A DNA stretch of 64,000 nt from Podarcis pityusensis (taxonomy: Eukaryota), in the NCBI GenBank assembly GCA_964106645.2, contig OZ067051.1. The stretch is one strand, 5' to 3'. The translations under genes were made by a program, and so were the position numbers. Positions 1 to 64,000 of the stretch are shown here, one piece after another. A model generated the notes under the pieces. That model was not told the DNA's origin, did not search any database, and worked only from the letters and a program-made list of their open reading frames with translations. Positions within the stretch are counted from its first letter, which is position 1, and every line of letters begins with the position of its first letter.

Positions 1-1932
1 GCTGGTGGGCTTCCCATTGGCACCTGGTTTGCCACTGTTAGAACAAGATGCTGGACTCGATGTGCCTTGGGCATGATCCTGCAGGGCTTTAGTTATGGCA
101 CTTCCAGATTGACTCCTATTCCTGCCATAGAGCTGCAGTTCCTGGAGTGGCTTAACAGTCAATCCCTCTTCCCAGGGAATTCTGGGAATTGTAGTCCTGT
201 GAGGGGAATAGGTCTCCTAACAACTCCCGGCACCCTTAACAAACTACAGTTCCCAGGATTCTTTCAGGGAAGTCGTGATAATTTAAAGTAGCATAATACT
301 GCTATAAAAGTATAACGCAGATGGAGGTTTAGTCACTTGTGGTGAGTGAAGGTTATTTCTTGGCTTCACCTTGCCCTTAGAGATTACATACATGTTCTCA
401 ATATTGTGGAATGACTAGATACCAATATTTATCCTGGCAGATGTCCAGTTCTTGAGGGCCATTTCATATAAACCTTGCACAAGAGCCCAAAGCAATCGTG
501 GCTCAGCGGCCATGGAATGCTGGCTGTTGAGGTATGGAAAATGTTGGGAGAAGGAATGTAATGGGGTGTCCTGGAAGAAGACATGCCCCTCCAAGCAAGA
601 GCATTCTGTGCTGCAACTTTTTGTTGCAGATCCCACTTGTACATTCCAGAAAAACAAACAAGTATCAGTGAGGGCAGAGGCCAAAGAAGGAGCAGACCGT
701 TTATGACATTATCTTAATTTGCAAGAGATAACTTAGGTTGCTGATGGCTCATTCGTACACACAAGAATCACAAAAGATTCATCATATTGTATCATTTGAT
801 TGTCACCTCAACTTTGAGGAGAGTCCATTCGCACATTATGCTCTGGTTATCAAGTGGATCAGCCCAAAGCACCCCTGAAATGACACGAACTTCTGCTCAG
901 AGATGAACATGTGTTCCTGCTATGTCACTGCTTGTTTGCATTAATTTTATCAAGACTGGGCCTAGCTATGCACCCACTTTGGTCCAATTCTCACAGCTGT
1001 TGGGAAGAAGGGATACTGCTCAGAACCGTTCCACACACCAGTCATAGCACCTCATGGTGACTATAACACACAAGATCTCAGGCAATATCTAAAAGCCATT
1101 TTGCAAATGCACCTATGGGAAGCTCTGATTCAGATGCTCTAAAATGCCTTATGCAGCTGAATGGAGGAAGTAATGTTTAGCCCAGTGTGACCACACTGGT
1201 CAGGCCACTTCCTGGTACTGATTTCTCCAAGTGTTTTTATTATTATTATTTAAATTAAAAATACAGGGTCTGCTGCAATCATGTGAATTGCTACCAAGAA
1301 GCAGCAGCAGTTAACCTGGCTGCTCAAAGTAAGACAATATGTTCTCAGTAGGGCAGCATCCATGAGTTCATTTATATGTAGGTTTTAGAGTAGGAAAAGG
1401 GAAACGCCAGGTGCTGCTGAACTACAACTCCCATCATTCCTGACCATTGACCATGCTACCTGGAGCTGATGGAAGTTGGAGTCTGACAACATTTAGAGGG
1501 CCAAAGGTTCCTCATTTCTGTTTCAGAGCATCTGATCTGGGTCAACATTGTCACCTTTCACTGTTGTGGGTGACTGTTTTTTAATGTTGTATGGGATGTT
1601 ATTACTTTATATGAATTTTTCTCTTGGTATCACGCATTTACGTAAATGTTTTTCACAGCAAGTCACTTGGAGATCTTTTTAGGTAACGAGCAACTAGCAA
1701 GTTTAATAAATAAAAGAATGGTGCCTAATAATTACACAGCATAGACCCACTGAAATTAATGGGCATGGCTCTTTGGCTTAGGTCTATTCATTTCCATGGA
1801 TCTATGCTGAGTAAAAGCTAGCTGGATGCAACCCAATATATAATTAAAACTAAAATGCAACCTGAAACCAACAATAACAGCAGCATGAAAATGCATAAAA
1901 GCAAATAAAACAGAAATTCAAAGGATCCAAAC

Positions 1933-1936
<4 letters not shown>

Positions 1937-1967
<31 letters not shown>

Positions 1968-2697
1968 TTTTATTTATATCCCGCCCTCGCCAACCGAAGC
2001 CGGGCTCAGAGCGGCTAACAACAGTAAAATGATACAACATTCTAAAATCATTTCATTATAAAATTAATTCAAATCAGATTAATGGCAACCATTGGGCTAG
2101 AGTTCTGTGAGGATTGCCAAAGGAGGGAGTCAGGCTGTGCCCTGGCCAAAGGCCTGGTGGAACAGCTCTGTCTTGCAGGCCCTGAAGAAAGATGTCAAGT
2201 CCCGCAGGGCCCTAGTCTCTTGTGACAGAGCATTCCACCAGATCAGAGCCACAGCTGAAAAAGCCCTGGCTCTGGTTGAGGCCAGCCTAACCTCTCTGTG
2301 GCCTGGGACCTCCAAGATGTTTTTGTTTGAAGACTGTAAGTTCCTCTGTGGGACATATCAGGAGAGGCGGTCCCGTAGGTACGAGGGTCCTAGGCCGTAT
2401 AGGGCTTTAAAGGTTAAAACCAGCACCTTAAACCTGATCCTGTACTCCACCGGGAGCCAGTGCAGCTGGTATAGCACCAGGTGAATGTGATCTCGCACCG
2501 AGGACCGCGTAAGGAGTCTCGCTGCCGCATTCTGCACCCACTGGAGTTTCTGGGTCAGTCTCAAGGGCAGCCCCACGTAGAGTGAGTTACAATAATCCAG
2601 TCTGGAGGTGACTGTCGCATGGATCACAGTGGCTAGGTCAGGATGAGAGAGGTAAGGCGCCAACTACTTAGCTTGGCGGAGATAAAAAAATGCCGCC
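1937..2697 (-). mobile_element. L2-clade LINE, 5'-truncated 3' fragment
   Basis: ORF2 C-terminal motifs VTSRLDYCNSLY...VQNAAARL...LHWLPVEYRIRFK. Ends in a simple (TTA)n tail at 1937-1965. Confidence 0.85.
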
Positions 2698-3295
2698 TAT
2701 AAAACCCTATAAAACAGGGTCCAGTCCGATAGGTCAAAAAGATGAGCCATGTAGCAGCAAAGGTTCAGTGGCAAGAACCCATTTTGCATGCAGAGGTTCC
2801 CTTCCTCTTCATTTAAGAAGCCTCACATGCCAGGTGAAGTGAAAGATCTTTGTATGAGACCCTGGACAGCTCCTGCCAGTTGAAGGTCAGAGCAGACAAT
2901 ACTATCTAATGATACACAGATGGACAAATTGGAATGTAAGAAGAGCCCCATAGGACCAGGCCAAAGGCTGTCTAGTCCAGCACCCTGTTTTCACAATGGC
3001 CAACTAGATAATGTATAATGATCACTATACGTGTATTTATGCCTCAACTTTCCCCCCTGACAGGGACTCGAGGCAGCTTACAGCCAAAATAAAGAACAGC
3101 TGAAAACTGGGAGGTGAGGAATGACAATTATTTAAAACCAATTCACACACATATGAATGAGATCTATTCAAAACATACAACCACAACAAAATCAGCATTG
3201 CACCAACACCCAATTAGATGCCTCAATGAATGAGAAGCCCAAAAGCAGAACCTTGAGCCCAGCAGTGCTATTATCCACACTGGTGATTCCCAGTA

Positions 3296-3449
3296 CAGTG
3301 GTATCTCGGGTTAAGTACTTAATTCATTCCGGAGGTCTGTTCTTAACCTGAAACTGTTCTTATCCTGAAGCAAAGTTCTTAACCTGAGGTACTATTTCTG
3401 GGTTAGCGGAGTCTGTAACCTGAAGCGTATGTAACCTGATGTACCACTA
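3296..3449. mobile_element. Tc1/mariner-superfamily (Tigger/pogo-like) MITE, internally deleted
   Basis: TIR CAGTGGTACCTCGGGTTA-like, flanked by TA. Confidence 0.75.
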
Positions 3450-3524
3450 TAGCTGGCTTTCAGAAGCATGCTGCCCGCCAATTTTAAATCCTGTAGTTTT
3501 AAGTACATAATCTTAAGGAAGCTT

Positions 3525-3740
3525 CTAGCATGGTGTGGGGTTGGGAATGTCTGACTAGGCCCTGAGAGATCAGGGTTCAAATTCCCAGTTGGCCATGAAA
3601 CTCACTGGGTGACCTTGGGCCAGTCACCCACCTCACAAGGCTGTTGTGGATTTAAATGAGGCGGGGAGGGGACCATGTGTGCCGATTTTCTGCTGCTTGG
3701 AGGAAAAGGTAGAATAGAACTGCAATCAACAAATAAATGT
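3525..3740 (+). mobile_element. tRNA-derived squamate SINE (relatives at about 9440-9605 -, 28750-28950 +, 35625-35780 -, 37930-38042 +)
   Basis: Shared core cagggttcaaat.ccc...ccatgaa.ctcactgggtgaccttgggccagtca in several copies. Confidence 0.6.
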
Positions 3741-3949
3741 GTTCCTCTGTGTGACCCAAATGACCTTAACTATGGGACGCTGTAATCCCAGGATGTAAAA
3801 CTCCTCTAAAAAATAAACAGAAATGGCTGCATTAAACACAATGAGATCGGGGCAGCAAGGCCGTAAACTAAGCAGTTCCTTGGATGTAAATCCTATTACA
3901 ATAAGTGGCAGCTGCTTTCAAATAAACTCCTTGCAAAAAGAAGGCTTCT

Positions 3950-5120
3950 TGGCGCAGCTGCAGGACACGAGCGTTCTGAAAGGCGCCGGCTGTGATTGGC
4001 CGTGTTCATAACAGGGGGCGGAGCACGCTCAGGACCCTCCTCCCTCCCTGCTCTCCTGTGTTGGTAAACGTTCTCCCTCAGACCCACGTGGCTTTGCGAG
4101 AGACGACCGCATGGCTCTTGCGCCCCGCGGCTTCCTGGGAACTGTAGTTCCTCGCCCCTCCCGCTTTCCTATAAGCTCCCTCCCAACTCGTTCACAACGT
4201 GACTACATTTCCCATGCGTAGCCGCGAGGGAAGGGGAGCCCGACCTCTCCCGCTAAACGCCGCCGCGCGAAGCACTCTGGGGCTTGTGGTTCGAGCGCGG
4301 AGCGGGAACCTTTCCCGCTTTTTTTTTTTAATAATCCTCCCTTTCCCTGCCCCGCCTCTCCCCTCCGAATGGGAGCAAGCTCACCTCTCCAACCCGCCCC
4401 CACCCTACAGAGGACTACGTTTCCCAGCAGGCCTCGGGACCCTTCCCCCCTCCTTCCCTCCCCCTTCGCCTCACCGCGCGCGCCCTTCCCTTCCCTCCCC
4501 CGCCCCCGCCTTCACTTTTGGCGGAGACATTTCCGAAGCGAGTCTCTCCAAGATGGCGGCATGGGGAAGGAGGCGCGCGGGCCCCGGCAGCTCCAGCGGA
4601 GGCGGCGCCGGCGCGAGGGAGAGGTGAGCGGCGGAGGCCCGGCTGGCTGCCCGGCGGCCTCCTCCCCGCCCCCGGCTCCCGGCCTTCACGCCCTGGGCCT
4701 AGGGGAGCCGAGGGCTGCTTCTCCCCTCACGCCCCCCTCAGGCCCCTCAGCTTCTCGGAGGCCTCCTCTTGGCCTTGCAGGGGACGAAGCGGGGGCCAGG
4801 CCTCGAGACTCGCCAACGGCGGCGAAGGCAGCTTCCGGGGCGCCTCTGTGGGACGGGAGAGCCGGGAAGGAGGGTGCGGGTTGGCCTTTGGGATAAGGGA
4901 GGGGATGGCCGGCTGGGAAGGAAGAGTGCTGCTAAAGGATTGCCCGAAGAAGCGGGGGGTGCCGAGGTCATTGGGTTTAGGAGGCAGGAGGGGTCGCTCC
5001 GGGGTTGGGGGGGCTAGAGGGGTGGCAGAGGCGAGGGAGGGGAAACGAGGCTTCGGCCTGTGCGGCACAAGGCCTTGGCATAAGTAGAACGAGGGGGCCA
5101 TCCTCGGGAGAAGCCAGGGG
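3950..5120 (+). promoter_or_regulatory. TMEM11 CpG-island promoter with three ZNF143/THAP11-type ACTAC..TCCCA motifs, an E-box and a YY1 motif
   Basis: GC/CpG-rich. Motifs at 4136-4148 (reverse), 4202-4214 and 4414-4426; CACGTG at 4085-4090; CAAGATGGCGGC (YY1 consensus) over the start codon. Confidence 0.75.
4553..4623 (+). CDS. TMEM11: TMEM11 coding exon 1 (transmembrane protein 11, mitochondrial)
   Basis: ATG at 4553 in aagATGG context encodes MAAWGRRRAGPGSSSGGGAGARE(R), matching the TMEM11 N-terminus. The AG|GTGAG donor at 4624 is phase 2 and joins exon 2 in frame. Confidence 0.96.
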
Positions 5121-6129
5121 CAGGAGGAGTTGGGGGCTGCAGGAGTTCATCCTTGGGGGAAAGGGGAGGGGAAGAATGGGGGGCGCAGGGAGTGGGGCGA
5201 GAGGGTGGGCACGGGATGGATTAGGGGTTGCAGGGCTCCTGGAGGAGGTGCTGCCGAAAGAGAGGTCAAACGAATGTGTGTGTGTGATATGGGGGGGGGG
5301 GGCCGCTGGAGGCACCAACGTGTGAAGCTTCTGTGAGCGAGGAGGAATCCAGTTGCCTCACGAGGTCTGGGTTCGGGGTGGGGGAAAGGTCGTGGCTCCA
5401 TCAGGCTGTGGGAAAAGTAGGTATCCCCTCACCGCAGCTTGGAGAGGGAGGGGCATCAGGCCTGTGGCAAGGGAAGGTCAGTACACAAAGTCCCTTAACT
5501 TAACTCCGGGCGTGTTTCACTCATCCCAGATGTTAGACCCGGAGGTGACAAGAGTAGCTTCTGCTTAGACTAAGAATATTCTTGGATGCTCTTAAAATCT
5601 ATTTTTGAAGGCCGCAAATGCTCCCCCAAAGTCCTCTGAGAGTGACCTCTTGGTGCACAGCTGTTCTTGTTGGTTGAGTGATTTATGTTTTTAGGTGTTG
5701 CATTGTTATGGATTCGGAAGGTTAGGGAGCTGGTGGGGTGGAATTAAGCTGGTGGCTCCTGGCTGTGGCAGTTTCACCCCCTTTGGCCATCAGCTCTCAC
5801 TTTACCTCTATGTAGATAATGGTAGGAGGTAAAACAAAGAATATTTACATAGTTTTCTTGTGGGGTTTCTCCCATTGCTCAAATTAACCCCAAAAGTTTT
5901 AACATATTGTATTTTTAGTTTTGAAGTTCAGTCTTTCGTTGTAAATATTCCCACTTTTAAGGGTAAGCTTCTAAAAGATCGGTATTTGCAACTCTCAGTT
6001 GAAACTATTGCTGTGTAACTCCTAATTATAATTTTGCATCCCAGTTTCAATGGTTTCAGCAAACTTCCCTAACTTCAGTTGTTGCTTGTTGCATTCTCTC
6101 CCATGAAGGCAGAATGAGGATTTTTTAGT

Positions 6130-6346
6130 TACAGATAGGTAGCCGTGTTGGTCTGCCATAGTCAAAATAAAAAAAATCCTTCCAGTAGCACCTTTAAGAC
6201 CAACTAAGTTAGTTCTTGGTATGAGCTTTCGTGTGCAAGCACACTTCTGTGTATCTGAAGAAGTGTGCTTGCACACGAAAGCTCATACCAAGAACTAACT
6301 TAGTTGGTCTTAAAGGTGCTACTGGAAGGATTTTTTTTATTTTGAC
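6130..6346. mobile_element. Penelope-like element remnant forming an 89-bp perfect inverted repeat
   Basis: Arms 6160-6248 and 6259-6347 are exact reverse complements. The sequence resembles reptile PLE termini (gaagaagtg...cacgaaagctca...gtcttaaaggtgctac; gtagccgtgttggtctg). 15-bp TSD TGAGGATTTTTTAGT at 6115-6129 and 6347-6361. Confidence 0.8.
6251..6288 (+). ncRNA. Minimal type I hammerhead ribozyme motif (Penelope-type)
   Basis: GUAU-CUGAAGA-A-GUGUG(CUUG)CACAC-GAAA-GC-UC^AUAC: conserved core, stem II, stem I GUAU/AUAC, and palindromic AGCU in place of helix III. Confidence 0.7.
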
Positions 6347-9300
6347 TGAGGATTTTTTAGTAATGGTTAGGGCATTTTAGACTACAGTGGAGAAAGGCAC
6401 AATTCTTCTGAAGTATCAATGAAAAGATAAATACTTTCAGCTTTATGTTAAAATGGTTGAAGCCAATAAGGAATAGATGAAATGAGCTCTTCCGTTGAAA
6501 AAGAGTTTAAGACTTCTAAGTCAATGTAATAAGAAAGTTACCCATATTGAGCGGAGTGTTTGTGAATATGCTAGAGCAGTTAGAACCTGGACCAATCATG
6601 TTTAAGGCAGTTAGAGGCAACTGGGTAAAGAAATGTTCTGTGTTGCATGTGAAGTCTGCAGAAGTGTTTTTCTGAGAGTCTGTTGCTTGGGAAGCTGATA
6701 TAGTCCAAAACTGCTGGAAGGAATCAAGTTGGGGAATGCTGACTTAAACAATGGTTATGCATTGGCTGCAAACAAGTGTGTGAAACTATGGTTTGAATAG
6801 CAAATCTTGGGATTGCGCTAACCAGGGTTAAGTTTTAATCTGCAGCGACAAACTGGTAAAAGCAGGTTCTTTGTGCCTTTGCTTGGAGGATTAGAAGCTG
6901 GGCTTATTGGCACCTATACCTGCTCTCCAGAGACTGGGTTTAGCCCAACCAGCATCATTGTATGACTGAGTTCTCGATCAGAGTGAAGTCAACAAATCCC
7001 AGCGGGAACTAACCATAGCTAAGTGTTATGTCTGCCATAGGTAATTGGAAAACAGTGTATGCTGGTTGGTAATGTGGCTCATAACAGGAGTTGAGTAATA
7101 TTCCTGTTTTTGTAAACAAGTAGATCATACCCAGAGTAGACCCATTTAAAAATGGTCATAACTAACTATTACTTACTTTGATGCAACCCATGGTAGGGAT
7201 GATGGGTGTAGTTTTAACCCCTGTTTACATGCAGCTGACTCAAGAAATGTTCCAGTTCTTTGTTTCTGGCTGAAATAATTATTAACCCCTTGTATTATGG
7301 CTTCTACCCTTCTCTCCATTGAGAAGCTGGAAATGTATATGTCTGTTTTCTGCCCATCTTTTTTCAGTGTCCCCTTCTGAGTAACATCTGTGTGACTTTG
7401 GCTGCCAGGAATGTGTTTTGGACGCAGAACAGATCTAGTGTTCATCAAGTAACCACAGAATACGTGCAGCTTTCATGGTAGATGTATTTCCCTTCATTTG
7501 TCAGTAGGTTATACCTGCTTCCTGCTTCTTGGATTTCCCATCAATGAGCTTTTTTAAAAATATGCTTTCAGGCTATTTTGATGCTAGGCAGTTAGCTTAA
7601 AAGGGAGTCTTGTTGACATGAGAGGGTTAATGTTGGGTGAATGACTAATGAATAAAATATTGTCTGGCATGATGGAATATGGTCAAATTTAATAATATAG
7701 CAGATACCTCAAACCAGTCAGAGGCATCTCTTTGAGTTAGAATTCCAGTAAATTGTCTGTTCAGATGCTGCTCTTTGACAGGCTGCCTCTTATATTATGA
7801 TGTTTGACTGTGGTTGAAATACTAATGAAGGCATGGGGCCTACTTTTTAGCTACATCACGCTGTCAGCTTTTTAGGGCTTCTCCCCTTCCCAGCTTTACA
7901 GGGGTAGTAGAGCACTTACTGCGCATGCAGAAGATCCCAGAATCAATATCCAGCATCTCCAGGTATGAGTTGGGGAAGTCTCTTGTCTGTAATCCTGGAG
8001 AGATGCTGCCAGTTAGACAGTACTGAACTAGATTGATAAACGGTCTGACTTTGTATACAACAGATTGCTCGTTAGGGGCAGGTAACCACTGACAACTTCA
8101 ACCAGCTGCTATTTCTCCATCTCATCCCTCACCCTCATCATGATCTGGGGATAATAGACTACATCAGTTAGAGCAGTAATGGTTTCTTTAGATCAAGCAT
8201 TGGTCCACATTCCCTCAATGGGCACCTTTCCAGGGATCACATGCCACAGGAAGAGGCTGAGGATGGATGGAACTTTCTCCATTGTATAGCAGGCTTCATT
8301 CCAGTCAGGTTTCTACATACACTTCCCTCTCCATTCAGGGAAGCAAGGGCATTAGCACAGTTCAAGGGCGCATTCCAACCAAGCCAGGAGCATTCAAGAA
8401 AGTGCTGAGCAAGGCTAGGGAGGGGACGCAGCCTGGAAGAACCAATACAGGGGCCTGAGGTTCCCCACCTTTGGATTACGTAGTGTCATCGGCATATCTG
8501 GTACAGTATTCAGCCAAAATATATAAGTGCATTTGGGACAGATACCTACAGTCAAAGAAGAAGGAGGGAGGAATGTTGGCAAATGCAGTTTAATGTCTTA
8601 AACCTTTGTTATAGTTAGGAATGAGGATTAAAGGAGTAATCCAAATACTATGCAGAAGATATGGGTTTTGCAGAGGAGAGTGGAGGCACCACATTTGCTT
8701 GGGGTGGGAATTCCATGCCAAGGATGGAATAAAAAATGACCAGTCTTGGAAGTACTTGGAATGTTCAAAAGTGTTTATGTGTTAAGTGTTATGTGTAGTA
8801 CAAGCTTGTGTACTAATAGTGAACTTAATTCTCCGAGCAATGATCCTTATGAAACCAAAATGGCATCATTCACACACAAGATGGAGGTATTGGCAGCCTT
8901 TTATTAGATTTATACAATGCAACTTCCTCCAAAGGAGCGTATGGCAGCAAACATATCAATACTAAATACAAATAAAACTTGTAGAAACAGTTTGGAACAA
9001 CCTTCTGAAAACCAGTTTAAAATGCCTAAAAGCAATTGTCTGCTCTCAAACTAATAATTTCAGGATTGCCAGGGACATGACTTTCAGTCATCAAAAGCCT
9101 GACTAAATAATGTTTTGAAATTTCTCTTAAAAATTAATAGTGAGGGAGACAGATGTGCCTCATTAGGGGGGCATTCCACAAACATGGGGCACGCCACTGG
9201 CCAGGCACCTCCAAGTGGCTGCAACACCAGCAGGTTCTCCCCTGGTGATTGTATAGACTGAGCACTGTTCAAAATTCACCAGGCGAATTATGAGCGGTCC

Positions 9301-12300
9301 AATTGTGACCATGTGGAGATCTTTGGGTGTTGGTGACCGGCATCTCTATCTGGCTGGTCCCTCCAGCTTTCTTAAGCAGGTAAGCAGAAGAGCTTGCTTA
9401 TTGCTTTTATCTCCCACTTTTTTCTGAAAGGAGTACATGGTTTACCCCCCTTCTCAGCTAATCCCTACAACCACCCCATGAGGTAGGTTAGGAGGCTGTG
9501 ACTGGCCCAAGCTCACTCAGGGAGCATCATGACTGAGTGGGGATTTGAACCCTGATCTCCTAGGTTCTAGGTCCAACACTCTAACCACTGCTCCACACTG
9601 GCTTCCTAAAGTACTTATGCTCTAAGGCAGCTCTACAAATTACATAGGTAAATATGGCGAAAGCCAAATTCATTTAAGAGAAGGATCTGGAATATTTTCC
9701 TTGAAGCTTGAATTTGTTATGTTCTGGATTGTTTTATTTGATGTTTTAATGTGTTGTAAACTGCTTTGACATTTTTTTCCTTTAAAATATAAAGTGGTAT
9801 AGAAATGAAATTAATAACAATAATTAATCCCATTGCAAAAAAGGGCACCTAGACACTCCATTGTGACACTATAACCTAGGTTTAAGGTGCTATTTGGCAA
9901 TTAGCTTGTGTATCAATGAGTTTCTAACGCTGGGCCTGAGATGGCTGGTACTGTTTTAAAAAACCGAAAAGACAGAGCGGGGAGTCTGCAAGGTGGGTCC
10001 CATGAGGAAAGGACATGCGCAGTGGCCATAGAGCACTTATTAATATCGGAGGGGTGGAGGTGAAAACTGGGTGGGAAGAATAGGGTGGAGGAATAATCCA
10101 CTGCAGCATTTTGTTGCAACCTCCACTTGTTCCATCTGTTTCAGATATTCAGGCAGTGAGAGTGCCGTCGCATATATAGCCAGAGCGGTACCATCCACAA
10201 GGCAGAGGGAGGTGTCAGCAGGCTCGGAGGAACCTTGAGGTTTGCAGAAGTACAATAAACATTTAGAGAAACTAGCAATTTACTGTGATTATATGATCCT
10301 GTGATTGTTTTCTTGTGTGAAACACTAGGCGCACATTCAGCTGTGTGACTCTTCAAGTTGATCAAACACAGTGGACAACCTACTTTTATTCAGCTCTGAA
10401 GTTTTGGCTTTTCCATTCTGAGTGAAAATCTGCTGGGCCACTTCACATGCGTTGCTGTCCTTTCTTTTGTTTCATGTGCCCCTCTTCAACGCTCTCTTGA
10501 GCATGGCTTTGCATCAGGGGGCTGATATTAATGGTAATACCTAGACTACACTACAGTGTGTGTGGTTAGGCGTTCTGGGGTGGGCATCCTCTCCATTCAG
10601 CTCTGATCTCCAGTTACTGCCCTGTTGTTGCAGCTCTGAGGTTTCCCCAGCAATCTTGTCAAACCATGTACAGCCTTGGTGGTACTGAATTCTTTAACCA
10701 TGGTTAGCATTGAAAGAGTTTGATACACATAACACATGCTTGTCTTCGGCTGTGCCAGAAAGTGCTGACCCTAGCGATTAGACTTGGGACAAAGTGATCC
10801 AAGACCCCTACGGTGTGCGGCTCTTGGTATTTAATGGCATTTGAAAGATCATGCAATTATTCGGATGTACCCTTCTATACTTGACACACCATGTGACGTA
10901 AACTTTGCCAGTCGGCAGTGCAAGAATTCCTCTACTTCCAAGAACCACTTCTTTGTCCTCGTTTGATTTAAATAACATTTTATTTCATTTCTTAATAACT
11001 GACACGGAGAGAATTTGATATAAAAAATTGTCCAAAAGGCATTCAGAAATGCTTGCACTCTACAATGTTTATGGTAGTACTTTGGTTTTGGTATTCCCCT
11101 CCAAGGCATCTCTTGAACCTAGGCTTCTGTCATTTAGGTGCTGGGTTAAAACTGTATTTTTACTGTGGCTTTTAATTGAATTATGACCTGCCTTTTTTTA
11201 ACAGGCTGCTGGTTTTCATTGGCACAACTTTTTATTATTTTTATGACCTGCGTTTCAACTTTATATTGTAAGCTGCTTTGAGCATATTTGATGGAAAGGT
11301 GAGATAGAATGTGGATTGTCAACTGATTGTTTAGTTGGTCTGCTGTGCAAATCACCAGTTGATTATTAAATGGGGATGTTACAGGTACCTCATATATGTG
11401 CCTTTTGTGACACAGAAGGTGTAAAAGTGTAAAGCTGTAAAGCAGTAGTTTAAAAACTGCTGCTCATTGTTGGGACGGAAGGTCATCTTAGCATTTCCGT
11501 TCATTGCCTATTACAGGAAGGCACGAAAATGACATCAGAGAACAAACATGTGCCTTTAGCTTGCATTGCAGTGGATTAAAATTTGCCCCCCACCAATTAA
11601 CTAAAGGATTAGTTGAGTGATCAACCAATTACAGCTTGCAGCAGTACTATGTATGCGTGTGAATGTATGTGAGGTTTTCAAATTCCTATGCAGCTGAATG
11701 CAGGAATTTCTCCCGCTGTGGGTGTGTATACATTAAAGCTTGCAGTCTTGAAACATACATTTTTGCTATTGCTAGATCTTCCCTCTCCTGCCCCTGCCCC
11801 CCGACCCCCTGCTGGGCTGTCTCAAATGTATGAAGAGGCAATCCTGTCCCAGCTGTAGGTTTATTTGTGCTGTACTTTATATGCAGGGTTCAGACTTAAT
11901 CTCGGGGTTCTTGGGTGACAAGTGTACAGACTTTCATCTTCAATGTATTGAAGCCCATGGGTTTTCGCAACTGGTGAATGCAGTGTTGTTGTTTTAAAAG
12001 GAATTCCTAATGAGGCTGTCACATGATGGATAGCCTCTATGGATTTCTCTACACGCTTCTCGAGATTCTAATCCTTGCTCTGATTTAGAGAGAGAATTGG
12101 GTGTGCTGAGCTTTTTTGCAACAGTGCTAAAATTTGCACCCCTCCCAGTGTCATCGGTGGGAACGTTATTCCAGGCAGACGCTAAACAAACTCCACACCA
12201 TACAAAGCTTCCCTTTGTTTTGGATGAGAGGGTCTAGAAAAAGAATGTGTAGAGTACACAGCTGCTCCAAAGCTTTGTTCCATCCCATTTTGAACAAAGG

Positions 12301-14983
12301 TGTCCTTTGGCTATGTGGTCTGGAAAAAGCTTTCTCCTGCCGTGGTGGCTTTAAAATGGGCTAAGTTGATCTGCGTCTCAAGCACAATACTAGCAGGGTG
12401 CTTCAATCCCTGCTTGTTATAGAAAGAGGAGAGTACGTTTTAAAGTCCCTCTTCAAGAGATTGCTATTTACTGGCTTTTTGTTCAGAATAAATCCTAAAG
12501 AGGAGATGGGGGATGTGGCAGTCATATTCCTGGTCTTCAAAACTGAGGTAGCTTTTAAAAGAGTCTACCCCCGTCCAAGTCAAGTAAACAAGATTGCTCC
12601 TTGAATCTTGTTTTGCATGGTGTACCTCACCGCAGCATCAAAAGTTTTAAAATTTCAAAGCAGCTTGAAATGTTTTGTCCAAATTGACTGATAGCCATTT
12701 TGCAGTGGGCTTTTCTTGGCTTCCCAGGAGGGAATGTGGAAACTATTTCAATAGCACCCCCCCCCCCACAAGCACTTTTTGATTTAGTGTGTATTGATCT
12801 GCCCTGCTGATGTTCTCAGACATGCTTTCAGTAGCATCCAATATCTTAATCCTTGCTCATAGTCTGCTAATGAATACAGCAGTGTGTCCTGTTCTGGTTG
12901 ATGACCTCTTAATGTTGCCTCTCTTGCTGCTTGTGTTTCTGGAGTTCCGCTTTTACATTTGCTTTGGACCTTGCATATTGTGATTGGGAACTGGTTTTGC
13001 GAATACGCATTAGGAAGGCCATCAAGGTGTATCAATTGTGGCTGTTCCTTTGAAACACGTGGGAGCAACAACAGGGAAATGACTGGATCTCCTTACCATG
13101 TATCTTGAAGGGGGAGGAGCCGTAGCCTTGTACATCTGGGGCAGAACAATCTAACCATAGGAGTCCAGTGTCATTTATGCAAGGGTAAAATCTGCCCGAA
13201 TGCTCCTTTTTTGAGACTAGTTCCAGCTGAGCTGGGTTGGATGATGGACTGGTGCATCTCTGACTGAGCTGGAATGAGGGGCTTTACCTAGCTGAGCCCT
13301 GACTCAATTGGAGATCCACCTATTCCAAACTCTTGGCAGATCAGATATTGGGTTTGGATTGCTCCCGAAATGTATCTAAATGTGGGGAATCACTTCCCTA
13401 ATGCAAAATATATGTATGTTCAAGTCATTACACTAGTTCAATTCAACAGGACCTGCAGGAGAGCTGGCTGTGGCCACCCACCCACAGTGAGACAAGTAGA
13501 ATAAAACAGCAAAATGTTCATAGTAGAACACTGAAAGGGAGCAGGGAATGTGGTGCAGTATGGCATTGGTAGCACTGTTTTGCGTGTTGGGAGTGAACCA
13601 AAGAGGATCTCCCCTTCATTTATTTGTCTTCCTCTAGTCACAGACCCGTGAAGGATCCATAAGCAAAACTGCAAAGTACTGCTGGTTCAGAAAATGTTCT
13701 GAATTTCTAAACTTGAAAGAGGTAGGATCTGTTTTCCCTCCCAGGCCCATTAATTTCTAGTGTGAGTATGGATTGGTTAATTTCCAAGCTCCATGTAGCT
13801 AAATGGTCCCACTCTCCAGGTTGGTGTTTTGGAAACCTTCCTCAGGAAAGCTTTTTGCCTTCAGAAACTGGCCTCTGAAAAAGTAGGTACACTTTGCTTG
13901 CAGGAACAGTCCTGTGATGTTAATTCTTAATGTCAGCGGCCACCTTCAGACTTTGGCCAGTTATACTGATAACACACACTGCTTTATATCATTGGAAAAC
14001 GTGGTCAGTTTTGAGGAAAATAAATAAAAGGATGAAGCTGTTCTCAAGGGAGGGAAAGACAGTAAAAGTCAAGATCTGGTTGCCACTACTTGAGGGTCTG
14101 AAAGTGTTGTTTTGTGTAGTGTCCAGTACCAATCCCATGATCTTTATCATCACCAAAAGCAACACCAAACTTTTTTGTGTGAGATTTCTAAACTGCCCTT
14201 CATCAAGGGGATCCCAGGAACTCAATATGGAAAATTGTCTGGAAAGGAGCTCAGCCAGACCCTGATATGGTGACCTGCCATCATTTTTGAAGCATTTGGT
14301 GCAGAAGTTCCTATCTAGCCCATGTGATTAAGGAATAAAGTTTGAAAACATGTGGCTAGTGCCTGCTGTGAAGGCTTAGTTACCAAAGGGATTTTTGGAC
14401 AAGTCTTCCCATCGTAACAGGTTTCTGTACTATGACGAGTCTCCCAAATCAGTTGATAATTTTCATGCGCTCATGTAACCTGGCCCTCTAATGCCTGAGT
14501 TCATGTTGGAACAAGGCTAGGAATATTGTGACTCAAACAAATTTTGTATGGGTGTCCTTAAATTCGGAGCACAAGATGTTGATGTCCTCAGTGCACTATA
14601 ACAGTAAAATAAGAAGTGCAGAACAACAGGTTTATGACCACCAAGTAAATAAGACCTGAACTGCTACTAGGCTAGTAAAAAAAAGTGAGTGTATGTGGTT
14701 TCTATGGGGGAGGGGGTCAGTTCCCTCTCTGCTGGACCACTGTGGGTTGTGCCCCCCCCCCCCCCCCGCTGGTTGTAGAGCCTTTTCATCCTCTGCAGTT
14801 AGTACAGAAACCACGCAGAGGAGGATCAGTCATCCTTCCCTTTACTGCCAGGCTTGCTTGCCTAGAATTCTTAATTTGGCTACAGCCCCTAGGCAAGCTT
14901 ATAGGTTGTACTGATGGGGGGAAGGCAGGGAGCAAGGCCAGTTCACAACCCTCAAGTAACTCACTTGCCTTTTCTTCCGACAG

Positions 14984-15500
14984 GGTCACCTTGTCTGCCA
15001 CGGACTGTTACATTGTTCACGAAATCTACAACGGCGAGAATGCTCAGGACCAGTTTGAATACGAGCTGGAACAGGCCTTAGAGGCTCAGTACAAATACAT
15101 TGTGATTGAGCCCACGCGCATTGGGGACGAGACGGCCCGCTGGATCACTGTTGGGAACTGCCTGCACAAGACGGCCGTGCTAGCGGGCACAGCCTGCCTC
15201 TTCACCCCCCTGGCTGTTCCCGTAGATTATTCCCATTACATCTCTTTGCCTGCTGGCGTCCTCAGCATAGCCTGCTGCACCCTCTATGGGATCTCTTGGC
15301 AATTCGACCCCTGCTGCAAGTACCAAGTGGAGTATAATGCCTATAAACTCTCTCGCCTGCCCCTGCATACACTCACCTCCTCCACTCCCGTGGTTCTGGT
15401 GAGGAAGGACGACCTGCACAGAAAGAGACTGCATAACACGATAGCACTCGCTGCCCTGGTGTACTGTGTAAAGAAGATTTATGAACTTTACGCCGTATGA
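14984..15500 (+). CDS. TMEM11: TMEM11 coding exon 2
   Basis: Acceptor ttttcttccgacag|G, then VTLSATDCYIVHEIYNGENAQDQFEYELEQALEAQYKYIVIEP...KKIYELYAV*, near-identical to vertebrate TMEM11. Total CDS 71+517=588 nt, 195 aa. Confidence 0.97.
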
Positions 15501-15883
15501 TTGCGGCAGAGGAAGGAGAAATCCGCAAAGACAAAAAAAAAAAAAAGTGTATTAAGACTCCCACAGTGACATTCAACTTTTCTTCTTGAAGTGGTGCCTG
15601 GGAAGCAGTTTGGTTTATCCATATATTATTTTTTTTTGTTATTTTTAGAACAAAAATAACATGTCACTGGGTGCATCAAGGGAATTTTCAGTTTTCTTAC
15701 ACCTCAGACATGGATCTGCCGTGAAAAGGAACACTGTGGGAGCTGAAGTCAATAATGGAATGTCAATGAACGGAAAGATACCTAAGAGGGAGTGTGGGTT
15801 TTTTGTTTCCCCCCCAAGAAACCTTTAAGTATATTGTTTAATTGTATTCTACAGAACCAGCTCAAAGTTATCACTGACCATTC

Positions 15884-15889
15884 ATTAAA
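15884..15889 (+). terminator. Likely TMEM11 polyadenylation signal (ATTAAA)
   Basis: ATTAAA about 385 nt after the stop, followed by a GU/U-rich tract (gtggtttgctttcttttggtg). Confidence 0.55.
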
Positions 15890-18713
15890 GGATGAGAATT
15901 TCAAGTGGTTTGCTTTCTTTTGGTGCCAAAGTTGTTTCTAGAGGAATAACTCTTAAGGAAGGCTATAATCATACTAACTCGTGAGTTTGAAGTGCAGCTT
16001 TTGGTTATGAGTAGATGGCCTCCTTGAGGAGGGTTCACTGTTTACGGCAACAAGAGGAGGTTTGCTGGGTGCTTCCTTCATCAGAGCAAGCCCTTGATGT
16101 TAACTTGCCCAATATTTGTACTGCTGGAACACAGAAACATAAGCCATGCCCTTTTGCATGGGGCTTACCTGCCCTCAAAGCTTAGTAAGCCTTGCAGTGC
16201 AGGAAAGTCGCAGCAAAACTTAAAATGTTAACTAAGACAAGGCTGAATTTGCAAATTCTCCTGGATTTTACCTGGTGTTAAGATTATGCTGTTAGCATGC
16301 AAAGAACAATTCTTCCCTTCATGTAATTGTACAGGGATTAAATAGCCTTTATAATGGACTTCAGCCCTGTAAAAAGCACTTCAATGACAAATTTAAATAT
16401 CCTCCATAGCAGATTATAGTGTAACTGCCCTATTGTGAGCACTTCTCCAGAATTTATTTTTTATTCTGAATACTAATGCCCAGTGAAGCATGTGCTGTTT
16501 GAACATCTCAGTACACTGTTAAAGAACAGGTCTGTTAAGTATCTCTTTCCCATGATTTATAACACTAAAACTTGCTTCTGAATGCTGTAAGCAAATGATC
16601 TTCTATAAACTGCCAGCCCCTATGACACTCTCACAAAAACTCATTTGGCGCATGCAATTCCCCCCCCCCCCCCAAGTACAAGTGAAATTGTAGGCAGACC
16701 ACTTGCTCTTCTATAACAGGACTTTATTTCAATTATTATTGCATGCACCCTCTTTAAACTTTGCTGTTATCTGGCAGAAAAAAATCCATGTTATGTTCTT
16801 CCCTCCCTAGCATCTAGTTCAACCTATCTTGGATCCTGCCCCTGCTACCCAGTGATGGGGAACTCGGGGATGAAGCCAGTGCTAGCCACACTTAAGAGTG
16901 GACCCACTGAAATGAATGGGCCTCCTCTGAATATCCTTGGTGACATAAGAGTGTAATGATAGTTGAGCATGAGGTATATCGTACTTGCCATTATGGATGG
17001 GGAACTTGAGGCAGAGCTGCCCTTCTTGCAGTATTTAGTCAAGTCCCCTGCTCCTTTTAACTTTTCAGTGAACTGTGGATTGTGTATAAGTCTTCATTTC
17101 CTAGTTGGAAACAAGAAGTCTTCCCTCTGATCACATTTTAACTGATAAATCCTGGGTATTTTCACAAGACTCTGGGAAAGAGTAAGACTATTGTGACTTG
17201 CAAATGGAAGCATGTGAACATGCTCAGGTCACGTACAGGTATATGCTCTTGCTTAGCGTGATAGCTGCAACCTGACCTTTGTGCAATGTTTAGTGACCTT
17301 GGAATGGCATCCCACAAGGGCAAAGCCAGAACTCAGTGCTATCTTTAGCCCTTGGAATCCAGTACAGCAAGCTGCTTGCTGCTGCTTCTGTTCAGTAGGT
17401 CAGTTTGGCCAAGGGTTGAAATCCTGCAGCCTTCTGGTCACAGTATCTGTTGAGTGCGCCAAGCAGATTCCTGTAGCTGTATTTGCTTGCTGAAGACGAG
17501 GATTATAACAGGCATTCTGCAAGTAACTAATGCAGTAATTCCCTCAAATTATAAACCAGAACGGTGAAAAAAGCACAAATATTATGTAAAGTGTTTTAGC
17601 TTCTGCTGGTACAAGCAATCACTAATGTTCATTTATTTACTCTCAAGGTTAAGAATTCTGAGAACCATCTTGTTAGTTCTATGGAGTTATGTGATTGCTG
17701 CAAGGAATCTTTGTGTTACCTGCCTTATGAAACTGCATCTGTCTACGAACAATTCTGCTTTCAGGAATTAGGCTTTTGAATTTGCCATTAGAGAATCAGT
17801 AAGACTGAATGGGGATGGAGGCTGGTGCTACTATCAGACAAGGATGTTCTTTGCACACTAAATACTACATTCAGATGAGCTGCAGAGCAAACAGTATATG
17901 TAGTTCCTCTTTCATGTCTATTTTAATAGCAGTTAGCAACTCAGATCTGCCTAAGGAAGGCAAGCTGCAGCATCCCACCCACCCCAGATAACTGGGGGGC
18001 GGGGGGGGGGGACAACAGCTTTCTGATACTTGGATGTGCTAGTGGAGTTACCTGTAGTTCCTAGCCAGGACCTACTCTGAGCTTAACAGGTGAGAATACC
18101 AAGCTAGGCTACTAGGAATAAGGGTAGCGGAGGTGGTGGCTTTTGAGTCCTGGCCAAAATGCAGTAAGTGCAGTTGGGCAATGCATGTGCAGCACAAGCT
18201 TATTTAATTTCAGCTGCCTGCATCCCTGGCAAAAAGAAGCAGCCTGCAACCACTTAGGTTTTTTAAGAGAATGATATTGGAGGCAATGGTTTTCTTTCGT
18301 TCTCCCCCAAGAAGTATTTTACATTCAGCTGATGAGAGCCTAGGCCAGAGGAAAGTAAACATAGTAAGCTGCCAGTAGCCTGTTGTCTTGTGGACAAGCC
18401 CAAATAAGACGAATGGGAGCTGTGGAGGTGTGCAGTTCCTGCTCATTTCAACACGCAGGAGAATTTTCCCGTGGCCTAACTCCTTGCAGATGAAGCCTTT
18501 TGTCCCAGGGAGCCAACAAAGCTGTAAGTGGTGAAAGCAGCTTTTCGGATGCCATCAGTGACGTGCAAGCAGCACAAGCCTGGCTCCAACTCTTCACGGC
18601 AAGCGAGAGATGCAACTTAAACAATCCTGAAGTTCATGCTTCCCACAGACCCTGGACACATCAGCTGGTAGCTTCTGGTTTTAAACCAATGGTTTAAAAT
18701 GAACTCCAATTGG

Positions 18714-18919
18714 TTAAGAATCCTTGGCTTTCCTTTCTTTCCGGGCTCTAGATGCCATAAAGTGGAAGAAGAGCCTGGGACAGAGCGTTCGCACATACAC
18801 GGCCAGAGAAGGCATGAAGCCAGCAACCAGCACTTCCTTCTTCTTCTCCCCAACAGCACTCAGAACCACCTGAGCCACCTCTGCAGCTGCCTTGCCTTCA
18901 GAAGTTGACTTGTCCATTA
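18714..18919 (-). CDS. DHRS7B: DHRS7B coding exon 7 (last)
   Basis: (V)[67 protein letters not shown]. Summed CDS 972 nt, 323 aa. Confidence 0.95.
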
Positions 18920-19238
18920 CTGAAAAGAACAACAAATTACTACCTCCCTCTAGAGATTATTTTCGGTTGGTGGATCCAGGAGGCTCAAGATTACAAATTA
19001 AGCCCATAGATCAAGAGATGTCCAGAGGTGAGACTCTGCAAACAAGTCTGTGACCACTGAACATGGGCTACTAAAGCCACTGAAGATTATCCAACTTCGT
19101 TAAATGTGCTAGTTTTTATATTGGGCCTTTTCAGTCAATGCCAAACTTTGAGAAACCGGGTTTTCCCCTTTCCCTCCACTGGCACTCCCTGTACGCCAAC
19201 AGATACATATAATTTACACAAGCAAAGCTAGTCCTCAC

Positions 19239-19391
19239 CTCCATACTGGGATCCATCTGCCATTACGGAATTAAGTGAGAGATTTGTCTGAATGTAGCCG
19301 GGGCTCACAACTGTGACGTCGATGTCGTACTGCTCCACTTCTGCTCGTAGGCAGTCAAAGAAGGCTTGGGTGGCATGCTTAGAGGCAGCAT
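19239..19391 (-). CDS. DHRS7B: DHRS7B coding exon 6
   Basis: (Y)[38 protein letters not shown]...YG. The catalytic YxxxK forms across the splice junction. 153 nt. Confidence 0.95.
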
Positions 19392-20381
19392 CTAAAAACC
19401 CCGAAGGTGACACAATTTCAGTTGATTTCTGATCTGCAGCTTCCCAGCCAAAATGCATAGCTGCCTTTTGCATGAAGCATGTAACAGTGTAAATAGCTAT
19501 TAGCTACCAGAACTGAATGCAGCCTATTCCAAGGCAGTAGGCTTTTGCTGGGGCAAGCAACAAGGGTGATTATGTCTTGATTCTGCTCTGCTTACAAGAT
19601 TTCCAATGACATCTTGCCAGTGTTGGAGCACACAGGCCCTTGGTCCAGCCCAGGATGGGCAGACTTTAATAGTATGCCAGCTGCTGAACAGCTTCTCATT
19701 AAAGGAAAATTTGGGAATATCATAAAGGGACTGTAAGAATTCAAAACCAAGTTGTAAACTTGCATGAGTCTCTGCAAGGATCTTCATAATCATGTGAAAG
19801 AATTTCTGTTTTAGAGAGGGAAAATTGGAGGTCAGCTCTAATGCGCTCTTTGCTGAATCAAACAGGTTTATTCCAAACAAATGAAGCAAGAGCTTTTGAG
19901 CATGGTGTCTTTTTACAGGCTACGAACAATGGCACTACCCTGTTCCTTTTCCAATTTCTTATTTTAGGATTGGAGGGTTAGATTTCAATATATGCGGAGA
20001 AGTTCCAAGTCTGTTAGGTTAGCATGAATGCTATAATCAGATTCAGCACAACTACCTAGGCAGATTTTGATGGCAAAGTTTGCATTCTTATCGTAAATGT
20101 GATGTAGGGGGAGGAATACCTGGGTAAGGGCAGTGATTATCCAGAATGAAGTTGGGCATTTTGGACCACACAATGCAAGATGTATGCTACCTTCTGGTGA
20201 TGCAGAAGATACCAAAGCACCCCACTAAAATGGGACCCTGCATTGCTGGCACCCGTAGAAATTGAGTTCTTTGTGCAGTAGGACTGGCCCTGTGGAAGTC
20301 ACACCCAGCTCTGGAGACAAGCAAAGATGAAGATAGGGAGAGCAGAAACTATTCTTCCCAATGTTTGAGGTTCGCCTAAGC

Positions 20382-20517
20382 CAGTGTTTCTGAAACTTGA
20401 GTCACCTGCTTTTGCTGGACTACGACTCCCATCATCCCTGACCACTGGTCCTGCTAGCTAGGGATGATGGGAGTTGTAGTCCAACAAGAACAGGAGACCC
20501 GCGTTTGAGAAACACTG
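20382..20517. mobile_element. hAT-like foldback MITE (ggactacaactcccatcatccc family; relatives near 1400, 21300, 24120, 26050, 41480)
   Basis: TIR CAGTGTTTC/GAAACACTG, palindromic body, degenerate 8-bp TSD GCCTAAGC/GCCTGAGG. Confidence 0.7.
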
Positions 20518-20644
20518 GCCTGAGGCTCCCCTCCCTTGAGCTCTATATGTGCTGTATCTACTATAATGTGTTGGCTGCCCCTTTCCGGTGAACTGGTGGT
20601 TCCAGAGCAGCCAACCCTTCCCAAGCCTTGTGAAGAATACTTAC

Positions 20645-20737
20645 AAGCCGAGCGGTAAGGAATGCTAATTTTGCCTTGAACGCTGCTGATGGCGACAATA
20701 TGGCCTTTTCTCCTCTTGATCATGGAAGGCAGAATTG
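20645..20737 (-). CDS. DHRS7B: DHRS7B coding exon 5
   Basis: (A)[30 protein letters not shown], 93 nt, boundaries tag| and |gtaagt. Confidence 0.95.
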
Positions 20738-22018
20738 CTAGAGAGAGGAGGGAGGGGGAGAGAATGAGAATGCAACTCCACAATCTTGCCATGAGAAATA
20801 ATGTGTGCTTCGATCCTGGGAGACCAGGGTTTCTTCCTTATGCTGCTACCTAGAATCGTGTGTGTGTGTGTGTGTGTAAGTGTAACTGTCTTACACAAAT
20901 GTATTTCAACTGCCTAATTTATCCTAGTCACAATTTCTTGGGGATTCCTAGCAGACCTTGAAGTTGCAATATTTGTAGAAATGCTTCCTGAAGAGAGAGG
21001 CAAAATAATCGCACTGGGATCCAAAAGATGACCTTGCAGTTACTTCTTATCCAAGGCAGGAATTGTTCCTACCCTGATGCTGAAAAACTCTATTTGGAAC
21101 AAAGTTCCACTGATTTCAGTGAAAGAAACAAGTCCTTTTTTCTTAAGAAATCTACTTGAACATAAAATAGGATGCACACTGGAGAAGGGTCAGCTGGAAC
21201 AGGTGGGTCCCATTTTTACTTGCCCAGAAACTCAGTAAGGAAGGTGCAAATAAAACTATTGTATCCCTGTATTATATAGACAAGCCTTTCTCAACCTTTG
21301 GTCCCCAGATGCTCTCAAACTGCAACTCACATCATTCCTGTCCACTGGCCATGGTGGCTAAGGGATGAGAGTTGTAGTCCAAAAACATCTAGGGACCCAG
21401 GGCTGAGAAAGGCAGACACAGACTATAAGCAAGGAATGTAAGACTCAGTGGAGCTAGTGGGCCAACGTTTCCACCAAGCAACTGCTGAGGGGCTGCATCT
21501 ACATTTTTCCCACCAGTGTAGTGTATAACAGCCAATTCCGCAGACCTCTTTCAGTTTCCTGCTGCCCTCTAGGATTTTCTCCATGTAGAGAAATGCTACA
21601 AGGGCAGGGAGAGTTGCTTTGAAAGAGGGATCAGCAGCCAAGTTGACTGCCTGATGCTTGCCCGCTTCGCTTTTCTACAAGCTCCTCCAGCTCAGGAAGA
21701 TATTAAAATGGCAAGCAAGGACCATTTTAGCTTGAAAGTAAGCCTATGATTTGTGTCACCATGGTCATTTTCAAGACTGTTACATGAAGCACGTCCCACA
21801 GGCTTTACGAAGACAGCACTTAAGTGGTCTACATAGAATCATAGGATTGTGGAGTTGGAAGGGATCCTGAGGGTCATCTAGTCCAACCCCCTACAATGCA
21901 GGAAGCAAATCTAGAATATTGCAGAGGTGTAACTGCTAAAGAAGTGGGGCACAGTAACCACTGCAGGAAAGGTTAGGATGTGTGCAGAAAGACACAGGAG
22001 GAGGCTGTTACAGTGTAC

Positions 22019-22229
22019 CTTTTGTCAAAGCAATTGGGCCAAAGTAATTGGTTTCCATCACTTTCCTGTCCACTTCCATTAGGGTGTCCACAATTGTGCC
22101 GCGGTAGCTGATTCCAGCATTGTTAATCAAGATGTCCACATGGCCTGCACACTTCAAAATCTCTGCGGCAGCGCCAACGACTGCTTTGATGTCAGCGAGG
22201 TCAAAGACCACAGTGTGGTGTTTATGGGG
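22019..22229 (-). CDS. DHRS7B: DHRS7B coding exon 4
   Basis: [15 protein letters not shown]...[14 protein letters not shown]...[13 protein letters not shown], containing the SDR NNAG motif. Boundaries cag| and |gtacac. Confidence 0.95.
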
Positions 22230-22639
22230 CTGTTGGAAAAGAAAAGAAAAAAGCAGTTAATCGTATCTGAACCTATTCAGCTGCAAGGTTCATCGGGTAG
22301 CCTTGGTGAAACCACTCTCTTCGCCTATCCTCTCTCACAGTGTGATACTGGGAAGATAAAATGGCATTATAAACATGCCATAGGGATCTAGGGAAATGTT
22401 TATAAATCAACGCATGCTCTGGACATTTGAGGGAAGCCCCCTCCCAAAAAAATATTGGGGAGGGGGCAAAGGGCGTGGCACCCCTGCTACCAGCACGTTT
22501 GGAAGGAGCAACTGGCTTATATGGCTTAAAGCAGGGCAAATTCCTGGTTTTTGTTTAGGGTGGGGAGGGGATGGACCTTGGGCAAGGTGCTTTCAGGCCT
22601 AGTTAGCTTTCTCATTAACACACAATACAGAGATATCAA

Positions 22640-22810
22640 GGACCAGGCTTGCAGAAGACATCTGAAGGCAGCCCTGTTCAGGGAAGTTTTTAATGTGTGA
22701 CATTTTAATGTATTTTTAATCTTTGTTGGAAGCTGCCCAGAGTGGCTGGGGAAACCCAGCCAGATAGGCGGGGTACGAATAAATTATTATTGTTGTTGTT
22801 GTTGTTGTTG
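22640..22810 (+). mobile_element. LINE (L2-like) 3' end with (TTG)n tail
   Basis: gaagacatctgaaggcagccctgt...aataaattattattgttg. A reverse-complement copy lies at about 42570-42695. Confidence 0.5.
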
Positions 22811-23272
22811 CAGAGATTGCTGCTCCTCTTGCTGCTTGCTTGCTTGTTCAAAGAACAGATCAGGCAGCAGCAGCAGCAAGGATGGGAGGCACCAGGGATT
22901 GGCAGTGGGACACAGGCTTCAGTGAGCATTCAATGATGCTGAGCCTTGACGCCGACCCTGGCTTTAAAAGGGGGTTAATTTGACCCAGCAGCACACAGAA
23001 ACAAAACACATTGCAACCAACCATGCCCTGCACCCTCTGGACTCTTGCACTGCCAGCAAAACAAAATCCCTGTGTACGTGATGCTGACACAAAAGCCCTG
23101 CAAATGTACTATGTAAAAAAATGACATTTTACTGGCTTCCCCTTTCCACCTCTCTCCCTCTCCACCTCTCCTCTTCCCACAACTCCATAAACCTGTGACC
23201 TGCGTGAAAAGCATCACTGACCTACAGTCTCTCCACCTCCTCCTCTTCCTCCCCCCTCACCCCGTTGCTTAC

Positions 23273-23388
23273 ATTCTTTGGGTGGCCAGCAGCAGTGGAG
23301 AGCTCCTGCAGAAGGTCTTGAAGTCTCTCTCTGCTCCTACCACACAGCACCAGTTCTGACCCAGCGGCATGGAAAGCTTTGGCACATT
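23273..23388 (-). CDS. DHRS7B: DHRS7B coding exon 3
   Basis: Encodes (E)CAKAFHAAGSELVLCGRSRERLQDLLQELSTAAGHPKN with aag| acceptor and |gtaagc donor. Phases are consistent with the flanking exons. Confidence 0.93.
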
Positions 23389-23469
23389 CTTGGCAAAAAA
23401 AGAGAGAGAGAGGGACAGAAAAAAAATGCCTTTACACAACTCTTGTATGACCACACTTGGAATGCTCTT

Positions 23470-23720
23470 TTGGGTGAATGCACTTCGGAAAGGATACTGG
23501 TAGATCTAGAAACAGTGGAGAAAATGGCCAAATGATCAAGATTAAGTTAGAGACTACTTTGGTTAGGAAAAGAAGAACTCAAGTGGGCGGGGGGGGGAAC
23601 AACATGATTGCGATTTACAAAATTATGCATGCTGTATTGTGGAGAAATCATTGTAAAACCCAGGCTCAGCCAATGAAGCTGACTTTGGATCAGTTACGGG
23701 GTGAGCGACCTATAGCACAA
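23470..23720 (+). mobile_element. Degenerate CR1 LINE fragment
   Basis: Resembles the CR1 ORF2 3' region (aaaagaaga...acatgattg.g.tttacaaaattatgcatg). Confidence 0.4.
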
Positions 23721-26700
23721 CAACATCTGAATAGCCACAGATCCCATAATTCTTTATAGACACGTGTTTTGGTACGTATCTGACACTTGGTTTGGCCTCA
23801 GCCCAATTTTATATTTAATTTCTTCATTCAAAGGTTCTGCTGGTAAATGAAAGGGCGTGGTGGTGAATTAAATAAAGCAGAACGCTGAGGGAATCAGACA
23901 TGGATCTATGATCACATTTTAGATTCGGCATTTCAGTGAAATAGAATTGCCGTGAGAGAGACTGGTTTGTCAAAGGGCGCCCAGTAAAATTTATGGCCGA
24001 GCAGGGATTTGAACACTGATCTCCTCGGCAGAAGACCTTTATCCAGCATACTGCACTGTATCGCTGCTACTGCAGAACATAATTCCCCTTTATGTGCATG
24101 GGGTGCGGAGCCTTCTTTCTACAACTCCCATCTTCCCTGACCACTGGATAGGCTGCCTAGAGCTGACTGAGAATTGCAGTCCAAAACATTGAGGGGAGGG
24201 ACCAAGTTGGGGAAGGCTCCTTGAACCTGTTCGACCATTGAATGGCCTCAAAAACAGTCAGTGCTCCAACGCTCTTGAAACTACTTGGGCATGAGCAACA
24301 CAAGACTGGTCTGGTGTCCATGGCAGGCCCAGAAGGCTGCACCACGAGAATGGGCCTTTGCGGTGGCTCCCTGCTTGTGGGATGTTCTCCCCAGGGAGAC
24401 TCACCTGGCACCCTCGCCACATCTCTTTAAGCACCAGGAGAAAACGCTCCTCTTCTCCCAGGCTAATTAAACCATCTATGGCCTTTTAAACGGTGTGTGT
24501 GTGTGTTAAGGAGGTTATTGGTTTTGTTTGTTATTAGGGTATGTTTTTTTGTGTTTTCATATTGCAAACTGCCCTGTGTTCTTCGGATGAAGGGCAGTAT
24601 AGAGATTTAATAAATAACAATAATGATGATATTCTCCATTTCCTAAGAAGGAAGAGAGAAATATTGTAATGAATAAATCTGCTAGGAGGACTGTTTTGGA
24701 TAAGGGCCACAGGTTCATGATTGAGAACATGTTTTACATGCAGAAGGTCCTAGGGTCAATCGCCAGTGAGCTGGGTTGGGAAAGAACCCCTTCCCTGCCC
24801 TGAGACTTTATAAAACCACTCCCAACAGAGAACAGACAACACTGAAGCCAATGGTGTAAGGCAGTTTCCAAGGTTCAGTCCAACTGTGAGCCCTTTTCAG
24901 TTCTCATTGGGATCCTGTACTAATCTGTCAAACATATTTTGGGGGGCGGGGGAGACGCAGCTCAGTGGCACGGAACTCATTTTCAACAAAGCAGGGCTCA
25001 ATCCCTTTTGTTTCTAATTAAAAGTATCTCAAGCAACAGTAACCCTTCGCGATGGCTGCTCCCAGACTTTGGAACTACCCTCATAGAGAAATCAGACTGG
25101 CTCCCTCCTTGTTGTCCTTCTGCCAGCAGGCGAATACTTTTTTGTTCCAACGGGCTTTTGGGAACTGGTCTTAAGGAAAGGGCTGGTACTGTGATATTTT
25201 TATGGCAATAATCTGTGTGTTTCAATAAATACCCCCATGTTTTTAGCTGTTTCAGTTTTAACTGCCTCGAGTCCCTGTCGAGGAAAAGGGCAGGGGAAAA
25301 ACCAAATAAACAAAATCTGGAGACATAGCCGTGGGACAGATGAACTAGTATACTATAATGCATTAAGGTAGCTCTTCCTTCCCAAGAAGTCACAGCACCT
25401 TGAGGAGAAACCCACGCTCCAAGCTTGTGGTTGGGCCAACGACGAAGCACACAGCTACGATAAGGCAGTGAGGACATTCCGTTCCCAAAGGGCTTTCAAC
25501 GCTGTTCTGCAGAGAACAAGAAAGCACCTCCACCGGGGGCCACGCGTCAGTTGCCGGTGAATTAAGTTACAGAAGGCTGCATAACTGTTTCCCTTTCCCC
25601 ACCCATTTTAAGGACGTTCTCGGCTCATGAGAGAATTGACCGGAGTGGGGTGCCTGAGTTTGAATCACCGGCTGAGACCTGCCTCCAAGCTGGAATAAAA
25701 CTGGTTAGGGCAGGCGTTACCCAACTATGGGGGCAGGTTCCCCATGGGAGTGACTGAAAATGCCATGGATTGAGAAAGTCCTCCCCACCAGGGAAGGTTT
25801 AGCATTGCTAGGTACTTTTCACAGGCCCCATGACTCATAGAACCAATAGCAGGCGTGGGGAACCTTTGGATGTTGCTAAACTACCACTCCCATAATCCCT
25901 GGCAATTGGCCATGCTCGCTGAGATTGATGAAAGTTGAAGTATGTATAGAGTGACTTGGGGCAAATCAAGCTGGCAGGTGGCTGGGATTTCACCAGCACT
26001 GCACTTTGCAGGGCACCTAGTCTTCCAGTCACCAAATTAAAGCAGGGTTTCCAGGTGTTTTTGGACTACAACGCCCATCATCCCTGACCACTGGTCCTGC
26101 TAGCTAGGGATGATGGGATTTGTAGTCCAACAACAGCAGGAGACCCAAGTTTAGGAAACCTTGCAGTAAAGTTTTACCCAAAAAGCAGGACAGGGGATCT
26201 GAGGCCCAGCAAAGAAGACCTGGAGTCTGGGGGTCCTGATTCACCTCATGCCCTTGCCAATGCATGCTCTTGCGCTTCCAATAAATTAACAAGGCGATGG
26301 AGATGGGGAACAAAGTAGCAGGCAATAAGTCGGAACAGACTTCTGGCTGGTCCTTAATGTTTCTGGGATGGAGCCACCTTCCATCCCAGAAACATTAAGG
26401 ACCAGCCAGAAGGGCTAAATGATGAGGTCTTTCTGTATCTTGTGGAATTCTCTATTGTTTTACTTAAGCCATGTGTTCTTTGTGAAGCAGCTATTGTTCT
26501 GGTGTTCTGCTTGCTGTGTGTGCGTATATGGAGTTTGGTGCTGCTTTGGGATTCACATTGCCACTAAGAAGCAAAGGTTGCCATGTTGACCCATACGAAA
26601 AATTCCCAAACACAGAAAAGGGCCACGTCTTTATAAGGCCAATCAAAATGGCGCAAGAGACTGAGGGAGCTTCTGAGTTTTCCAAGCCTTGGGCAGGTTA

Positions 26701-27167
26701 AGCAAAGTGGGGAAAGATAGAGAAAAAAACAGGCTGGTGTTACAGCCCTAAAATCTGAATTGGTACATATTTAAATTGAGTGTGAGTAAACTAGCAAATT
26801 TAACAAATTAGATGCAATGCAGGTTTTGGGTTTCATCTAGGGATGAGGACATGCACAATGGCCAAGTCCCCATTTTTTGAACATTTGTAAAATCCAGAAG
26901 TTCTGTTGTGACTTGCCTCCCACCTGCTCAACCTGTATATTTGCTAAGAGATGCTACTGAAGAATAAAATTAAAAAACCAAGACTCCTCAGGTTCCCTCC
27001 TCCTTCACAAGGAATCTGATCCTGTAAGGCTAAGCTTGACCTTCGTGGTGTGAGATGAGAGTTTAGTAACACCCTATTTCCCGAGAAAACATTTTGAGTA
27101 ATGTACAAGCTGTCCTGTACAGGCTGTTCTCCTCTCCACCTCCATGCCAAATGTCTCAGAAACCTAC

Positions 27168-27340
27168 CTTTCCCTAGTCCAGAAGTTGCTCCTGTGATCA
27201 CCACCACTGCATCCTTCAGGTAGGCTCTCACACGCATTCTCTGAAGCAGCCGGAAGAGCCCAAAAACCCCCAGGCTGCCAAAAAGCAGTGGAAGAATCAT
27301 CACAGAGGTGAGATCCATCACTTTTCTTCTAGGGTTCGTC
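27168..27340 (-). CDS. DHRS7B: DHRS7B coding exon 2
   Basis: ctccag|G acceptor. Encodes [33 protein letters not shown]...[13 protein letters not shown] (TM anchor plus SDR TGxxxGxG motif). Donor G|gtaggt. Confidence 0.95.
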
Positions 27341-28239
27341 CTGGAGTTACAGGAAGGAAGCAGAGAACAAGAGCACATTACACAAACTGATCACGAACCA
27401 CCTTCCACTCTCCTGTTTCCACACAGAACAGATTCAATCCAACATAGCAGCTCCCCAGCCTCCAGGGCCTGTTTCACAACATGTAAAAATCAGTATACAA
27501 GGGAGCAACTGGGCTGGGCTCAGCTGTGCCAATTGCCTTCTGGACTCTTTTGTATTGCGACATTGCCGTCCACCTCTCTCTCAAATCACAGGCATGGAAA
27601 TGAACAGAGTATGCTTTGTATCAGGGAGTCAAGGCAATTCCCCCACTTATGCTTGATAGATTTGTGCACAACCGTGCATATGCGTGGCGCCAGGAAATTA
27701 TTAAATAATTCAATTCAAACCTGAAATCGCGGGAGAGAGCTGGACAGTTCTCGTGGAGACCCTCCCCAGAGCCCAAAGAGGACAGCAGTGAGGGCGGAGG
27801 GAGCCCCCAAGAGGCTGGAGGCTTTGTACATGCTGCTCAGCCTCCCCTCCTAACAGCTGATGTGTGGGGTTGCACAGCAAGAACAGCCGCTTTCCTGCAC
27901 GACCTCTAGCCTCCTGCCAACCCCAGAGCTTCCATTCTAGTTGTGGATATCTTTGAATAGAGTATTTTTTGGTATGGGTTGAAGAGAGAGTGGCAGAGAA
28001 GGCGTATAATGGGTGCTCCCCACTTTACATGATTTCCTTTATGTGCGTGGGGGCCTGGAACATAACCCCCACATAAGTGGGGGGACGCCTGTATACAAGC
28101 TTTGTACCAGGGAGTCAATATTCAAGTGCAAACATGCCAACTAAGTCAGGCTTGTAAATATAACCACCTGCCTGGTTGCTTGTGGCAAGTAAGAATTACC
28201 TCTGGGCAACCAGGCAGAAAGAAAGACAGCTGGTTTCGG

Positions 28240-28243
<4 letters not shown>

Positions 28244-28285
<42 letters not shown>
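28244..28285. repeat. (TG)n microsatellite
   Basis: About 21 uninterrupted TG units. Confidence 0.95.
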
Positions 28286-28286
<1 letters not shown>

Positions 28287-29941
28287 TGTTCTGATGAATA
28301 TGATAGACTTCTCTCTATCATATTCATCAGAACATCATGATCTGGAAGAACAGACACCAGACACAGAACAACCACACTTTAAAAAACAGGACAGCAACCC
28401 ACAGACCACAGGCATTGCCAAACAGAAGTAAACAGACTTCCAGGGGGCCGAGGCTAACCAGATGCTACATGCAATATACATAGTGGAGTTCCAATGCTAG
28501 GGGCAATGGTGTTTCTTAAAGAAGTTTCAGAGAAAGGTGGACGGAGAAGCAAAATCACTTCTGTACCTCTTATTTTTATGAGCATTTCATATCATTTACA
28601 TGTGCGATTCACGACATTTACACAGGACCTGCAAGAAAACATTATAATACACCCTCACCATCTAGAAGAGTGTTTCTGTCTGCCAGCTTTGCCCTACTCC
28701 ATGCTAGTGAAAGCTGTAAGGAGTTGAAGCAAGGCATTCATGCTGAGCCGGCGAAGTGGTGTTGGGAGTAACACCTAGGAGATCAGGATTCAAACCCCCA
28801 CTTGGGGAGGAAGCTCACTGGGTGACCTTGGACCAGCGACCCAACTGACCTCACAGGGTTGATGTGAGGACAGAATGGGAAGCAGCAGAACTATGTGTGC
28901 CACCTCGGGCTCCTTGCAGGAAAGGCGGACTACAAATGTAAAGATAAATGAATGAATTCCACTGCCCACCCCATTTCTTTTTCAACATTTTGTGGCTACT
29001 CAGAAAGCTCAATCTCACTGAGCTGTTTTTTTTTTTAAATAAAAAAACACACATTTATTTGTGTTTCTGCAAATGTTTGGGTTCTCCTAGCATGCTGATA
29101 CCTTCTTTGTGTTTTGGCTCCGGTCCTGTGGGTACTCGCTACCAGAGTTTGCAATTAAAGGGGTTATATTACCAATACATACTAGTCCAAAAAAATATAA
29201 TCAGATGATTCTCAGTCTTACCATAGATCAATGATCTACACATTTAGGGGAATGCCAAAAAAAATGAAACAAACTCCATTGAAAGCAGGAGAGCAGCAAC
29301 ATACACAAAACAGGCAAGAAGGAGGGAAATAGCAAACCACCTTCTAGACAGCTGTGCCCAGGAGATAAAAGCCTCCGGATCCATAGCCGGATAAATTTCC
29401 TTACCACACTCTGGGTCTCTCGTTTCTGGAGAAAGGTTTGCCCCAAATAAACATGGTGCCAGATTAAGGAGTTCCATTTCGCCGCTTTAGAAACTAATTT
29501 TCTACAGGGAGAGTATTCAATCAACATTATTGTAAAAAAAAGAAGAAGAAAAGGGAAGCATTCTGTTTAAAGTTGTTTACAAGGACACCCTGCTTAAAAA
29601 CCCACAAAGCAGTCTGGGATTGCCACTCATAAAACAAAGCTACTTCCATTTCACACTGTGTTGCACATCAGATCTCCCGGATGCATCACCAAGTGAACAG
29701 TGTTGTGTTTTCTAAATTTTAGGATGATGTGATGAAATGAATAAGCTGGTTAAGGACAGCAGAAACCAGCAAGGAAGATAGGAGTTGGTTTATTAGTACA
29801 AGATGCCAAGCAAAGTTCCCCAGCAAAGTTCAACTATTTCAAAAGGCCACCTATTTTGAGCACATGCTGAACTCTTCCTGATGAAATCACTGGGTCTCAG
29901 TAGCACTTAATGCTGATGGAATGGTGCTCATATCTATTCTG

Positions 29942-30526
29942 TAGGTATGCTGTGGTCTAAACCACTGAGCCTCTTGGGCTTTCCGATCAGAAGGTTGGCG
30001 ATTCGAATCCACGCAACAGGGTGCGCTCCCGTTGCTCTGTCCCAGCTGCTGCTAACCTAGCAATTCAAAAGCATGCCAGTGCAAGTAGATAAATAGGTAC
30101 TGCTGTGGCGGGAAGGTAAATGGCATTTCCATGTGCTCTGGCACTTGTCACAGTGTCCCGTTGCACCAGAAATGGTCATATCATGCCGGCCACATGACCT
30201 GGGAAGCTGTCTGTGGGCAAATGCCGGCTACCTTGGCCTGAAAGCAAGATGAGCTCTGCAACCCCATACAGTGGTACCTCAGGTTACAGACACTTCAGGT
30301 TACAGACTCCGCTAACCCAGAAATAGTACCTCGGGTTAAGATCTTTGCTTCAGGATGAGAACAGAACGGCGGCAGGCCCCATTAGCTAAAGTGGTACCTC
30401 AGGTTAAGAACAGTTTCGGGTTAAGAACGGACCTCCAGAACAAATTAAGTTCTTAACCTGAGGTACCACTGTATTAGCTTTTGCCTGAACTTAACTGTCC
30501 AGGGGTCCTTGACCTTTTACCTTTAC
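29942..30526 (+). mobile_element. Sauria SINE interrupted by a MITE
   Basis: tRNA-like head, core gcaagtagataaataggtac, (ACCTTT)n tail. Split at TA 30267-68. Confidence 0.8.
30269..30471. mobile_element. Tigger/pogo-like MITE
   Basis: TIRs CAGTGGTACCTCAGGTTA / TAACCTGAGGTACCACTG, TA TSD. Confidence 0.85.
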
Positions 30527-30789
30527 ATACCTACAGAATAGGTATCAGCACCTATTCCCCCAGAGGTGGGGGAACCGGATGTTGTTGGACTCTGCTTTTT
30601 TTCCAGAAAAAAGGTCCCGGAATGCACTTCTCTCGGAAGAACTACCCCAGAGCCCAAAGAAGATACCTTCGGGCTCCTGGGTGCAGGGAGTCTCCTCACC
30701 AGCCAGAGGCTTGCTGAAGCTGCTTTGGTGAGGCTAGCAGAGTCTTCTGAGCCTCAGCTAAACATTTTTAAAAACTTCCCTACACAGGG

Positions 30790-31182
30790 CTGCCTTCAGT
30801 TATTTTAGGAAATGTGGCATTGGATGGGAGGGAGTTCCACAGGGCAGGGGCCACTACTGAGAAGACCCTCTGCCTGGTTCCCTGTAACTTCTCACAATGA
30901 GGGAACTGCTAGAAGGCCCTTGGAGCTGGACCTCAGTGTCCAGGCTGAATGATGGGGGTGGAAATGCTCATTCAGCTATACAGGGCCGAGGCTGTTTAGG
31001 GCTTTAAAGTTCAGCACCAACACTTTGAGTTGTGCTCGGAAACATACTGGGAGCCAATGTAGATCCTTTAGGTCCCGTGTTATACGGTCCTGGCAGCTGC
31101 TGCCAGTCACTAGTCTAGCTGCCACATTCTGGATTAGTTGTAGTTTCTGAGTCACTTTCAAAGGTAGTCCCATGTAGCACAT
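30790..31182 (-). mobile_element. L2-clade LINE fragment
   Basis: Encodes KLQLIQNVAARLVTG...LHWLPVCFRAQLKVLVLNFKAL, homologous to the 1937-2697 copy. Confidence 0.75.
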
Positions 31183-31891
31183 GACAGCTATGGACTTATC
31201 CTGCTAGTATCAACCAACTATGCTTTAAAACATTCTTAAAGGGAGTCTTTGCAGGTGAAATTTAAAGTGGCTTGCTACAATTAGGTTTGCAAAGCAGAGC
31301 CCTCCCTTATAGACATTAGAAACCTAAATGTAGAAACACAATTGCCTCTCTGTTCTGCTTTGCAGAGAATGAGACACTTATAACAAATACCAAGAGAGGT
31401 TCGAAGAGGATTTGATTTGAGCTCGTGTGTGAGAAGGGAGGGGAATGTCCTTGAGTAAAATGGTGCCGTTATAAAAATAAATGTAAGCAGCACAGCCTTG
31501 GGCCTTATTCTATTTGTGTAAAACACCACAAGGCCTTGTCGGGTCACCCCCCGCAGTGTGAAAATCACAGTGTGATCCCGCACACCCGCACACACCAGAT
31601 CCTACCTTTCTGCACAGAGCTGCCTTCTCTGAAGTGTGCCCTATATCTGTCTCAAACGTTTTGACGGAGGGTAGACAGATTTAAAAAAGGAAATGGCTGG
31701 CAGCCAAGCTTACACTTTTAGTCCAGCATTGGCACAAGTGATCAAGGACGGCCTCCAAGAACAAGGCTCAGAAACACTCCACTGCATTTGAGATGGAGGA
31801 GGTCATTTAAGTTTAGAGAGAAGAATTGGAAAGATGAGCTCAGAGGCGCTTATTCCTCTCCTCCCCAGTAGCCTTGCTTTGATTTGCTATA

Positions 31892-32066
31892 CAGTGGAAC
31901 CTCGGGTTGCAAACATGATCCATGCGGGAGGCACGTTCGCAACCCGCAGCGTTCAGTGCCGCGTCTGTGCACGCGCGGGTCATGATTCAGCACTTCTGCG
32001 CATGCGCAAAGCGTGATTTAGCGCTAATGTGCATGCACAAGTGCCGAAACCCGGAAGTAACCCTTT
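31892..32066. mobile_element. Truncated Tigger/pogo-like MITE (one TIR only)
   Basis: TA-CAGTGGAACCTCGGGTTG start with a CpG-rich interior. Confidence 0.55.
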
Positions 32067-32640
32067 ACTCAGCTCCAGCACCTCTCAGGTGAGCACAATT
32101 GCCATCCTAAGAGAACAAGGGAGAAGTTCATGGTGAGCTCCGACACCTCTTTTTCTAGAAAAATAGCACCTGCTTATTAAATAACAAAATAGTATTTTAA
32201 AATTCAGAGAATTACCAAACTAGCTCATCCTTATTTTTGATTCTTCAGTGTCATAGTTGTCTAATCTCTATCCTGTTAAAACAATACCTACCAACACAGC
32301 ACATCCTACCAGAACCACAATACACATCAGGATTTAACTGTCTACCACAGAATCAATAGATTTGTGCAGAAAATCACACTAGAATCTACAGAATTTCCAA
32401 CAAACATACAGAGGATCAAGCAAGAAATAATTAAAAGAAGGGCTTCTAGAGAAGCTAATCCTAATGTACTTAGTAGAACTTGCTTCCAAGTAAACATGAT
32501 TAACATCAGGCTGCCAAAAAGTGCTACGATATAACTCTTCTTTCTAATGGCAGTTCAAGTCCTCCTACTCAAAACCACATCACTGACACAGAAGAAGGAG
32601 GTATCAGCCAACTTGAGTCAACCTCAAGGTTTGCAAATGT

Positions 32641-32975
32641 TGTGGGTTAAACCACAGAGCCTAGGGCTTGCCAATCAGAAGGTTAGCGGTTCGAATCCCC
32701 GTGACAGGGTGAGCTCCCGTTGCTCGGTACCTGCTCCTGCCAACCTAGCACTTCGAAAGCACGTTAAAGTGCAAGTAGATAAATAGGTACCGCTCCGGCG
32801 GGAAGGTAAACGGTGTTTCCGTGCGCTGCTCTGGTTCGCCAGAAGCGGCTTAGTCATGCTGGCCACATGACCCGAAAGCTGTCTGCGGACAAACGCCAGC
32901 TCCCTCGTAAAGCGCCGCAACCCCAGAGTTGGCCACAACTGGACCTAATGGTCAGGGGTCCCTTTATCTTTACCT
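32641..32975 (+). mobile_element. Sauria SINE
   Basis: Same head, core and ACCTTT-like tail as the other copies. Confidence 0.8.
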
Positions 32976-33859
32976 AAAGAACCTTTAGGGGGAACTGTCA
33001 AAGAGGCAACACCAAAAAGCAGCCCCCTAAGAACACAATGGCACAGAATGCTGCGTCGAAGGAAAAATCAGGTGGGAGGGGAAATGGAGTGGCTGGGAAA
33101 AGAAGGCAACACATATATGTAAAGGATAGGAGGAGTCCTTCCCACCTGACATTGATTAAAACATCCCCAGGGACAGAAGTGAGTGCTGACAATGGGGGGA
33201 TCGGGATCGAAGATTTTAATGTATTGAGGACTGGGCACAAGTTTACACACCTCAATCCCCCAATATGAAAACATCCAAGAAGGGCAATGAAAATTAAGCT
33301 TGCTGAATGGGCACATATCACAGAATGTTGTGTGTGTGTGTGTGTGTTGGGTGGGGAAAACCAGCATGGAATGGAACAGCTGGAACCCTGAACAGAAGCG
33401 TTCCACATGGCTGCATTTTGTCACAGAGTCCCCCTCATCAATAACTATGCTTAAAATGAGGATTGTTATAACAACAAAGCTTACATTTTCCTGGGAGTCC
33501 GCCCCACTGGATTGACTTCCACAAAATGTATAGGACTGCACTGCCAAGGTTACCAAAAAAAAAAAGCTTGAAAACATACAGGCAGCCCCAAGTTGTAGTT
33601 CAAACCACACGGGCAAGGTTGTAAAGCTGCAAAGAGTTCAGAAACACTTTGGCACACTTGCTTGTGGGTCTTTCTTCCCACTTCTCCTTAAATATTATTT
33701 TTATTTATTGCATTTCTACGCATTCTACATTTGAGGATCAGGAGGTGGTTTACGGTATAGAAACACAGAAATACACAACACAGCAACAAACAAAAAACCA
33801 GCACCACCCAGTTCAAAAGGCCATCAGTTATCTGATTAGCCAAAGGCCTGAGAGATTAC

Positions 33860-34000
33860 CGGCATAGCTCAGTCGCTAGAGCATGAGACAGTTAATCTCA
33901 GGAGCTGAAGGTCTGAATCCCCAAGTTGGGCAAAGATTTCCTGCATTGCAGGGGGTTGGGCTAGATTACCCCCGTGGTCCCTTCCAACTCTACAGTTCTA
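33860..34000 (+). mobile_element. tRNA(Lys)-like head / CR1-tail SINE (inverse partial copy at about 37040-37140)
   Basis: atagctcagtcg.tagagcatgagac..taatctcagg head followed by ggtcccttccaactctacagttcta, a CR1-type 3' end. Confidence 0.55.
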
Positions 34001-34183
34001 TATGGGCACAACGTGTCCCCCCAACATCCCAAGTCCCCCCACCACCACCTTTCCCATATTCTGCGCAACTCCATGGTGCCTTATGGAAAGGGCTAACAAC
34101 CCTCCAGCGCCCTAGGTGGGTGGCCACTCTCACCGCTGCTTTGACATACAACTAGGCAGTGCCGGATTTACGTATAAGCTAAC

Positions 34184-34320
34184 CAGGCATAGGCAAACTC
34201 GGCCCTCCAGATGTTTTTGGCACTACAATTCCCATCACCCCTGACCACTTTTCCTGTTAGCTGGGAATGATGGGACTTGTAGTGCCAAAACATGTGGAGG
34301 GCCGAGTTTGCCTATACCTG
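34184..34320. mobile_element. hAT-like foldback MITE nested in the 34157-34729 element
   Basis: Long TIRs CAGGCATAGGCAAACTCGGCCCTCCA; flanks AGCTAAC/AGCTAAAC. Confidence 0.75.
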
Positions 34321-34389
34321 AGCTAAACAAGCTATAGCTTAGGGCCCCACTCTCTTGGGGGGCCCCCAAATTTTTCAATAGTAGTATTT

Positions 34390-34502
34390 GTTTTTGTTGT
34401 TTAGTTGTTTAGTTGTGTCCGACTCCTTGTGACCCCATGGACCAGAGCACGCCAGGCACTCCTGTCTTCCACTGCCTCCTGCAGTTTGGTCAAACTCATG
34501 TT
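34390..34502 (-). mobile_element. Short Bov-B 3' terminal fragment
   Basis: Similar to 40800-40905 (gtccgactc..gtgaccccatggaccagagcacgccaggcact...), with a CAA-rich tail. Confidence 0.7.
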
Positions 34503-34899
34503 CCACTATTAATATACTTCTTAATTATATTTCAGTTCAACAATTACTTTGATAAAATACATATTTTGTTATGTGCAATTGGCTTTAGATACCTATTAGG
34601 TCCATAAATTACCATATAGCATATATTCAACGCAAAAAAAAACTGTTGTTGACAAAGGACAGCTGGACATATAAAGGGCCCCATTACCTTCAGTAGCTTA
34701 GGGCCTCACCAGACCTAAATCCAGCCCTGCGACTAGGGGAGCCTCAGTGGCCCCTTATCCCTTGCTCTGTTTATCCCACCCTTCCTCCACAAAGCAGCAT
34801 GCAGGCTCCTTTCCTTCCCCGCCCCTTCCCTCCTCTCCCAACAACCCTGTGAGGTAGGCCGGTCTGAGAGGCAGTGGCGGTTTGCTGCAGGCATGTTTG

Positions 34900-35330
34900 G
34901 GACTTTGAACCCGGACGCCCTGGGACCTAGACATGACACCCCACCCAGCGGGACCGACGCCTATGGGGACCCCCCCCCCACCGTCCCGTATTGACCGAAC
35001 GGGGCCCAGTAAGCGAACCCCGCCCCGCGCGCGCGCGCCTCGCTTCCACCTTCAGCTTACTACCTGGCAACCACAGTCACCATAACGACGCACCCGGAAG
35101 CAACTCCGCCACCTTTGCTCCGCCCGCCCAATCAAAATGCAGCTTCCCTTCAGGCGGAAGGCGGGGACTGGCAAGGGAAAGCGGCCAATAGGAAGCAAGC
35201 GCGCGGAGGGACAAGGTCAATAAATTATAATATACAAAAAAAGAGAACACAAACGGGAAAGGCCAGGGAAGGTCCCCCCGTGTTTAGCTTCCCTCCCGGA
35301 AACAGAGGCTCCGCGCATAGAGTTCTGCCT
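34900..35330 (-). promoter_or_regulatory. DHRS7B CpG-island promoter
   Basis: CpG-rich. ETS/GABP CCGGAAG at 35094-35100, CCAAT at 35128 and 35185, and GC boxes immediately 5' of exon 1. Confidence 0.7.
35064..35083 (-). CDS. DHRS7B: DHRS7B coding exon 1 (MVTVVA-R)
   Basis: Minus strand ATGGTGACTGTGGTTGCCAG|GT inside a CpG island. It is 20 nt, phase 2, resembles mammalian MVSPATR, and splices in frame to exon 2. Confidence 0.8.
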
Positions 35331-35982
35331 CGAAGACAGGGGAAAGAAGCTTCTAAGAGGGAGGTTTTTTGGGGGGGACAGCTGAGCTTGTTAGGCGCAA
35401 ATTGGCATCACTCCTTAGATGGGGTAGATCCCCACTGAGTGGTTCTTCATGGCCACCCAATAGCGCTCCGTAGGATCCAGACTTAAATTAGTACAGTATA
35501 GTACATACTGTAATCCTTTTGTGTGTCTGTGTGTGCAAATGCAGTTGCTTTTTTAAAAAAACACACACAACCTAAATCAATAATAAAATTCAAGTAACTG
35601 GAGGCAGCCAATATGCCCCCACCGAATTTTATCCTCACAACAACCCTGTGAGGTAGGTTAGGCAGAGAGATTGTGACTGGACCAAGGTCACCCAGCAAAT
35701 TTCATGGCTGAGTGAGGATTTGAACCGAGCATCTCCCAAGGTCCTAGTCCAGCACTCCAACCACTGCACTCCACTGGCTCTGTGTGTGGGGTGTGTGGGG
35801 GGTTTGATCAGTTTTGTCTAGGGTTGTGTAGTTGAATGATGATGATGGTTGTATTTTGTGTTTTCTCAATATTAATCATGTTTTTATGATGTAATACGGT
35901 CACATTTTGATGCCTCTTGCTATATTCTGACATTTTGTATAATATGATCTTAAACTACATTCCATTCAAAGACCTTACAGTA

Positions 35983-36207
35983 CAGTGGTACCTTGGGTTA
36001 CAGACGCTTCAGGTTACAGACACTTCAGACTCTGCTAACCCAGAAATAGTACCTGGGGTTAAGGAACTTTGCTTCCGGATGAGAACAGAAATCGTGCGGC
36101 AGCAGCAGGAGGCCCCATTAGCTAAAGTGGTACCTCAGGTTAAGAACAGTTTTAGGTTAAGAACGGACCTCCAGAACGAATTAAGTTCTTAACTTGAGGT
36201 ACCACTC
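35983..36207. mobile_element. Tigger/pogo-like MITE
   Basis: Same TIR family, TA TSD. Confidence 0.8.
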
Positions 36208-36239
36208 TACTTACAGCAGTCTTCTGCGAATGACACAAA

Positions 36240-36560
36240 TGTTGCAGTTTTCTTTGTTGTTGTTTGCATCCCTCTGTCTCGAGAGGCAATGGAGGGTGCC
36301 TTTGGGGGTGAAGTCAAACTGCTGCATTAGCAGCACTGAAGTGACTTCCCCAGGGTGCAAGACTGGGCAGTGTGTGTGTGGGTCCTGGGCTGCCCAGAAG
36401 AGAGGACCCCACTCCCAGCCTCACTGATGTGGTCCAAAGGAAAGGAATTTGTTTGGCACCCACTTGGCTGCAGAAGTTTCTGGAACAAGGCATACAAGGC
36501 TCCATCCAATTGTCTTAGGGACTCTGCTCCAGATTTGTGTAGGATTTACTCCTGCAATTT
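36240..36560 (-). mobile_element. RTE-related short retroposon
   Basis: The minus strand ends ...cctctcgagacagagggatgcaaacaacaacaa, an RTE-type 3' end with a (CAA)n tail. Assignment is from memory of the family. Confidence 0.4.
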
Positions 36561-38042
36561 TCTACTAATTGACTAATTAAACAATCCATATGACCTTTTA
36601 AACTGTGGAGGTTTATTGTCTTTGTTTGTTACTATAGTTAGTATATTTTTTGTGATTTTATATTGTAAACCACCCTGTGGTCCTCAGATGAAAGGCAGCA
36701 TAGAAATTAAATTGATAATAATAATTATTATTATATAATTTTTATGTTTGTTTTTTAGAGATACTTAATCACGTGGTTTAAAATGCGGCATTCCTATGAC
36801 GATTGTTAGTAGTAAAGTTTGGTTCCAAATGTGGAATTTGTATTGTATACCTTATATTGATTCCTTTTTGTTTGTAAATGGTAGGGATTTCTGTTGAAAT
36901 ATGCAGTGGGGTGTAAATGAACAAAAATAAATAAAATAAACAAGCCATGTTCCCTGACTTTCCCCCAAATTTTATAAATATCATGACCCTTTGCAACCTT
37001 CTAAGGACAACAACTCAAGCAGGGAGCATTATACATCATAGCATTGGAAGGGACCACAATGCAGCAATCTTTTGCCCAACGTGGGGCCCACGACCATCAG
37101 ATTAAGAGTCTCATGCTCTACTGACTGAGCTATCCCAGATTCTAGGCAGGGAGCATTATAAAAGGTAAGGGGCCCATGACCCAGTGAAAGCTAGCCAATC
37201 AGGACAAATGAGGTTGCCCCACTAACCTCAGTCTGCCCTGCCTGCCTTCCTACTTAACAACAGTTCAGTGGGTGGCAGTGCCTGTCAGTTTCCTTTTCCT
37301 TAATCTTGGAGAATAAAATGCAGAAGTAGAACCATGTATGCCTCCTTAAACTCCTTGGATGAAAGGTCAGATACAAATCTAATTACACCCTTCATATCAC
37401 TCCATCCACTCAATTCTCACTTCAATAAAATACTCTGAACATTGGACTAATTATTTGAATCACCAATAATGGTCCACAGAAATATTAAGAGCCCCCCACA
37501 CCTGAGCCCTTCACAGGAATGAGCAGAATACAATCCTATAGTAAAGATTGTATTCCCCATCCTGCAGTTCTTCAGATCACTGCAAGACCTGATATCCCAC
37601 CTCTCATGGTCACCAGCGCCACATCTGCTGCTCAGCCTTGCTTAGCATCAGATAACTGCTGTCAGCCCAGCACTGCCACCTGCCTGTCTGTAAAGTTGAA
37701 ACTGCAGCTCCCCCAGGGCATTCCTCCCACCCCCAGCTGGATGCTCCATATGGCAGCTGGCCTTGCGCTCATAGCTGCCTTGGGACTTGCACTGACTCAG
37801 GAGCAAACCTCTAGTTTTAACAACATTCACAATTAGAACTGGAAACTCTGCTAAAGCAAAGCAAAATATGCAGGGCATAAATCACCCAGTACCTAAAATC
37901 CCTCAAGTGGGTTGGCTGCTCTCAGGCAGTATGATGGTGTAGTGGTTAGAGCTGTTGGACTAAGAGTGGGTAGACTCAGGATCAATCCCTGCACAGCCAT
38001 GATGCTCACTGGGTGACCTTGGACCAATCATGCTCTCTCCGC

Positions 38043-38400
38043 CTAAACCATTGAGCGTCTTGGGCTTGCTGATCGGAAGGTCGGCAGTTCGAATCTGCGC
38101 AACGGGGTGAGTTCCCATTGTTTTGTCTCAGATTCTGCCAACCTAGTAGTTCAAAAGCACACTAGTGCAAGTAGATAAATAGATACTGCTGCGGCGGGAA
38201 GGTAAATGGCATTTCCGTGTGCTCTGGTACTCGTCCCGGGTGTCCCGTTGAGCCAAAGCAGTTTAGTCATGCTGGCCACATGACCCGGAAAGCTGTCTCT
38301 GGACAAACGTCGGCTCTCTTGGCCTGAAGCGAGATGAGTGCCGCAACCCCATAGTCGCCTTTGACTGGACTTAACTGTCCAGGGATCCTTTACCTTTACC
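38043..38400 (+). mobile_element. Sauria SINE inserted into an older tRNA-derived SINE (37930-38042)
   Basis: Core gcaagtagataaatag and tail cctttacctttacc. Confidence 0.75.
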
Positions 38401-38458
38401 TATCACACAGCCTAAACACTCACTTAAAAATGAAAATAACAAGGCAGCAGAAAGCATA

Positions 38459-38700
38459 CAGTGGTACCTCGGGTTAAGAACTTAATTCGTTCCGGAGGTC
38501 CATTCTTAACCTGAAACTGTTCTTAACCTGAAGCACCACTTTAGGTAATGGGGCTTCCCGCTGCCGCCACACCGCTGCTGCCCGATTTCTGTTCTCATCC
38601 TGAAGCAAAGTTCTTAACCCGAGGTAATATTTCTTGGTTAGCGGAGTCTGTAACCTGAAGTGTCTGCAACCTGAAGCGTATGTAACCCAAGGTACCACTG
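38459..38700. mobile_element. Tigger/pogo-like MITE
   Basis: Same TIR family, TA TSD. Confidence 0.85.
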
Positions 38701-40794
38701 TATTTTTTATGCAGCAACCCAATGTCTGAGCAGTAAGAGACACCAGCACTTGCCCCACCAGGGTTCAGCCACAACTGTGGGAGATGAAAACTAAACACAG
38801 CAAGATCAGCCATGCAGTGGGAAACTGCGATTGACTGCACCACGTCGTTGGTTGTGCAGACAGTGAAACAGACACATTCATAAGCATCACATTGATTATG
38901 TCTGTATGGTCGGGCTGCAGTTGTTGTGGTCTCTCCCATTTTCTCCACTGCATCCTCATCACCTCACGCCATCTGAGCAAACGGAGCTCCTTTGACGGAG
39001 CTTCCCTTCATTTCCTACAACACCGCAGCGTTGCCCAGGCAATTGCCGACGGATTTCCTGAGCTGCAGAAAATGCTCAGCCTTGCAGAGCTTTTTCTCAA
39101 GGATTCCGCCCTTCCGCAACCTTCCTTTGCAGAGTACAGGCAGTATGCGGGCGAGGAAGCGCGGCACGCGCTGCCCATGAGATGGCGCTTTGGATCCGTG
39201 GTTCAACTGCAGCTATTTCTTCCCAGCGAGCCTTTAAAAATAAATAGATCTCGCTCTCTCCTCCTTCTGCCTCCCTCCACCATCCCTGTGGGGGGATACT
39301 TATTGATGCTGGAGAGAGAGGACAGGTATAATTGGATGCTACGGTGAGCTAGCAACCCACCCACACTTGCCCCCCCCACCCCCCCCGCCAGCCTGCTTTT
39401 TAAAGCTCGGGTTTTCAAAGCATGTATCGATGCTGTTTTGCTGCGGTACGGGATTGAATTCTTTCCATGTTTTTCTGTTCCCACAAGGAAACAGCTTCAA
39501 AGACGACGGCGGAGGGGGAGAAGAACCTTCCCCCCCATCCCCAACCTCTGATGGTGGCAGCAGGCCTTTAAGGGAAGTTTAAAAATGCAGGAAGGCAACC
39601 ATTGCCTCTTTCTTTGTGAAAGATTAAAGAAATTTAAACTAGCAGCTAGAGGTTTTTTTTTTGTATCTGCTTTTAAATTCAAGAGAGGAGTGCCTCTTCA
39701 AGGTCAATGTGCCTTCCTGTTTTGCAGCCTCCCTCCCCTTTGCAAGACTCTGCATTGATTTTCACGAATGCTTCCAGCAGGTAAAGGCGTTGGAATGGAT
39801 TGCTGTCAACCATCCACAGATTTCAGGTCTCTTTTCCCTCCGCAAAGAAGGCCATTAAAGTGTTTATTCCTCTCTCCAGGATCATTGTGGCAAGGAAATA
39901 AAAGTCTGGATTTTTTGATTTTTTAAAAATTAACTATCATATTAGCACCAAGAAGATGATCCGAGACATAATCAGGCAAACATTGTTATACAAGGATGAT
40001 GATTCACAAATGATGGAACATGCACCACTTATAGCACATGGGGGCCCCAAAGCACACCCGTTTCTGCTCAGCAAGGCTGTGATTTCACCAGACACTTAAA
40101 GCACATTACTTCCTCCAAAGAACGCTAGGAAATGTCGTTTCTTCAGGGTGCTGGGAATTGTAGTTCTGTGAGGAGTAAACTACAGTTCCCCAGATTGTGT
40201 GGGTGTCTGCTTTATATGTGTATGTTGCACGTACAGCCTATTCCCTTTACTCTGAAAGTGCCTTTTTTTTTTGCGTACTAAAGTGCATCTTGTACCTTCA
40301 GCACAGCCAGGATGCTGCCCCAAGACCACCAGCCTCAGCTGGTCCCCACCTGCCTGCCTGCTTTCTTAATTTATTTGTTTCATAAAACCTGTGTGGTTGC
40401 AGGGAAAAAGTCAAAGCGGTTTGCAACAAGAATAAAACAGGAAAATTATTGGCAAAACCAGTTTAAAACAACTATTTCAAACCTTTGTAAAAAAATAAAA
40501 ACCAGCAATAATCTAAAACCGTAAAGATTCTACGTATCTGGGTAGGCTTGTCTAAACAAAAATGTTTTAAGCAGTTGTTGTACAGAGTATAGAGAAGGTG
40601 CCTGCCTGGTGTCAATAGGGAGTTCTAATGTGTAGGTGCTGCTGTACTTAAAAAAAAAAAAGATTTATTACAAATGCAGAACACGTATTATCCGGCACTT
40701 GTCACACTGTCAGTTCAGGAGATTGAAGTGGTCGAATGGGTTTATATGGGGTAAGGCAAACTCGCAGGTAAACTGATTCAGAATTGTTAAGGGC

Positions 40795-41245
40795 TTTTTG
40801 TTCTTTAGTCGATTAGTCGAGTCCGACACTACGTGACCCCATGGACCAGAGCATGCCAGGCACTCATGTCTTCCACTGTCTCCCAGAGTTTCGTCAAATT
40901 CATGTTGGTCACTTCTATAATACTGTCCAACCATCTCGTCCTCTGTCGTCCCCTTCTCCTTGTGCCCTCATTCTTTCCCAGCATCAGGGTCTTTTCCAGG
41001 GAGTCTTCTCTTCTCATGAGGTGGCCAAAGTATTGGAGCCTCAGCTTCAGGATCTGTCCTTCCAGTGAGCACTTAGGGTTGATTTCCTTCAGAATGGATA
41101 GGTTTGATCTTTTTGCAGTCCATGGGACTCTCAAGAGTCTCCTCCAGCACCACAATTCAAAAGCATCAATTCTCCGGCGATCAGCCTTCTTTGTGGTCCA
41201 GCTCTCACTTCCATACATCACTACTGGGAAAACCATAGCTTTTTT
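40795..41245 (-). mobile_element. Bov-B (RTE clade) LINE 3' fragment
   Basis: KAMVFPVVMYGSESWT.KKADRRRIDAFELWCWRRLLRVPWTA...RRRGRQRTRWLD...WHALVHGVT is the characteristic Bov-B C-terminus. Confidence 0.9.
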
Positions 41246-44200
41246 TAAAAAAAGATTATTAGTTTTACATACTCCATACTTCAATTACATATTATATTTA
41301 ACTTTACAGTGAGGCCCTATCCCACACCCCTGAAAGGGTCCCGATTTGAGCAGGACACCCCACACAGACTGTTAATAGTGTTTGTGTGTTGTGTGTTGAG
41401 TAGCAAATAAAACAGCAATGAAATCACAGCACACCTGACCATAGCAAAGCTACCACAACAGCTTTAAAGAATGGTGGGGAACCTGTGGTCCTCTCGAAAG
41501 TGCTGGACTACAATTCCCATCATCCCTCACCACTGGCCATGGTTGGGATTGATGGAGACCACTAACATCTGGAGGCCTCCTCCTTCTAAGCGCACACACC
41601 CCATTTATTTTAAAGCGGCCATAAAGTAAGTTATGCAAAATCAAGTCCATCTAATATATAGAAATACATAGCAATGTAGATGTATAAAAATATACAGAAT
41701 CAACCAAGTGCTTTATAAAGCTTCAAAAATCATGCACAGAAGTGCCTGCAGATTTTAAAGGCAGCATTTGCTATCTGGATAAACAAAGCAGAAAGGAAGC
41801 CAATGGAAATGGATGCATGCTAACAATGGGTTTTTACAACAATAACAACAACAACAACAATAATAATAATAAAGACCTGATAGGGACATCAATTCAGAGA
41901 TTGGTACCACATAATCAGGGGGATTGTCTTTAGTACACAGGGACAGTTGGTGTGTTTGAGAGATTGAATTGAATTTACTTTCTGAATTAAAACGCACACA
42001 GAGAGAGAGAGACCTGGATGTCTGGAGATTCCTCTTGAGCCCGGCTTGAATTGCTGTGGTCCCCAAAGGACTGTGGAACCATGTGCTCAATTGCAGGCAG
42101 TGAAATCAAACCATGCATTAGCAAGTCCTTAATGGGTTTGCTCAGTGAAACCCAGCTCCCTTCATTAATCAGGAAAATCCTGAAAGCTAATGATTTAAAT
42201 GCTGGGAATTAAGACTTACTGATTACTGGAGCTGGGAGGGGGGGCGGTTGTTTGCCTCCCTGTGGAGATGGGGAGGGGGGAATAATTTTTGTGCAGGTGT
42301 GCAACATGATAGCCTGAGACTGCTCAGTGCAGGGACCCCTGATCCTCAGGTCGCTGTTTTAACCACATGTTTTGTATGCTCTCTTCTCTGTGTGGCTTTA
42401 AAAAAAAAAAAAGGAAGGGGGGGGGACCCCTGATATTTATTCACATACTAGCATTTCACAGGTCTTTGACACATTTCCACATGTAGTTTCAGAGCTGCAC
42501 TTAGGAAATTTGAGACCCTGAACATTTCTCCGATGAAAATAGGGATGTCCCATCCGATAATGATAATTTTACTATTTATACCCCACACTTTTTACTGGGT
42601 TGCCCCAGCACTCTGGGCAGCTTCCAACATATATAAAAACATAATAAAACATTAAACATTTAAAAAACTTCCCTATACAGGATTGCCTTCAGACCACTTG
42701 GGGGTTGAATAACTCCATACCTTCCAACATTTCCCCAATGAAAATAGGGACATCCTAAGGAAAAGTGGGACATTCCAGGATCAAATCAGAAACCAGGATG
42801 GCTTCTCTAAATTAGGGATGTCCCTGGAAAATAGGGACGCTTGAAGGGTCTGGTCCTGTGCCTCTTTCAATGGTAATGCGTATCTTCTTTCAAACTTATT
42901 TCAAAATGCGTAAGCAGGTGCTGCTGAGATTGGTCTTACTGCTTGCTCCAGCAAATGGGGCCTGCTTTCTCGCTCCCAAATCCTGTTCTGACTACACCGC
43001 TGGGAAATTCCAGGCTGCGTTAATGCTCCATGGCCTCAGATCCACACCACACATTTAAAGTCCATTCAGTGCACATTGCTTTCCCCCAAATAATCCTGGG
43101 AATTGTAGCTGTGTGAGAGGGAAGCTACAGTTCCCAGGATTCTTTTGGAGGAGTCATGTGCTTTAAATTGTTGTTGCTGTTGTTGTTGTTATGCAATAGG
43201 ACATCCCTATTTTCACTGGAGAAATGTTGGTGTGTATGGATGCTGCCATCGTCTCTCTCAGAAGCCCTTCTCTGTGTGCCCCACCCAAGGGTGGCTACAC
43301 AAAAATAGGCCTTTCCTGTGATACTCTCCTCAGGGAAACGTGGCTGGCACCATCATTTTAAGTTTTCAAGCGCCAGGCTAAGACATTTACATTTTCTCTG
43401 ACCTTTGGTAATTAAGTGGGCCCCTATGATGGTACTCATTTCTTTAACGGGGTTGCAAAGACTTTTCCTTATTAATATGTTATTGCGTGAGCAGTTTATG
43501 TCTTTTTGCATCTATTGTTTTAACTTCTCTGGTTTAAATCGTTTCACCTGTAGTATTTTATCTTGTCGAGCAGCTTTGAAACTTTTCCTTTTGTATAAAG
43601 TGATTAATTAACACCATTAAATAATCACAATATACTATTTTTACTGCGCTGTGGGACAGGGTTTGGAATGTCCTCCTCAGGTGACGAGGTGTTTTGGATC
43701 AGATAGGCTGCCATCAGTATTGAGTTAAGAAGATCTAGCTCTGTAGCCAGAATCTGGTATCTTGCATCATTTCATGCTGTGTTCGATTCATGGGCGAAAA
43801 GGTAGAGTGTTAATCACAAGACCTGCTCCCTGCCTCCAGTGTTAGACAAATCACGAAGGCTTACGAAGAAGCGTCCAGAGCTGTTTGTTCCTTTGACTAA
43901 AGAGTTAACATCACAAACGTTGCATGAGCTTTTACTGACCTGCTTCCTCACAAAGAGGTCTTTTCGTAGCCAAACAGCACATTGAACAAGCCGCATTTGC
44001 AGCGAAGAATTAGCTGGTGGTTGATGCTGTCATTCCCAACCCACAACATCCTTGCACAGGTCGTTTTCCCCCTGTAGCACCATCAGGACAGGCTTTTGGG
44101 GAACGCGTGTCCAGGGCTACACTCAGCAGAAGGAACACAAGGTCCCCCAAACACAGCGAGGCCACGTTACCATCTAAAGAGCTCTTCCCCCAAGTAAAAG

Positions 44201-47200
44201 CGCTGAGTCCAGAGTCTAAGATTAAGTGTACCTCTGCCTCTCTCCACTCCAGCCAGCCTTACACCTGATCTGGGAGCCTAGCAGGAGTGTTGGGAAGGAA
44301 CAGTCAACTGTAGAAGTGGTGCAAGAGGGAGGCAGAATTAATAAAAATCCATCTGCCTTGTTGTCTCCTAACACACAGCTAATTTTTCAGTAGTTTCAGG
44401 ATTTCTTCAGTATGTTCCCCAAGGCCTAGTGGTGTCGATTTGCTGCCTCCCCATATTCCCTCCACCACCCCAACATTAGGCCTGCCTCAGCAGGGTAGAA
44501 ACTTTTTCTGAGCCCAAGTGTAACTTCAACAAGCACAAACCTGCAGACTCCAAAATAAACAGGAAGAAGGCTGCGATGTGACAATTAACTGCGTGACAAA
44601 AACATGCCACTGTTTCCCCCTTGTTTTTTGTTTTGACGGCTGTTCAGCAGTACTATGCTTGCCTTGATTGTACGGGTTCAAATGACAGGCAGGTATTTGC
44701 AGAAACACACCTTGGTGTATGGAAAGATTGTGGGTGAGGACCTGGAACAATTCTGAAAGTAGAAGTCGCATGGACCTCTGCAGCGCTCACAAGAAATACC
44801 GTACTTTGAAGGTGCAAGCTTATACTTGCCTGCTCAGAAATACATCCTGGTGAGACGTACTTCCCAGAGACGTGTATTGAGTTTACAACCTCAGCCACAA
44901 CAAATATGGAACAGGGCAGCTATTGCCATGCAAAATAGGGAGTGGCTCTATCCTGGCTGGTACTCTTCTACCCTGTAAAAAAAAAAAAAAAATGAGCACA
45001 CTTGCTCTTTACTAAATGCATGGTGGCAATCTATTCAGTTCATTGCAATCATTCTGTATTTTCCAGGAATGGTTGCTGCTGACATTTTTTAAGCTTCCTC
45101 ACCTGCATTCAATAGCCAGCTGCTATACAGGTATTTAGCAGGTGAGGTGAGGGACTTGAGTGGTGATCTCAGCGTACCCAAGGACAGCTGAAACAGACTG
45201 TTTATATTTATTTAAATAATGTACAAACCATGCTTCATTAAAACATTGTGGTAGTGTACAAAGATGAAATAAACAAAACCCAAAGCATAAAAACACTGTT
45301 GCACACCACTCTAATCTCTGAGCAGTGCAAGATTCCAGGGGTTACAGGTGCTTACCCCGGGTTCGTGTTTCCTTTTGGCAATGAGGCACAGAGAAGAGTG
45401 TGGTGTCATTATACTATATGTTTTATTTACACGTATAGACAACCTGAGTCTGTGATGGAGGGTTTCATAGCATCAACACCCCAAAGCTTCCTGTTTCTGC
45501 CATAGCTGCAGCTTTGGATTCAAACAGAAATCAAATATTGTTCTTTGACCCTCTCTCAAACTTTCTGCTTTACTTCTAGGTCACATCACTGCTACCTCTG
45601 CAATCTCTGGCTTTATCTCCACCTATCTGCTGTCTCCCACAGAGCCCCTTAATGGTTCATCACCCAGGCTATCACCTCACCAGGAAACTAGCTTGGCTTG
45701 ATTAGATTTTAGCACTTGTTGGATCTAGGGATTAGAGGGGTCTGGCACTCGCAAACTCATAAAAATACACTAAATCCATCTGTACAGCCAACAGGAACAA
45801 TGTACAACAATGCTACTCTGAAAAAGTCTGGTTGATTAAAAATAAATAAATTAAAAATTGAATTGTTGGTGCTATCCTAAATTCCAGAGCGAGCCTGTCC
45901 CAAAGTAGTTTGTTAAGGTTTGTTGGGAACTGTAACTCTGCGAAGGGTAAACTACAGAGCCCAGAATTCTGAGTGCTCTGGAAGTGTTTTAAAAGTATTG
46001 CTTGTACTCAGCTTCTCATCCTAGCCCACCTCTCAGTATTGTTATGAAAATAAAACAGCCCTATTTACACTACCTGTGGCATATGCCATTATTGGAGGGT
46101 GGCTGGCATACTAATAAGTTGTACATGAAATGTGTGGAGGTGCCAAAGCACATCATTTTGTATGCTGAACGTCCAAGGAAAAATATGCTCTCCAGTTAAG
46201 GCAGGGGTGGGATCCTCAGCCCCTACCCAGGTGCCTTTTTCCAGACCTTGGGACCTTTCCGCAAGCCACAGCCTTCACTGGCCCTGCTCTGCACAGTCCT
46301 TGAGGATTTTTGCAAGGCTGAAAGATGTCCTTGAATTGTGCCAGGATGAAGAGATATGGTGTGCTTATCAATCGGAAGTTTGGAACCGTTGACTTTTGTA
46401 TGGCTGGCATCTAGTCTATTACACAAGTAGTCATGTCTGTCGCTCTGCTCACTTTTGCTTCTTAACCCACCACTGGAATGTGGCTCTCAAATGGGAAAAT
46501 GTTCACCACCCAGGCATTTAAAGGACCCCCCCCCCCAGTGGCAGGCTAAGGGGAAAAACCCACTCCTCCTTTACCTGAGATTCTGGACAGCCATGTCTAG
46601 CCAGGGGAGACAAGAGGGCTAGATGGATCAAAGGTCTGGTTCAACAAAAGTGAGCTTTTTATGTTTACATCACAGGACTTTGAAACACAAGTGACATCTT
46701 ATTAATCACACCCCCAAACCCTCAACCCACTGGAGGCCCCAGGTACTAACTTTGTGCTAGTACATGAAGGCATGCCATCATAAAATTTGTGTTAAAAGTC
46801 TTTGAGATGCCTAAAATACTATTTGCTGTTTGCTGCAATGCACTAAACACTCCTGCCCCTGCGGAACAAGAACTCTGCTGCCTTATTAACTCCGAATGCA
46901 CTCCTGTATTTTATAGGCAAACACACATATATACATACACACAGTACTGTATATAGAAACTATTATATGTGGGGCATGGTTCAGGAGGGCGGAGAAACGG
47001 CTCTTCCCGCTACTGTATATGTTCACACCACCCGAAGGAAATCCTTTAGATTTAACAAATGCAAGGCACAGCGGCGACGGCAGGGAGGGAAGCCTCTACT
47101 CTTCCATTGCTCGTGTGAAGGAAGAGTTGCCCAGGAGAACGCAAAAACAGCACGTGGAGAACCACAAGGGAGGCGGCAGCAAGGTCAGCTGGGTGGAGGA

Positions 47201-48367
47201 AACGCAATTGCCCAGCAGGGCTTGCTCTGGCTGCACTGGTGTGTCGGCAAGCGGGGCAGAGGTTTGAATCTGCAGAACCGCAGCCGGGCAAGAAGAAAAC
47301 GGGGCATTTGACAAGGGCTAATTAAGCATCATCCAGCTCAGCTCCTCCCTCCTTGCAAGGAATCACTGGGGTAACAGAGAAGCTGCAAAGTTAAGCGGAT
47401 ATGACAGCAGCGGCGCTCTGTGTCCCCCCCCCATCCCGCACATCCTGCTTGCTGCCTGGGGGAAGGCGGCCCCTTTGCCCTGACATCGCTTCCCCAGCCA
47501 ATCAGCAACCCGGTGGCATGAGAGCGGCGGGCGGCCCCTCCAATCGACAACCCCGCACCGCGGCATGTGCTCCTTTCCCCCCTTGCCCTCCCCCTCCTTT
47601 TCGGTTTCCCAACTTCCTTTGTCAATCAACGGGGCCCGAGGGTGGGACGGGCCCAGGCGAACCCGCCTTTTCTTTCCCTCGCCTCCTCCCGCTGTAAGGG
47701 AAGGCGGCGGCGGCCAATGGCAAACGGGAGAGAGGAGGGACATAAGCCGACGGCTACCAATAGGGCCGCATCCGCCGGGCCTCCTTGCGGTTCATGGGCG
47801 AAGCGCTGTTCTCTCTCTCTCCCTCTCTCTCGTTTTTCTCTCTCTCCCTCTCCCCCCCCTCCGCACCCCCGCTCCTTTCCCAGTTGGTTTGTCCCGCTAC
47901 GGGCCTGGCAGGGCTTCGATTGAGTTCGCTCCGTCTTTTGAGGAGAGGACCATTACACATCGCAGAAAAGGGGTGGGGGGCGAGAAAGGGAATGAGATGA
48001 GAGAGAGAGATTTAAAGAGACACGAACCCCGGCGAGCTCGCGAGGCTGACTGACTTGAGGGGGAACCGGAGGCGAAGAACACACCCCTCTGAGCCGGCCG
48101 CCCAGCAGCGGCACCCGCGCCCCTCGCCGCCGCCGCCGCCGCCAGGGCTTCCCCCTCTCTCTCCCCCTCGTCCCCGCTCCTCCTTCTCCCGTGAGGCCTC
48201 CATGAGGTAGCGCGCGGCGGCGGCGGCGGCGGCGGGCAGCGAAGATTCTCCTCAGCCCGCCTCTCTCTCTTTGCCCTCATCTTTGTGGCGCTCTGCCTCC
48301 TCAGTGGCGTCGTCGGCGTCGGCGCTTTGTTCGGAGCAGCCGGGGGCGGGGCGGGGTTGAGGCGAAA

Positions 48368-48490
48368 GCGGCGGCGAGGAGGCGGCGGCGGCGAAGGAGA
48401 AGGAGGAGAAGAAGAGGCGCAGGAGGAGAGTGAAGAGGGAGGAAGAAGAGGAGGAATCCGAGGAGGAGGAGGAGGAGGAAGAAGAGGAGC
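48368..48490 (+). repeat. GGC/GAG/GAA low-complexity tract upstream of the USP22 CDS
   Basis: Purine-rich triplet repeats. Confidence 0.85.
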
Positions 48491-48884
48491 CGCTCCCCTC
48501 CCCCCCTCACGCCGCCCGCTCCCCTCCCCCTCCGCGCACCGCCACCACTGCAGTCGGCGGGGGCGGCGGAGGCCGCGCAGCAGCCCTGAGGGGGGTGGCG
48601 GCCCGCAGTCGCCCCCCTCAGCGACGAAGGAGCCAGCCAGCGGCGGACTGAGGAGACCCCTCCTTCCCCTCCCTGTCGTCCCCACCACCCCGACAATATC
48701 CCTCCCTCCCGTCCCGGCTCCCCTTCCCGGTCTTCGCTCCCACCCAGCTCCGATTTGGGATTCCCCCGCCTCAACCTCCCCCCCCCACCCCCTTCGTCTG
48801 CTGCTGCTGCTTCTTCCTGCTCCTCCCGCAGCCTAGCAGAAGCCGTGCCGGCGGGGCGGGCGGATTGATGTGGGGGGGTCTGAC

Positions 48885-49010
48885 ATGAGTCCGCCGGCCG
48901 CCGGGTGCTGCCATGTGACCGGCTTCAAGGTGGAGAACTGGAAGCAGAACCTGAGGGTGATCTACCAGTGCTTCGTGTGGAGCGGGTCGGCCGAGACCAG
49001 GAAGCGAAAG
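48885..49010 (+). CDS. USP22: USP22 coding exon 1 (ubiquitin carboxyl-terminal hydrolase 22; gene continues beyond the window)
   Basis: [42 protein letters not shown]|gtaagg matches the USP22 N-terminus. Phase-0 donor. No exon 2 (AKSCICH...) was found before 64000. Confidence 0.93.
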
Positions 49011-49710
49011 GTAAGGGGGAGTAAGCGGGTTTGGGGTAGGTGTGTGTATGGAAAGAGCGACGGGCGCGCAAATGGCCATGCGAACCCCCAGCAGCAAAAG
49101 CGGGGCAGGCTCGGCACGGAGCGGTCCAGGCAGATTCTCCCTTTAATTCTCGGTTGCTGCGATTCCCCGCTGGGGGGCAGGATTCCTCCCTCTAACCCCC
49201 CCCTCCCCATTTCCAAAATATGCATTTAGCTCTTCCCCCACGGGATCAGTCCCGCATCGCTTGTCCAAAATTTCTGCTCTGCCTGCCCTGCCCCTAAACC
49301 CGCTTTTATTCGGCCGTGGGGAGAGCAGGAGAAGGAATGCTGATGGGGCTCCCAGTCCCCAGACGTCGAGGCTTTGAAATATGGGGGTGGCCGAAGCAGC
49401 CGCCGCCTCCTTTCCTGTTGTGGGTGTCGGAGGGCGTGAGGGTTTCCCGGAATCGGACAACTGCAGAGCACGCCTGGGAAGGGGAGGGATAGAGCAGGAG
49501 GGAGGGAGAAGCGAGAGCTGCCCAGACAGGGCAAAATAGCATGTCCGGCCTGCTTTTGTGCACTTGTGGGCTCCCCCCACCCCTTGTGTGTGTGTTCGGG
49601 TAGGGAAGGCATTGCTGAGGTATTTTCTTCAGACTGCCTCAATCGTGTATTTTCCTCAGACTCCCTCTCTCAATCGTGGGCTGTGTTTGACACGGAAATA
49701 GCTGCCTTTT

Positions 49711-49910
49711 NNNNNNNNNNNNNNNNNNNNNNNNNNNNNNNNNNNNNNNNNNNNNNNNNNNNNNNNNNNNNNNNNNNNNNNNNNNNNNNNNNNNNNNNNN
49801 NNNNNNNNNNNNNNNNNNNNNNNNNNNNNNNNNNNNNNNNNNNNNNNNNNNNNNNNNNNNNNNNNNNNNNNNNNNNNNNNNNNNNNNNNNNNNNNNNNNN
49901 NNNNNNNNNN
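49711..49910. other. Assembly gap (200 N)
   Basis: Run of N in USP22 intron 1; the true length is unknown. Confidence 1.
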
Positions 49911-50779
49911 GAAACATACATATACAGGCAACTCCACATTTGCACGTGTTTGGCACTTGTGCGACTGCTGACGTGTGTGCCATTTTTCACACCAGAAGGG
50001 GGTGGGATGGGCTTATGTATGTCCCATGGATGTGCGTGGTGCCTCGGAACGCAAGCCCTGCATAAAAGGGGAGTTGCCTCTATATAATTCTTGTTTTATT
50101 ATTGAATTTGGCTAGGCTTTACAGTCACAATAAGGCTAAAAATCTGACTAGCTGAAGTCAAGAACAGGAAACTAACAGGTTCAGTTTTGTTGTAAGTGCA
50201 GTAGGAAGGTAATTTGGGGGGGGGTGAGGGAAATATTTGGCCAAGTGGTAGGTATCTGATGGTTTGCGAGTTTACTGGAAAGGAATGAATTGGCACCAAA
50301 GTTTAATAAGAAGTGGCTAATATATTTTGATTCCTCAAATCTCGCATTGGAAATTTATTTTCTAGCAGTGCAGATTTTTGAGGCTTACGTTGCTGTTGGT
50401 ACATCTTCATATCTTAAGGATTCTGAAGACTTGTTTCTGAATCACTTTGTTATCAGAAGAGTGACGTAAATAGAACTGACTGGAAATGAGCAAGTTGAGT
50501 TAATTTGTCAAATCTGCCTATAACTTGGAGGACATGTCTGTTTTCATTCTGGAATGGATGGTGAGTTTTGGTAATCTGCTTATGACAGATGTGACACTGT
50601 CCCTGATAGTGTAAAGAAATAATTCCTGGGGAGGCTTATTGTGTGCTTTGTACTTTCAGCACTGCAGGATGTTTTGGTTTCTTGTATTTCTGTAGCTGAT
50701 GAAAAAGAAGGTTAAAATGCCAGTTGATTGTTTACCTATTATTTGATGGAGCATCTGAGCGCCTGACAACTGTCAAATA

Positions 50780-50980
50780 CAGTGGTACCTCGGGTTACAG
50801 ACTTAATTCGTTCCGGAGGTCCGTTCTTAACCTGAGGTACCACTTTAGCTAATGGAGCCTCCCGCTGCCGCCCGTGCGCGATTTCTGTTCTCATCCTGGG
50901 GCAAAGTTTGTAACCTGAGTTACTACTTACGGGTTAGCGGAGTTTGTAACCCAAAGCGTTTGTAACCCGAGGTACCACTG
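50780..50980. mobile_element. Tigger/pogo-like MITE
   Basis: Perfect 18-bp TIRs, TA TSD. Confidence 0.85.
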
Positions 50981-52208
50981 TACCCGTATGGAGGTAGCAA
51001 TCTACCTTTTTTTAGTTGCAACAAACTCTTGTTTGATAGTAAAGGCATAAATAAGTGCTCCTTTCTCCTTAGTGGAAGTTTTATTCAGGAACAGGTATCG
51101 TATTTTAAAAGCTCTTAACTTCTACCTCAAATGTTCTGTCTCTCCGTGGTTAGCTTTCATTTTAAACAACATTTTTGATTGTCCACAGATTGAAAACCTT
51201 TTTGGACCCATGGGCACACTTGGATTTTAAGAGTGCCCTGGATACTGCTCAGTCTGGTTGTTTCTCACGCCCCTTCCCAACAGAGAAAAAGAGAATGCAT
51301 ACACACTCTTCGCTTTTCCATGAGTATGGGTAAAAAACTAGTTCCAGTAGAATTTTCCTCTTGAATTTGCAAGGTTTTAAACAGAATCTCCAAACACTAC
51401 CATCAAATTAAAGCTTGCATGTTTGCACTGCATAGTCAAAAATAAAAACACAGAAGATCAGGATGAATCTTCATGAATTTTACATAGGATGACAATAGAA
51501 GCTCCAACAAATTACAGATCCCACCTGTGCCCACAGAGGTGACATGTTTGGTGATGGTATTAAAAAGAGCCCTGGTAAAAATTGTGAGGATTCATAAGGA
51601 TCTGTGTCTCTAATCTATGTTTTTGCATCATGGTAGTGCTGGAAAGCATAATATCCATGATTTTCAATGGAGATAGACATGATCTGTGATTGGATGCAGG
51701 GGGAGGGTGGGAACTTGTGGAAAACTATGCATTTTCAATAGGATCAGTTTTATTAGATTTGATGCATACTCTCTCACACACCATCTTTCTCTGTTCTTTG
51801 GCACTTCTCTCTCTTGACTTCTACTGTACTCCACCTTTGGCCTTCTTGCTTCATTTTTCTCCCTTCACTCCTACTTCCTTCTTTCACTTTTTCTCATTTA
51901 CTCAGGTACTGATCTGAGCCTTGAAATGAACTGAAGAAGTGAGAAAGGGAATCATTCTTCTGCACCTTCATCTCCATGTGCTTTTCAGGGATGGAAATGG
52001 GGAAGTAACCACCCTTTGTACCTCATTATGGAGGTAAAAGTAATGGAGAGAGAATTAGAGGCTTAATAGGCACTAGGGGAAGTCCTCAAGGGTCCATGGT
52101 GTACATATGTACTACTTTGGCAACTCCATGTTTAGGCTAACCCATGACTTCTGAATGAAAGCCAAGAAGAACTATTTGATTCTTGAATATTGTTGCCATT
52201 CAACTGTA

Positions 52209-52425
52209 CAGTGGTACCTCGGGTTGCAAACGCTTCAGGTTATAAACTCCGCTAACCCGGAAGTAGTACCTCGGGTTGAGACGTTTGCCCCAGGATGAGA
52301 AAGGAAATCACACGCCGGCGGCAGCGGGAGGCCCCATTAGCGAACGTGAGCCTCAGGTTAAGAATGGTTTCGGGTTAAGAATGGACCTCCAGAACGAATT
52401 AAGTTTGTAACCCAAGGTACCACTG
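52209..52425. mobile_element. Tigger/pogo-like MITE
   Basis: Same TIR family, TA TSD. Confidence 0.85.
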
Positions 52426-52813
52426 TATTTGCATTATTCAATTCTATTTGCATCACTTTGTTTGTCCAGTTCTTGATAATAGTAGCTTAAAATTTAGTTG
52501 CATTGTTTCAACATCATTAACAAACTTAATAGTGAACAGAATTGTATGAAAGAAACTGATGCTATGTTACTTTACCAGTCAAATATTTGAAGGAGTAAAT
52601 TGACTTGTTTTCTATACCAGCTGTAGATTGGGCCTGTCCAAGCAACTTTTTTTAGGAAATGCTAGAAATGTTATTGGATATCAATAGATATTTCTTGTGT
52701 TTCATTTGTGTTCTGTATGGAATTATACCTTGTAACTTGGAACAAACCTTTGTTTTTAAACATAGCAGTAGTTGGCTCCTGGGGGAAAATGTGGCTTCAT
52801 AAATCATGTAGGC

Positions 52814-53148
52814 CAGGGGTCAGCAAACTTTTTCAGCAGGGGCCGGTCCACTGTCCTATGCCCCACAAATAACCCAGAGATGCATTTTAAATAAAAGCAC
52901 ACATTCTACTCATGTAAAAACACCAGGCAGGCCCCACAAATAACCCAGAGATGCATTTTAAATAAAAGCACACATTCTACTCATGTAAAAACACCAGGCA
53001 GGCCCCACAAATAACCCAGGGATGAATTTTAAATAAAAGGACACATTCTACTCATGTAAAAACACACTGATTCCTGGACCGTCCGCAGGCTGGATTTAGA
53101 AGGTGATTGGCCGGATCTGGCCCCCAGGCCTTAGTTTGCCTACCCATG
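52814..53148. mobile_element. hAT-like non-autonomous element with an internal 71-bp tandem repeat
   Basis: TIRs CAGGGGTCAGCAAACT / AGTTTGCCTACCCATG; perfect 8-bp TSD ATGTAGGC at 52806-52813 and 53149-53156. Confidence 0.8.
52861..53066. repeat. 71-bp tandem repeat, about 2.9 copies
   Basis: Units start at 52861, 52932 and 53003 (ccccacaaataacccagagatgcattttaaataaaagcacacattctactcatgtaaaaacac). Confidence 0.9.
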
Positions 53149-53224
53149 ATGTAGGCTATACTATGCCTTGTTTCTGGATCCCTAGTCTTATAATCTTTTA
53201 AAATGTAAGGATAGAACCTATATA

Positions 53225-53346
53225 CAGTGGTACCTTGGAAGTCAAAGGGAATCTTCCGGAAGTCTGTTTGACTCACTTCTGGGTTTGTGGCATTTGGGAG
53301 CCAAAACATTCGACTCGCAAGGCGTTCGTCAACCAAGGTACAACTG
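53225..53346. mobile_element. Tigger/pogo-like MITE, different internal sequence
   Basis: CAGTGGTACCTTGG ... CCAAGGTACAACTG, TA flanks. Confidence 0.7.
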
Positions 53347-53427
53347 TATTGGTAGTCTCACTACACATTACCTAGCTTGAGGTTTATGTATCACCCACTC
53401 TTATTCTTTGCTGTCTGCTTAAATTTA

Positions 53428-53543
53428 GGGTGAAATCTAATGCTATTCTCACTCAGAGTAGGCCCCTTGAAATTAATGGATATGGCTAACTTAGGTCCAT
53501 TAATTTCAATGAATCTGTTCTGAGTAGAGCTGAGCTACTACCC
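53428..53543. repeat. Palindromic dispersed repeat (ctcagagtagaccc..gaaattaatg family; also near 1735, 7120, 16890, 59440)
   Basis: Internal inverted repeat actcagagta...tgaaattaatgg / ccattaatttca...tctgagt, recurring in the window. Confidence 0.55.
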
Positions 53544-54968
53544 TTAATGTTAAACTTATAAACGTCTAGTCATAATAAATTCAGATCCATGATATATTCA
53601 GCTGTTACTCCCTCCAGTAGTGAGGTTTGTAGAAGTACAACCCGCCCCTTTTTTAAATTTAGGAGCGCTCTCTAAATTAATTTAGGATTAATTTGCCTTT
53701 CTTTTAATCTCCTTTTGCTTGGAAGAGCAAGGCCACCCAAAATGAATTAGTAGAAGGAAAAATTATATAAGTAAATAGATATGAGTGATAGGTACATCAT
53801 TTAATTCCTTGGTTTTATTTTATTAAATAGGGGAATATACTTGGATTGCATTTTTATACTCTCTTAAAAGGAAAAGAATTTTCTTGAATTTAGTCTGATA
53901 GGAATAGTTCTGGTTGAAGTTCTCCAGCAGTTACTTGAGGCTTTTCTTTATATTTGATATTGTTATTTGAAGAATTGAAGAGAAATTAGAATTTTGATGG
54001 CTAAAGTGTAAGGTTTAGCTCCGCATAGATGTGGCTTGAAATGTACTTTTTGTCTTGTTAGTATTTGTGTGTGACATGCTGTAGGGCTAAACAATATATA
54101 TTTCATTTTGGAAAGAGAAAAAGAGTAGGAACAAACAGGGACTGCTTCTTTCCTGTCCCACTAATGTTTCTGTTAGATCCTTTCATTTGTGAAAATGGGG
54201 TACAGTCCTGCTAGCTGCCACTTATTCCTCTTTTAAGCAACAAAGGAGAACACTCCAGAGGTACGAGAAATTGTCTGTCAATTGTTATGAGAGGCCTGGA
54301 GAGGAACACTTAAAATGCTAAAATGTGTTCCATAATTAACCACATTAAAGTCTAGAATCATTGTGATGCTATGGCTGTGCACATTTCCTGGAGACTGGTT
54401 TCCTTCCAGGGTGTCTCACTTTAAAATAAAATAATTAATAGAATGAATGTCACAAGAAACAAAAATAAGCTATGTTTGTACACTAACATAGGCAGTACAA
54501 ATTACTTTAGAAGACACCCTTCTGCTTTGAGCCTTGATTGTCTGCTTCATTTCCTATTTAAAAGTATGCTTTAAAATGTCAGTATATAAATGATAGCTTC
54601 CTTGTTCAATGACTTGTATATGCAAATGTACCAATTATATGACTGCCAGACATGTAAGTATTTTCATACCAAAATTTATTGATGAGATTTTGTCCAGGGT
54701 CATGAGTCATGACTATAATGAGGGAACTGATTGTCCAGCAGTCATGGTGGTTGTAGAGTGCAAGTGTGTCTGTACAACATATGCTACTTAGGTACCATTG
54801 GAAGGATGGAGACCCTAGTGGAAGGGGTCAAGAGAGGAGAGAGACAAAATCAATGGTTACTGAGAAGAATAAATGATAAGAAAGATCTAGTCAGGACCCA
54901 AATAACCATGTAACTAGTTTCATGTGGCCAAGTGGCTCTTTGACTTGTATAGCAGCTCCTATGCTATA

Positions 54969-55194
54969 CAGTGGTACCTTGGGTTACAGATGCTTCAGGT
55001 TACAGACTCCGCTAACCCAGAAATAGTACCTTGGGTTAAGAACTTTGCTTCAGGATGAGAACGGAAATCGCGTGGTGGCGGCGTGGCGGCAGCGGGAGGC
55101 CCCATTAGCTAAAGTAGTGCTTCAGGTTAAGAACAGTTTCAGGTTAAGAACGGACCTTCAGAACAAATTAAGTTCTTAACCTGAGGTACCACTA
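54969..55194. mobile_element. Tigger/pogo-like MITE
   Basis: Same TIR family, TA TSD. Confidence 0.85.
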
Positions 55195-56397
55195 TATAGT
55201 GAATCTGAAGCAGCTTCAAAAGCAGTTTGTGTTGTCACAGGAATGACCAGATCTGGTAGCTTATAGGCCAAATATATAATACGAAGTGACTTTATTTGAC
55301 ACCCGCCCCCCACCGGTAGCCTTTCACATTCTTAGCAATATGTGGTAAAAAAAGAATTTAACTTTCAAAAGGGTTGTGTGTGTTTGGTCCCACACATTAA
55401 TGTTGGCATCCCTCTTTAGCATGCATGAGGCTTTGTCACAGCTGATAGCCATGTGCTCCGTTATACCTGTTGTGTATCACTGTCTTCACTGTGGCATGCA
55501 TCAAGGGGTGGGGAAAAGAAGTCAGGTTGTATGGCAACATATATCTCTTGGTTACTGGGTTGCAATCTGGAAAGTAAGAGTGGTTCCTGTTAACACAGAA
55601 GTTGGCTGTACATGTAGCATAATGGTTCACGGTTCAAAGAAATGAGAAAATCCTGCTATGTGCGCATGAACCATTGGGTATGCCTGAAGTAGTTTTAACT
55701 TTATAACTAAGAGTTTTATCCCAGTTTCTTCCAAGGAGCTCAGGATGGTGTACACCTGATCATCACCTTTGGCAGGGGCTTACTGGCTAGTGTGAAGTAT
55801 CTCAGAAGCTGGACAAAGTAAGACAACGGATCAGAAAATGGCTAGTTGCTGAACCTGTTCAGCATTGATCCCCATCTCCACCATGAAGAAGCAAAAGGAA
55901 ATACATTTATGGCAGTGCACTTCTGTTTTAAGTTTCATGTCTGAGAGCATAGTTGCAGTGATTACAAGCTTAGGTGGAGCTGCATTCCTTGACATGGGGG
56001 TTCTGAATATAAACAACTGATTCATAGGATAAGCATAGCAATTAGTAAGTGTCGGGATTAGTGATCTGTATTTCATCCCCGTTGGTCAGTGATATTACTG
56101 AGTTACAATCACTTCAATGTATACATCTGCAGCAATTGTAAAGTGGTAAAAGGAGATGAGAGAATTGGAAGATGTATATGGAATAACACATCTGCATTGG
56201 TCCTGGGGCAGTCAGATCTACACCTAAAAAAAATTAAAGCTGTATGATTCATTAATTCAAATAGCACATTCATGCCTCAGTCTAGGCATATTTTTATGTT
56301 TCCATGTACAAGTAAATGTGATTTAATTCTGATGAATTGATTTGCTTCTGGCAATTTGAAAGGTGACTTGATCAATGTGTAACTACCACTTGCAGGG

Positions 56398-56725
56398 ATG
56401 GTACGCGGGTGGCGCTGTGGGTTAAACCACAGAGCCTAGGACTTGCTGATCAGAAGATCGGTGGTTTGAATCCCCGTGACAGGGTGAGCTCCTGTTGCTT
56501 GGTCCCTGCTCCTGCCAACCTAGCAAGTAGATAAGTGCAAGTAGAAAATAGGTACTGCTACGGCGGGAAGGCAAACGGCGTTCGCCAGAAGCGGCTTAGT
56601 CATGCTGGCCACATGACCCGGAAGCTGTACGCTGGCTCCCTCAGCCAATAAAGGGAGATGAGCGCCGCAACCCCAGAGTTGGTCACGACTGGACCTAATG
56701 GTCAGGGGTTCCTTTACCTTTACCT
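56398..56725 (+). mobile_element. Full-length Sauria SINE with 14-bp TSD
   Basis: TSD TACCACTTGCAGGG at 56384-56397 and 56726-56739; (ACCTTT)n tail. Confidence 0.85.
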
Positions 56726-57135
56726 TACCACTTGCAGGGCAGTTCCCCTTAGCTATGTCCTGTACAAATAATTAAATATTCGTTCACATTAAAGAACAGA
56801 CATTAGTCCATAATCAAGCTTTGCTTTGAGTTCACATAGAATATTTTGTTGATAAATGTGAACTTGTGAACTTTATTAATCAACATTAATCAACATTCTA
56901 TTTCAGTTTCTCTCATCTGTTCTCTGGTTGCCTTGCCTGTGGTTTAATGGGTTTGAAATTAACATGCCTCTGTCTAGGAATCTTGAGAATCATCAGTGAT
57001 GTCAGTTCAGTTTTCAGAAACATTTCCCAGAAGTTACAGTAATATGTGAAGATTTTGAGATGTGGCATATCAAAGGTATCAGTCTCCAGAGTAGTTGGTA
57101 CTCTTTCAGGCCGGAATAAAGTAGCCAGATACTAT

Positions 57136-58020
57136 GTAAGGTAAAGGGACCCCTGACCATTAGGTCCAGTTGTGGCCGACTGGGGTTGCGGTGCTCATCT
57201 CGCTTTATTGGCCGAGAGAGCCGGTGTACAGCTTCCGGGTAATGTGGCCAGCATGACTAAGCCGCTTCTGGCGAACCAGAGCAGTGCACGGAAACGCCGT
57301 TTACGTTCCCGCCAGAGCGGTACCTATTTTTATTTTTTTTTAAATTCTCAAAGCTTTATTTGTTGTTGCATATCTTGGCCAGTAGGAATAACATAGCATT
57401 GATTAAAATTACATTTTGCTTAAGGTAATTTATGCCGTTGACGGCAAAGCATAATCTTCCAAGTACTGCTTTTCCAAGTAGATATGGCCTCTGCGTATGT
57501 GTGTCTTTTTCTTAAGGGAAGATGGCAGCCAGCAGTGCTCCACCAGCTGTCACTGCAGCTGTGGTAGCAGTGGACAGCCCAGCAGCACCGACTGACTGAA
57601 GCGCGGCATCCAGCGCTCCCAGCTGCTACTCCTCCACCATTGGCGATGGCCGCTGCCGACATCATTTTTGCAGCCAGAGAGCCAGCTGCAATTCCAGCTC
57701 CAGTGAAGCCTGCTGCTCCCAGTGCTACTGGTACAGCAATCGTGGCCACTGCCAAGCCGGCTGCACCTCCCAAAGCTGCAATTACTGGAACGCCCACCAT
57801 GTTGGCTTTAAGAGACCCACGCCTCTCCTCGGAGATCTGCAGCTACTTCCACCAGAGCGGTACCTATTTATCTACTTGCACTTTGATGTGCTTTCGAACG
57901 GCTAGGTTGGCAGGAGCAGGGACCAAGCAATGGGAGCTCACCCCGTCGTGGGGATTCGAACCGCTGACCTTCTGATCGGCAAGTCCTAGGCTCTGTGGTT
58001 TAACCCACAGTGCCACCCGC
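57136..58020 (-). mobile_element. Sauria SINE split by the IFI27-like retrocopy
   Basis: The 3' half (57136-57329) and 5' half (57852-58020) are contiguous in the SINE sequence once the insert and one TSD are removed. Confidence 0.85.
57330..57851 (-). pseudogene. Processed pseudogene (retrocopy) of an IFI27/ISG12-family interferon-inducible gene
   Basis: Intronless CDS 57800-57512 (MVGVPVIAALGG...GFTGAGIAAGSLAAKMMSAAAIANGGGVAAGS / LDAALQSVGAAGLS...AIFP*) with a 1-nt frameshift near 57610. AATAAA at 57360-57355, poly(A) remnant at about 57327-57341, 18-bp TSD at 57312-57329 and 57852-57869. Confidence 0.9.
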
Positions 58021-58894
58021 TGAAGTTTCTAGTATAAAAAGTTGAGAATTAAAGACTATCCTTATGACTTTGAGGAAACTCGAGGTCTCCCTAATTCAGT
58101 CCTTGGCATTGCAACATTTCTGTTTCATCCCCATTGTTTACCTAGTTGCTACTTAAAATATCTTCAGTGGATGAGATTGCTAGGCAACCTGTTACATTGC
58201 CCAGTTCTGAAAGCAGTTACTAATAATTTATATTAAATCTACTTTTCTGTACACACTCTGGGGCCACTGATAGTACCAGCAAACATTGATCTTCATGGCA
58301 GCCTTTTAAATAATTGAAGATCAGATTTCACATCTCCCTTTGCCATCTCAAACTGCTTCTTTTGTGTGCCAAACCTACTTGGTTTCATCTACTTATATCA
58401 TTTGTCCAGCATTCTATAGACTCTTTAATCAACCTCTTTGCTCCTCTGAATCTTCCCAATCGCTTTATTGATGTGGTATCAAAAAAGATGCATGTATCTA
58501 GCCTGTATATCAGGAATATTGTGAATTCTTTTCATTTTCAGAGTACTACTTCCTTTGTTGCAAGCTACACTGTTTCGTCTAGTCACTGTAGCAGAACCTT
58601 GCATCTAGAATACCTGATTCATTGTTTGTGGACTGTAGTACCATTATGAAAATGACTAGCAAGCTAAATTGTTGGCTTGCCATGCAGTAATAAATTCCTT
58701 CTTGGCCCTTTTGTAGCATTTACCTCAGATTTTTTTGCTCTTTTTTGTGTGCAAAATATTAAAGACTATAACAAAGAACATGCAAAGCTACATAGATACA
58801 TGTGCTTTATGCATACAGTGTTGTATAGAAGAGAATGTCAAAATTTAGGAATATTCTTTTAGTAGAAATGTGCACTCTGGAAGCAGATGCAGTA

Positions 58895-59136
58895 CAGTGG
58901 TACCTCGGGTTACAGACGCTTCAGGTTACATATGCTTCAGGTTACAGACTCCGCTAACCCAGAAATAGTACCTCAGGTTAAGAACTTTGCTTCAGGATGA
59001 GAACAGAAATCATGCTCTGGCGGCGTGGCAACAGCGGGAGGCCCCGTTAGCTAAAGTGGTGCTTCAGGTTAAGAACAGTTTCAGGTTAAGAACGGACCTC
59101 CGGAACAAATTAAGTACTTAACCCGAGGTACCACTG
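58895..59136. mobile_element. Tigger/pogo-like MITE
   Basis: Perfect 18-bp TIRs, TA TSD. Confidence 0.85.
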
Positions 59137-61321
59137 TATGTATATATTAATGCATATACATATACATATACACACTGTGTGTGTGTGTTTGGAGAGAGAA
59201 AGAGATAGAAAGAATGACTCTTTTGTGTTTGTTATTTTTATGCTTCAGGGCAACTGGAAAGGGGCGGCGGGGGGGGGGGGGAGACCCAGTGAAGTCTGTT
59301 GCTCTCAGATATCTAGAATTATATTAGACAGGCTTGAAAAAATATTTCAGATCCTAGGTGCCTGCATGTTCATTCCTGCCATGGTGCTCCTTCGTTACAA
59401 ATATTTGCTGCTTGCATGCTTAGAACTGTATTCACCATTAGTTAGAAGTTGAGTAGACCTATTGGAATTAATGGATGTGACCGACTTAAGTACGCTAATT
59501 TCGGTGGGTTTACTCTGAGTAGAAATTAGTTTGCCTACAACCCTTAGTGTAGATCTGCTAATTGGAAAATTACTGCATTTGTTATACTTCATAATTCCTG
59601 CCAAGGGCTAAGATAATGGATGTCAAGGAAGAAAATTGCAGGAGGCAGGAGGGACTAAGGGTCGTTTGGAGGAGTGATATAGGCTACAGAAACTACACTT
59701 GGTGATTTGATGTTGAACCTTCAGTGCTCATTGCTCATGCATTTGACAACTTTCCCCTCATATTGCTACAGAGAAACTCTTTTTGAACAAGGATAGTCCC
59801 GCTTAAGCATGGTTTAGGTTCTCTAACTTCTACAATGCATTTGGACCTTGTTGTTGCTCTTCAGATTTAACAGGGAAAATAGTAAGTGTACTTTATTGTC
59901 TTGCTTAGTTCTCCCCCCAATTCTGGATGTAAATAATTACTATTCATGATACTAGTGGAACCTCTTTTGTCTTTTTTTAAAACTGTGCTAGCATGTGTTT
60001 ACATCCTAGTTTTGAAGCACCCACTTCTGATATTTGCTTTGCCATAGCAGTGTTGCTCTTGTAGAAAGGAACAGCCTGAAGGCTGCTGGACATTCTGTAA
60101 GCTGGCAATGACTCCAAGTAGACTGTCTGCCAGGCAAGGAAAGCCTGGTGCACAGCCATGCTCTGGCAGTAACCAACACTTTAATCCCCTGCCTTGTTCA
60201 GGGCAGTGAGGTGTAGACCAGCCAGCAGAGTTGGTTCTGTGCCACATGGCAGAGTCCTTCTGTAACTGTTCATGCTGCTGGTCTTGTCGCTTTGTGCTTC
60301 CACAGCCATACAAGCATGCCAAATTGAACTCTTCTGTCTAGTAGTCCTTTCTACAACATAATGTTATAAACATTATTGCCTAACAAAGAAAGGTGAATCT
60401 GTATGTCTATGTGTAAGCATGGATTTAAAAAACCACAACTGGTGGCATGAATAGGACCTGCTTAAGACTTGGCAAAGATTAACTGTTTCAGCTATGCTCC
60501 CTAAAGCAAAGGGAATCTCTTTTCACTTAAAGGCAATCAATCCCTCTGTTGGTACTCTTTGATGGGATGGTTTCTTTCCTGACTGTTTTAGAATTGGCTT
60601 CCTTAGATGGTCTAAATACTAGTTCTAGACTCCAGAATGCTTCAGTTTAGATACCTTAAGCATGCTGGTGCTTTTATTAACTACCCTTTTCCTTCAGGTC
60701 CCAGGACGGGTTACAAGATTTTAAATATATCATGAAAAATGATTTAAAACTACAGTTACAAAAAATACAGTCACAAAAATAAGATTATGCTTCAGTTGAA
60801 ACCTTGTCATTTAAGGTACAGATGGGTGGAGTATAAATAATAAATTATTATTATTGTTGTTGTTGTTGTTGTTGTATTTTGTATACCCTTTCTCAAAAGG
60901 TGGTCTGACCATTTAAACAAGTATTCTATCACACCTCTTTTCTTCTAGCATAGAAATTTCCTCCTTTGCCCTGGAACTGTTGGATTGCAGCTCCTGCATC
61001 CAAATATATTCTCCTGCACCCCAGACATGACCAGATTAGAAATCACATTCCCCTGCTCAAATACAATAGATTTAATTCTAAAGAATATATGAGGGATAGT
61101 TGTACTAGATTTATAGTGAACATAGCCCATTGTAACAATGTATTCCTGCCTCTTTCTGAGCTCCTTAAATGTTGACTTGCAGCCACAGCAAAATGGTTTA
61201 TCTGTGGTAACAAGCTATTGAGGTAAAGTAACAATAGTATTTCCAGAATAAATATGGCACATATGTTAAATGAGTTAGTGCTCCTCTGTGAGTATCTTGA
61301 CTGACCCCCCCTTTTTTGAGG

Positions 61322-61322
<1 letters not shown>

Positions 61323-61388
<66 letters not shown>
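61323..61388. repeat. Compound (AT)n(AC)n(AT)n microsatellite
   Basis: Seen directly in the sequence. Confidence 0.95.
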
Positions 61389-64000
61389 GAATGTCCAGTG
61401 AATAGTAGAAGGGGAGACCTGCATCACCACAATCACATACACGTATTGGGGCACATGCAGTTCTTTCCCACCTTCCTTTTTTGAGGATGGATTGCTAAAA
61501 TGAGCCACATGTTAATTTGTATGCAGGATGGGATGGTGCATGAGGGCATGCTGCTCTACTACACGCATAAAGTCACTGCTCAGACTCTGCTGTCATTCTT
61601 CCTTGCTGGCTATGGACTTCCTTCATCTTATTCCCCCAGTGACTTGGCCTTGTTCTACCGTAGTTGAACAAGAACTGGCTCTGACAGCTGCTTTGTTGGG
61701 TCCCATCCCCCTGCCTCCCTTTAAAGACTAGTAGCTTCATTTTCTAGAAACATGCCACCCTTCCCAGTGCATTCCTAAAAAGCATTTTTCAAGGAAAAAT
61801 GTCAGTCAGCAATGCAGATTTTTCACTTTCTTTGTGGACTAAATAGCAGGTGCCTTTACAGAAGGACTGCAGGTAGCTATTTTCTGCAGAATGCTGTTTT
61901 GAAAAGGGGTGGAGGAGAATTAAACCTATTTCAAAAGTTTATTCTATTGTATAGAATAATTTATGATAGTATACTACTATTTGTACTCTTATGTATCCCA
62001 GGATTTATTTATTGACCAACTGTTTTTGTTTTGTTGTTTTTAAAAAAGACTTTATTATGAAATTAAAATAACAATCCAGTAAGGAATATAGTAAAAAAAA
62101 CCAAACCAACATTAACTGCAGAATTGCCCATAAAAAGCATGTGGTTGTCAAGGATTTCTGTTGAGATACAGTAGTTGCAAAAGTCGGCTGGCTTGGGTTC
62201 CAGTTAGGAGTCAACATTAAGGGTTTTATTTCAGCTGCCAAGATAAAGTTGTTTTTTAAAAGCAAACACCTTGAAAAGATTCTGTAAGTGGTGCCTTTCT
62301 TATGTCAGGTAGCCATGATGAAGGTGGGAGTTTAGGTTTTGGAACTTCAGGATGTAGCTTTTAATCAGCTTCCCCTTTTAACTCCTAGGTGAGTGAATAT
62401 TATTTTAGGGATCTGTTAAACAATTTATTCTGATGATAACTTGAATCCAAGAAGCAAGTGAAATAATATTGGAAGCCTATACTGACATGGCACACTTATG
62501 AACAGTGATTATCCTATTCCTGATTGTAAGAATATACTTAGCTCACTTTGAGGGGAAAGTTGCCTTGCCTGGTCCTCATCTTCGTCCCCTCCACATGCCT
62601 CAGGCAGATTAGGGTGATTGCATTAATGTAGCCAAATCTGGCCTTCAGGTGTTGATTCCTAGGGGGAAAGTGTACTGTGTGTGCAGTAGTTGGAATACAG
62701 AATCTACTAACCCACAAAGCTTACTGGATAAGCTCAAGGCAGTTGTCGTGTCTGAGTTTTAACTGCTACATAGGGTGGCTTTGAGAATAAAATGAAAGAA
62801 CCCCTAGGTAATCTGACCTGAGCTCCTTAGAGAAGAGGTGAGATATAATACTATCTGAATCAGTGGGCCCAAGCATATATGCAAAATATTAGAAACAGCA
62901 AAAGTGAGATGCCCAAGCCTCTTCATAAGTTAGCTTCAATTGAGAAATCTCCAGCTGAGGCAGTCAGACCCTTTCACCTCTAGGAGAAAATAGTGCATGA
63001 ATTAAAGTTTCTGGACATGGCATCTCTTTCTTTGATCACCTTCTCAAAATTCACAATTCTTTCAGGGGAAATATTGGGTGATATCACTACAGCCTGATTG
63101 CTTGCTACATGTTTCCGATGCAGAAGGGTGAGGGTCTGCCTCCAAGAAGACTTATCAGGTCAACATCTGCTTAGCTTCAGCACTTCTGCAAAATCAGATG
63201 ACCTTGGACCATTTAGTAGGTCCTGCTGGATTTAAATATATTCTGAAAAAGAAACCTGAAGAATCTTACTATCTCATTTGCATAGGGTCAAAACATGATG
63301 CACTCCATAATGAGACACACAGACACACGACTTTCTGATGTAAAAAAAAAGTGCTCTTGCTTTTATCGGTCACTTTGACTGAAATTCAGCTTGTTTTGAC
63401 ACAGAGAATTGACAATCGTGCTTCCTGAAACTGCTTCAAAAGAGTCCTTAAACTACTGTTCAAATAGTGGAAAACGTTAAGTGTGCCCTCTGCATTATCT
63501 TGCTTGCTCTTCTCCTCTCCTACCCTTTTGCATCTAATAAGCTGTATGTTCATTTCTGAAGATGACTTGGCTTTTGCTTCCATCAGTGCAATGTAGTGTT
63601 GAACTGCATCTCCCTAGTGTGAGTAGCATTAATCCTACTGTTCACCAATGAAAAGCAATGTTTTGTAAGTAGGCTGCATGATGTTTGAAATTAGATGCTG
63701 GCTTTTGTGGTCTTGGATGCTGAACAGATTTTAGAAGGTCTGTGCATTGTGTTAAATGTTCATGTGATGGTAGTGGTTGCTTTTTAAATGTACTATCTTT
63801 GAAATAGTTCAGTATATTAGGAATGTGGGCAAGTGTTTTTGTACATATGCATAGTATTTTTTAGAAAGTCAAAACTTAATTGCTGTAGAAACACATTTGC
63901 TGGGAATTTTTCTTAGCCATTAATCCCAGCAGGCACTTCGGGAGTTTGTATATTTGTTTTCAGTTAACTAAGCAATGCTTTGGCATTTAATGCAAAGTGT

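What the first reader, a model, noticed from the sequence alone, without database searches (positions are those of the whole stretch)
6130..6361. Hammerhead ribozyme hidden in a perfect Penelope-like palindrome in TMEM11 intron 1
Seen in the sequence: an insertion with a 15-bp TSD and an 89-bp perfect inverted repeat. On the TMEM11 sense strand, 6251-6288 reads GUAU CUGAAGA A GUGUG-CUUG-CACAC GAAA GC UC^AUAC. This has the full hammerhead core, stem II with a CUUG loop, stem I (GUAU/AUAC), an extra A between A9 and G10.1, and the palindrome AGCU replacing helix III. The mirror copy on the minus strand has lost CUGA. Established: Penelope-like retroelements carry minimal type I hammerheads that self-cleave as dimers through such palindromes. 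Inference: the TMEM11 pre-mRNA contains a latent self-cleaving motif whose fold is mutually exclusive with the 89-bp hairpin, because only gtgtatctga stays in the loop. The inverted arm could therefore act as a built-in antisense silencer that makes the intronic insertion tolerable, and it also offers a long dsRNA substrate for ADAR or Dicer. Arm identity and the intact TSD suggest a very recent insertion.
Basis: partly seen in the sequence, partly recalled or inferred. Interest (0 to 1): 0.8.

Follow-up and report, generated by a model that had tools for sequence, protein, structure and literature searches.

The report
Ordinary palindromic Penelope-like retroelement insertion
A young 217-bp piece of a Penelope-like jumping gene, inserted as two head-to-head truncated copies in the first intron of a lizard TMEM11 gene, carries that transposon class's usual minimal hammerhead motif; both the motif and the palindrome are normal footprints of the class, not a regulatory device.

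Summary
Arms 6160-6248 and 6259-6347 are 89 nt and 100% complementary around a 10-nt loop. They are flanked by a 14-15-bp target-site duplication, and the site is 1.5 kb into TMEM11 intron 1 on the sense strand. Positions 6251-6288 (+) meet every published feature of the metazoan Penelope-like-element (PLE) minimal hammerhead. My descriptor hits only there in the window and in none of 300 simulated windows. No Rfam hammerhead model matches it.

The insert has the published PLE integration signature: two inverted 5'-truncated 3'-end copies, with a 30-nt "tail" (6130-6159) at one end only. A lizard PLE protein nicks and extends both DNA strands in vitro from two internal start sites, which explains both the palindrome and the one-sided tail.

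The silencer idea is not needed. The hairpin does exclude the ribozyme fold, by about 51 kcal/mol. However, single minimal hammerheads do not cleave in vitro, the one characterised lizard PLE hammerhead needs its own protein, and there is no partner motif in cis.

"Very recent" means under roughly 7-14 My.

The scan has noted many similar PLE hammerhead inserts elsewhere in this genome, several of them palindromic, and two follow-ups reached the same reading. Verdict: already known, low interest.

The parts
6115..6129 (.). Left copy of the target-site duplication (TGAGGATTTTTTAGT)
   Evidence: Identical to 6347-6361.
6130..6159 (-). 30-nt PLE 'tail', present only at this end of the insert. In the element's sense (minus strand) it forms a 6-bp stem with an AACAC loop.
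   Evidence: It has no mirror in the right arm. Stem-loop seen in the minus-strand fold. A one-sided 30-40-bp tail is described for PLEs (PMC8557442) and lies between two RT start sites in PAc (PMC11167929).
6160..6248 (-). Left arm: a 5'-truncated copy of the PLE 3' region, sense on the minus strand. Its hammerhead lacks C3-A6 and the 5' strand of helix I.
   Evidence: No descriptor hit on the minus strand.
6249..6258 (+). Centre of the palindrome, forming the hairpin loop. These 10 nt belong only to the right copy and supply the 5' strand of helix I plus C3-A6 of the hammerhead core.
6259..6346 (+). Right arm: a 5'-truncated copy of the same PLE 3' region, sense on the + strand (the TMEM11 sense strand). 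It ends at the tail-less terminus. T6347 may belong to the element or to the TSD.
6251..6288 (+). Minimal type I hammerhead motif. Helix I is 4 bp. Core is CUGAAGA, with an extra A between positions 9 and 10.1. Helix II is 5 bp with G10.1-C11.1 and a CUUG loop. GAAA follows, then the palindrome AGCU in place of helix III. The predicted cut is after C6284.
   Evidence: Features match PMC4209133. No Rfam hammerhead hit.
6347..6361 (.). Right copy of the target-site duplication
4554..4623 (+). Context: coding part of TMEM11 exon 1 (MAAWGRRR...), inside a CpG island at about 4000-5500, followed by a gtgagc donor
4624..14983 (+). Context: TMEM11 intron 1, which holds the insertion
   Evidence: Donor. 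Acceptor ...ccgacag.
14984..15497 (+). Context: coding part of TMEM11 exon 2, covering the whole Mito_morph_reg domain
   Evidence: Pfam PF14972, E 1.4e-75, profile positions 1-159 of 159. Translation.

Best explanation
This is a dead-on-arrival insertion of a Penelope-like retroelement (PLE) in intron 1 of a lizard TMEM11 gene.

Inferred mechanism: the PLE ribonucleoprotein nicked both strands of an AT-rich target 14-15 bp apart. Each 3' end primed reverse transcription inside the 3' region of the element's RNA. One cDNA started at the distal start site and so includes the 30-nt tail (left end). The other started at the proximal site and has no tail (right end). Both cDNAs stopped within or just upstream of the hammerhead region and were joined head to head. 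The result is an 89-bp perfect inverted repeat flanked by a target-site duplication.

The hammerhead motif on the + strand is the ordinary minimal ribozyme that metazoan PLEs carry near the junction of their terminal repeat and ORF. At this locus it is almost certainly inert, for three reasons. It is buried in the hairpin. It is a monomer without helix III and has no partner in cis. Ribozymes of this type need dimerisation or the element's own protein to cleave.

The palindrome is a by-product of integration, not an adaptation.
For: Shown here:
- Anatomy of the insert.
- Both outer ends are element 3' ends and the 5' ends meet in the centre. This is the geometry expected if both overhanging 3' ends primed (read).
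- A one-sided 30-nt extension at 6130-6159.
- A unique, non-chance min-HHR hit.
- A hairpin of -166.7 kcal/mol against -115.7 with the hammerhead enforced. The isolated motif folds into stems I and II at only -6.8.
- No second motif in 64 kb.

From papers:
- PLE insertions are 5'-truncated, often have an adjacent inverted 5'-truncated copy, and often have a 30-40-bp tail at one end only (PMC8557442).
- The Anolis Poseidon protein PAc cleaves and extends both strands. It starts RT at two internal sites with the tail between them. The main site is +111-118 from the ORF start, which I parse as A9 of its hammerhead. It prefers ATT in AT-rich targets (PMC11167929).
- Counting here from A9 = 6261, the two ends fall at +86 and +116, and an ATT spans the inferred bottom-strand nick.
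- Metazoan PLE min-HHRs have a short helix I, a longer helix II, a nucleotide between 9 and 10.1, G10.1-C11.1 and a palindromic 15.2-16.2. They occur in reptiles. Single motifs are inactive and dimers are weak (PMC4209133).
- The PAc hammerhead is protein-assisted.

Leads only: 41 scan notes mention Penelope and hammerhead together, all those shown being from this genome and several of them palindromic. Two follow-ups reached the same reading.
Against: - No other copy of the element is in the window. No RT/GIY-YIG ORF is nearby.
- I could not compare the element with Repbase or Dfam, or with the rest of this genome.
- By eye it shares no alignable sequence with the one PLE consensus I could read (Poseidon_Ac). 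Only the architecture is shared, so the family name is unknown.
- No Rfam hammerhead model matches, even at E<=10 on the isolated 55 nt.
- Twin priming is inferred from the geometry and from in vitro work on a different PLE. It is not shown for this locus.
- Cleavage activity was not measured.
- Reads could not be consulted, so the assembly of the palindrome is unverified.
Confidence: 0.85

Rival explanations
1. The inverted arm is retained because it acts as an antisense silencer of a self-cleaving ribozyme that would otherwise cut the TMEM11 pre-mRNA. The hairpin also feeds ADAR or Dicer.
For: The hairpin does preclude the hammerhead fold, by about 51 kcal/mol. The intact motif is on the sense strand of TMEM11 intron 1. 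Long perfect intronic hairpins are plausible ADAR substrates (general knowledge, not tested).
Against: - Inverted copies are a routine integration product of PLEs regardless of location.
- Scan notes report similar palindromes in intergenic DNA and other introns, some with motifs on both strands.
- Single min-HHRs show no cleavage, and the PAc hammerhead needs its protein.
- There is no partner motif for a dimer within 64 kb.
- Cutting an intron 1.5 kb from the donor is not obviously harmful.
- Zero divergence means there has been little time for selection to act.
Confidence: 0.03
2. Same element and same consequences, but the palindrome arose by snap-back. A single cDNA primed at the left end folded back on itself and was copied. 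The copy was then joined to the right target end by 1-nt microhomology before it reached the tail.
For: The arms are perfectly identical, as expected if one arm was copied from the other. The loop is short, at 10 nt. The T at 6347 is shared between element and TSD. Reverse transcriptases are known to self-prime hairpins (general knowledge).
Against: The right end stops exactly 30 nt short of the left end. That is the length of the canonical one-sided PLE tail (30-40 bp) and fits two discrete RT start sites used on both strands. A snap-back copy would have no reason to stop there.
Confidence: 0.1
3. It is a foldback or MITE-type DNA transposon with long terminal inverted repeats, and the hammerhead-like motif is incidental.
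For: A near-complete palindrome flanked by a TSD.
Against: - The ends are asymmetric, with 30 nt on the left only.
- The TSD is 14-15 bp, typical of target-primed reverse transcription rather than cut-and-paste families.
- The motif meets all min-HHR features and is absent from 300 simulated windows.
- The distances from the hammerhead to the ends match PAc RT start sites.
Confidence: 0.02
4. The palindrome is an assembly artefact, such as a chimeric fold-back read, and not real DNA.
For: PLE tandem and inverted structures are known to trouble assemblies. I could not check reads.
Against: The TSD is clean, the loop is a unique 10 nt and the tail is asymmetric. These fit a biological insertion rather than a fold-back read. 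Scan notes list several similar loci.
Confidence: 0.03

Closest known systems
Minimal hammerhead ribozymes (min-HHR) of metazoan Penelope-like elements (Cervera & De la Pena 2014, PMC4209133)
   Same: CUGANGA/GAAA/UH core. [quoted passage not shown] G10.1-C11.1. Helix II longer than the canonical 4 bp. A 4-bp helix I. No real helix III, but a palindromic tetranucleotide (AGCU) that could pair between two copies. The paper also reports 'dual motifs close to each other on opposite strands'.
   Different: Only one of the two inverted copies keeps a complete core. The family sequence differs from the published examples I could read. Activity is untested.
Poseidon_Ac / PAc, the Penelope-like element of Anolis carolinensis (Frangieh et al. 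2024, PMC11167929)
   Same: Hammerhead of the same architecture: extra nucleotide after A9 and a palindromic ACGU in place of helix III, as I parse the consensus. Insert ends lie about +86 and +116 from A9, against a main PAc RT start at +111-118. The tail contains an AC-rich stem-loop. The target is AT-rich with ATT at a nick. Extension of both strands explains the inverted copies.
   Different: No alignable sequence similarity by eye. In PAc the ORF starts at the hammerhead, whereas here that frame hits a stop after 11 codons. This may be a different PLE family or a non-autonomous derivative.
General PLE insertion architecture: pLTR, inverted 5'-truncated copy, one-sided 30-40-bp tail (Craig et al. 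2021, PMC8557442)
   Same: 5' truncation, an adjacent inverted copy forming an inverted repeat, and a 30-nt tail at one end only.
   Different: Here both copies are extremely short (88-129 nt), so there is no ORF and no direct pLTR.
L1 twin priming (inversion with 5' truncation)
   Same: Both 3' ends at a staggered break prime on the element's RNA, giving head-to-head pieces within one TSD (general knowledge).
   Different: L1 twin priming copies different parts of the RNA and gives an inversion/deletion. Here both primings start at defined internal sites of the same 3' region, which produces a true palindrome.
Animal non-LTR retrozymes (Cervera & De la Pena 2020, PMC7229834; bioRxiv 10.64898/2026.07.22.740005)
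   Same: Type I hammerheads related to PLEs, and non-coding.
   Different: Retrozymes are direct tandem repeats that yield circular RNAs. This is a single inverted pair with one intact motif.

Membership tests
Metazoan PLE minimal hammerhead (min-HHR, PMC4209133) | Conserved core boxes: C3-U4-G5-A6-N7-G8-A9, G12-A13-A14, A15.1...U16.1-H17 | tested here: met
   CUGAAGA at 6255-6261, GAAA at 6277-6280 and UC at 6283-6284. Descriptor hit.
Metazoan PLE minimal hammerhead (min-HHR, PMC4209133) | [quoted passage not shown] | tested here: met
   A6262. Listed as a conserved trait.
Metazoan PLE minimal hammerhead (min-HHR, PMC4209133) | G10.1-C11.1 pair closing a helix II longer than the canonical 4 bp (6-8 bp in the described families) | tested here: met
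   G6263-C6276. Helix II is 5 bp with a 4-nt loop. The G10.1-C11.1 pair is met exactly. At 5 bp the helix is longer than canonical but shorter than the 6-8 bp described in PMC4209133.
Metazoan PLE minimal hammerhead (min-HHR, PMC4209133) | No stable helix III; palindromic 15.2-16.2 that allows a dimer | tested here: met
   A-GC-U at 6280-6283 is its own reverse complement.
Metazoan PLE minimal hammerhead (min-HHR, PMC4209133) | Short helix I (4-5 bp) | tested here: met
   GUAU 6251-6254 pairs with AUAC 6285-6288.
Metazoan PLE minimal hammerhead (min-HHR, PMC4209133) | Family-wide covariation in the helices | not testable with these tools
   There is only one locus in the window.
Metazoan PLE minimal hammerhead (min-HHR, PMC4209133) | Self-cleavage at the predicted site | not testable with these tools
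   This needs a bench assay.
Rfam hammerhead families (type I RF00163 and related models) | Covariance-model score at or near the gathering threshold | tested here: not met
   No hammerhead family at E<=10 on 701 nt or on the isolated 55 nt. Nothing at gathering threshold in the whole window. This is expected for motifs without helix III, which needed a special descriptor.
Endonuclease-positive Penelope-like element insertion | 5'-truncated copy with an adjacent inverted 5'-truncated copy | tested here: met
   Feature defined.
Endonuclease-positive Penelope-like element insertion | 30-40-bp tail present at one end only | tested here: met
   6130-6159, 30 nt, with no counterpart on the right. 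Feature defined.
Endonuclease-positive Penelope-like element insertion | Target-site duplication from staggered nicks in AT-rich DNA | tested here: met
   A 14-15-bp TSD that is 67% A+T.
Endonuclease-positive Penelope-like element insertion | Sequence identity to the 3' region/pLTR of an element encoding RT and a GIY-YIG endonuclease | not testable with these tools
   There is no such ORF in the window, and no Repbase, Dfam or host genome is available. Poseidon_Ac is not alignable by eye.
Animal non-LTR retrozyme | Direct tandem repeats, each with a complete hammerhead | tested here: not met
   The copies are inverted and only one motif is complete.
MITE / foldback DNA transposon | Symmetric terminal inverted repeats reaching both ends, and a short family-specific TSD | tested here: not met
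   The left end has 30 unmatched nt and the TSD is 14-15 bp.
microRNA precursor | Match to a curated miRNA family at its gathering score | tested here: not met
   The best hit is MIR1222 at 56 bits against a threshold of 90. Both strands score equally, which makes it a generic hairpin match.

The most novel reading that the evidence does not exclude
Palindromic PLE insertions might be preferentially tolerated in the sense orientation of introns. The hairpin could mask the element's ribozyme and its AATAAA signal. Alternatively, the 89-bp perfect intronic dsRNA could be edited or diced and so measurably change TMEM11 expression in this lizard.
Probability: 0.03. Interest if true: 0.45.

Novelty: already known. 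Interest (0 to 1): 0.1.

Why it matters
It matters little as a discovery. The locus is a clean in vivo example of what the PAc in vitro work predicts. In a single insertion both DNA strands appear to have primed, one from each of the two internal RT start sites, which gives a palindrome with a one-sided tail. Loci like this are useful in three ways:
- as markers of ongoing PLE activity in a lizard genome;
- as presence/absence polymorphisms;
- as a warning for annotation, because perfect palindromes with ribozyme motifs in introns or near promoters of this genome are transposon footprints.

Tried and rejected
- **Rfam.** Three runs gave no hammerhead family: 701 nt, E<=10; 55 nt, E<=10; whole window at gathering threshold. 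The only hits were sub-threshold miRNA-type hairpin matches scoring equally on both strands. I rejected these as generic.
- **Other copies in the window.** Exact and 3-mismatch patterns and blastn with word size 7 found none, not even diverged ones.
- **Sequencing runs.** There was therefore no read support, no polymorphism check, no RNA-seq and no copy-number estimate.
- **Poseidon_Ac consensus**. I compared it by eye only. The architecture is alike but the sequence is not. No computed alignment exists.
- **PMC522041** (Penelope EN/RT biochemistry) is not held.
- **Pfam on ORFs crossing the insert** (window:6025-6282:-) found nothing.
- **miRNA, MITE, retrozyme and assembly-artefact readings** were considered and rejected or down-weighted. 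See the rival explanations and the membership table.
Full report
**Observation**

The stretch is as described.
- The repeat finder gives arms 6160-6248 and 6259-6347. They are 89 nt and 100% complementary, with 10 nt between them.
- The 15-mer TGAGGATTTTTTAGT stands at 6115-6129 and again at 6347-6361.
- T6347 is both the last arm base and the first TSD base. The duplication is therefore 14-15 bp, with 1 nt of junction ambiguity.
- The insert is 6130-6346 (217 bp).
The left end carries 30 extra bases (6130-6159) that have no mirror on the right.

**Gene context**

TMEM11 intron 1 and the sense strand are confirmed.
- A CpG island lies at about 4000-5500.
- It contains an ATG at 4554 opening MAAWGRRR..., followed by a gtgagc donor at 4624.
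- A cag acceptor precedes 14984.
- The downstream frame reads RVTLSATDCYIVHEIY... to the C-terminus.
- That frame matches Pfam PF14972 (Mito_morph_reg) over the whole profile at E 1.4e-75.

The insert therefore sits 1.5 kb into a 10.4-kb first intron, with the intact motif on the sense strand.

**The motif**

On the + strand, 6251-6288 has these features:
- a 4-bp helix I;
- the core box CUGAAGA;
- one unpaired A;
- a 5-bp helix II closed by G-C, with a CUUG loop;
- GAAA;
- the self-complementary AGCU in place of helix III;
- C6284 as the predicted cleavage nucleotide.

I wrote a descriptor with these constraints. It hit once in the window, at this position, and in none of 300 first-order Markov simulations of the window.

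The minus-strand copy begins at AGAAG, preceded by ACAC. It lacks C3-A6 and the 5' strand of helix I.

No Rfam hammerhead model reports the motif. This holds at E<=10 on 701 nt, on the isolated 55 nt, and at gathering thresholds on the whole window. The only Rfam hits are sub-threshold miRNA-type hairpins that score equally on both strands.

That absence is expected. Cervera and De la Pena (PMC4209133) needed a dedicated descriptor to find the minimal hammerheads of metazoan Penelope-like elements. The traits they list as emerging beyond the descriptor are exactly those seen here:
- a nucleotide between 9 and 10.1;
- G10.1-C11.1;
- palindromic 15.2-16.2;
- a short helix I and a longer helix II.

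They also report such motifs in reptiles, often as single truncated copies or as pairs on opposite strands.

**What the insert is**

Read in the sense of the hammerhead, both outer ends of the insert are element 3' ends, and the two 5' ends meet in the centre. The left copy is 30 nt longer at its 3' end.

Craig et al. (PMC8557442) describe PLE insertions as follows:
- they are strongly 5'-truncated;
- they often have an inverted 5'-truncated copy immediately adjacent;
- they often have a 30-40-bp tail at one end only.

Frangieh et al. (PMC11167929) studied the Anolis Poseidon protein PAc and report that:
- it cleaves and extends both DNA strands;
- it starts reverse transcription at two internal RNA sites, with the tail between them;
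- the main start is in an AC-rich stem-loop 111-118 nt from the ORF start;
- it prefers ATT in AT-rich DNA.

By my parse of the consensus, the PAc ORF start is A9 of its hammerhead. Counting from A9 = 6261 here gives these correspondences:
- The tail-less end is at +86 and the tailed end at +116.
- The tail folds into a 6-bp stem with an AACAC loop.
- An ATT spans the inferred bottom-strand nick.

Sequence similarity to Poseidon_Ac is not apparent by eye, so this is probably another PLE family or a non-autonomous derivative.

Scan notes on the same lizard genome list 41 Penelope/hammerhead observations. They include perfect palindromes in other introns and in intergenic DNA, and short TSD-flanked solo copies. 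Two follow-ups reached the same reading. These are leads, not evidence, but they fit an abundant and recently active family.

**Mechanism** (inferred)

- Staggered nicks 14-15 bp apart left two 3' overhangs.
- Each overhang primed on PLE RNA, one at the distal start site and one at the proximal site.
- Both cDNAs ended in or just upstream of the hammerhead region.
- They were joined head to head, and repair produced the TSD.

A snap-back variant is possible, in which one cDNA is copied back on itself. It does not explain why the right end stops exactly one tail-length short.

**Does the ribozyme matter here?**

ViennaRNA gives -166.7 kcal/mol for the + strand transcript of the insert, as an uninterrupted hairpin. 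With hammerhead stems I and II enforced it gives -115.7. The isolated motif adopts stems I and II at only -6.8.

No silencer is needed, however:
- Single min-HHRs gave no detectable cleavage, and dimers gave only weak cleavage.
- The PAc hammerhead cleaved only in the presence of PAc protein, and no RNA-seq reads ended at its cut site.
- No second motif exists within 64 kb to form a dimer in cis.

The inverted arm is explained by the integration chemistry and occurs irrespective of gene context. The ADAR/Dicer suggestion is generic to any long intronic hairpin and could not be tested.

**Age**

There are no differences in 89 arm pairs plus 15 TSD pairs. This gives a 95% upper bound of about 0.029 differences per pair. 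Assuming a neutral rate of 1-2 x 10^-9 per site per year, and ignoring gene conversion between the arms, the insertion is younger than roughly 7-14 My. It is likely much younger. The one CpG in each arm and the one in the tail are intact.

**Limits**

The palindrome is therefore not verified in reads, and expression, editing and polymorphism are unknown.
- The family's name, copy number, consensus and autonomous partner remain undetermined here.

**Verdict**

The PLE and hammerhead identification is supported. The silencer interpretation is not supported. This is an ordinary, already-described kind of transposon footprint.

Noticed in passing
window 6166-6171 (+): A canonical AATAAA stands in the left arm, in the sense orientation of TMEM11 intron 1. 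It would be sequestered in the hairpin. Whether it causes premature polyadenylation is unknown.
   Followed up: no
window 6130-6240 (minus strand, element sense): One frame of the element's sense strand stays open from helix II through the tail (about 38 codons). It includes an ATG in the tail in an A-3/G+4 context (MADQHGYLSV). In PAc the ORF starts at the hammerhead, so this might be the start of the family's ORF, or it might be chance.
   Followed up: no
window 19231-27390 (-): Short-chain dehydrogenase exons (Pfam adh_short on 20457-20837 and 22011-22256) are convergent with TMEM11. By eye they look like DHRS7B, which matches the TMEM11-DHRS7B-USP22 gene order I recall for mammals.
   Followed up: partly
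window 47000-49500, and N run 49711-49910: A second CpG island holds a + strand frame reading ...[21 protein letters not shown]..., which I take by eye for USP22 exon 1 (no Pfam hit). A 200-N assembly gap lies just downstream.
   Followed up: no
window 57423-57842 (-): A 140-aa open frame rich in Gly/Ala (…GVPVIAALGGAAGLAVATIAVPVALGAAGF…). It fits the other first-stage note of an IFI27/ISG12-like retrocopy in a Sauria SINE.
   Followed up: no
window 40832-41284 (-) and 2361-2663 (-): LINE reverse-transcriptase fragments. By eye the first looks RTE/BovB-like and the second L2-like, which is consistent with a squamate genome.
   Followed up: no

Follow-up and report, generated by a model that had tools for sequence, protein, structure and literature searches.

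A 64-kb stretch of the Podarcis pityusensis genome (the window; G000:C14:10230001-10294000) carries on its minus strand what is very probably a young processed pseudogene: the mRNA of a five-exon IFI27/ISG12 gene that was copied in the germline or early embryo, likely by LINE-1 (L1) acting in trans, into an older SINE, and that is probably a decaying copy with no function. In all, six processed ISG12 copies are present in the genome, on C14 (the copy in the window), C7, C3, C17, C11 and C1, of which only the first was known from the sequence-only reading of the window.

Structure of the ISG12 retrocopy, its parents and its host SINE

A DNA search of the genome and Pfam identified the insert and its surroundings. 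The parts of the locus are listed in window coordinates.

57330..57851 (minus): processed IFI27/ISG12 (IFI27L2A-like) retrocopy of paralog P2 type, 522 bp
57817/16, 57785/84, 57752/51, 57589/88 (minus): exon joints inside the retrocopy, from alignment to P2
57852..57869 (minus): 5' target site duplication (TSD), 18 bp of SINE-internal sequence
57312..57329 (minus): 3' TSD, 18 bp, identical to the 5' TSD
57801..57851 (minus): 51-nt 5' leader, from exon 1 and the first part of exon 2 of the parent
57512..57800 (minus): former CDS, 289 nt (95 codons, stop and one extra base)
57609..57611 (minus): copy-specific +1 frameshift with adjacent substitution (GTT to GGAT)
57420..57800 (minus): 126-aa ORF, 63 ISG12 residues followed by 63 of the parent's alternative frame
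57405..57408 (minus): first T4 after the SINE head, a predicted Pol III terminator, 614 nt from the head
57355..57360 (minus): polyadenylation signal AATAAA; an A8-T-A run starts 13 nt further 3'
57330..57341 (minus): poly(A) remnant, of which the parent locus templates only three A
57870..58020 (minus): 5' half of the Sauria SINE, matching other SINE copies of the window
58015-58005 (minus): A box of the host SINE
57962-57952 (minus): B box of the host SINE
57138..57311 (minus): 3' half of the Sauria SINE with ACCTTT-type tail, matching other SINE copies of the window
48885..49010 (plus): USP22 coding exon 1, followed by GT; intron 1 runs from 49011 beyond the window

The near full-length ISG12 cDNA described by the sequence-only reading, with its 51-nt leader, Kozak ATG, 289-nt CDS, 3' UTR, AATAAA and A-tail, was re-found in every part, and so was the identity of the TSDs around it: all 18 of 18 letters are equal, where a uniform model expects about 2e-5 such pairs by chance in 1.6 kb. 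The start codon stands in the context GCCAAC-ATG-G at 57800, behind a leader that is slightly 5'-truncated relative to the C3 copy. The last three nucleotides of the 5' TSD (TGG) equal the three nucleotides upstream of the copy start in the parent, a microhomology. Membership in the Ifi-6-16 family was confirmed by a Pfam match to residues 13-63 of the 126-aa ORF (E 3.4e-16), which scores 59.3 bits where the cut-off is 29.1 and covers positions 3-53 of the 84-position profile.

Searching the genome's own DNA with the insert gave 18 matches, and 11 of these are parts of exons from a group of three C8 genes. Two of the genes, P1 and P2, stand in tandem and P3 lies inverted about 90 kb away; all three have five exons, GT-AG coding introns and intact ORFs of 94-95 aa, and tblastn of the surrounding 158 kb found no fourth ISG12 gene near the cluster. 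The P2 protein equals annotated proteins of P. muralis and P. lilfordi. All four P2 introns (2977, 1127, 946 and 103 bp, all GT-AG) are missing from the C14 copy, in which the five P2 exons are joined exactly. The intron-containing parent that the sequence-only reading presupposed thus exists as a multi-exon cluster, and the C14 copy is of P2 type; introns lost at exact joints, an A-tail and an 18-bp TSD bear out the claim that a multi-exon ISG12 transcript was retrocopied. Between P2 and P3 lies a 379-aa frame of a rhodopsin-family GPCR (L032:8685-9821). The exon-1 donor of P3 reads AT (G000:C8 ~27775495, L025); the C11 retrocopy shows that splicing once took place there, and a possible substitute donor lies about 35 nt downstream.

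The host element is one that we take to be a Sauria SINE, a name that comes from the sequence-only reading and the tail type. Both halves that flank the insert match other SINE copies of the window, in agreement with the proposed insertion into the middle of a SINE. The host SINE shares the orientation of the insert, and its head begins 5 nt short of the other copies. Further Sauria SINE copies in the window lie at 29950-30266, 32641-32970, 38044-38396 and 56405-56720, at 6-17% from their local majority line. The ACCTTT tail type is that of the Sauria SINE in PMC13295347.

The host gene is presumably USP22, judging from a zf-UBP domain, a TMEM11 exon and the human sequence and synteny. Its zf-UBP exon 2 lies at C14:10309233, 15 kb beyond the end of the window, and the insert therefore sits within a 30-kb intron 1, antisense to the host gene, so that its poly(A) signal cannot truncate USP22 RNA. 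Coding exon 1, the zf-UBP exon 2 and the TMEM11 exon thus support the USP22 intron 1 location given before. Exon 1 of the host gene gave no Pfam match, and exon 2 gave 0 matches against PDB. The TMEM11-type exon (window 14679-15497, plus strand; Pfam Mito_morph_reg, E 1e-75) is consistent with USP22 synteny. On the USP22 sense strand (window 57330-57430, plus) the reversed poly(A) forms a tract rich in T. AG dinucleotides stand at 57352-53 and 57381-82, and a donor AAG/GTAATT follows at 57425 within the insert. The insert may possibly supply a cryptic USP22 exon, a candidate of either 71 nt (frameshifting) or 42 nt (starting with TAG).

Frameshift, order of events and likely agent of the insertion

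In the assembly, the frameshift is the only disabling change in the C14 copy. It is missing from all three parents and from the four other retrocopies that keep that stretch; C1 is deleted there. Set against IFI27/ISG12 proteins, the C14 copy keeps only positions 3-53 of the 84-position profile and is without the C-terminal hydrophobic segment, the second of the ORF, so that a complete Ifi-6-16 domain is absent. The tail that replaces it is not hydrophobic and has no Pfam match. The sequence-only reading had called this tail a novel C-terminus, a description that did not hold: the same alternative frame is already open in the three parents (62-89 codons) and in four retrocopies (57-65 codons; C1 is without the anchor). 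The 126-aa ORF is therefore no meaningful novelty. We also considered its C-terminus as a selected feature and rejected this, since its length is inherited from the parent's open alternative frame.

Among 24 listed sequencing runs, 20 contain the stretch wholly or partly, and the list names no RNA run among them. Contigs of four DNA runs were compared with 56750-58750: none of the four shows the extra base at 57610, a result that carries no weight for its absence, since such contigs collapse minor multi-copy variants, and no listed contig piece, from assemblies that collapse multi-copy sequence, spans the SINE-insert junction. The "skip" joints in these contigs derive from other SINE copies, not from an empty allele. 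In one DNA run a contig crosses two exon joints without differences, at a depth of 47.6, where the flanks have 17-22, as would be expected if two processed loci of C14/C7 type contributed. Very improbable is the reading in which an assembly error or a private mutation accounts for the extra base, so that the locus would be an intact 95-aa retrocopy, a potential retrogene. The base is indeed the sole disabling change, and the near-identical C7 copy is intact, but the C14 frameshift is complex (an insertion plus a substitution) and lies outside a homopolymer. The flanks differ from the contigs of one run at 0 of 413 and 0 of 754 letters, suggesting an accurate assembly, and even an intact C14 copy has no evident Pol II promoter.

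Aligned with nine other rows, which represent eight distinct copies, the host SINE departs from their majority line at 23 of 341 sites (6.7%). The insert, about 515 bp between identical TSDs, has three private events, namely two UTR changes and the frameshift together with its substitution. These data indicate that the SINE inserted first, and it was already present when the mRNA arrived, because the TSD repeats SINE-internal sequence. The insert appears young, of an age of the order of the flank differences between related organisms (about 0.7% and 1.7%). Across 439 sites it differs from P2, P3 and P1 at 12, 14 and 17, respectively, and from the C7 retrocopy by four substitutions and the insertion, a pairing with tree support 88/87. 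Two derived bases that no assembled parent has are common to C14 and C7, and in both the UTR is a mosaic of parent states. The direct source allele of the C14 copy is, by this comparison, missing from the assembly; we infer from the shared bases and the mosaic UTR that the source was another P2 haplotype, or P2 before it was overwritten by gene conversion.

A full-length L1 lies 7 kb downstream in USP22 intron 1, sense to the gene (G000:C14:10294903-10301012; L026:903-7012). It has two open frames, a poly(A) tail and a 14-bp TSD. Its 1248-aa endonuclease/RT ORF2 matches human L1 ORF2p along its length with E 4e-175, while R2 proteins reach E 3e-23 or weaker. Its 3' end is 98-100% identical in 40 of 40 scored matches (of 4048 first-look candidates), and by these measures the element belongs to a young, intact, high-copy family. 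The assignment to L1 comes from the ORF2 match: the Pfam L1 ORF1 families PF02994 and PF17490 gave 0 of 19 and 0 of 14 candidates in the genome, and ORF1 of the neighbouring L1 had no informative match in PDB. For a survey of L1 TSDs 30 loci were fetched, 21 of which extended past the fetched flank, leaving nine usable; six of these nine have TSDs of 9-18 bp at loosely A-rich sites. The site of one L1 copy, GAT/AAAA, resembles the C14 site, GAT/AAAT, within a lizard L1 preference that is loose and based on seven sites.

According to PMC13295347, Bov-B and Sauria insertions bear a "Tn-TA" signature, a TTT about ten bases upstream of the TSD. It occurs at none of the five ISG12 sites with a TSD and is present at our control, a SINE inserted in the C11 copy. 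An L1 family with like TSDs, the A-tail and the lack of Tn-TA make L1 target-primed reverse transcription the best-supported route, and mobilisation in trans by an L1-like LINE, as the sequence-only reading had proposed, is most likely on the same grounds. L1 is thus the most likely agent of the C14 insertion, by the marks it would have left. The L1 endonuclease would have nicked 5'-ATTT/AT-3', the poly(A) tail would have primed reverse transcription, and the 5' end would have been joined through the 3-nt microhomology, with the frameshift arising during or after insertion. Landing in a SINE would have been chance, as SINEs are abundant and this one offered an A-rich site.

Other readings start from the host SINE. 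It is extremely unlikely that Bov-B (RTE) machinery mobilised the mRNA, or that template switching fused it to SINE RNA, to yield one composite retroposon. The C14 copy does lie inside a Bov-B-dependent SINE and in the same orientation, but its TSD is SINE-internal sequence and requires a pre-existing SINE, it ends in poly(A) and not in a microsatellite tail, and neither a Tn-TA signature nor a second composite was found. Among the 18 insert matches (best candidates scored), only C14 is flanked by SINE halves; a SINE-ISG12 chimera has not spread as a new family. In relation to the Sauria SINE (Squam1)/Bov-B pair, the host element shares the A and B boxes and the ACCTTT-type tail and serves here as target, not vehicle.

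A functional transcript is very improbable as well. The Pol III promoter of the SINE would drive a chimeric RNA of about 615 nt, or an antisense transcript would arise, either being regulatory for ISG12 or USP22 or encoding a truncated ISG12 with a new tail. Both Pol III boxes, A and B, are intact; downstream of the SINE head no ATG precedes that of ISG12, and the first T4 comes 12 nt after the stop codon of the 126-aa ORF. A chimeric Pol III RNA is therefore possible; it would be without the SINE tail. This layout, however, follows from a chance insertion in sense orientation, and the parent already has the T4 as well as the open alternative frame. Moreover, the SINE head is 5'-truncated in an element diverged by 6.7%, only one of the six ISG12 copies lies within a SINE, and Pol III RNAs are uncapped and poorly translated. 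In favour of an RNA function, human IFITM4P is reported to have a non-coding role (PMC10415907). The locus is best explained as a probably decaying L1 processed pseudogene: like known L1 processed pseudogenes, C14 shows intron loss, a poly(A) signal and tail, a TSD, an A-rich target and, in the assembly, a disabling mutation. It is no different from them in kind; that it lies within a SINE whose Pol III head is intact is incidental.

Sister retrocopies and the transcripts they preserve

Five of the six ISG12 copies have TSDs of 10-18 bp; around the C1 copy no TSD was found, the best candidate being 7 nt. ORFs are open in C7, C3 and C17, whose Ifi-6-16 scores are 85-90 bits, and frameshifted in C11 and C1. 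The C3, C17, C11 and C1 copies each stand 6-12% from the parents, indicating that copying was repeated over a long time. The most likely explanation for six copyings over a long period would be that the short (about 0.5-kb) ISG12 mRNA was steadily abundant in germ-line cells. Counting private changes and omitting those shared by chance with another row, we found 31 non-synonymous and 7 synonymous changes in the four older copies, against 185:82 sites, and thus no sign of purifying selection, as expected for decay. The two intact older copies, C3 and C17, have 9 non-synonymous and 3 synonymous private changes against the same 185:82 sites, which are small counts. A test of the retrocopy ORFs for purifying selection, as in functional retrogenes, was therefore negative, and comparison of four retrocopy ORFs with a protein collection found no exact sequence.

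Five of the six copies begin with exon 1 of the P2/P3 type, and C7 begins with that of P1. The C7 retrocopy (G000:C7 ~68692813-68693400; L002:1401-1990) has a 16-bp TSD and an intact 95-aa ORF, which is 98% identical to a P. muralis IFI27L2A-like protein and sits behind an overlapping upstream ORF of 26 codons. It consists of P1 exons 1-2-3 followed by P2 exons 2-5, joined exactly at splice sites. The simplest reading is that C7 likely records read-through splicing between the neighbouring paralogs P1 and P2; the same junction might possibly have come from a haplotype with a deletion, or from template switching at 3 nt of homology.

Exon 1 of P1 lies within a multi-copy interspersed repeat (45 matches) that is missing from the corresponding place of P3. 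First exon, TATA-like box and splice donor all fall inside the repeat (G000:C8:27663440-27664280; L019:8440-9280). The predicted P1 promoter is thus repeat-derived, and the C7 copy shows it to have fired in the germline. Less than 1 kb upstream of the P1 first exon stands a Copia-type LTR element (G000:C8:27658809-27662871; L019) with two 469-bp LTRs that are 100% identical and a 933-aa gag-protease-integrase frame that has no RT in frame; it is apparently a very recent insertion.

The C17 retrocopy (L004:1501-2001, G000:C17) is older and has an open 94-aa ORF, the N-terminal type of which resembles a Lacerta agilis protein and not the present parents. Annotated 109-aa IFI27L2A proteins, one in P. 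lilfordi on a 41.6-Mb chromosome and one in P. raffonei on a 42.1-Mb chromosome, share this N-terminal type and the upstream frame, and their start codon lies in the TSD-derived flank. With these shared features they are probably orthologues of the C17 copy, the frame of which would then be open in three Podarcis genomes. Of 94 residues, 1 and 7 differ in these C17-type proteins, while P2 shows 0-2 differences, which suggests that C17 may be under relaxed constraint. The reverse nesting occurs on C11 (L005:1149-1492, G000:C11), where a full Sauria SINE with a 10-11-bp TSD and the Tn-TA signature sits in the 3' UTR of the ISG12 retrocopy.

Interferon, retrocopy frequency and significance

The sequence-only reading had inferred an interferon-stimulated source transcript. 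An ISRE-like motif, GAAANNGAAA, is found at -156 of P2, upstream of the copy start, and recurs in the promoter of P3, which is 72% identical and carries an additional motif, GAAANGAAA; against the ISRE consensus, such a match has about an 8% chance per 250 bp at the local density. Upstream of P1 exon 1 there is no ISRE match. The inference is thus supported indirectly: ISRE-like motifs are conserved upstream of parent exon 1, but basal germline expression explains the copy equally well. A purely interferon-driven reading is weakened by C7, as its RNA came from a promoter without an ISRE. The C7 copy shows that at least some germ-line ISG12 RNA arose from a promoter with no recognisable ISRE.

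As controls for retrocopy frequency we used Pfam profile searches of the genome, the counts of which are lower bounds. RPL21 has at least four near-full single-piece matches among 7, GAPDH at least two loci with long unbroken pieces among 7 matches, and RPL36A at least one full match among 9; CD225/IFITM has 0 of 34 single-piece matches in the same kind of search. Six ISG12 copies from three parents are, next to these four controls, high and not extreme. A general germ-line ISG programme was considered as well and finds no support in CD225/IFITM (0 of 34). Unlikely, too, is a reading in which interferon-type induction and L1 activity fall together in lacertid germ lines and make ISG12 mRNA a preferred passenger of L1, and in which C17, C3, C7 or the SINE-driven chimeric RNA of the C14 locus may have been kept as antiviral or regulatory retrogenes. 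If this were true, the six copies, five of which begin in the exon-1 type with ISRE motifs upstream in the parents, would amount to dated fossils of interferon responses in the germ line of a reptile.

PMC3136929 gives 404 retrocopies for Anolis and a retrocopy number that tracks L1 across the other chordates tested, and RCPedia includes a lizard (PMC11387616). Our search, which left most subscription journals outside, found no literature on IFI27/ISG12 retrocopies or lizard ISG12; the retrocopy lists of PMC3136929 and RCPedia might include IFI27 copies of lizards. The closest parallel is primate IFITM3/IR-IFITM: according to PMC10415907, this is likewise a short interferon-family mRNA from a homogenised tandem cluster with repeated scattered or intronic copies, some of them intact and others broken, and its retrocopying was proposed to follow from germline abundance, induced or constitutive. 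The lizard case concerns another family (Ifi-6-16) and a reptile.

The C14 locus is an ordinary processed pseudogene whose family has a mildly unusual history, and the notable part is the six-copy series and the likely read-through fossil, not the locus itself. Podarcis protein sets list intronless copies as IFI27L2A genes, and such copies will take up RNA-seq reads that belong to the genuine ones. The copies preserve transcripts unseen in the assembly, namely a missing ISG12 allele, an older Lacerta agilis-like N-terminal type and a probable P1-P2 read-through RNA driven by a repeat-derived promoter. Of the mRNAs tested in this lizard, that of a small immune-gene family belongs to those retrocopied more often, in parallel with IFITM3 of primates. 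Its six copies, which can be dated, provide a small test that could tell constitutive from induced ISG expression in the germ line.
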